From Octopus vulgaris (lineage: Eukaryota): a stretch of 64,000 nt of DNA. Shown here piece after piece: positions 1-64,000 of this stretch (position 1 is the first letter of the stretch; the number at the start of each line of letters is the position of its first letter). Below the pieces are notes generated by a model. That model saw nothing but the letters and a program-made list of their open reading frames with translations, was not told the origin of the DNA and made no database searches. Where the stretch lies: the NCBI GenBank assembly GCA_951406725.2, contig OX597837.1, positions 32,860,001 through 32,924,000 on the forward strand. The letters run 5' to 3'. Position numbers and translations under genes: made by a program.

Positions 1-68
<68 letters not shown>

Positions 69-71
69 TAA

Positions 72-110
<39 letters not shown>

Positions 111-122
111 TAAATAAAATAA

Positions 123-162
<40 letters not shown>
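1..162. repeat. (TA)n microsatellite with AATA interruptions
   Basis: Directly visible dinucleotide run. Confidence 0.97.
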
Positions 163-165
<3 letters not shown>

Positions 166-331
166 ATAAATAAAATAAAACATATGCATATATATAAACA
201 TATATGTACGTACCTACCTCTACATGTACATATACACGCATATATGAGTACAGGACACCAAAAAGACGTCGAACACAATGAGAAACGAAAACATAGACAC
301 AAACCAAAGGAACTGGACATTTTTTTAAACA

Positions 332-399
<68 letters not shown>

Positions 400-601
400 C
401 ATGCAAGCATGTATGTATGTATATATGCATGCAAGTATATATGTATGTATATATGCATGCAAGCATGTATGTATGTATGTATAATTGGGTTTAAAAACAG
501 CACAACTCCAACATGTTCAACATGGAAATATAAAAGTACCTTAATACATGAGCACACACACACACACACGCTCACACACACACGCGCACACGTACAAACA
601 C

Positions 602-643
<42 letters not shown>

Positions 644-1031
644 GCGCGCGCACACCAACCATAGGGTATTTTCTCGTATTTTTCTCCTCCAGGGTTCTGA
701 ACAGATTAAGAATTATTTACTTTAGAAGCTGTGAAGAGGGCAGTCTTCCAGTTGACTGCTGCCAAGTATGCACTATTCTACCAAAATATTAAAACGGTTC
801 ATTCCACTCTCCTTTCCCTCCCCCCCCCCCCACTACACATAGCCAACCCCACCCCATGGGACTATATCTCGCCGGAGGTGGAACAGACATTCTCTCCCAT
901 CTTAGCAGGATTTCTCGAAACTTCACAGTTCAATGAAGATTTAACCGTTTTGAGGAATAGTGCTAAGGGGACCACGACTGTCAAATCAAAATATTAATTT
1001 CGGTTCTTTTTCGTTGTGCGTGTGTGTGTGT

Positions 1032-1082
<51 letters not shown>

Positions 1083-1113
1083 TGTGTGTGTGTGTGTGTG
1101 TGTGTGCATATAT

Positions 1114-1333
1114 CTCTTTTACTCTTTTACTTGTTTCAGTCATTTGACTGCGGCCATTGCTGGAGCACCGCCTTTAGTCGAGCAGATCTACCCCGGGACT
1201 TATTCTTTGTAAGCCCAGTACTTATTCTATCGATCTCTTTTGCCGAACCGCTAAGTGACGGGAACGTAAACACTCCAGCATCGGTTGTCAAGCAATTCTA
1301 GGGGGACAAACACAGACACACAAACATATACAT

Positions 1334-1373
<40 letters not shown>

Positions 1374-1540
1374 GACAGACAGGCTTCTTTCAGTTTCCGT
1401 CTACCAAATCCACTCACAAGGCATTGGTCGGCCCGGGGCTATAGCAGAAGACCCTTGCCCAAGATGCCACGCAGCGGGAATGAACCCGCAACCATGTGGT
1501 TGGTAAGCAAGCTACTTACCACACAGCCACTCCTGCGCCT
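1114..1540 (-). mobile_element. SINE family B (tRNA-like head, CORE-like segment, internal TA/TG microsatellite, (GTAAAAGA)n tail)
   Basis: On the minus strand: head AGGCGCAGGAGTGGCTGTGTGGTAAG with A-box-like TGGCTGTGTGG, CTTGGGCAAG segment, tail AAACAAGTAAAAGAGTAAAAGAG. More than 15 near-identical copies in the window. Confidence 0.92.
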
Positions 1541-1717
1541 ATATACATATATACGACGGGCTTCTTTCAGTTTCCGTCTACCAAATCCACTCACAAGGCA
1601 TTGGTCGGCCCGAGGCTATAGCAGAAGACACTTGCCCAAGATGCCACGCAGTGGGACTGAACCCAGAGCCATGTGGTTGGTAGGCAAGCTACTTACCACA
1701 CAGCCACTCCTGCGCCT
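1541..1717 (-). mobile_element. SINE-B 5' half, in tandem with the previous copy
   Basis: Repeats the head-to-microsatellite portion only. Confidence 0.88.
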
Positions 1718-1922
1718 ATTTTTAATTTTTCGCGCGTACGCACGCACACACACAGTGTCAATGAGTGTCTTCCTGTTGCTGTTCTTCTTTATCTCCGGGT
1801 TGACTCCTATCGAATAACTTTATAAGCAAAGACATTCCTAGTCCATGACCATGTGTACTTCCTTTTAAGACAGTAGGAATGGGATTTCAGATGAGTCATC
1901 AAGTATACCTATATAGTCAAAG

Positions 1923-2298
1923 GTGGAGGCGCAATGGCCCAGTAGTTAGGGCAGCGGACTCGCGGTTTCGATTCCCAGACCGGGCATTGTGAGTGTTTAT
2001 TGAGCGAAAACACCTAAAGCTCCATGAGGCTCCGGCAGGGGATGGTGGTGATCCCTGCTGTACTCTTTCACCACAACTTTCTCTCTCACTCTTACTTCCT
2101 GTTTCTGTTGTACCTGTATTTCAAAGGGGCCGGCCTTGTCACTCTCTGTGTCACGCTGAATAACCCCGAGAACTACGTTAAGGGTACACGTGTCTGTGGA
2201 GTGCTCAGCCACTTACACGTTAATTTCACGAGCAGGCTGTTCCGTTGATCAGATCAACCGGAACCCTCATCGTCGTAACCGACGGAGTGCTTCCATCC
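1923..2298 (+). mobile_element. SINE family A (tRNA-derived head, (TCCA)n end)
   Basis: A-box-like TGGCCCAGTAG, B-box GGTTTCGATTCC; 12-bp TSD ATATAGTCAAAG at 1911-1922 and 2299-2310. Confidence 0.93.
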
Positions 2299-2507
2299 AT
2301 ATAGTCAAAGACGTCCCAGCAATGACCATCCCGTTTATTTTCAACCACTGTATATCTAAGACTATAGTATCCGAAGTGTCTTTCCCTTCAAGGTGGATTG
2401 TAATGAGATGGGCGTCATTTGGCCTTTATTTCTAGCTGTTCGTGTGACCACGTAGAGATCTCCCGTTGTCTCCTTTTATATAGACATGGATAGAGATGTT
2501 ATACAGT

Positions 2508-2895
2508 GGATGGAAGCACTCCGTCGGTTACGACGACGAGGGTTCCGGTTGATCCGATCAACGGAACAGCCTGCTCGTGAAATTAACGTGTAAGTGGCTG
2601 AGTACTCCACAGACACGTGTACCTTAACGTAGTTCTCGGGGATATTCAGCGTGACACAGAGAGTGACAAGGCCGGCCCTTTGAAATACAGGTACAAGAGA
2701 AACAGGAAGTAAGAGTGAGAGAAAGTTGTGGTGAAAGAGTACAGCAGGGATCACCACCATCCCCTGCCGGAGCCTTGTGGAGCTTTTTAGGTGTTTTCGC
2801 TCAATAAACTCTCACAACGCCCGGTCTGGGAATCGAAACCGCGATCCTACGACCGCGAGTTCGCTGCCCTAACCACTGGGTCATTGCGCCTCCAC
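2508..2895 (-). mobile_element. SINE-A full length, part of composite 2508-3166
   Basis: Reverse complement of family A, head ending CCTCCAC at 2895. Confidence 0.93.
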
Positions 2896-3050
2896 GAACT
2901 TAATTAAACACGGCGGCAGCCACCTTATATAAGTGACAATCGGACGTAGTAGAGGGAGTCGGTTTATTCGGCCAATCACAGACCGAACAGAGCCGTAAAC
3001 TTTACAGTGTCGTCTGAGCCTACCTTGTGATTAAAAATGTGTTTAAAAAT

Positions 3051-3166
3051 GAGCTTTAGGTGTTTTCGCTCAATAAACACTCACAACGCCCGGTCTGGGA
3101 ATCGAAAACCGCGATCCTACGACCGCGAGTCCGCTGCCCTAACCATTGGGGCAATTGCGCCTCCAC
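3051..3166 (-). mobile_element. SINE-A head only (about 115 bp), followed by T5 on the minus strand
   Basis: Matches the family A 5' end; the 11-bp direct repeat TGTTATACAGT at 2497-2507 and 3167-3177 flanks the whole 2508-3166 unit. Confidence 0.88.
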
Positions 3167-3882
3167 TGTTATACAGTACACTAGTTACCGATATGTCTCT
3201 TAAGTTTCAGTAACTGTAACACTTCCACTGAAGGTGCAGTGTTTTATTTATTACTAACTGACACACTAACACGGGCAACCGACATCGTTCAGACGAACGT
3301 GCAGCTCTCTGTCCATTTGTATGTCAGGCCTAATTTTATGATTTCATAAACCTATTTAGTTTTTGCTGAAATTTTGTAACATAATCTTTTAGGTGTGACT
3401 CTAAATTTCAACAATTTTGTTTCTTTCACTCCTTCAGAGTTGCGCTTTCTCGGTCAAACGTTCGTGGTTTACTCAGTGAAATATAGGGCTTACTCTGTGC
3501 TTTGTATAATGTTTGGTCAATTATGTTGGTGTGGCCAAATTTTCGAGGATCAGTATCTCATAAGACCTCCACTCACCGTTCTTGGAAAAAGGTTGTCCAT
3601 GTATGTATGTATGTATGTATGTATGTATGTATATATATTGATATATATATGTATATATGCATGTATATATATGCGTGTGTGTGATTTGATCGTGATGAGA
3701 GGCATTCGTAAACCAAGAATCCATTGTATATACCTCTTCAACGAACTTCCGTCTCTTTCGTCTTCTATCTATACTTGGAGATTCCAGAACCACCCGTGAT
3801 GATCTCTTAGAATGCAATGAACAAGTGAAGGTCCACGTCCTGTGAACAGTAGACAAATAACAATATATATATTGTTTGTGAT

Positions 3883-4098
3883 GGCGGCGAGCTGGCTGAA
3901 TCATTAGCAAGCCGGGCGAAATGCTTAGCAGTGTTTCGTCTGTCTTTACGTTCTGAGTTCAAATTCTGCCGAGGTCGACTTTACCTTTTCATCCTTTCGG
4001 GGTCGATAAATTAACTACCAGTTGCGTACTGGGATCGATCTAATCGACTGGCACCCCCCCCTAAAATTTCGGGCCTTGTGCCAAGAGTAGAAAAGAAT
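3883..4098 (+). mobile_element. SINE family C, variant-tail subfamily
   Basis: Head GGCGGCGAGCTGG, B-box-like GAGTTCAAATTC, body CCTTTTCATCCTTTCGGGGTCGATAAA; tail differs from the GAAATA-ending copies. Confidence 0.85.
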
Positions 4099-4116
4099 AT
4101 ATATTGTTTATCCGAT

Positions 4117-4536
4117 AGGCGCAGGAGTGGCTGTGTGGTAAGTAGCTTGCTAACCAACCACATTGTTCCGGGTTCAGTCCCACTGCGTGGCATCTTGGGC
4201 AAGTGTCTTCTGCTATAGCCCCGGGCTGACCAATGCCTTGTGAGTGGATTTGGTAGACGGAAACTGAAAGAAGCCTGTCGTATATATGTATATATATATA
4301 TGTGTATGTGTGTGTATTTGTGTGTCTGTGTTTGTCCCCCCCTAGCATTGCTTGACAACCGATGCTGGTGTGTTTATGTCCCCGTTACTTAGCGGTTCGG
4401 CAAAAAGAGACCGATAAAATAAGTACTGGGCTTACAAAAGAATAAGTCCTGGGGTCGATTTGCCCGATTAAAGGCGGTGCTCCAGCATGGCCGCAGTCAA
4501 ATGACTGAAACAAGTAAAAGAGTAAAAGAGTAAGAG
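4117..4536 (+). mobile_element. SINE-B full length
   Basis: TSD TATCCGAT at 4109-4116 and 4537-4544. Confidence 0.92.
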
Positions 4537-5042
4537 TATCCGATCCGAAACTTTATTTTATTTTATTTTATTCCTCGTGGGGTGCAGTTTGAAAAGTGAC
4601 CTCATTTCCTTGCCGATCCACTTTTGGAAATCTTCGTGTAGATCTTATAAGTGGCCTATTAGACATTTCCTAGTCTCGTGAAAGTCTATTTCCTCCTCGC
4701 AGGATATGGGCTCTCCTCTCCTTCGTTAGAGCTTCTTTCATTTCCTCATTAGAGTTTCTCCTCTTCACTAGACGCGAGAGACTGTCTTGAGGCAGTTTTA
4801 TTGCTTTTTAAGACATTTTGTTTTTCGTTTTTCGAAAATGTTCTACCAAACACCTTCGGCGGCTGCCGTCTGTTCTCCATTTCCACAAATAGATGGAGAG
4901 ACGCTGTTATGAGCAGGTACTTCCTGATCACTTAGTACTCGTTGCTGTTGTTGCTGCTGTGACTGACTCTTCTTGCGTTCGCCAGTTGTTTTTGAGAAAT
5001 GGTGGCCTCCCCTCACGAAAACGACAGATGACGGTTCCTTTA

Positions 5043-5382
5043 TCTTTTCACCTTTTACATGTTTCAGTCATTGGACTGCGGCCATGCGAAGGCATCGCCT
5101 TGAAGAAATTTTTAGTACTTACTTTTTGAAAGCTAAGTGCTTATTCTATCGAGCTTTTTTTTTTGCTGAACTGCTAAGTTACAGGGATATAAACAACCAA
5201 CCCTGGTTGTCAAGCGGTGGAGGAGGACAACCAAAGACACAAAGACACACACGCACATATACGATGGGCTTCTTTCAGTTTCCGTATAACAAATCCATTC
5301 ACAAGGTTTTGGTCGACCTGGGGCTATAGTAGAAGACACTTGTCCAAGGTGCCACATAGTGGAACTGAACCTGGAACCATGT
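5043..5382 (-). mobile_element. SINE-B, diverged and truncated
   Basis: Recognisable tail and body with many substitutions. Confidence 0.8.
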
Positions 5383-5559
5383 ATTTGGAAATACTTACAG
5401 TGATGAAATGTTTGTGCGGCACATAAGCTCATTGTATCCATCAAATCGATATTCACTCTACAGGTGCACAGTGTGCCATGTGACAGATGCCAAAGAGATC
5501 TCAGACCAAACTGAGGATATGAGGCTTGGTCCATCTTACTAGTCTATACACAGAAGATG

Positions 5560-6112
5560 AAGGCGCGTGGTTTAGTGCTTAGGGTAGTCGACTTACGATC
5601 GTAAGGTCATGAGTTCGATTCCATGCGGCACGTTGGGTCCTTGAACAAGACACTTTATTTCACATTGCTCGAGTCCACTCGCCTGGCAAAAATGAGTACT
5701 AAGGGTATTTCAAGGCGGCGAGCTGGCAGAATCGTTAGCACGCCGGGCGAAATGCTTTGCGGTATTTCGTCTGCCGTTACGTTGTGAGTTCAAATTCCGC
5801 CGAGGTCGACTTTGCCTTTCATCCTTTCGGGGTCGATAAATTAAGCACCAGTTACGAACTGGGGTCGATGTAATCGACTTAATACTTATGTCTGTCCTTG
5901 TTTGTTCCCTCTGTGTTTAGCCCCTTGTGGGTAATAAAGAAATAGGTATTTCAAAGGGCCACCCTTCTAACACTGAATCTCTTTGAGAAGTACGTTAAGG
6001 GTTACGCATGTCTGTGGAGTGCTCAGACACTTGCACGTTAATTTCACGAGCAGGCCGTTTCGTCGATCGATCGGATCAACTGGAACCCTCGTCGTCGTAA
6101 CCGACGGAATGC
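5560..6112 (+). mobile_element. Older A-related CORE-like SINE interrupted by SINE-C
   Basis: tRNA-like head, CORE-like TCCTTGAACAAGACACTTTATTTCAC, and family-A 3' half resuming after 5945. Confidence 0.8.
5714..5944 (+). mobile_element. SINE-C monomer
   Basis: TSD GGTATTTCAA at 5704-5713 and 5945-5954. Confidence 0.92.
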
Positions 6113-7091
6113 TAGCCATACCCAGAATAAGTACGGCGTCATTTCCAGCAGACCTTTTAAGGTTTTGATTGCGGGAGTTTTCCTCTTTCGCAGATGGACG
6201 CTCAGTAGCACCTGTTATGTAATCATCACAACAAACATGAACAATCAACGTTGCCCATTGTCTCCCTTGATACAAGGACATTCAGTAAGTTTCCCGCCAC
6301 AACAAATACCTTGTACAACAACGGGCAGTCTAATAAAGTATCTCGTATCGTTAACACGTTTTTTCAGTCTCTCTCATTTTCTTAATCTTTCATACTAAGT
6401 ACTCACTACTTCCTTTAATACTCAATACATTATATATATATATATAACAACAACAGCACCCACGATTTTACACACACACACACACACAATTTCCTATGGA
6501 ATCCGCACAGTTTCTGCCCTCCAAATGTCCAGATTTCGCCCCAAAGGCATTAGTGTGTAACGACAGTGAACATCTTCTCTGCACTTTTTGGGTGCAGTTG
6601 GTGCAATCACTTTCCGTTGCTTTAATATCCAGATTCTACCAGTCAGAAACAACAAGACGCAGACGTAAAAAATATATATCTACTTTATTCTCTTATGACA
6701 GTAACAAATAAGTGGTGTATCTGGTATCCCTTTGGTATGTATGTGTCAGAGCTGAACTTTATCGCTGTAGAATTTACAGTGTTCAAATGCAAACGACACT
6801 GGTCAAGATGGCGTCCGAATAGGAGAGAAAATGATGTGGTCGGCAACAAATGTCAGGGGGAAACGAAGATAATACGCGTCTTCTTCTATGAAAGGCTGAC
6901 TGCTGCTATCAAATCCGGACAGAGAGAGAATATTACACGTCTGATGCCTTCGGTCGCCGTGTCTCAAGTCACTGCCTACTGGACGCTGGTCATCAACGTC
7001 CTACGCTCCCCTTGCCTCACGGCTAAACTGCCACGTAGGCAAATGGTCCCTCTTCCGGTGGTGAAAGCACCAACCCCGCACGCGCGAAACA

Positions 7092-7202
7092 GAAATGGAC
7101 GGTGCGCGAGCGCGGACCGTTATATAGGATCACTACAAGTGAATCCAGGACAACGAATGACTCTAATTGAACGCGCTTGCCCAACGTATCGCCCCGCATT
7201 GG
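7092..7202 (-). promoter_or_regulatory. Candidate Pol II core promoter (CCAAT, TATA, Inr), TSS about 7096
   Basis: Minus strand: CCAAT at 7202-7198, TATATAA starting at 7126 (-30), Inr-type CCATTTC with the A at 7096. Lies in locally CpG-rich unique sequence; YY1-like CAAGATGGCG at 6804-6813. Confidence 0.55.
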
Positions 7203-7528
7203 CTCTGAACACTTAACTGCATGAGTTCAAAGCAAACATCTTGATTACCCATCCACGCTTGTTTATTAAATACAAAAGCAGACGCCTCCACCTTTACAAG
7301 AAGAAGAAGAAAAAAAACCAGGCCATGTTCATTATACACTCGACCTATAAAACACAGGTTTAAACAACAAAACTATGTCTTTTCTACTGTTGGGGGGGGA
7401 TATAAGAAAAAAATAATAACTAGGGCACATCTTTATTATATTCTTGGTCTATAAACGGTGTTTCTTAAGCCCCTTTTTTTCTATTTTCTACCCCTTTACC
7501 ACTTCACCGCCTGATTCCTTCTTTCTGC

Positions 7529-7529
<1 letters not shown>

Positions 7530-7576
<47 letters not shown>

Positions 7577-7824
7577 TGCTTTCTCTCTCTCTCTCTTGCT
7601 TTCTCTCTCTCTCTCTCGCGCTTTCTCTCTCTCTCTCTCGCTTTCTCTCTCTCTCTCTTTCTTTCTCTCTCTATCTTTCTCTCTCTCTCACGCTTTCTCT
7701 CTTTCTCTCTCTCTCGCTTTCTCTCTCTCTCTTGCTTTCCCTCTCTCTCTCTCTTGCTTTCCCTCTCTCTCTCTCTCTCTTGCTTTCCCTCTCTCTCTCT
7801 TTCTTGCTTTCTCTCTCTCTCTCG

Positions 7825-7882
<58 letters not shown>

Positions 7883-7893
7883 GCACACACACA
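7530..7893. repeat. CT-rich compound microsatellite
   Basis: (CTGT)n, then (CT)n with periodic TGCTTT/CGCTTT interruptions. Confidence 0.95.
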
Positions 7894-8245
7894 TGGCGAT
7901 CTTAGAGTTTACAATATCACTTTCGCTTTCGTGAGAGAGAGAAACTATTTTACTCATAAGGTTGTAAACGTTTGCAGTTTCATTGCTACAAAAAAAAAAA
8001 AAAAAAAAAATTTCTGTTCCATCTTGAGAGAAAAGAAGAAGAAAAAAAAACCAGAAAAAGAAAAAAAAAAACCCGTAAAACATAACAACTGAAAATGTAA
8101 TACAACGAAAATAAATGAAAAACAGAAACAGTTACAAAATACAACCACAAAATTTGAAATAATTCACATTGTTTTACTTAACGATGGAATTTCGTAAAAT
8201 AGACAACAACAAACAAACAAACAAAGTTGTTTGACTCTCTCTCTA

Positions 8246-8669
8246 TTTTACTCTTTTACTCTTTTACTTGTTTCAGTCATTTGACTGCGGCCATGCTGGA
8301 GCACCGCCTTTAGTCGAGCAACTCGACCCCGGGACTTATTCTTTGTAAGCCCAGTACTTATTCTATCGGTCTCTTTTTGCCGAACCGCTAAGTAACGGGG
8401 ACGTAAACACACCAGCATCGGTTGTCAAGCAATGCTAAGGGGACAAACACAGACACACAAACATACACACACATACACACATAAATATATATATACATAT
8501 ATATACGAAAGGCTTCTTTCAGTTTCCGTCTACCAAATCCATTCACGAGGCATTGGTCGGCCCGAGGCTATAGCAGAAGACACTTGCCCAAGATGCCACG
8601 CAGTGGGACTGAACCCGGAACCATGTGACTGGTTAGCAAGCTACTTACCACACAGCCACTCCTGCGCCT
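8246..8669 (-). mobile_element. SINE-B full length
   Basis: Near-identical to other B copies. Confidence 0.92.
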
Positions 8670-9094
8670 ATAACTGAAGCGAAAACGAAATATAAAGAAA
8701 AACATTCAGGCCATGAAAAAAGAGAAAAGAAAAGGCATTTCACGCAAAATGAAGTTGATGTTCAAAATTCAATGATCACACCTTTTCTATTGTATAAAAT
8801 CCCCGTAACTAGGCCGTTTAATGTTAATTATGAAACATTCTTATAAATCAACAGAGCGAATAATGATAGAAAAGTTTTTGGCATTTTTTCAAATTTCTCT
8901 CTGGAATCCCCCAAATTTTTTTTCTTAGAATTATGAAATTTTTTTTCCTCTCATTAAGAATGACTGACGTATCCTATCCTGCTTCTGTTGTTGCTGTTGT
9001 TTGTTTTTCCTCTTTTTTTTTTTATCTTTTTGCCTTTTGTTTTCTTCTAGCTCCATCCCAACTTCTTTTTTCATTGCTGCGGTATGGGCTTTGT

Positions 9095-9478
9095 GGGAGG
9101 CGCAATGGCCCAGTGGTTAGGGCAGCGGACTCGCGGTCGTAGGATCGCGGTTTCGATTCCCAGACCGGGCGTTGTGAGTGTTTATTGAGCGAAAACACCT
9201 AAAAGCTCCACGAGGCTCCGGCAGGGGATGGTGGTGATCCCTGCTGTACTCTTTCACCACAACTTTCTCTCACTCTTACTTCCTGTTTCTGTTGTACCTG
9301 TATTTCAAAGGGCCGGCCTTGTCACTCTCTGTGTCACGCTGAATATCCCCGAGAACTACGTTAAGGGTACACGTGTCTGTGGAGTGCTCAGCCACTTACA
9401 CGTTAATTTCACGAGCAGGATGTTCCGTTGATTCGGATCAACCGGAACCGTCGTCGTCGCAACCGACGGAGTGCTTCC
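9095..9478 (+). mobile_element. SINE-A full length
   Basis: TSD ATGGGCTTTGT at 9084-9094 and 9479-9489. Confidence 0.93.
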
Positions 9479-9724
9479 ATGGGCTTTGTTATATGAGAGT
9501 CGATTATATTCATAATGGTTTCAAATTTATGCATGAGACCAATAATTTCGGGAGAGGCGGTGGTGGTGGTGGTGGTGGGGATAAGCCGATTACATCGAAC
9601 CCAATATTCAACTGGTACTGATTTTATCGAACCCAATTTGATGAAAAGCAAAGTCGACCTCGGTGGACAAAATACCACTAAGCATTTTGTCCGGCATGCT
9701 AACGGTTCTTCCAGCTCGCCTATC

Positions 9725-10235
9725 AGTCGACAGCTGCATGAAACATCTATCGGCCGCAAACCCGGGTATCGCCGCCGTTCGCAACGCAGAAGAGAGAAAA
9801 ATAGATAAATACCTATTTCTTTACTACCCACAAGGGGCTAAACACAGAGAGGACAAACAAGGACAGACAAAGAGATTAAGTCGATTACATCGACACCAGT
9901 GCGTAACTGGTACTTATTTAATCGACCCCGTAAGGATGAAAGGCAAAGTCAACCTCGGCGGAATTTGAATTCAGAACGTAAAGACAGACCAAATACGTCT
10001 ACGCATTTCGCCCGGTGTGCTAACGTTTCTGCCAGCTCGAAATACCGCTATCAGTTTGTGCCGGTCGCTGACGAGACCCCGAGTGTTCTGACCCGTTACT
10101 GCTGATTTCCTCTGCAAAATCGGGATTATTGCGGCGCTTCTGAGAAATGAGCCACTCAAAGAAGGGTCGCTGCTGCAGTGAGTGTCGCTGGATATTCTCC
10201 GCGGCAACACCTTTGCAATTATGTCCTCGAGACGC
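9725..10235 (+). mobile_element. Decayed non-LTR retrotransposon ORF C-terminus (CRE-like, restriction-like-endonuclease region), split by SINE-C
   Basis: Translates SAANPGIAAVRNAEERKIDKY [SINE] RYQFVPVADET, then after a frameshift TADFLCKIG...LLQ*VSLDILRGNTFAI. This resembles the recalled CRE-clade pattern AE..K..KY...F.P.A.ET.G...L.QR.S..I.RGNA. Confidence 0.7.
9814..10039 (-). mobile_element. SINE-C monomer
   Basis: Flanked by AAATACC (GGTATTT on the element strand) at 9807-9813 and 10040-10046. Confidence 0.9.
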
Positions 10236-10458
10236 GGCTAAACGTGCCATTTGTTCTGGGGTGTGCAACCCGTTACTCTCCCTCTTCCTCATTTTCTTCG
10301 GTTTAAACCCCAACCCTTTTTTATAAATATTCTCCTTATTTTCTTTGGTGGGGTAGTCATGGATTTTTTGCAATCCTTCGACACTGATACATGACATCAT
10401 TCACCTGAACAACCTTCCCTCATGGCATAGATAAAGAGAGTACGCCGAAAAAGAGGGC

Positions 10459-10472
10459 AGATGACGTCATCT
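10459..10472. promoter_or_regulatory. Palindromic CRE/ATF site AGATGACGTCATCT
   Basis: Perfect TGACGTCA core inside a 14-bp palindrome; ATGACATCAT variant at 10391. Function not shown. Confidence 0.35.
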
Positions 10473-10957
10473 CTTCATGCCAACACTCTGTAGACCAATA
10501 TCGAAGGAATGCCGGGGTTTTTTTCTCTCTCGATAATTTAATCTTTTATACTTTTAATGCTTTTCTTTCTTTTCTTCCTTAAAAATTTGTTGCTAATAAA
10601 AACAAGGTCTCTTAATTGCAAAAATGATAAATAAATAAAAATAAATCTATATATTTACACGGTATTCCCGTTGCGCCTGGTTGCATCAAAAATGTACCTC
10701 CTCATGGTGACTATTTTTAGTTATTTGAACTGAGTGTTGCGATTTAGCGAGATAAAACATTCGTTATGTATACGGTATCCCCGCCACCACTTTTTCCTTA
10801 TCATCATATCTACAGCTGAGCACCCAGGAGAGAAGTTGGAAAATACCAATTGTTAGTGGAACTCAATGTCTAGGAAAGCACACATTGTCAGTAAATCTTA
10901 TATTCTCGCACATAGAGGGCGCGCGCGTGTTTGTATTCGTAGGTCTATCAATCTACC

Positions 10958-10959
<2 letters not shown>

Positions 10960-11032
<73 letters not shown>

Positions 11033-11221
11033 GTCTGTCTATCTTTCTATCTTTCAATCTGTCTGTCAGTCTGTCTATCTATCTATCTTTCAATCTGTCA
11101 GTCTGTCTGTCTATCTATCTTTCTATCTTTCAATCTGTCAGTCTGTCTGTCTATCTATCTTTCTATTTTTCAATTTCTCTGTCTGTCAGTCTGTCTATCT
11201 ATCTGTATATCTATCTGTCTG

Positions 11222-11300
<79 letters not shown>

Positions 11301-11410
11301 GATAGACAGACAGACAGATAGCTAGATAGACAGACAGACAGACAAATAAATATCTATCTATCTATTTATTTGTCTGTCTGTCTGCCTATCAGTCTGTCTA
11401 TTTATATATC
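10960..11410. repeat. Compound microsatellite (CT)n/(TA)n/(TCTA)n/(GACA)n
   Basis: Directly visible. Confidence 0.95.
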
Positions 11411-11839
11411 TATCTATCTCTATAAATGTGTATGTATGGCGTATGTAAGTATATCTCTTATGATAAAAGGCAGATTTTCTATGCCTGTTCCCATGTTCCT
11501 TTTTAATACAATTCTACAATATAGAATTTCTTCAATTGGAATTTACCTACGATTTTTACAAATCGAGAAAATCTCAATATAGAAAACACTTTGTAGCGCT
11601 CAAATGATTTGAACTTTCTCTCCAATATCTTTACCGAGGATCAAGTCAACAGGGTGAAGATTGGCTTTAAGGGAAATCCAAGTGAACAGATATGGAGACA
11701 CTGATTCAAATAAACATAAAAACCTCGAGTTTTTATGTACAAAAAATATATACATGTAAAAAGCGGAGGCAGACTTAAAACTTTCAGATGATTCACAATC
11801 AAGTGTGTGTGTGTGTGTGTGTATACATACATACATACA

Positions 11840-11870
<31 letters not shown>

Positions 11871-24791: not shown

Positions 24792-25198
24792 TGGCAGACA
24801 CGTTAGCACGCCAGGCAAAATGCGTAGCCGTATTTCGTCTGTCGTTACGTTCCAAGTTCAAATTCCGCCGCGGTCGACTTTACCTTTCATCCTTTCGGGG
24901 TCGATAAATTAAGTACCAGTTACACACTGGGGTTCGATGTAATCGACTTATTCCCTTTGTCTGTCCTTGTTTGTCCCTTCTGTGTTTGGCCCCTTGTGGG
25001 TAGTAAAGAAATAGGTATTTCGTCTGCAGCTACGTTCTGGGTTCAAATTCCGCCGAGGTCGACTTTGCCTTTCATCCTTTCGGGGTCGATAAATTAAGTA
25101 CCAGTTACACACTGGGGGCCGATGTAATCGACTTATTCCCTTTGTCTGTCCTTGTTTGTCCCTTCTATGTTTGGTCCCTTGTGGGTAGTAAAGAAATA
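24792..25198 (+). mobile_element. SINE-C dimer, 5' truncated
   Basis: Junction GAAATAGGTATTTCG at about 25008-25022. Confidence 0.88.
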
Positions 25199-25716
25199 CA
25201 TATATATATATATATATGATGCAGAGACTGTAGTGTGTGTAAGTTAAAGGAGATTTGGCTACTATTTCTTGCAGGCCGAGTGAACACGTTAGGGAAGGAG
25301 GTTCGGCCACCACGGGTAGAGCTTAAACAATCAGCCAGCAAGCAAGCCAGCCAGCCAGTCAGCCAGCCAGCCAACCGGCAATGGATAAAACGAGGTGAAG
25401 AAACAAAACGAGACGGTTCGCTGCTTCTTTCGTCAGTTTTAATGTATTAAAACAGATGTCTGAAAAAATGGGTACAGCTGAAGGGGAGGAGGAGGAGGAG
25501 AAGGAGATAAAGGGTTTAGTCTTCTCACAGGGCAATTTGGATATCTCTTTCTGACTCTGTCAACATCTCTCTTTCTCCCTCTCACTCTTACTCTCTCTCC
25601 CCTCTCTCTCTTACTCTCTCTCCCCTCCGTCTCTCACTCTTACTCCCCCTCTCTCTCTCTCTCTTTGTGTGTGTATCTACCTCTCTGCTTCGTTCTCCGT
25701 CCGTCCGTCTTTTTTT

Positions 25717-25803
<87 letters not shown>

Positions 25804-25941
25804 CTCTACATATATATATATACATGTATGTATGTATTTGTCTCTGTGTGTGTAAGAATGAGGGCTATACATGGAGATTGACTTAGAGAAATATATAAAT
25901 GCATATAAAATCTATTCCTACCTTTGTTTTATTCTCTCTCT

Positions 25942-25986
<45 letters not shown>

Positions 25987-26113
25987 AGTGCAAACAAGAA
26001 AGACAGAGAAAGGCAGAAACAAGGAAAATGCCACTTATATTTGAACACTATACAAATATCCCTTTAAAAAAACTTTTCTTTTAATTTTTCTGAATTTAAT
26101 TATTTAATCGTTA

Positions 26114-26151
26114 CAGTTGAAAAGGTCTCAAAATGACCGAAACCGGTACTG
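26114..26151 (+). ncRNA. Minimal type I hammerhead-ribozyme-like motif, degenerate core
   Basis: CAG-TTGAAAA-GGTC(loop)GACC-GAAACCGGTA-CTG: stem I, stem II and palindromic stem III present; core deviates from CUGANGA at 2 positions. Confidence 0.45.
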
Positions 26152-26613
26152 AAATGTTCTTTATAAAATTATTTTAGCATTTTCTATCTTGACTTGTTTT
26201 TTCATATATATATATATATAATAATTAATATGAGCAGCGGTTTACAATGTTTCACAAAAAGGAAAATCACAAATGTCACTAAATGCGACTTGGATGTTAG
26301 ACAACACCTACGTTGCTAGAAATAAGAGCTAAAACGCTCTAATGCCGTATTGTGTAATCTATCTTTAATGCTGTAATCTATCTTTATGTCTCTTTCTCTG
26401 TCTCCCTCTCGTTTAATGTCCCTTTGTCTCCCATTTTCCATCGATGCAATCCCTTTTTTACCTCTTTGATGTCTGTGTTATAAGCCTTTGACAATAATGC
26501 TGACCTTTTTTTGTCCCTTGTCTAACAGCTGCCACCATGGCAACTGTACGTACCCCCATCTACAATCCTAATTCTTAAAACGTGACTGCCATTTTTTTTT
26601 TACAATGGATTCA

Positions 26614-26673
<60 letters not shown>

Positions 26674-27038
26674 GTGATTGAAATGTTTTTGCATGTGTGA
26701 ACTTTTTAATCTATCACAAAATTCACACTTGGATTACCTCAAAGGGTCGATCTCTCTCACTTTCTCTCCCATTCTCTACCTCTCTTATTTCCATTGTGTC
26801 TCCCATCCCCACGTCTCTCTCCTAACCACGATCGCACTCTTCTGTTGCCGAGTACGCAATATTTAGAGACGGCTAGTAGGGCTTGTTTGGCCATAACGCT
26901 CCTACTGGGAAGCGAACAGAAACCCTTGTAAGGCGTACCTTTGAAACCTATAGAAGTGACCCAGACCCGTGCAGAGATGGGAGAGGAGAGGACAACTAGA
27001 CCAGTTGATAGTAAATGAAACCTTCCACCGCACACAGG

Positions 27039-27953
27039 CGAAAGGAGAACCGGATCTTTTCAATTCTGAAGCCAGTTTTTTCAAATTTTTCCTACTGAAC
27101 CAAACAATTTGAAACTTCGTATACTGGTAGAATGTGTCAAAAGTAAACTTAATTGTAAACCAGAATGAAAACGGAATTGTAACTTCTAAGTTTAACGTTG
27201 TTTAATAATTAGAATTTTAACCAATGATATTCTGTCATTCGGCTTTATTTTATTTACTCCGTCTCGACCACCAATTTGGTGACGTATTAAACATCTTAAA
27301 TGTAAACAAGCCGCATGTCTCCGTGAAATCTCCTTCTAATTATTTAACGTACTCATGTTTCCAGGATCCTATAGTCAGCCACCTTCTAATAACAATATTT
27401 AAAACTAGTTAATAAGCCACATGTATTAAATTGAAAATGTTTCCATTCTGTTAGTACTTGCTTTCGTTTGCTATTAAGAAGTGGCATCTCAGTGACGAGG
27501 CTTCTAACAAGATTTCGTTTCTAAGCTAATGCGTTTCATTTCACTTATTGTATTTATTTGTGCAAAAGGCAAGAAATTTAATATTAAAAAAGCAAAGAGC
27601 TGGCAGAAACGTTAGCACGCCGGGCGAAATACGCAGCCGTATTTCGTCTGCCGTTACGTTCTGTGTTTGTTTACAGTTTTCCGAACGTTAGTACGTCACA
27701 AAAGCGCTTTCTACGTCACACTAATAGAATGCAGTCAAGTTTTACACATGAAAACAAACAATCTGATTGGTTAAAATTCGCAGTTTTAATCTACGATTAA
27801 AGTCATAAAATAGATTTTTCTCAAATAAACTAGTTCCAACCTGTGTCTTGTTTTGCTAGACTCTATCAGCATACGAAGTTTCAGAATATTTAGTTAAGTA
27901 GAAAGATCTGTGGTCCTGGCTTCAGAATTGAAAAGATCCGGAGAACCCTTTCG
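27039..27953. mobile_element. Non-autonomous TIR DNA element, superfamily unassigned
   Basis: About 37-bp TIRs CGAAAGG...CCGGATCTTTTCAATTCTGAAGCCAG at 27039-27075 and 27916-27953; subterminal inverted TGAAACTTCGTAT / ATACGAAGTTTCA; SINE-C head fragment inside at about 27597-27663; no clear TSD. Confidence 0.75.
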
Positions 27954-27986
27954 AAATTTATATATATATATACATATTTATATACA

Positions 27987-28029
<43 letters not shown>

Positions 28030-28030
<1 letters not shown>

Positions 28031-28436
28031 GGCGCAGGAGTGGCTGTGTGGTAAGTAGCTTGCTAACCAACCACATGGTTCCGGGTTCAGTCCCACTGCG
28101 TGGCATCTTGGGCAAGTGTCTTCTGCTATAGCCCCGGGCCGACCAATGCCTTGTGAGTGGATATGGTAGACGGAAACTGAAAGAAGCCTGTCGTATATAT
28201 GTATATATATATATATAAGTGTGTGTGTATATGTTTGTGTGTCTGTGTTTGTCCCCCTAGCATTGCTTGACAACCGATGCTGGTGTGTTTACGTCCCCGT
28301 TACTTAGCGGTTTGGCAAAAGAGACCGATAGAATAAGTACTGGGCTTACAAAGAATAAGTCCCGGAGTCGAGTTGCTCGACTAAAGGCGGTGCTCCAGCA
28401 TGGCCGCAGTCAAATGACTGAAACAAGTAAAAGAGT
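28030..28436 (+). mobile_element. SINE-B full length
   Basis: Sequence identity to other copies. Confidence 0.92.
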
Positions 28437-28729
28437 ATATGCAAGTGTGTGTGTTTTCGCTCTGAGGTAGATAGCTTGTAGAGGAGGTTCCCTATATTTT
28501 CAGTCGACCAATTGATTGCTAAAGCTGAACCATGAACGCACCTAAGTTAGCAAATCATTTTCCTACATTGTTTACAATCGTTTCATCATTATTCAATGTA
28601 AACAATCTTGCGTCATGTAAATATATCGACACCTATTGATTAATTTTCCATATGCTATGTAAGATTTCTTTTCATGGTACATGCTGGAAATGATTTCTCA
28701 CGATTTCTACAAAAAATTGTGTGTGTGTA

Positions 28730-28783
<54 letters not shown>

Positions 28784-30255
28784 TGTGTGTGTATGTGTGT
28801 GTGTGTGCGCGCGCGTGCACGTGAATTTATTTCATATTTGAAACGTCTGAAGATGTCGCTGACCATGTTGACCGTAAAATATATGTCTCTGACCATGGAC
28901 ATGTAAAAGACCACAACATGTAGATGTGGTTTCTGACCATGTAGATGGGAACACATAGATCACATGCAGATGTGTTTATTGACCTGGACAGGTGGTTCAT
29001 GTGAACCACCTACCTTGACCGGACCGCTCAGCCACCTGCGCTCTCTGGTGATGAAGGATCGAACTAAAAACGGGCGTATTTTACTATCTGACCCCTTTTA
29101 CACACACACACTTATACATATATAAAAGGGAGTTTCTATCTTGTTGCTTGAGCCGCAAGAAATAGTAACCAGGAGCCCCTAAATTCACACCTTACTGTCT
29201 TTTAAAATGGAAGGACACGTTGAATTATGTAACGGCGAATCATTGTGACTAGGAATAAAATAGGATGGTCATAGGTGGAACGTATTTAATCGTAAAGTGT
29301 GATCAGGACTTGCATTGTAGGGTCAGATGGACACACAGACATTCCTTCTTTTAGCGTTGAATCGATAAGAATTTCCAGGCATCGTTCTGCACTGTGTAGG
29401 TATGTGTGTGAGAGAGTATATAAATGTGTGTGTGAGAGTGTGTATGAACGTGTGTGTGTGTGAGAGAGAGAGAGGGGGGAGTGAGAAAGAAAAACGAGTG
29501 TGGGGTGGAGAGAGGGGGAGAGAGTGTATGTAAATGTGTGAGAGAGAGAGGGGGGAGAGAGTGTATGTAAATGTGTGAGAGAGAGAGAGGGGGGAGAGAG
29601 TGTATGTAAATGTGTGAGAGAGAGAGGGAGGAGAGAGAAAGATACAAAGAGTGTGTATGTGTATGAGAGAGAAAGTATATGTAGAGAGAGTATGTGAATG
29701 TAAATGTGAGAGAGAGAGGGGGAGAGAGAGGGGGGGAGAGAGTGCATGTATACAAATGTGTGAGAGAGGGAGAGATAGACAGAGAGGGATAGGTAGCGAG
29801 TATATGTAAATGTGTGTATGAATGTGAGAGTTTATGCAAATATGTGTGTGTGCGTATGCGCGAGAGTATGAAGACGTGCGTGTCTGAAAGGTGTGTGTGT
29901 GTATGTGTGTGTGTGTGTGCGCGCGGGGGGACGTATGTAAATGTGACTCCTCCCACCACTCCCCTCTACATGATGTCACCAGGTAGAGGGGAGAGGTAGG
30001 AGGAAGAGGAAGATGCCTCCCAGTTAAGAGATTTGTTATTGTTTCCTTAATACTCTGTTACAAAAACAACAACAACAACAACGACATCAACAGCAACAAC
30101 AATAACAATGGCTTGTCACTTGTCTCACCTGTCACTACATGTATAGACAAGCGGCAATTCTCTCGACTTTCTTTATTGGTCTCTTCTGTTGTTGAAGACT
30201 TCTTAAATCACAATACTCAAACACACGCGCACACACACACTCTCTCACACACACA

Positions 30256-30311
<56 letters not shown>

Positions 30312-30922
30312 CCTGGCATTCCTTCGGAGATGGTATCACGAAAGTGAAAATGAAAATGGTTCTGTTTTGTCTATTTTGTTCGGCAATTCCCGTCAAACTC
30401 TTTTTGTTTCTTTAATTTTTTTCCCCAAGGTTGAAGAGTGAAACAGACGGTCGCTCGCTCGTGTGAGCTCACACTCCAGTACACACACACACACACACAC
30501 ACACATACACACACATATATTTCCTCCTCGTTTTGGTCTAACAACCTTCCATGTTTGTTTCAGTTCGGTTTCCTTGTATGTCTCCACTCTCCTGGTTTTG
30601 TTCCCAACTTTGACCCTCCATAAATCCAAAATTTTATTTTCCTACTTATGGGAGCAACTGTCTTCGAAGACATATATTGTCGTTGAATGCTCGAAATGAG
30701 GAATAAGATAGTCAGCCGACAACTGATGAAGGGTCGTTCTTTGTGTTACTTGTCCTCTTTTCCATTTTTTTCTCTTGTGGTTTGCTTATTTAAATCGTTT
30801 GTTTTCGTACTTCATGTTGTTTACACAGTTGGTGATGTCCTGTAGCCATATATGCATATGTGTGTGTGTGTGTGAGTGTGTGTGTGTGTGTGTATGTATG
30901 TATATACATATACATAATTATA

Positions 30923-31155
30923 AGGCGCTGAGCTGGCAGAAACGTTAGCACGCCGGGCGAAATGCGTAGCCGTATTTCGTCTGCCGTTACGTTCTGAGTT
31001 CAAATTCCGCCGAGGTCGACTTTGCCTTTCATCCTTTCTGGGTCGATTAAATAAAGTACCAGTTACGCACTGGGGTCGATGTAATCGACTTAATCCCTTT
31101 GTCTGTCCTTGTTTGTCCCCTCTATGTTTAGCCCCTTGTGGGCAATAAAGAAATA
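30923..31155 (+). mobile_element. SINE-C monomer in a TA-rich microsatellite
   Basis: Ends AAAGAAATA merging into TATAC. Confidence 0.9.
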
Positions 31156-31664
31156 TATACATATACATAATACGTACGTACATACATACATATGTACGTA
31201 CGTGCGTGCGTGCATGCATGCATGCATACATACATACATACATACATACATACATACATACATACATACATACATACATACATACATACATACATACATA
31301 CATAAATAAACATATGTGTATGTATTACGACGCTTTACTTTGACAATTGCCTCGCCTCCGAAACTCACCGCCAATCCTTGACAGTAAGCAAACTGAAAGA
31401 ATTCTAAAAATCTCCACCAAGTTTAGACACGTCCGCAGCGAGGGAAGTTGTTATTGATTTACATATGTCAAAGGTCAGGGTAAGAGACTTAGACGTGAAT
31501 ATAAATCTGTTTGTTTTTTTTTATCTGTTATTTGTTTCATTCACTGGGTTTTAGTTGAACAAATTGTCCCCAATATTTGTTTTTCTCTTTAAGCCTGCTA
31601 CTTATTCTGTCGATATCTTACCAAACCGCTAAGCTATTGGGACTAAACAAAGACACTTGTGTGT

Positions 31665-31698
<34 letters not shown>

Positions 31699-31980
31699 CT
31701 GTGTGTGTGTGTGTGTGTCTGTGTGTGTGTGTTTGTGTCCAACCACTGCATGACAGCTGGTGTTGGTTTGTTTACGTCCCTGTAACTTAGTGGTTCGGCA
31801 AAAAAGTCCGACAGAATACGTATCAGTTTTCAGCAAAAAAGTACTGGAGTCGATTTGTTTTACTAACAACCCTTCAAGGCGGTGCACCAGCATGGCCGTA
31901 CTCCAATGACTGAAACGTGTAAAGGATAAATAGTAAAGATTCTTAGTTCAATAAATCTGATAATCTATCGATAATCCAAA

Positions 31981-32355
31981 TCTTTATATATAAAAGAGAA
32001 GTTGTGTGTCTGTCTCCTACGATTTAGATTCCTAACTACTCCCACATTTTGCGGTGCAGTTTAACCAAAAGCGGGTATCTTATAGTCGTGATTCATATCG
32101 AGCCCTTCTGGGTATTAGCGCGCGTCTACGATGAGTCTACGATTTTTTTCCATTTTAATGCATTTTTTCGCTATTATATAAGGGAAGTAACTCTCTAAAA
32201 ATGTCTATGATGAGTCAACGATTAAAAAAAAATTTACCATAATTTTTTTTCGATTTTTAATGCATTTTTTTGCTATTTTTTGGCTATAACTCTCTAAAAA
32301 TGCTTATATAGTTATTTCCCTTACAAACCCGAGCAACGCCGGGCGATACTGCTAG
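31981..32355 (+). mobile_element. Non-autonomous Helitron
   Basis: Sits between A (31980) and T (32356); 5' TC; 3' hairpin CCCGAGCAACGCCGGG followed by CTAG; no TSD. Confidence 0.85.
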
Positions 32356-32504
32356 TGCATTATAAAGAACCACTTGAACTGGTTCGGTGTTTCATTTAGA
32401 TTAAAATTGTTAATTGAAGACTTTGATATTGATACAATTGATAAGCTATTGATTTTAAGATATTGATCAGTGATAACAGAAAGATTCTTCATTATTTAAC
32501 AAGG

Positions 32505-33965
32505 GGAAGGCAGCGAGCTGGCAGAATCGTTAGTACGCCAGGCAAAATGATTGGTGACATTTCGTCTGTCTTTATGTTCTGCGTTCAAATTCCATCGAGA
32601 TCGACTTTGCCTTTCATCCTTTCGGGGTCGATGAAATAAGTACCAGTTATACACTGAGGTCGATATAATGGACAACCCCCTTCCCCCAAAATTCTCAAGG
32701 CTTTTGTGCCTAGAGGAGAAATATTTATTTAACAAAAGGTTAGCCTAGCGGGCAAAATGCTTTGCGGCGTTTCTTCTGGCTTTACGTTCTGAGTTCAAAA
32801 TCGCCTTTCCTCCTTTGGGAGTTGATAAAATAAGTACCAGTGAAATACTGGGGTCGATGTGTCTATAGTAGAAAGGATTATGTAGCAAAAGGCAAGGTAA
32901 CGAGCTGGTAGAAAGTGTTAGCGCGTCGATCAAAATGCTCAACAGTATTTGCGGCGAGCTGGTAGAAACGTTAGCGCGCCGGGCGAAATGCTTAGCGGTA
33001 TTTCGTCTGCCGATGCATTCTGAGTTCAAATTCCGCCGAGGTCGACTTTGCCTTTCATCCTTTCGGGGTCGATTAAATAAGTACCAGTTACGCACTGGGG
33101 TCGATATAATCGACTTAATACCTATGTCTGTCCTTATTTGTCCTCTCTGTGTTTAGCCCCTTGTGGGTAATAAAGAAATAGGTATTTCGTCTGCCGCTGC
33201 GTTCTGAGTTCAAATTTCGCCGAGGTCGACTTTGCCTTTCATCCTTTCGGGGTCGATTAAATAAGTACCAGTTACGCACTGGGGTCGATATAATCGACTT
33301 AATACCTATGTCTGTCCTTATTTGTCCTCTCTGTGTTTAGCCCCTTGTGGGTAATAAAGAAATAGGTATTTATTTTAGCTCTTTACTTTCTGACTTCAAA
33401 TTCTTCCGAAGTCCACTTCACCTCTCATCCTTTCAGTGTTGATAAAAATAAAGTACCTGTCAAGTACAGGAGGTCAATCGACTTATCCCCCACCCCCTCA
33501 AAATTGCAGGTCTGATGCCAAAATTAGAATGATTTAAAGGCGACGAGCCTACAGAATCGTCAAACGCTTCGAACAAAATGCTTAGAGATATTTCGTTCGC
33601 TGTTACGTTCTGAGTTCAAATTCCGCCGAGGTTGACTTTGCCTTTCATCTTTGCGGGCTCGATAGATTAAGTACCAGTTGTGTACTGGGATCGATCTAAT
33701 CAACTGGCCCCCTCCCCCAAATTTCAGGCCTTGTGCCTATAGTAGAAAGGATTATTATTATTATGGCGGCTAGCTGACAGAATTGTTATGCCGTCAGACA
33801 AAATGTTTAGTGTTGTTTGTTCTGGCTCTTTACGTTCTGAGTTCAAATTCTGCTGAGGTCACCTTTACTTTTCATCCTTTCAGGGTCAATAGAATAAGTA
33901 CCAGTTATACAATTGGGTTGATGTAATCTGCCTCCTCCCCTACCGCTTCGAAAGAATTATTAGGA
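32505..33965 (+). mobile_element. Cluster of at least 6 same-orientation SINE-C and C-related copies of different ages, including a young dimer at 32951-33364
   Basis: Repeated GAGCTGG...GTTCAAATTC...CCTTTCATCCTTT...GTACCAG modules; dimer junction at 33181. Confidence 0.85.
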
Positions 33966-34521
33966 GAAAGAATTATTAATTTTGCTTTTTATTTCCCCAC
34001 TCCCTTCCACTTCGTCTTCGATGTGTTCATTCATATCGTAAGGCTGGAAAGAGAAGCGTATTCTTGAACTGGCCTCGGGCACTGAATATCCCGGAACTTT
34101 CTTGGAATTAATGAAAAGGATGGGCTGTTTTTAAAACTGTAGCTTCCAAATTGTCGCAGGACCCATATATAATTTTGGAAAAAATCACACAATGTTACGC
34201 ATAACCTTCGCCATCCCTAATTTTAATAAATTAATATGAAATAGAAATTAATTTAGAGAGCAATTTTATTCAAATAAAAATTTTATATGAATAAATTTTC
34301 GAGAGCAATTTTATTCATATATAATTTATAATAATTTATTATTTTGAAAATGGTGAATAGAATTCTTTTTTCATATACAATAAATTTTTATTAGTTCTTG
34401 CAAATTGTGTGAAAAGTCGTCTTCGCTAAAAGCCAAGAATTTTTCTTGAAACCATTTTAGGGAAACACTGGTTCGTGCTAGTTAAAGGTCTTTGGCATCA
34501 TTTAATTGGTTGTGCAGTTTG

Positions 34522-35167
34522 TGACGTTATGAGTCAGGTGATTGATCATGTGACTGAAAGTTTTGTAGATGATGTCCGTTTATATTGACTGTCGTCAGAA
34601 GACAGCTTTTGCGTTCAAATTAGTTGCGCTGTCGGTGAGGTCAGCTCTTTTTCACAGTTGTCTACTGATATGTTCGTCTTTAAGCTAATCACGTGATTGA
34701 CGGTGTTGTCGACGATAGGCGCAGGAGTGGCTGTGTGGTAAGTAGCTTGCTAACCAACCACATGGTTCCGGGTTCAGTCCCATTGCGTGGCATCTTGGGC
34801 AAGTGTCTTCTGCTATAGCCCTGGGCTGACCAATGCCTTGTGAGTGGATTTGGTAGACGGAAACTGAAAGAAGCCTGTCGTATATGTGTATATGTATGTG
34901 TGTGTGTGTTTGTGTGTCTGTTTGCCCCCCTAGCATTGCTTGACAACCGATGCTGGTGTGTTTATGTCCCCGTTACTTAGCGGTTCGGCAAAAGAGACCG
35001 ATAGAATAAGTACTGGGCTTACAAAAGAATAAGTCCCGGGGTTGAGTTGCTCGATTAAAGGCGGTGCTCCAGCATGGCCGCAGTCAAATGACTGAAACAA
35101 GTAAAAGAGTAAAAAAAAGAGATATCAATCAGTAGACAGATTCGTTTTGGAATTAATCACGTGATTA
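34522..35167. promoter_or_regulatory. Candidate enhancer motif cluster (CRE-like, AP-1, M-box, two extended E-box palindromes) split by SINE-B
   Basis: TGACGTTA 34522, TGAGTCA 34530, TCATGTGA 34546, AATCACGTGATT 34687-34698, TAATCACGTGATTA 35154-35167. Confidence 0.35.
34717..35120 (+). mobile_element. SINE-B full length
   Basis: Sequence identity to other copies. Confidence 0.92.
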
Positions 35168-36202
35168 GCAGTATTGGCAATGGTGGCTGCTCACTTAGAC
35201 AGACATAATTTCTATATTTCAGATCTAAAGTATATTGTGTGACAGGTGTCAGGTATAAGATAGACAAATTAAGCAGTCCGATGATGGTGTTGGTAGTGAT
35301 GGCGGCGGCACAGAATTATCTTTTTTTTACAAAGTTTTTTTTTTACTTTAGATTTACGCTCAATAACTACTGTGAGATGTCTTAAGCAGAGGCTTGAGTG
35401 GCACAGATCGAGATTAATTTAATGTTAGCTAATTTCTTTTTTTCTTCTTTTTTTATGAGACATTTGGCGTACCTAAGTTCTTGGGCATTTCCCCTGCTGT
35501 CCCCCGCTCGCGGTATGTCCATGTACGTGTGCAAATGTATGCATTCCCTCCCCTCTCTCTCCTCCATATATATTGAAAAACGTTGCTATCACCATCAGAC
35601 TGAACAATAATGATTAGAAGGTGTCAAAATTGTGATGATATTTGGTCGACAGCTGATGAGGGAATTAGCATGTCTGCGTCTGATATTTGCTTTCCTCCGT
35701 AAATTTCTTTATCACCTCTCTGTGTAACCTTTATATATATTTATCTATAAATAGCCACCCTGTGAGCTCCACATACCTCCACGCTACGCTACTGTGATAT
35801 TGGTTATCTCCGCTTGTTTGTTGGAGTTGTTCCCAATTGCCACCAGGTGATTTGTTTTTACTTTCTCTGGAAGCAAAGATAATTCCAATAAATCAAGAAT
35901 TTATTTTGTATGGTTTTCAATGTGTGTGTGTGTGTGTGTGTGTTGGTAGTTGTATAATGATGATGGTAGTGGTGATGGTGGTGGATGGCAGATAAGGCAG
36001 TGATCATGGCGAAGGAATTTTATGTTGATGTTGGGAGTGGACGGGATAATGCTGTGTGGCCGGCCATATTTGGTGTGTATGACGTATATACATATATGAA
36101 TCCGTTTATTGTAATCACAGATAATATCATCAAATAGTTATTGTTACCAAAATTAGGATGTCTCAAACTTTTTATTTGAAGTTAATTAAAAATTATCTGT
36201 TT

Positions 36203-36625
36203 AGGCGCAGGAGTGGCTGTGTGGTAAGTAGCTTGCTAACCAACCACATGGTTCCGGGTTCAGTCCCACTGCGTGGCATCTTGGGCAAGTGTCTTCTGCT
36301 ATAGCCACGGGCCGACCAATGCCTTGTGAGTGGATTTGGTAGACGGAAACTGAAAGAAGCCTGTCGTATATATGTATATATATATATATATGTATGTGTG
36401 TGTATATGTTTGTGTGTGTGTTTGTCCCCCTAGCATTGCTTGACAACCGATGCTGGTGTGTTTACGTCCCCGTCACTTAGCGGTTCGGCAAAAGAGACCG
36501 ATAGAATAAGTACTGGGCTTACAAAGAATAAGTCCCGGGGTCGATTTGCTCGACTAAAGGTGGTGCTCCAGCATGGCCGCAGTCGAATGACTGAAACAAG
36601 TAAAAGAGTAAAAGAGAGTAAAGAG
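36203..36625 (+). mobile_element. SINE-B full length
   Basis: Sequence identity to other copies. Confidence 0.92.
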
Positions 36626-36880
36626 TTATTACTAATCACAGCTCCAAATATTGTTATATTCTGTTGTATGCCGGTTATTGTTAGCAAAATCCTTCGCTCC
36701 ACCTCCGGTGATCACAGTAACCGTTTTCCTCCTATGTTCTTCTCTACCCTTCTCTTTCTCTCTGTCCTCCCTCTCACCTTTGTCTATCTGCTTCAAAGAG
36801 ACTGTATCACCCCCTTCTCCTCCCTCTGCCACGGCCATCGTTTTCGTTGGTGGTGGTGGTGGTGGTCGTGGTGATGGTGA

Positions 36881-36925
<45 letters not shown>

Positions 36926-36937
36926 ATGTATAAGCGT

Positions 36938-37004
36938 ATGATGCGTGTTTTGGTCCCGGGTACGCGAATGATGTGTGTTTTGGTCCCGGGTACGCGAATG
37001 ATGT
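36938..37004. repeat. 30-bp tandem duplication
   Basis: ATGATGYGTGTTTTGGTCCCGGGTACGCGA twice plus a partial copy. Confidence 0.85.
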
Positions 37005-38317
37005 CTACGGGTGAATATACGCGTGAAATCTCTAAATCTGTTCACACTTCAGTCCTTTGCATTCGCCCTCACCCCATACCCGTTGTTCACCCACCCACCC
37101 ATCCACACACACACACACTAACCACAATTACCCTATTTCCCATCTACCCCTTTCTTCATCCGGACAACCCTGCCCCTCCCTCCACCCACCCCGCTCATCC
37201 ACCTTCAGCCTATCTCCTCCTTCCATACCGTGTGCCAAACATTCTCTACCCCAGCCCCTAACCAACACTCGCGCATCCTCTTCAAGCCCACCCCCTCGTC
37301 ATCCCTTGCATCCCTTTCTGCTCACTTAACCCGTTTACCTAACCCCAAGTGGAACCAACTAGAAATCTATTGTGGGGATTGTTCGACCTGCTAGAAATCA
37401 CAGCCAAAATTCCTCTAATTGTACCTGGTTGTCTTAAGGAGGTAAAAAGTCACATCAGCTAGTATGATCCCTTTTTTTTTTCTTGACCCTTTTATTAACC
37501 CTTAGGTTGGTCATCCAATTTCCATGACATGTATGTGACTGGGATCACATTTCCCTGCATGTAGGGTTCAAAGCAAGCTGTTTTGAAGGAAGGGGACAAA
37601 CTGGGGGCCACACCAACCCCAATGCTTGACTGGTACGTTATTTTATTGACCCCCACCCCACCAAAGGAGCAAAAGGCAAAAGTGACTTTGGCAAGATTTG
37701 AACTCAAAACTTAAAGAGCCGGAGGAAATGCCACTGAGTATTTTGTCCAACATGCTAATGATTCTGCCAAGCCCAGCTCATTGCCTCGTATGGTCAGGAA
37801 GGATGGTCATGGCTGGAATATCTTTGATCATAATACATATCTGCTCCCCCCCACCCTTTCAGAGATGATTTGGGGGCTAAACAACAAACAGCCTAACCCT
37901 TTCCCTTCTCTTTGCTTCACTCTGCCCCCTCCTCCCCTATCACCTCTATCATTCCTAACAACCCCCTCCCACACACACATACACACACTCCAACAAGACA
38001 AGACACCTGGGTAGAAGAATATGAGAACCAGTCTTTCCCCAGCCACCCCTCAACCGTGGCCACCACCACCACCACCACCATCACCACCACCATCTCAAGA
38101 GCACATTACTAGCACTTAACATAGTCATGGCTTCAATGTTGGTGAGGGTAGTGTTAATGGTACCAGAGAACTTTACCTACTTCCCCCTCCTCCTCCCCCC
38201 AACTACTACTATACTACGACTACAGTTACTACTATACTACTACTAATGCTAATACTAATACTAATACTAATGCTGCTGCTACTTCTACTACTACTACTGC
38301 TGCCGCTGCTAATGCTT

Positions 38318-38353
<36 letters not shown>

Positions 38354-38892
38354 ATGCTACTGATGATGATGATGATGATGATGTTGCTGCTTTCATTCTT
38401 TTTTCCCTTCCACTCTGGACAGGCTTCTTGTCAAAAGCATTCCAATGATGACCATCCTGTCTTTGATTTTCGCTGGCATCGCATCGTATATCCGAGACTC
38501 CGTTATTCAATGTTTCCTTCCTTGAAATTCTTTCAATAAAGTGGGACACAGTTTGAGTTGAATGCTTTGGTTGCTATTTATAGCAGATCAACCAACCGGA
38601 AAGTAGAGCACCCTCCTCCACAACCCCACCTCCCTACAGCTTTCTCTTTTACTGCAACTGCGGCAGCGTTTAGGGCATCACTGTCACGGAATATTGCAGA
38701 TTATATTGACCCCTACCCCCCTCTGCCTTCTTCCCCGACAATTTCCTGCTTATTTTTTCAACCCCTGGAAGGACAAAAGACAACATTGGACTTTGGTGGG
38801 ATTTGAACACAGAATGTAAAGATACATGTCTAATTACCACAAGGTGGATTTTTTGATTCTTTCTAATCCCTAATTTCTAGCCCAAAGAAAAT

Positions 38893-39015
38893 GGTTAGGT
38901 TTAGGGTAGGGTTAGGACTGGGTTTAGGATTTGGTTTAAGTGTAGGGTTAGGATTAGGGTTTAGACTAGGGTTAAGGTTAAGACTAAGGTTAGGATTAGG
39001 GTGAGGATTAGGATT
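38893..39015 (+). repeat. Degenerate interstitial (TTAGGG)n-like tract
   Basis: About 20 hexamers of TTAGGG/TTAGGA/TTAAGG/CTAGGG type. Confidence 0.8.
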
Positions 39016-39720
39016 ATGTAAAAATTGTGATGTACACTACCATTTAATTGACCCCGTATTAAACTGGCAGCCAAATGGCAGGTTTGTTGGAGTATCAGAT
39101 AGAAGGCCTTGTGCTGTTTGTTTCAGTTTTCTGTAAAATTCAAATCTCCCCTTTCTTCTTTGTGGGGTTGATAAATAAAGTACCTATCTAGGGTACCCAT
39201 CTCGGGGTACACTTAATTCACCTCTTGATTTATCACTACGAACCACATTTGATACCACTAGTAGAGTTTATTCTGTTGCAATCTGGCCAGGTTTTCTTTC
39301 ATTTTGCTTAGTCAAAAGGAAGTGAGGGCTGTGCACACAACTGCTATTCAGGGTCTCCAAGAAAGCTAGGCAGGAAGGAAAAAAGGATTCTCAGGCCAGA
39401 GACTTCATTCAAATGCTCTCAACAGAGTGGACTCCAGTAAAATGTTAACCCTTTAGCATTTAAACAGGCCATATTGGGACCAAACATTTGACCTGTTTTA
39501 TGTTGAAACTGGCCAGGTCCAGCCTCTCACACCCTCCTACATTGTCATTCTAAAAATAAAGAAAAAATCATTGAAATTTTAAAATTAATAGATAATGAAT
39601 TTTTGGATTTGGTTTGCAAGATTCTTTATATGAGTTCTTGTATTGAAGCATATTCTGTTGTGTCTGGGGAGAGTCATTTTCTTTTTGTGCCTTATTATGT
39701 AACACACTCACCGGTGAGTA

Positions 39721-40048
39721 TCATCATCATCATCATCATCATCGTTTAACGTCCGCTTTCCATGCTAGCATGGGTTGGACGGTTCAACTGGGGTCTGGGG
39801 AGCCAGAAGGCTGCACCAGGCCAGTCAGATCTGGCAGTGTTTCTACAGCTGGATGCCCTTCCTAATGCCAACCACTCCGAGAGTGTAGTGGGTGATTTTA
39901 TGTGCCACCGACACAGGTGCCAGACGAGGCTGGCGAACAGCCACGATCGGATGGTGTTTTTTTATGTGCCACCGACACAGGTGCCAGACGAGGCTGGCAG
40001 ACGGCCACGCTTGGATGGTGTTTTTTATGTGCCACCGACACAGGTGCC
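39721..40048 (-). mobile_element. SINE family D, 5' truncated, (GAT)n tail, with an internal roughly 62-bp tandem repeat
   Basis: Shares GTGGTTGGCRTTAGGAAGGGCATCCAGCTGTAGAAAC and the tail with 56176-56497 and 43960-44225. Confidence 0.8.
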
Positions 40049-40199
40049 AAGGCACAAAAAGAAAATGTCTCTCCCCAGACACAATAGATAATGAATGATT
40101 AATTTAAAACAACATGAATAAATAAGCATTACATTTGACAAAGAAATCTGAAACAGTTCTATATTTAAGAGATGAAGAATTATGTACATTATTTACAGT

Positions 40200-40571
40200 T
40201 GGCTGTGTGGTAAGTAGCTTGCTTACAAACCACTTGGTTCTGGGTTTAGTCCCACTGCGTGGCATTTTCTACTATAGCCTTGGGCTGACCAAAGCCTTGT
40301 GAGTGGATTTGGTAGACGGAAACTGAAAGAAGCCCGTCGTATATATGTATATATATATATATATTTTTGAATGTGTGTGTGTTTATGTTTGTGTGTCTGT
40401 GTTTGTCTCCCCAACATCGCTTGACAACTGATGCTGATGTGTTTACATCCCCATAACTTAGCATTTCGGCAAAAGAGATGGATAGCATAAGTACTAGGTT
40501 TACAAACAATAAGTCCTGGGGTCGATTTGCTCGACTAAAGGCAGTGCTCCAGCCACGCCACAGTCAAATGA
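40200..40571 (+). mobile_element. SINE-B, diverged
   Basis: Sequence similarity to other copies. Confidence 0.85.
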
Positions 40572-40595
40572 ACCTAGGTTCGAAATTTCCTCAAG

Positions 40596-40639
40596 ACACC
40601 TGATGAAGGCTGGAGGGTATATCAGCCGAAACATTGTGC
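40596..40639 (+). ncRNA. Minimal type I hammerhead-ribozyme-like motif (Penelope-type)
   Basis: ACAC-CTGATGA-A-GGCTG(loop)CAGCC-GAAAC-ATT-GTG: intact CUGAUGA and GAAA cores, 5-bp stem II, short stem I. Confidence 0.6.
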
Positions 40640-40946
40640 TAACAACAAACAAGATGAGGACAAATATCTATCAAATGTAAATAATGTATGTAATTTGAAT
40701 GGCAAAGGAAGGTTAAACCAGATGACAGAGTAAAACAACCAGTCAAATAGGCCCTGGCAGGATTTGAACTCAGGGTGTCCTTATGATTCTGCCATTCCAC
40801 TGTTCTAGACTGGTACTTTATTTATCAACCCCAAAAGAAAGGAAAGCAAAGTTGTCCTCAGAATACTAAGTGTCAAAGCAAATACCACAAGACATCCTTC
40901 CCACCTGGTACCCTAATGGTTCTGCCACCTCATTGTTCTAGATTGA

Positions 40947-41369
40947 TTCATTAATTACCGACCCATGAAGAACGGAAAGCAAAGTCGACCTTGGTGAGAT
41001 TTGAACTCCAAACGCAAGAAGCTAGAATAAGTATTGAATGAATATCTATGGCAAGCCATTTCTTGCCAGTGTTCTTACACTTCTGCCAGTTTGGCACTTA
41101 TGTGCTGGCGGTGGTAGTGTGGGCGCTGGTGTCGGGGGGGTTAATCCAGATGCTTCATTAATTACCGACCCATGAAGAATGGAAAGCAAAGTCGACCTTG
41201 GTGAGATTTGAACTCCAAACGCAAGAAGCTAGAATAAGTATTGAATGAATATCTATGGCAAGCCATTTCTTGCCAGTGCTCTTACAACTTCTGCCAGTTT
41301 GGCACTTATGTGTTGGCGGTGGTAGTGTAGTGTGGGCGCTGGTGTCGGGGGGGGGGTTTAATCCAGATG
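40947..41369. repeat. Tandem duplication of about 207 bp containing a C-related fragment
   Basis: Copies at 40947-41152 and 41154-41369 are nearly identical. Confidence 0.9.
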
Positions 41370-42014
41370 AGAACCATTTTAAATGCAAGATATATGATCT
41401 AAAATGTATTTAACTTTCGGGACCCCCAGGAGGAAGCAGAGATAGGGGGTGGGAGCAATATAAACCCCAAGCTGTTTACTGCATCTTTAATAATTCATTT
41501 TTTTTTGAGCAATGATGATGGTGGTAGTGGTGATGGTGGTGGTGATAAAGTTGGTGTTGCTGATGTTGTTGTTGTTGTTGGTGGTGGTGGTGGCGGTGTT
41601 AGTGGAGATGATGACAATGATGATTATGGTGATGGTGATGCCGTTTATTAATCCGCCTAGTTAAACACACTCCTGAGGCTCTGGTTTCATTTTCATCTTG
41701 GAAGTAGAAAAGGTGAAGAAGAAGAAGAAGAAGAAGAAAAAAAAAGAAAGAAAGAAAAAAGCAAGCAAGAAATAAGACAAATGGGGAAAGAAAAAAAAAG
41801 GTTGAAGTTAATTTCTTTTGGGATCAATTTAGCTTACCAGAAATAAACGAATAAATTAACGAATAAATAAAAAGAAATAAAAAGGAAAGGGTTTATGAAT
41901 GAAAATTGGACAAGTTTCCCTGTCTGTCTGTCTGTCTGTCTTGTTTTCTTTCTCTCTCCCTCTCTTTCTCTCATTATTTTTCATTCATACTCTTTCTTCC
42001 TCTTTCTCTCACTG

Positions 42015-42046
<32 letters not shown>

Positions 42047-42155
42047 ATTCTGTCTTTCCCTTTCTTTCTCTCTCTCTCTTCCCTCTTTATCACTCTCTTT
42101 TTTTACTCTCTTTCTCTCTGTCTCCTTTTCTTACTCTCTCTTTTTCTTTGTCTCA

Positions 42156-42203
<48 letters not shown>

Positions 42204-42587
42204 ACTCTCTCTCTGCCTCTGTCTCTCTCTCACTCTTTCTACCTCTTCCTTCTCCCCTTTCTCTTCTCCCTCTCTCCCTCTCCTTTAAGGACCACTTCCT
42301 TAACAGTATTGTAAATCTCACCCAAAATGGGTGGGGTTCTAGGGAACAGGAGGAAACAACATAGTGACAAGGGGTGTTAAAGGATCAAATTTCTATGATT
42401 GTTGTCTTTTTAGTGAAAATGGTGAAGTGGGAGGAGAAAAGGGCATAGAAATATAAGGGGGCACTGACACAGAGATTAGGGGTTAGCTCATCATAAACCG
42501 GAGTGAATCTGAAACCCCTTTTCAATTTATGATAGCAATCATTTCATTTCCCCAAACATAACTTTTCTATGCATGTGCGCGCGTGCG

Positions 42588-42621
<34 letters not shown>

Positions 42622-42713
42622 CACACACACATATACACAGATACACACACATCATCATCATCATCATCGTCAACCATCCATGTTCCATGTTGACATGGCT
42701 TGGAGGGTTTTTA

Positions 42714-43525
42714 TCTTTCACTTGTTTCAGTCATTAGACTGTGGCCATGCTGGGGCATCACCTTGAAGTATGAATTGACCCACCCCCCACCACCACCACC
42801 ACCAGGACTTATGAATTGACCCCCAGGACTTACTTTTGCGTTTTTTGCTTTTAAGCTTGGTACTTATTCTATCAGTCTGTCTTGCTGAACTGCCAAGTTA
42901 CAGGGACATAAACAAAGCAACACTGGTTGTCAAACGGTGGTGGAGGACAAACACAGACATAAACATGCACACACACACATGCACACGCACATACACACAC
43001 ACACACACACACACATACATGTACATATATACAACAAACATGAAGGTCTGTGGCGTTTTGGTAAGCCCTCGGCTCATGATCATAAGGTCAATTATTTCAA
43101 TTCCTGGTGGTGTGTTGTGTCCTTGAGCAAGACACTTCATTTCACATGGCTCCAGGCCATTCAGCTGATAAAAAATGAGTAGTACCTGTAATTCAATGGG
43201 GCCAGCCTTGTCACACTCTGTGTCACTCTGAATCTCACTGAGAACTATGTTAAGGGTACATGCATCTGTGGAGTGCTCAGCCACTTGCATGTTAATTTCA
43301 CGAGCAGGCTGTTCCATTGATCAGATCAACGGGAACCCTCATCGTCGTAACCGACCAAGTACCAGTATATGACAGGCAAATTTCAGTTTCTGTCTACCAA
43401 ATCCACTCATGAGGCTTTTGTTGGCCCAAGGCTATAGTAGAAGGCTCTAACCTTAAGTGTCATGCAGTGGGACTGAACCCAGAACCATGTGGTTGGGAAG
43501 CAAGCTTCTTACCACACAGCCATGC
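42714..43525 (-). mobile_element. Diverged SINE-B with a nested older A-related CORE-like SINE (+, about 43045-43360)
   Basis: B tail and B head flank an element with GTGTCCTTGAGCAAGACACTT and a family-A 3' half. Confidence 0.78.
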
Positions 43526-44334
43526 CTGTGCTTATGTCTACTTTGATAAGCTTTCTGCAGTTGGGTGACATTCCTAAAATCAACCACTTTACAACATGTA
43601 TTGGGTGTGTTTTTTGTTTTGTGCCACCAGCACCTGTGAGGTCACCATGTGGCATGCAAGACTATGAACCCGAAGACAAGTGAGGGTTCGTAGTCATTGT
43701 ATGGCATTTGGCGGTTGAAATGTTGACTGGTGCCCACTGCATTGCACCAGCTGCACAATAAGGTCTGTTGGTGCTTTTAGGCAAAGTGGCTGAGTTCCTT
43801 TGAGGAGAACTTTCTAGGTGCAATCCCATGGTCATTCATGACCGAAGGAGATCTCTACCCTATACTCTTTTACTTGTTTCAGTCATTTGACTGTGATCAT
43901 GGTGGAGCACTGCCTTTAGTCGAGCAAATCGATGATGATGATGATGATGATGATGATATACATATGCTCATTGTAAAGTGGGTGGCGTCTGGAAGGGCAT
44001 CCAGCTTTAAAAACCTTGCCAAAACTGACCTTGCTTGTGCTGGTGCCACACAGAAAGCACTCAATCCATTCTGCAGGGTGGTTGGTGTTAGGGAATGCAT
44101 CCAGCCGTAAAAAAAAATCATGCCAAAACAGACACTGAATCCTGGTGCAGTCTCCTACCTTCCTGGCTCCTGTCAAAATCTTCAGCCCATGCCAGCATGG
44201 AAAGCAGATGTTAAATTATGATGGTGGTGGTAATGGTAGTGGTAGTGGTGGTGGTTGTGGTGGTGGTGATATATACATGTGTATTGCGTTCTATTTTTCC
44301 TGTTTACATCACCAAACCTACACACACACACCTC

Positions 44335-44365
<31 letters not shown>

Positions 44366-44367
44366 CT

Positions 44368-44429
<62 letters not shown>

Positions 44430-44438
44430 CATACATAC

Positions 44439-44475
<37 letters not shown>

Positions 44476-44702
44476 AGGCGGCGAGCTGGTAGAAACGTTA
44501 GCACGCCGGGCGAAATACTTAGCCGTATTTCGTCTGTCGTTACGTTCCGAGTTCAAATTCCGCCGAGGTCGACTTTGCCTTTCATCCTTTCGGGGTCGAT
44601 AAATTAAGTACCAGTTACGCACTGGGGTCGATGTAGTCGACTTAATCCCTTTGTCTGTCCTTGTTTGTCCCCTCTGTGTTTAGCCCCTTGTGGGTAGTAA
44701 AG

Positions 44703-44707
<5 letters not shown>
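44476..44707 (+). mobile_element. SINE-C monomer within (TA)n
   Basis: Full head; 3' GAAATA merges into (TA)n. Confidence 0.92.
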
Positions 44708-44751
<44 letters not shown>

Positions 44752-44769
44752 CATACATATATATATACA

Positions 44770-44801
<32 letters not shown>

Positions 44802-45689
44802 CACTTATATATACATAATATATATATAAGTATGTATGTACACAAATGCATGCACGCACTCATACACACGCACACACCTGCACCTAGATATATGACCATA
44901 TAGAATTATCATTTTGATATGTTCCACATTGCTTCTGGTGTGGTTGAGATGAAATTCTTTATCAATCTTAGAAATTCCCAAATTCCAAACACAACAGATG
45001 TTCCAAGATATGAATTCCTCAGAAGCATTACACACAGCCATCATAAATGCAGGTGTAACTGTGTAGTTAAAAGGTTTGGTTCGTATCTACGTGATTGTTG
45101 GTTCAATCCCACCGTGAAGTACCTTAGGAAAATATCTTTTATGTTAGATTCAGGTTGACCACTGCTTTGTGAGTGGAATTTGATGGGCGGAAACTGTATG
45201 GAAGCCTGTTGTACTGTGTATGTGTGTGTGTGTGTGAGCATGCATTTGCGTGTATGCATACATGAGTGTCTTGTGCTTAAGCCTGTAGTATTGCATTCTT
45301 TATTTTAAAAAAAGCAATAAAATCATAATTTTGTGATTCAATAAATAGGTCAAAGGAGACTATGTAGAAGCTCTCTCAATGATGGAGTTTCTGTGTCATT
45401 GCTCAACATGTCAGAAATAGCAGCCAATTCTCCTTCAAATCACACCCTGCATGTCTTAAAAAACAACCACTGGATTATATTGTCCTCGTTACACAACACC
45501 TGGTAAAAAAAAAAAAATTAAGTAGAGATGGTCATGGCTTGTATGCCTTTTGATTGTAGGTTCACTGGATCAGAGCTGACTTGGGGCTAAACAACAATGA
45601 CCTGGTCTACTGACCCGCTTGAAATAGTAGCTGAATGTCTTTCAAATTATACTGCATTATCATTTAAAAGTGAGGAAGACAACTACATT

Positions 45690-45910
45690 ACTCTTTACTC
45701 TTTTACTCTTTTACTTGTTTCAGTCATTTGACTGCGGCCAAGCTGGAGCACCACCTTTAATCGAGCAACTCGACCTCGGGACTTATTCTTTGTAAGCCCA
45801 GTACTTATTCTGTCGGTCTCTTTTGCCGAACTGCTAAGTGACGGTGACATAAACACACCAGCATCGGTTGTCAAGCGATGTTGGGGGGACAAACACAGAC
45901 ATACAAACAT

Positions 45911-45941
<31 letters not shown>

Positions 45942-46107
45942 CATATATACGACGGGCTTCTTTCAGTTTCCGTCTACCAAATCCACTCACAAGGCTTTGG
46001 TCGGCCCAAGGCTATAGTAGAAAACACTTGCCCAAGATGCCACACAGTGGGACTGAACCCGGAACCATGTGGTTGGTAAGCAAGCTACTTACCACACAGC
46101 CACTCCT
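45690..46107 (-). mobile_element. SINE-B
   Basis: Sequence identity to other copies. Confidence 0.9.
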
Positions 46108-46535
46108 TGTATAAAGTAGTTTAAAAAGATGGAAGTGTGATGACCAGAATGCCTTTCATTATAGGTCTGCTGGATCAAACCTGACCAAGGATTAAAGAAC
46201 AAGCAACCACCCCTTCTAACCCTACCCTACGACCCCCAGCTGCTGACATGGAGGCTGGTCCCCTCATCTTTCTAATTGGTTCAATGGTTTTGTTAATTAT
46301 TATAGCCAGGATGTGTTGGTGGGTTTCATGCTGGTTATAACAACAGTTACATCCAGCCGGAAGTGTTTGTGACTGTTGTTGTTATTGTTGCTGTTGTTCT
46401 TTAGCCCCAGGTCAGTACTGATGGAGCTCACTATTCAAACGCCGCCCCATTTCCAATAAGCTCTGGGACTACATTATCCAATATAACCTTCCCTTTTATT
46501 GTTAGGCATTTTTAGGTGCAGTTTGAGGGAGACCT

Positions 46536-46922
46536 GTGGAGGCGCAATGGCCCAGTGGTTAGGGTAGCAGACTTGCGGTCGTAGGATCGCGGTTTCGATT
46601 CCCAGACCGGGCGTTGTGAGTGTTTATTGAGCGAAAACACCTAAAGCTCCACGAGGCTCCGGCAGGGGATGGTGGTGATCCCTGCTGTACTCTTTCACCA
46701 CAACTTTCTCTCACTCTTACTTCCTGTTTCTGTTGTACCTGTATTTCAAAGGGCCGGCCTTGTCACTCTCTGTGTCACGCTGAATATCCCCGAGAACTGC
46801 GTTAAGGGTACACGTGTCTGTGGAGTGCTCAGCCACTTACACGTTAATTTCACAAGCAGGCTGTTCCGTTAATCGGATCAACCGGAACCCTCATCGTCGT
46901 AACCGACGGAGTGCTTCCATTA
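46536..46922 (+). mobile_element. SINE-A full length
   Basis: TSD AGGGAGACCT(G) at 46526 and 46923. Confidence 0.92.
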
Positions 46923-47379
46923 AGGGAGACCTGACTGCAGTGCCATCTTAGCAGCTATAAAGGCCCTTGGACAAATCCATGCATTGGACCCTATAATGTA
47001 TATTTATTGATGGCAAGCCACAGCATACATAGATCAGAATTGGGTCCCTTGGCCCCTGAGACCCCTAGATAACTTTCCAATGTGCACATGTCTTAATCTC
47101 GCAGTGCCTGACTGCTGTTTCTAACAAATAAAACAACCATGTATCAACTACCCTAATCAGGAAGTGGTTGCTGCTGCTGGTGCTCCCTTCTTAATTAAGA
47201 GTATGTACATGGAGAGGTGTGGGGTAGCTGTAACAACTGGGTGGAAGCTGGGTGGGTGGATAGGGTATTAGACTAACTGCCCTTTATTTCCTGAGTTTGA
47301 ACCCACTACAGATGTTTTGCTGTATCCCTGGAAAAAAGATTTTTTTATTCTGCTGGGTCACATTTCTTTCAGTTGTTGT

Positions 47380-47575
47380 TGTCATGTAGATTGAGTAGAC
47401 CTTATGATCAAAAGCATTCCACCCATGACCGTCTCACTACCCACTGCCACCCACCACCATTACAATGAAGCCAGGACAGCATTATGCAATGTGACCTTCA
47501 CTAAATGTTTTGGATGTGATTTGAGGGAGATTTGGCTGCCGTCTCTAGCAGGTCATGAGACCATATTATGGTTCC
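47380..47575 (+). repeat. Representative of an old dispersed repeat (family E), about 20 decayed fragments in the window
   Basis: Recurrent motifs TGATCAAAGGCATTCCAGCCATGACCAT and TTTGAGGGAGATTTGGCTGCTATTTCTAGCAGG, e.g. near 13020-13230, 25240, 29140, 38420-38600, 45360-45600, 50060, 53620-53800, 55290-55490, 59550-59700. Class unknown. Confidence 0.7.
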
Positions 47576-47709
47576 TTCTTTGACTCTTGACAACAGTAGA
47601 GGTGGGCATTGGAGTGTCAAGTACAGAAGTTTATCATGTCTGCACACACACAGACATTTTACATAAATCCTAACTACATCTCCCTCCTGCCATATTCTTT
47701 AATTCTTGT

Positions 47710-47876
47710 TCTTTTATTTGTTTCAGTCATTTGACTGTGGTCATGCTGGAGCACTACTTTTAGGTCTTATTCTTTGTATACCTAACACTTATTGTATTGG
47801 TCACTTTTACTGAATCACTAAATTTCCGGGACATAAACACAACGACATCAGTTGTCAACCGATGGTGGGAGGACAA

Positions 47877-47922
<46 letters not shown>

Positions 47923-48085
47923 GAGGTGCTTCTTTCAGTTTCTGTCTACCAAATCCACTCACTAGGTTTTGGTTGGCCTGGGGCTATAGTAGAAGACACT
48001 TACCCAGAGTACCACATAGTAGGACTGAACCCGGAACCATGTGGTTGGGAAACAAGCTTCTTACCACACAGCCACTCCTGCGCCT
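47710..48085 (-). mobile_element. SINE-B, diverged
   Basis: Sequence similarity; partly duplicated at about 51010-51349. Confidence 0.85.
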
Positions 48086-48218
48086 ATACACATATATATA
48101 TATGTGTGGGTGGTGGTGTATATATGTATCTGTGCATGTCTCTTTTTATATGTACATATGTCTACATATATATGTCTGTATATAAATATATGTATATATA
48201 TATATGCCGATATGTATG

Positions 48219-48252
<34 letters not shown>

Positions 48253-48370
48253 TGTATGTATGTATGTATGTATGTATGTATGTATGTTTGTATGTATGTA
48301 TGTATGTATGTATGTGTATATGTATGTATGTTTGTATGTATGTATATATGTATGTATGTATGTTTGTATG

Positions 48371-48404
<34 letters not shown>

Positions 48405-48411
48405 TGTATTT

Positions 48412-48800
48412 GTGGAGGTGCAATGGCCCAGTGGTTAGGGCAGTGGACTAGTGGTTAGGGCAGCGGATTCACGGTCATGGTATCATAGTTTCAATTCCAA
48501 GAAGGAATGTTTATTGAATGAAAGCACCTTAAGTTCCATTAGCTTCTGGCAGGGGTGGGGGCGAACCCTGCTGTACTCCTTCACAACTTTCTCTCACTCT
48601 TTCTTCCTGTTTCTGTTGTACCTGTATTTCAAAGGGCCAGACCTGTCACAGACTGTGTCACACTGAATCTCCCTGAGAACTATATTAAGGGTACACGTGT
48701 CTGTGGGGTGCTCAGCCACTTGCACGTTAATTTCATGAGCAGGCTGTTCCATTGATCGGATCAACTGGAACCCTCTTTGTCGTAACCGACGGAGTGCCAC
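48412..48800 (+). mobile_element. SINE-A, diverged, with duplicated A-box region
   Basis: AGTGGTTAGGGCAG occurs twice in the head. Confidence 0.85.
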
Positions 48801-48829
48801 AAATCTATGTGTATATACACACATCTATA

Positions 48830-49045
48830 ATTCTCTTCTACTCTAGGCACAAGGCCCAAAATTTTGGGGGAGGGGGCCAGTCGATTACGTCGACCTCAGT
48901 GTTCAACTGGTACTTATTTTATCAACCTTGAAAGGATGAAAGGCAATATTGACCCCAGCAGAATTTGAACTCAGAATGTAGCAGCAGACGAAATACCTCT
49001 AAGCAATTCGCTTAGTGTACTAACGATTCTGCCTGCTCACCGCCT
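48830..49045 (-). mobile_element. SINE-C variant-tail subfamily
   Basis: Reverse complement of the 3883-4098 type. Confidence 0.82.
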
Positions 49046-49447
49046 TTATAATAATAATAATAATAATAATAATGAGGAGAAGGAGGAGGACAACGACAAA
49101 GAGGTATGATTCGAAGATTTGGCTGCTCTTTCTAGCAGATGGAGGGGCAACATATAAGCTATCAAGTTTGAATTGGTAGGTACCACCACCACCACCACTA
49201 CCAGGTTATCTGAGAATGGTATATGTGATAGACTAGCATTTCCCACTTACCCAAGGCAAATATGTCCCTTCCATCTACTTCACCTCACGAAACCAGAAAC
49301 CAAAGTTAAGCAAGAGTTTTTTTTTTTTGCTTGTTTATCAAAAGTTTACCTGGATTTTTTTCTCTCTCGTTTGGTTTAAGGGAGCAAGATGTCAAGCGAT
49401 CATGGAAGCACATTCATATATACCCATGTATACACATATATTTATAT

Positions 49448-49745
49448 CACGTGACCGACCAGACCATCAGATGTTGTTACACATCGCTGGTCACAATGCG
49501 TTCGCATTGTTTTAGCCTTCGAATGACGCCACCCCACTGGCTAAATGAGCAGGCCAACAGAAGAAAGAGTGAGAGAAAGTGTGGTGAAAGAGTACAGCAG
49601 GGATCACCACCCCCTGCCGGAGCCTCGTGGAGCTTTTTAGGTGTTTTTGCTCAATAAACACTCACAACGCCCAGTCTAGGAATCGAAACCGCGATCCTAC
49701 GACCGCGAGTCCACTGCCCTAACCACTGGGCCATTGCACCTCCAC
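49448..49745 (-). mobile_element. SINE-A head and body with a different 3' tail (A-prime)
   Basis: Family A sequence up to CTCTCACTCTT, then an unrelated tail of about 120 bp; direct repeat CACATATATTTATAT at 49433-49447 and 49743-49757. Confidence 0.85.
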
Positions 49746-49831
49746 ATATATTTATATAAATGTCGACATATAAATACATACGTATATAAGCATATATGTG
49801 TACACATCTGTATATACATTTAAATACACCT

Positions 49832-49888
49832 CAGTGTTAGATCCCCTGGCCTACAGTGTTAGATCCCCTGGCCTGCAGTGTTAGATCC
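49832..49888. repeat. 22-bp tandem repeat, about 2.6 copies
   Basis: CAGTGTTAGATCCCCTGGCCTR. Confidence 0.88.
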
Positions 49889-63381: not shown

Positions 63382-64000
63382 CATCTTCCCATCATCATGG
63401 AGGCCTTCAAAGTGGCTTTTTCCAATCTCTTGGATGCTCCTTGGTAACTGCATAGGTGAGCTGGCAGAAACGCTAGCGCGCCGGGCGAAATGCTTAGCGG
63501 TATTTCATCTGCCGCTACGTTCTGAGTTCGAATTCCGCTGAGTTCGACTTTGTCTTTCATCCTTTCGGGGTTGATTAAATAAGTACCAGTTACACACTGG
63601 GGTCGATATAATCGACTTAATCCGTTTGTTCGTCCTTGTTTATCCTCTCTGTGTTTAGCCCCTTGTGGGTAGTAAAGATGTCGGTAACTGCATAGGTCCA
63701 CCAGTCGTCTGTGAACTTTGCAGCATGTTCAGACCAGCAGCACTCACTCGTGTATTCTTCAGTATTCTTCAATCGCATCATTCTCTCCACTCCATTCTCA
63801 AATTACCTAGTTTTGAACATGCTCCCATAATGATATTCCTAGCATGGCTATCTTCATGGTCCTTTGCTTCACAGCCAATCGATGTTCTGTCCTCTTCATA
63901 GCAGACCACATCTCACTTGTGTATAAGAGCACAGGCAGGACAGTGTTATTAAAGAGCCTCATACATATGGGTTTGTCTAGCTTTATTTTGAGTATTTTTT
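63382..64000 (-). mobile_element. Decayed RTE-clade LINE ORF C-terminus, runs off the window end
   Basis: Minus strand: LFNNTVLPVLLYTSEMWS...AMLGISLWEH...KFTDDWWTYAVT [SINE] KEHPRDWKKPL*RPP**WED. Matches recalled RTE motifs LYGSETW, WAGHVAR..D.RW and KRP.GRP..RW. Confidence 0.85.
63458..63682 (+). mobile_element. SINE-C monomer inserted in the RTE fragment
   Basis: 15-bp TSD GGTAACTGCATAGGT at 63443-63457 and 63683-63697. Confidence 0.92.

Follow-up and report, generated by a model that had tools for sequence, protein, structure and literature searches.

The 64-kb stretch of octopus DNA analysed here (the window, taken at its full length) holds copies of a short repeat, C, in which the motif GGTATTT found inside the element also recurs in the target-site duplications (TSDs), and this raises the question of whether, as the first-pass annotation proposed, an RNA ending in GAAATA-GGTATTT primes reverse transcription by 3' microhomology and is thereby steered into its own family.

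The C element is 231 nt long, has its 3' end at GAAATA and has the characters of a SINE: it is a short, dispersed, high-copy repeat (51,582 matches to its exact 34-nt tail), its TSDs vary from 6 to 24 nt (median 16) and its tail is shared with a LINE that has endonuclease, RT and zf-RVT domains. The core presumably resembles a Deu/Nin domain. C may be tRNA-derived, judging from A- and B-box-like motifs recognised by eye, although ARAGORN and Rfam both returned 0 tRNA for the element and its 5' region is predicted to fold into a long hairpin and not a cloverleaf (z -3.4; equally stable shuffles 1/200). The stem-loop of the tail is no more stable than shuffles, and C lacks a match to any Rfam family of ribozymes, as carried by retrozyme-like repeats, both at the gathering threshold and with E relaxed to 5. 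The consensus has no T4 run. Its internal motifs are GGTATTT at position 48, where GGTATTTCG begins (the earlier reading had placed it about 47 nt into the element), AGAAAC at position 15 and GGTACTT, antisense, at about position 136. The family is present in four of 20 assembled-contig sets, none of them on record as RNA, and has a sister family, D, with positions 1-166 in common and a different tail.

The window contains nine C elements, followed by GGT in six and by TA-rich sequence in three (Table 1). Four of the nine are head-body-body dimers, on which the first-pass annotation was silent; in the one at 15611..16059 the two bodies have three rare variants in common. All six TSD pairs that it had cited are real and correctly placed. 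The two copies ending in GAAATA within TA-rich DNA start at 30924 and 44477, and the dimer at 24792-25198 adds a third. The nesting of a young copy in an old one, claimed at two places, is solid at 32945, where the host head scores 65 (best shuffle 39) and the host body 136 (best shuffle 73), and marginal at 20066 (42 against 41 and 72 against 71).

Table 1. C and D elements and related features in the 64-kb window.
Feature	Span	Strand	Details
D copy	3883..4049	+	
C monomer 5714-5944	5704..5954	+	TSD GGTATTTCAA at 5704-5713 and 5945-5954
D copy	9720-9582	-	
C monomer 10039-9814	9807..10046	-	from element position 6; TSD GGTATTT at 10040-10046 and 9807-9813
C dimer	15611..16059	+	TSD GGTATATAAGTGTACAA at 15611-15627 and 16043-16059; head 15628-15674, body 1 15675-15858, body 2 15859-16042
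Predicted hairpin	15628..15710	+	GGTATTTCG paired with CGAAATGC
Possible, very decayed relative hosting dimer 20074-20484	~20019-20072, 20485-20620		marginal
C dimer 20074-20484	20066..20494	+	TSD GGTATTTACG (20066/20485)
C dimer, uncited in the first-pass annotation	24792..25198	+	junction 25014; ends GAAATA-CATATA; no clear TSD
C monomer 30924-31155, GGGC tail type	30903..31171	+	16-nt TSD TATACATATACATAAT; TA-rich surroundings
D copies	32509-32673; 32739-32860; 33539-33705; 33765-33928		
C dimer 32951-33364 inside old D copy	32896..33485	+	host positions 48-54; TSD GTATTT (32945/33366)
D host of dimer 32951-33364	head 32896-32950, body 33365-33485	+	
C monomer	44477..44707	+	inside (TA)n; no resolvable TSD
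D copy	49044-48879	-	
LINE 3' end, candidate helper lineage	50780..50864	+	last ~42 nt ~80% like C tail
C monomer 63455-63682	63443..63697	+	TSD GGTAACTGCATAGGT (63443/63683)

Outside the window, we took as target the upstream TSD copy only, the pre-insertion state being read solely from TSD comparison. Of 109 terminal ends, a diagonal was obtained for 54; the complexity filter reduced these to 47, and the removal of three tandem artefacts in L082 to 44, while an independent replicate retained 7/35. These counts exclude loci L001-L010, for which the query included GGTATTT, and every locus chosen for its junction. Among TSDs with a score of 6-7 a few may be due to chance, the effect of which would be to dilute a motif and not to create one. 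Targets started with GGT in 15/44 and, in the smaller and weaker replicate, 2/7 (together 17/51; background 0.012), the latter including 0/2 GGGTAA copies; with GGTA in 12/44 and 2/7 (background 0.003; p 2e-15 for 12/44 against three times the background); and with GGTAT in 6/44 and 1/7. The predicted GGTAT at the upstream edge of the TSD is therefore enriched far over its background of 0.0007, but it is found in a minority of targets (7/51) and is not universal. Similarly, the GGTAT(TT) said to lie just past the 3' end is no fixed feature, GGT being next in 37/91 terminal tails. The TSD starts exactly at the base after GAAATA in 21/44; some copies carry a G, GGT, GGTATA or T that the target lacks, and duplications of GAAATA exist.

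The preferred motif depends on the tail. It is GGTA for copies with a GGGT tail and AGAA for those with a GGGC tail, while many GGGTAG copies use (T/G/C)ATAT; GGT was used by 8/11 GGGTAA copies against 10/38 (p 0.01), and AG/AA by 5/10 GGGC copies against 1/39 (p 7e-4). At junctions within the family, GGGC tails, which are 13/91 of terminal tails, make up 86/100 of those at position 15 and 5/100 of those at antisense GGTACTT, among the matches listed and as counted by hand; the excess of GGGTAA at the antisense site has p 6e-4 against a larger baseline and p 0.16 against purely random pieces. The end of the element thus overlaps the start of the TSD beyond chance, and the overlap follows the end sequence of the element. 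As the motifs track the subfamily, and as some copies hold G, GGT or GGTATA missing from the target, 3' microhomology is supported. The use of AGAA by GGGC copies and of (T/G/C)ATAT by many GGGTAG copies does not support GGTATTT as the one RNA end of all C copies.

These sites could also reflect a Tx1-type endonuclease preferring NNTA(T/C), with RNA pairing playing a minor part and chains of units being built from inserted copies through unequal exchange and microhomology-mediated duplication, a combination that we consider quite unlikely. In many members of the Tx1 clade the endonuclease confers sequence specificity (in the parts of PMC4494074 drawn on here), T and A at target offsets 2 and 3 (34 and 33 of 47) are common to all tail types, and many targets (such as CATATT, GAATGT and AATAAT) mismatch all three extensions at their first bases and yet are in register, which fits an endonuclease preference. 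A single endonuclease, however, would need two helpers or two epochs to give the subfamily split of 86% and 5% among the matches listed, and it does not account for the non-target bases found at the junction.

Insertion of C into its own family was borne out. Exact head-in-head nesting near position 48 gave 82 matches (about 600 after correction), which is 4-8 times the level of two control windows (82 against 62 and 31, normalised by anchor counts), the absolute expectation depending on calibration over a 3-fold range (2.8x to 8.9x). Insertions in antisense at a single base of the core (about 136) gave 822 exact matches where about 6 are expected at random, with host sequence on both flanks in 26/30, and TSD-flanked insertions into C and D are present at both positions 48 and 136. 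A preference for GGTA would by itself predict roughly this number of antisense insertions. The idea that position 48 is specially targeted fared less well, since double-head nesting was found in 4/119 elements and 0/25 of the replicate and the antisense site has more exact matches (2/119 full-head elements); on these figures no single target type takes the share of more than 20% of copies by which PMC4494074 recognises one. Self-insertion would be a by-product of bearing the preferred motif, without recognition of the family.

Most GGTATTT junctions belong to head-to-tail chains. There are 27,542 tail-to-position-48 and 2,436 tail-to-position-15 junctions, roughly 30% of C tails, and each unit has a complete tail. 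The chains have a single head, often inside one TSD, and most have no TSD between units; both array types, TSD-(SINE)n-TSD and TSD-(SINE-TSD)n, are present, and L010 has tandem copies with a TSD sandwiched between them. Multimers were 60/119 in a set inflated by tail-based selection and 7/25 in the unselected replicate, and 22/60 multimers terminate in D. The head of 19 single-head C+D chimeras is of C type (T at position 19 in 3/19, against 35/59 in D; p 0.001), and T at position 63 is found in 1/19 first units against 9/19 last units. At position-15 junctions a host head was seen in 0/20 and a primary double-head insertion in 0/20, and the first heads of such loci share 4/31 downstream variants. 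Nested insertions are thus fewer than single-head chains, and the heads of the latter are of non-host origin, so that insertion, as first proposed, is not supported as the source of most GGTATTT junctions and the chains likely form at the RNA or cDNA stage.

This also bears on an extended form of the first proposal, in which all RNAs would end in GGTATTT and home to position 48, the 5' junction being resolved by homology with the host head. The enrichment of nesting at position 48, the greater age of last units and one or two chimeras (L047, L103) with a shared variant at 55-57 agree with it, but first units are C-type and not host-type in their heads and at positions 61/63, the first heads at position 15 show no sharing of host variants and other subfamilies use other motifs. 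We therefore regard it as very improbable: homing is largely refuted as the main route and possible at a minority of loci.

Adjacent units have rare variants in common in 36/73 pairs, against 5% of random pairs, for which subsequent gene conversion or duplication of DNA could be responsible. Within long arrays, divergence between inner units is 0-0.5%; such arrays probably grew later at the DNA level. This near-identity, and the attribution of bivalve and reptile SINE arrays to unequal recombination (in the relevant parts of PMC11481361 and PMC10702118), agree with post-insertion duplication, but a local event of this kind is unable to bring a D body, as at the end of the 22 multimers above, or an unrelated C haplotype next to a C unit within a single TSD.

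Chains could also arise without any template jump if nested loci were masters in which Pol III started at the inner head and read on across the host body, their RNAs being copied whole (chains) or from the inner tail (monomers, with the GGTATTT of the next unit priming). The C consensus has no T4 run to stop such transcription, true nested loci exist, and this model accounts just as well for a single head of C type and for the outer TSD. Rare variants are more numerous in last than in first units (5.3 against 3.6, p 0.003; D cores 0.048 against 0.022), as is predicted by read-through into an older host. By contrast, a clonality test for master loci was negative, although weak, the monomer haplotypes themselves being diverse (50/60): first/last haplotype combinations were distinct in 31/31, and terminal units had few rare variants in common across loci (0.075 against 0.045 per pair). 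In addition, 11/30 dimers share a rare variant between their units, which is unexpected if unrelated copies nest, and the 0/20 primary double-head insertions at position-15 loci are also against it. We judge such masters unlikely, although less so than the endonuclease with duplication.

We give about an even chance to one cause for both subfamily-dependent landing and single-head chains, namely that the RNA bases after GAAATA pair with the 3' end of the priming DNA, whether this lies at a chromosomal nick or on an incomplete cDNA of C itself. The protein of an L1/Tx1-type LINE would bind the tail and nick with loose specificity, and pairing of the RNA extension would decide which nicks become productive. 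Once the cDNA reached position 48, in the predicted hairpin loop, or position 15, its 3' end would be complementary to the same extension, and the enzyme could move to the tail of a second or the same RNA and copy another body. End-to-end template jumping by R2 and recombinant SINEs of Entamoeba are precedents. More tentatively, and with somewhat less than even confidence, we suggest that C has a target-site memory: source copies without a terminator would transcribe bases past the tail, belonging to their last target or to the following unit, and these would select the next target, the subfamily preferences (GGTA, AGAA, TATA) would reinforce themselves with the enzyme unchanged, and nascent cDNA would be a target as well, a third of tails being joined at insertion.

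From its sequence, the LINE with the C-like tail is a candidate helper of L1/Tx1 type. Its domain content and atlas matches are those of an L1-like ORF2 (RT domain 29 bits on a partial ORF, just below the cut-off of 29.6), and Tx1 affinity is suggested by its targeting of (TATC)n, in which most of its 27 copies lie, more than 20% in one target type; its flanks are microsatellite and its TSDs are not reconstructible. Its tail type before position 48 gave three matches, all at one locus with the 185-nt spacing of a SINE array. As the LINE lies in (TATC)n, has only about 80% tail identity to C and was not otherwise found to contribute its tail type at position-48 junctions, it may not be the actual helper.

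The choice of sites by non-LTR elements, through RNA-DNA pairing or through the endonuclease, has so far been argued mostly from overlaps of 1-2 bases, and near-identical C subfamilies that differ by 86% against 5% between two junction motifs, among the matches listed, make the question of pairing directly testable. The family also offers a high-frequency route from a SINE to tandem arrays and inter-family chimeras (C head and body on D body and tail), which bears on module exchange between SINEs and the birth of SINE-derived satellites. For annotation, GAAATA should be taken as the end of C, and TSDs starting with GGTAT are maybe not purely target-derived.

In a search of mainly open-access literature, we found no paper on the targets or chains of C. 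The octopus SINEs OK, OR1 and OR2 (Ohshima and Okada 1994, as cited in parts of PMC4758252, PMC4824008 and PMC5804259) are possibly the same as C, the match being by host alone, so that the chains may have been described before, and tRNA-Deu SINEs are among those listed in part of PMC13282606. The closest parallel for the targets is found in RTE-related SINEs, where, in the sections of Nishiyama and Ohshima 2018 (PMC6007223) on this point, the 3' microsatellite correlates with the first TSD base, near-identical subfamilies with different 3' ends have different TSD starts, as in C, RNA-target pairing is proposed with 3' overlap cited for L1, CR1, L2 and RTE, and a newly captured 3' repeat is suggested to be able to shift targets. 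The microhomology described there for animals is of 1-2 bases in a microsatellite tail, whereas that of C is of up to 7 non-repetitive bases, its extension matches internal motifs of the element and its candidate helper is of L1/Tx1 type. Crocodilian SINEU is mobilised by Tx1-Mar and inserts in another repeat, and the same account (Kojima 2015, PMC4494074, in the parts used here) also treats Tx1, Kibi and Koshi, together with microsatellite-targeting Tx1 families that resemble the (TATC)n LINE; tandem SINEU copies sandwich a TSD, as C does at L010, whereas most C chains have none between units, and SINEU-3 has 90% of its copies in one foreign transposon, against a few percent of C in its own family with a loose preference. 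Blood clam multimers of the forms TSD-(SINE)n-TSD and TSD-(SINE-TSD)n (PMC11481361) and squamate SINE-derived satellites (PMC10702118), as far as these are described in the parts of both papers drawn on, share with C a full head followed by 5'-truncated repeated units in one TSD pair; they concern about 3% of SINEs and are ascribed to unequal recombination, whereas in C about 30% of tails are junctions, these are fixed at extension-matching motifs and units of two families are mixed. Lastly, human L1 ORF2p makes concatemers by template jumping and extends primers of 5-10 nt in vitro (part of PMC10830420), and C cDNA would likewise be extended along a second RNA into concatemers or mosaics, a short primer being enough; the L1 ORF2p jumps described there start from the end of the first template, whereas C would jump from fixed internal positions, and such jumps would explain a large share of all copies.

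The SINE-C feature described in the first-pass annotation, which had proposed that the element steers itself into GGTAT(TT) sites, is real but was partly misread: its microhomology targeting is loose and subfamily-specific, its insertion into its own family is modest, and chains of one head (element start up to position 48) and several bodies (position 48 to tail) are abundant. C is 231 nt long, from GGCGGCGAG to AAAGAAATA, and carries the proposed internal motif, GGTATTTCG, at position 48. The six target-site duplication (TSD) pairs on which the proposal was built are all in place in the window, which spans C24:32860001-32924000 of a 2.8-Gb genome. Its nine C copies comprise five monomers and four head-body-body dimers, with GGT as 3' neighbour in six cases and TA-rich sequence in three. 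Regarding the two young copies said to be nested in older relatives, the dimer at 32951 interrupts an old copy of the sister family at positions 48-54, and each half of that host scores far above 300 shuffles, whereas the host at 20066 is only just above the shuffle maxima. AA or TAA often separates the upstream TSD from the head (e.g. window 30919-30923 and 44475-44476), and this gap ends in AA in 14 of 33 full-head C copies; the extra bases may have been added without a template or may mark where the RNA truly starts.

A genome search with the exact 34-nt C tail pattern gave 51,582 matches. The sister family D has positions 1-166 in common with C and a different tail, and the last ~42 nt of the C tail have ~80% identity to a LINE 3' end located at window 50780-50864. 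A long copy of this LINE (L221, 4128-7514), with L1-like atlas neighbours, has coding sequence for endonuclease and zf-RVT domains and for part of an RT, and most of 27 LINE copies end in (TATC)n; these features suggest an L1/Tx1-type lineage as candidate helper. The LINE (window copy and sampled loci L191-L221) is young, its best matches being 96-100% alike, ends in AATAAAGAAA-CATATC, almost always in (TATC)n, and is akin to microsatellite-targeting Tx1 families. One genome search for the LINE tail at position 48 of C was negative. Positions 7-78 of C are predicted to form a single hairpin (z -3.4) whose loop is adjacent to position 48. No stretch of four T occurs in the consensus, so Pol III would be expected to transcribe on into flanking sequence. 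Another very abundant SINE-like family in the window, with an internal (TA)/(TG) microsatellite, has a GTTTGTCCCC stretch in common with the C tail.

Because circularity had to be avoided, the TSD register was fixed on bases 7 and beyond, and the first bases were then taken from the upstream copy only. Loci chosen without reference to the junction provided 109 terminal ends, of which 44 could be used; their median TSD is 16 nt, and in 21 of them the TSD starts exactly after GAAATA. Targets started with GGTAT in 6, GGTA in 12 and GGT in 15 of the 44 (backgrounds 0.0007, 0.003 and 0.012), and an independent replicate (7 usable of 35 ends) gave GGTAT once and GGT twice. The proposed GGTAT enrichment at the upstream TSD edge is thus strong in sampled loci outside the window but concerns a minority of targets, and the motif is over-represented in the window relative to genome samples. 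The target depends on tail type: GGT was used by 8/11 GGGTAA-tailed copies vs 10/38 of the others, and AG/AA by 5/10 GGGC-tailed copies vs 1/39. T and A at offsets 2-3 occur across tail types, and an endonuclease preference probably contributes to target choice. In several C copies G, GGT, GGTATA or T stands in place of different target bases and some copies repeat GAAATA, a pattern that an RNA continuing beyond GAAATA would be expected to leave.

The head-in-head pattern over positions 46-76 gave 82 exact matches, some being tandem head repeats at one locus, and control windows gave 62 and 31. After normalising for anchor frequency, nesting at position 48 is 4-8 times the controls (about 600 loci once corrected for exact-match loss). 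The claimed insertion at position ~48 of its own family is thus enriched but modest, double heads being found in 4/119 elements of a tail-selected sample and 0/25 of an unselected one. Several of 26 inspected head-in-head loci have true TSDs with common private variants (L141, L150, L152, L159), and the remainder include head duplications. A cleaner case, missed in the first-pass annotation, is the core motif GGTACTT of the family: antisense insertion there gave 822 exact matches vs ~6 expected at random, with host sequence on both sides in 26/30 loci. This site makes up 3% of all GGTA sites; with about a quarter of targets starting in GGTA, arithmetic from target and site counts predicts ~500 antisense insertions, so that the family is struck at about the rate that its motif content would give. 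In the control search, head-in-body junctions cluster after GACTTTGCCTT (positions ~100-105), and position ~90 (AGGT) is suggested as a further minor self-site. At L230 and L232, a C copy precedes antisense host core and the host's other half is missing upstream, for which a deletion or 3' carry-over by read-through is possible. The three loci L270-L272 (C1:22.15-22.30 Mb) are identical, flanks included, and represent segmental duplication or assembly redundancy, and such cases slightly raise the pattern counts.

Tail-to-position-48 junctions number 27,542, or roughly 30% of the 92,000 tails estimated for the family, and tail-to-position-15 junctions 2,436. Multimers account for 60/119 tail-selected and 7/25 unselected elements, with up to 6 units inside one TSD pair and a D body at the end of 22 of the 60. 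Homing as the main origin of chains was rejected, as it would need the host's head: first units are C-type at positions 19, 36, 61 and 63, a host head was found at 0/20 position-15 loci, and 4/31 downstream variants recur in first heads. Among the matches listed, by hand count, the unit preceding a position-15 junction has a GGGC tail in 86/100, vs 5/100 at the antisense GGTACTT site, and one subfamily rule thus holds for DNA targets and chain junctions alike. D also has junctions at positions 48 and 15 (L086 minus strand, L052, L121), and chain formation is therefore not confined to C. Tandem repeats of the head alone, with a 55-69 nt period and often joined by AA (L146, L154, L145, L169), may stem from jumping back to position ~62 once the RNA 5' end is reached. 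At L010 (1026-1737), an old D-type copy hosts a TSD-(SINE-TSD)n array: three full elements that differ from one another, with the same 15-nt TSD between them.

From the register, motifs, subfamily link, self-insertion and chain architecture observed for C, we infer that RNA bases after GAAATA would pair with the primer strand, and that a cDNA whose growing end lies at position 48 or 15 would present the same complement and take a second RNA. Transcription reading through nested masters would account for the last units of chains being older than the first; same-template dimers speak against it, as does, in a weak test, the failure to find clonal unit combinations, and we consider it less likely. 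Adjacent units have rare variants in common in 36/73 pairs vs 5% of random pairs. Long arrays, whose inner units are nearly identical, probably expand as DNA.

Coordinates of head-only tandem repeats (genome) and of copies of the SINE-like (TA)/(TG) family (window)
Feature	Sequence	Position
Head-only repeat	C13	69036075
Head-only repeat	C20	48572553
Head-only repeat	C29	18518839
SINE-like copy	window	1318-1822
SINE-like copy	window	4086-4415
SINE-like copy	window	8259-8774
SINE-like copy	window	19097-19500
SINE-like copy	window	23626-23955
SINE-like copy	window	28017-28437
SINE-like copy	window	36194-36616
SINE-like copy	window	45698-46123
SINE-like copy	window	47891-48190
SINE-like copy	window	54606-55114
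SINE-like copy	window	59142-59656

For the combination of subfamily targeting, self-insertion and chains, a literature search that did not include the 1994 octopus SINE paper returned no published description. Both 3' microhomology with a link of the 3' end to the TSD start (PMC6007223) and the carriage of SINEs into other repeats by Tx1 LINEs (PMC4494074) are already known. TSD-(SINE)n-TSD arrays (~3%) are reported in a bivalve (PMC11481361) and SINE-derived satellites in reptiles (PMC10702118), and L1 ORF2p produces template-jump concatemers in vitro (PMC10830420).
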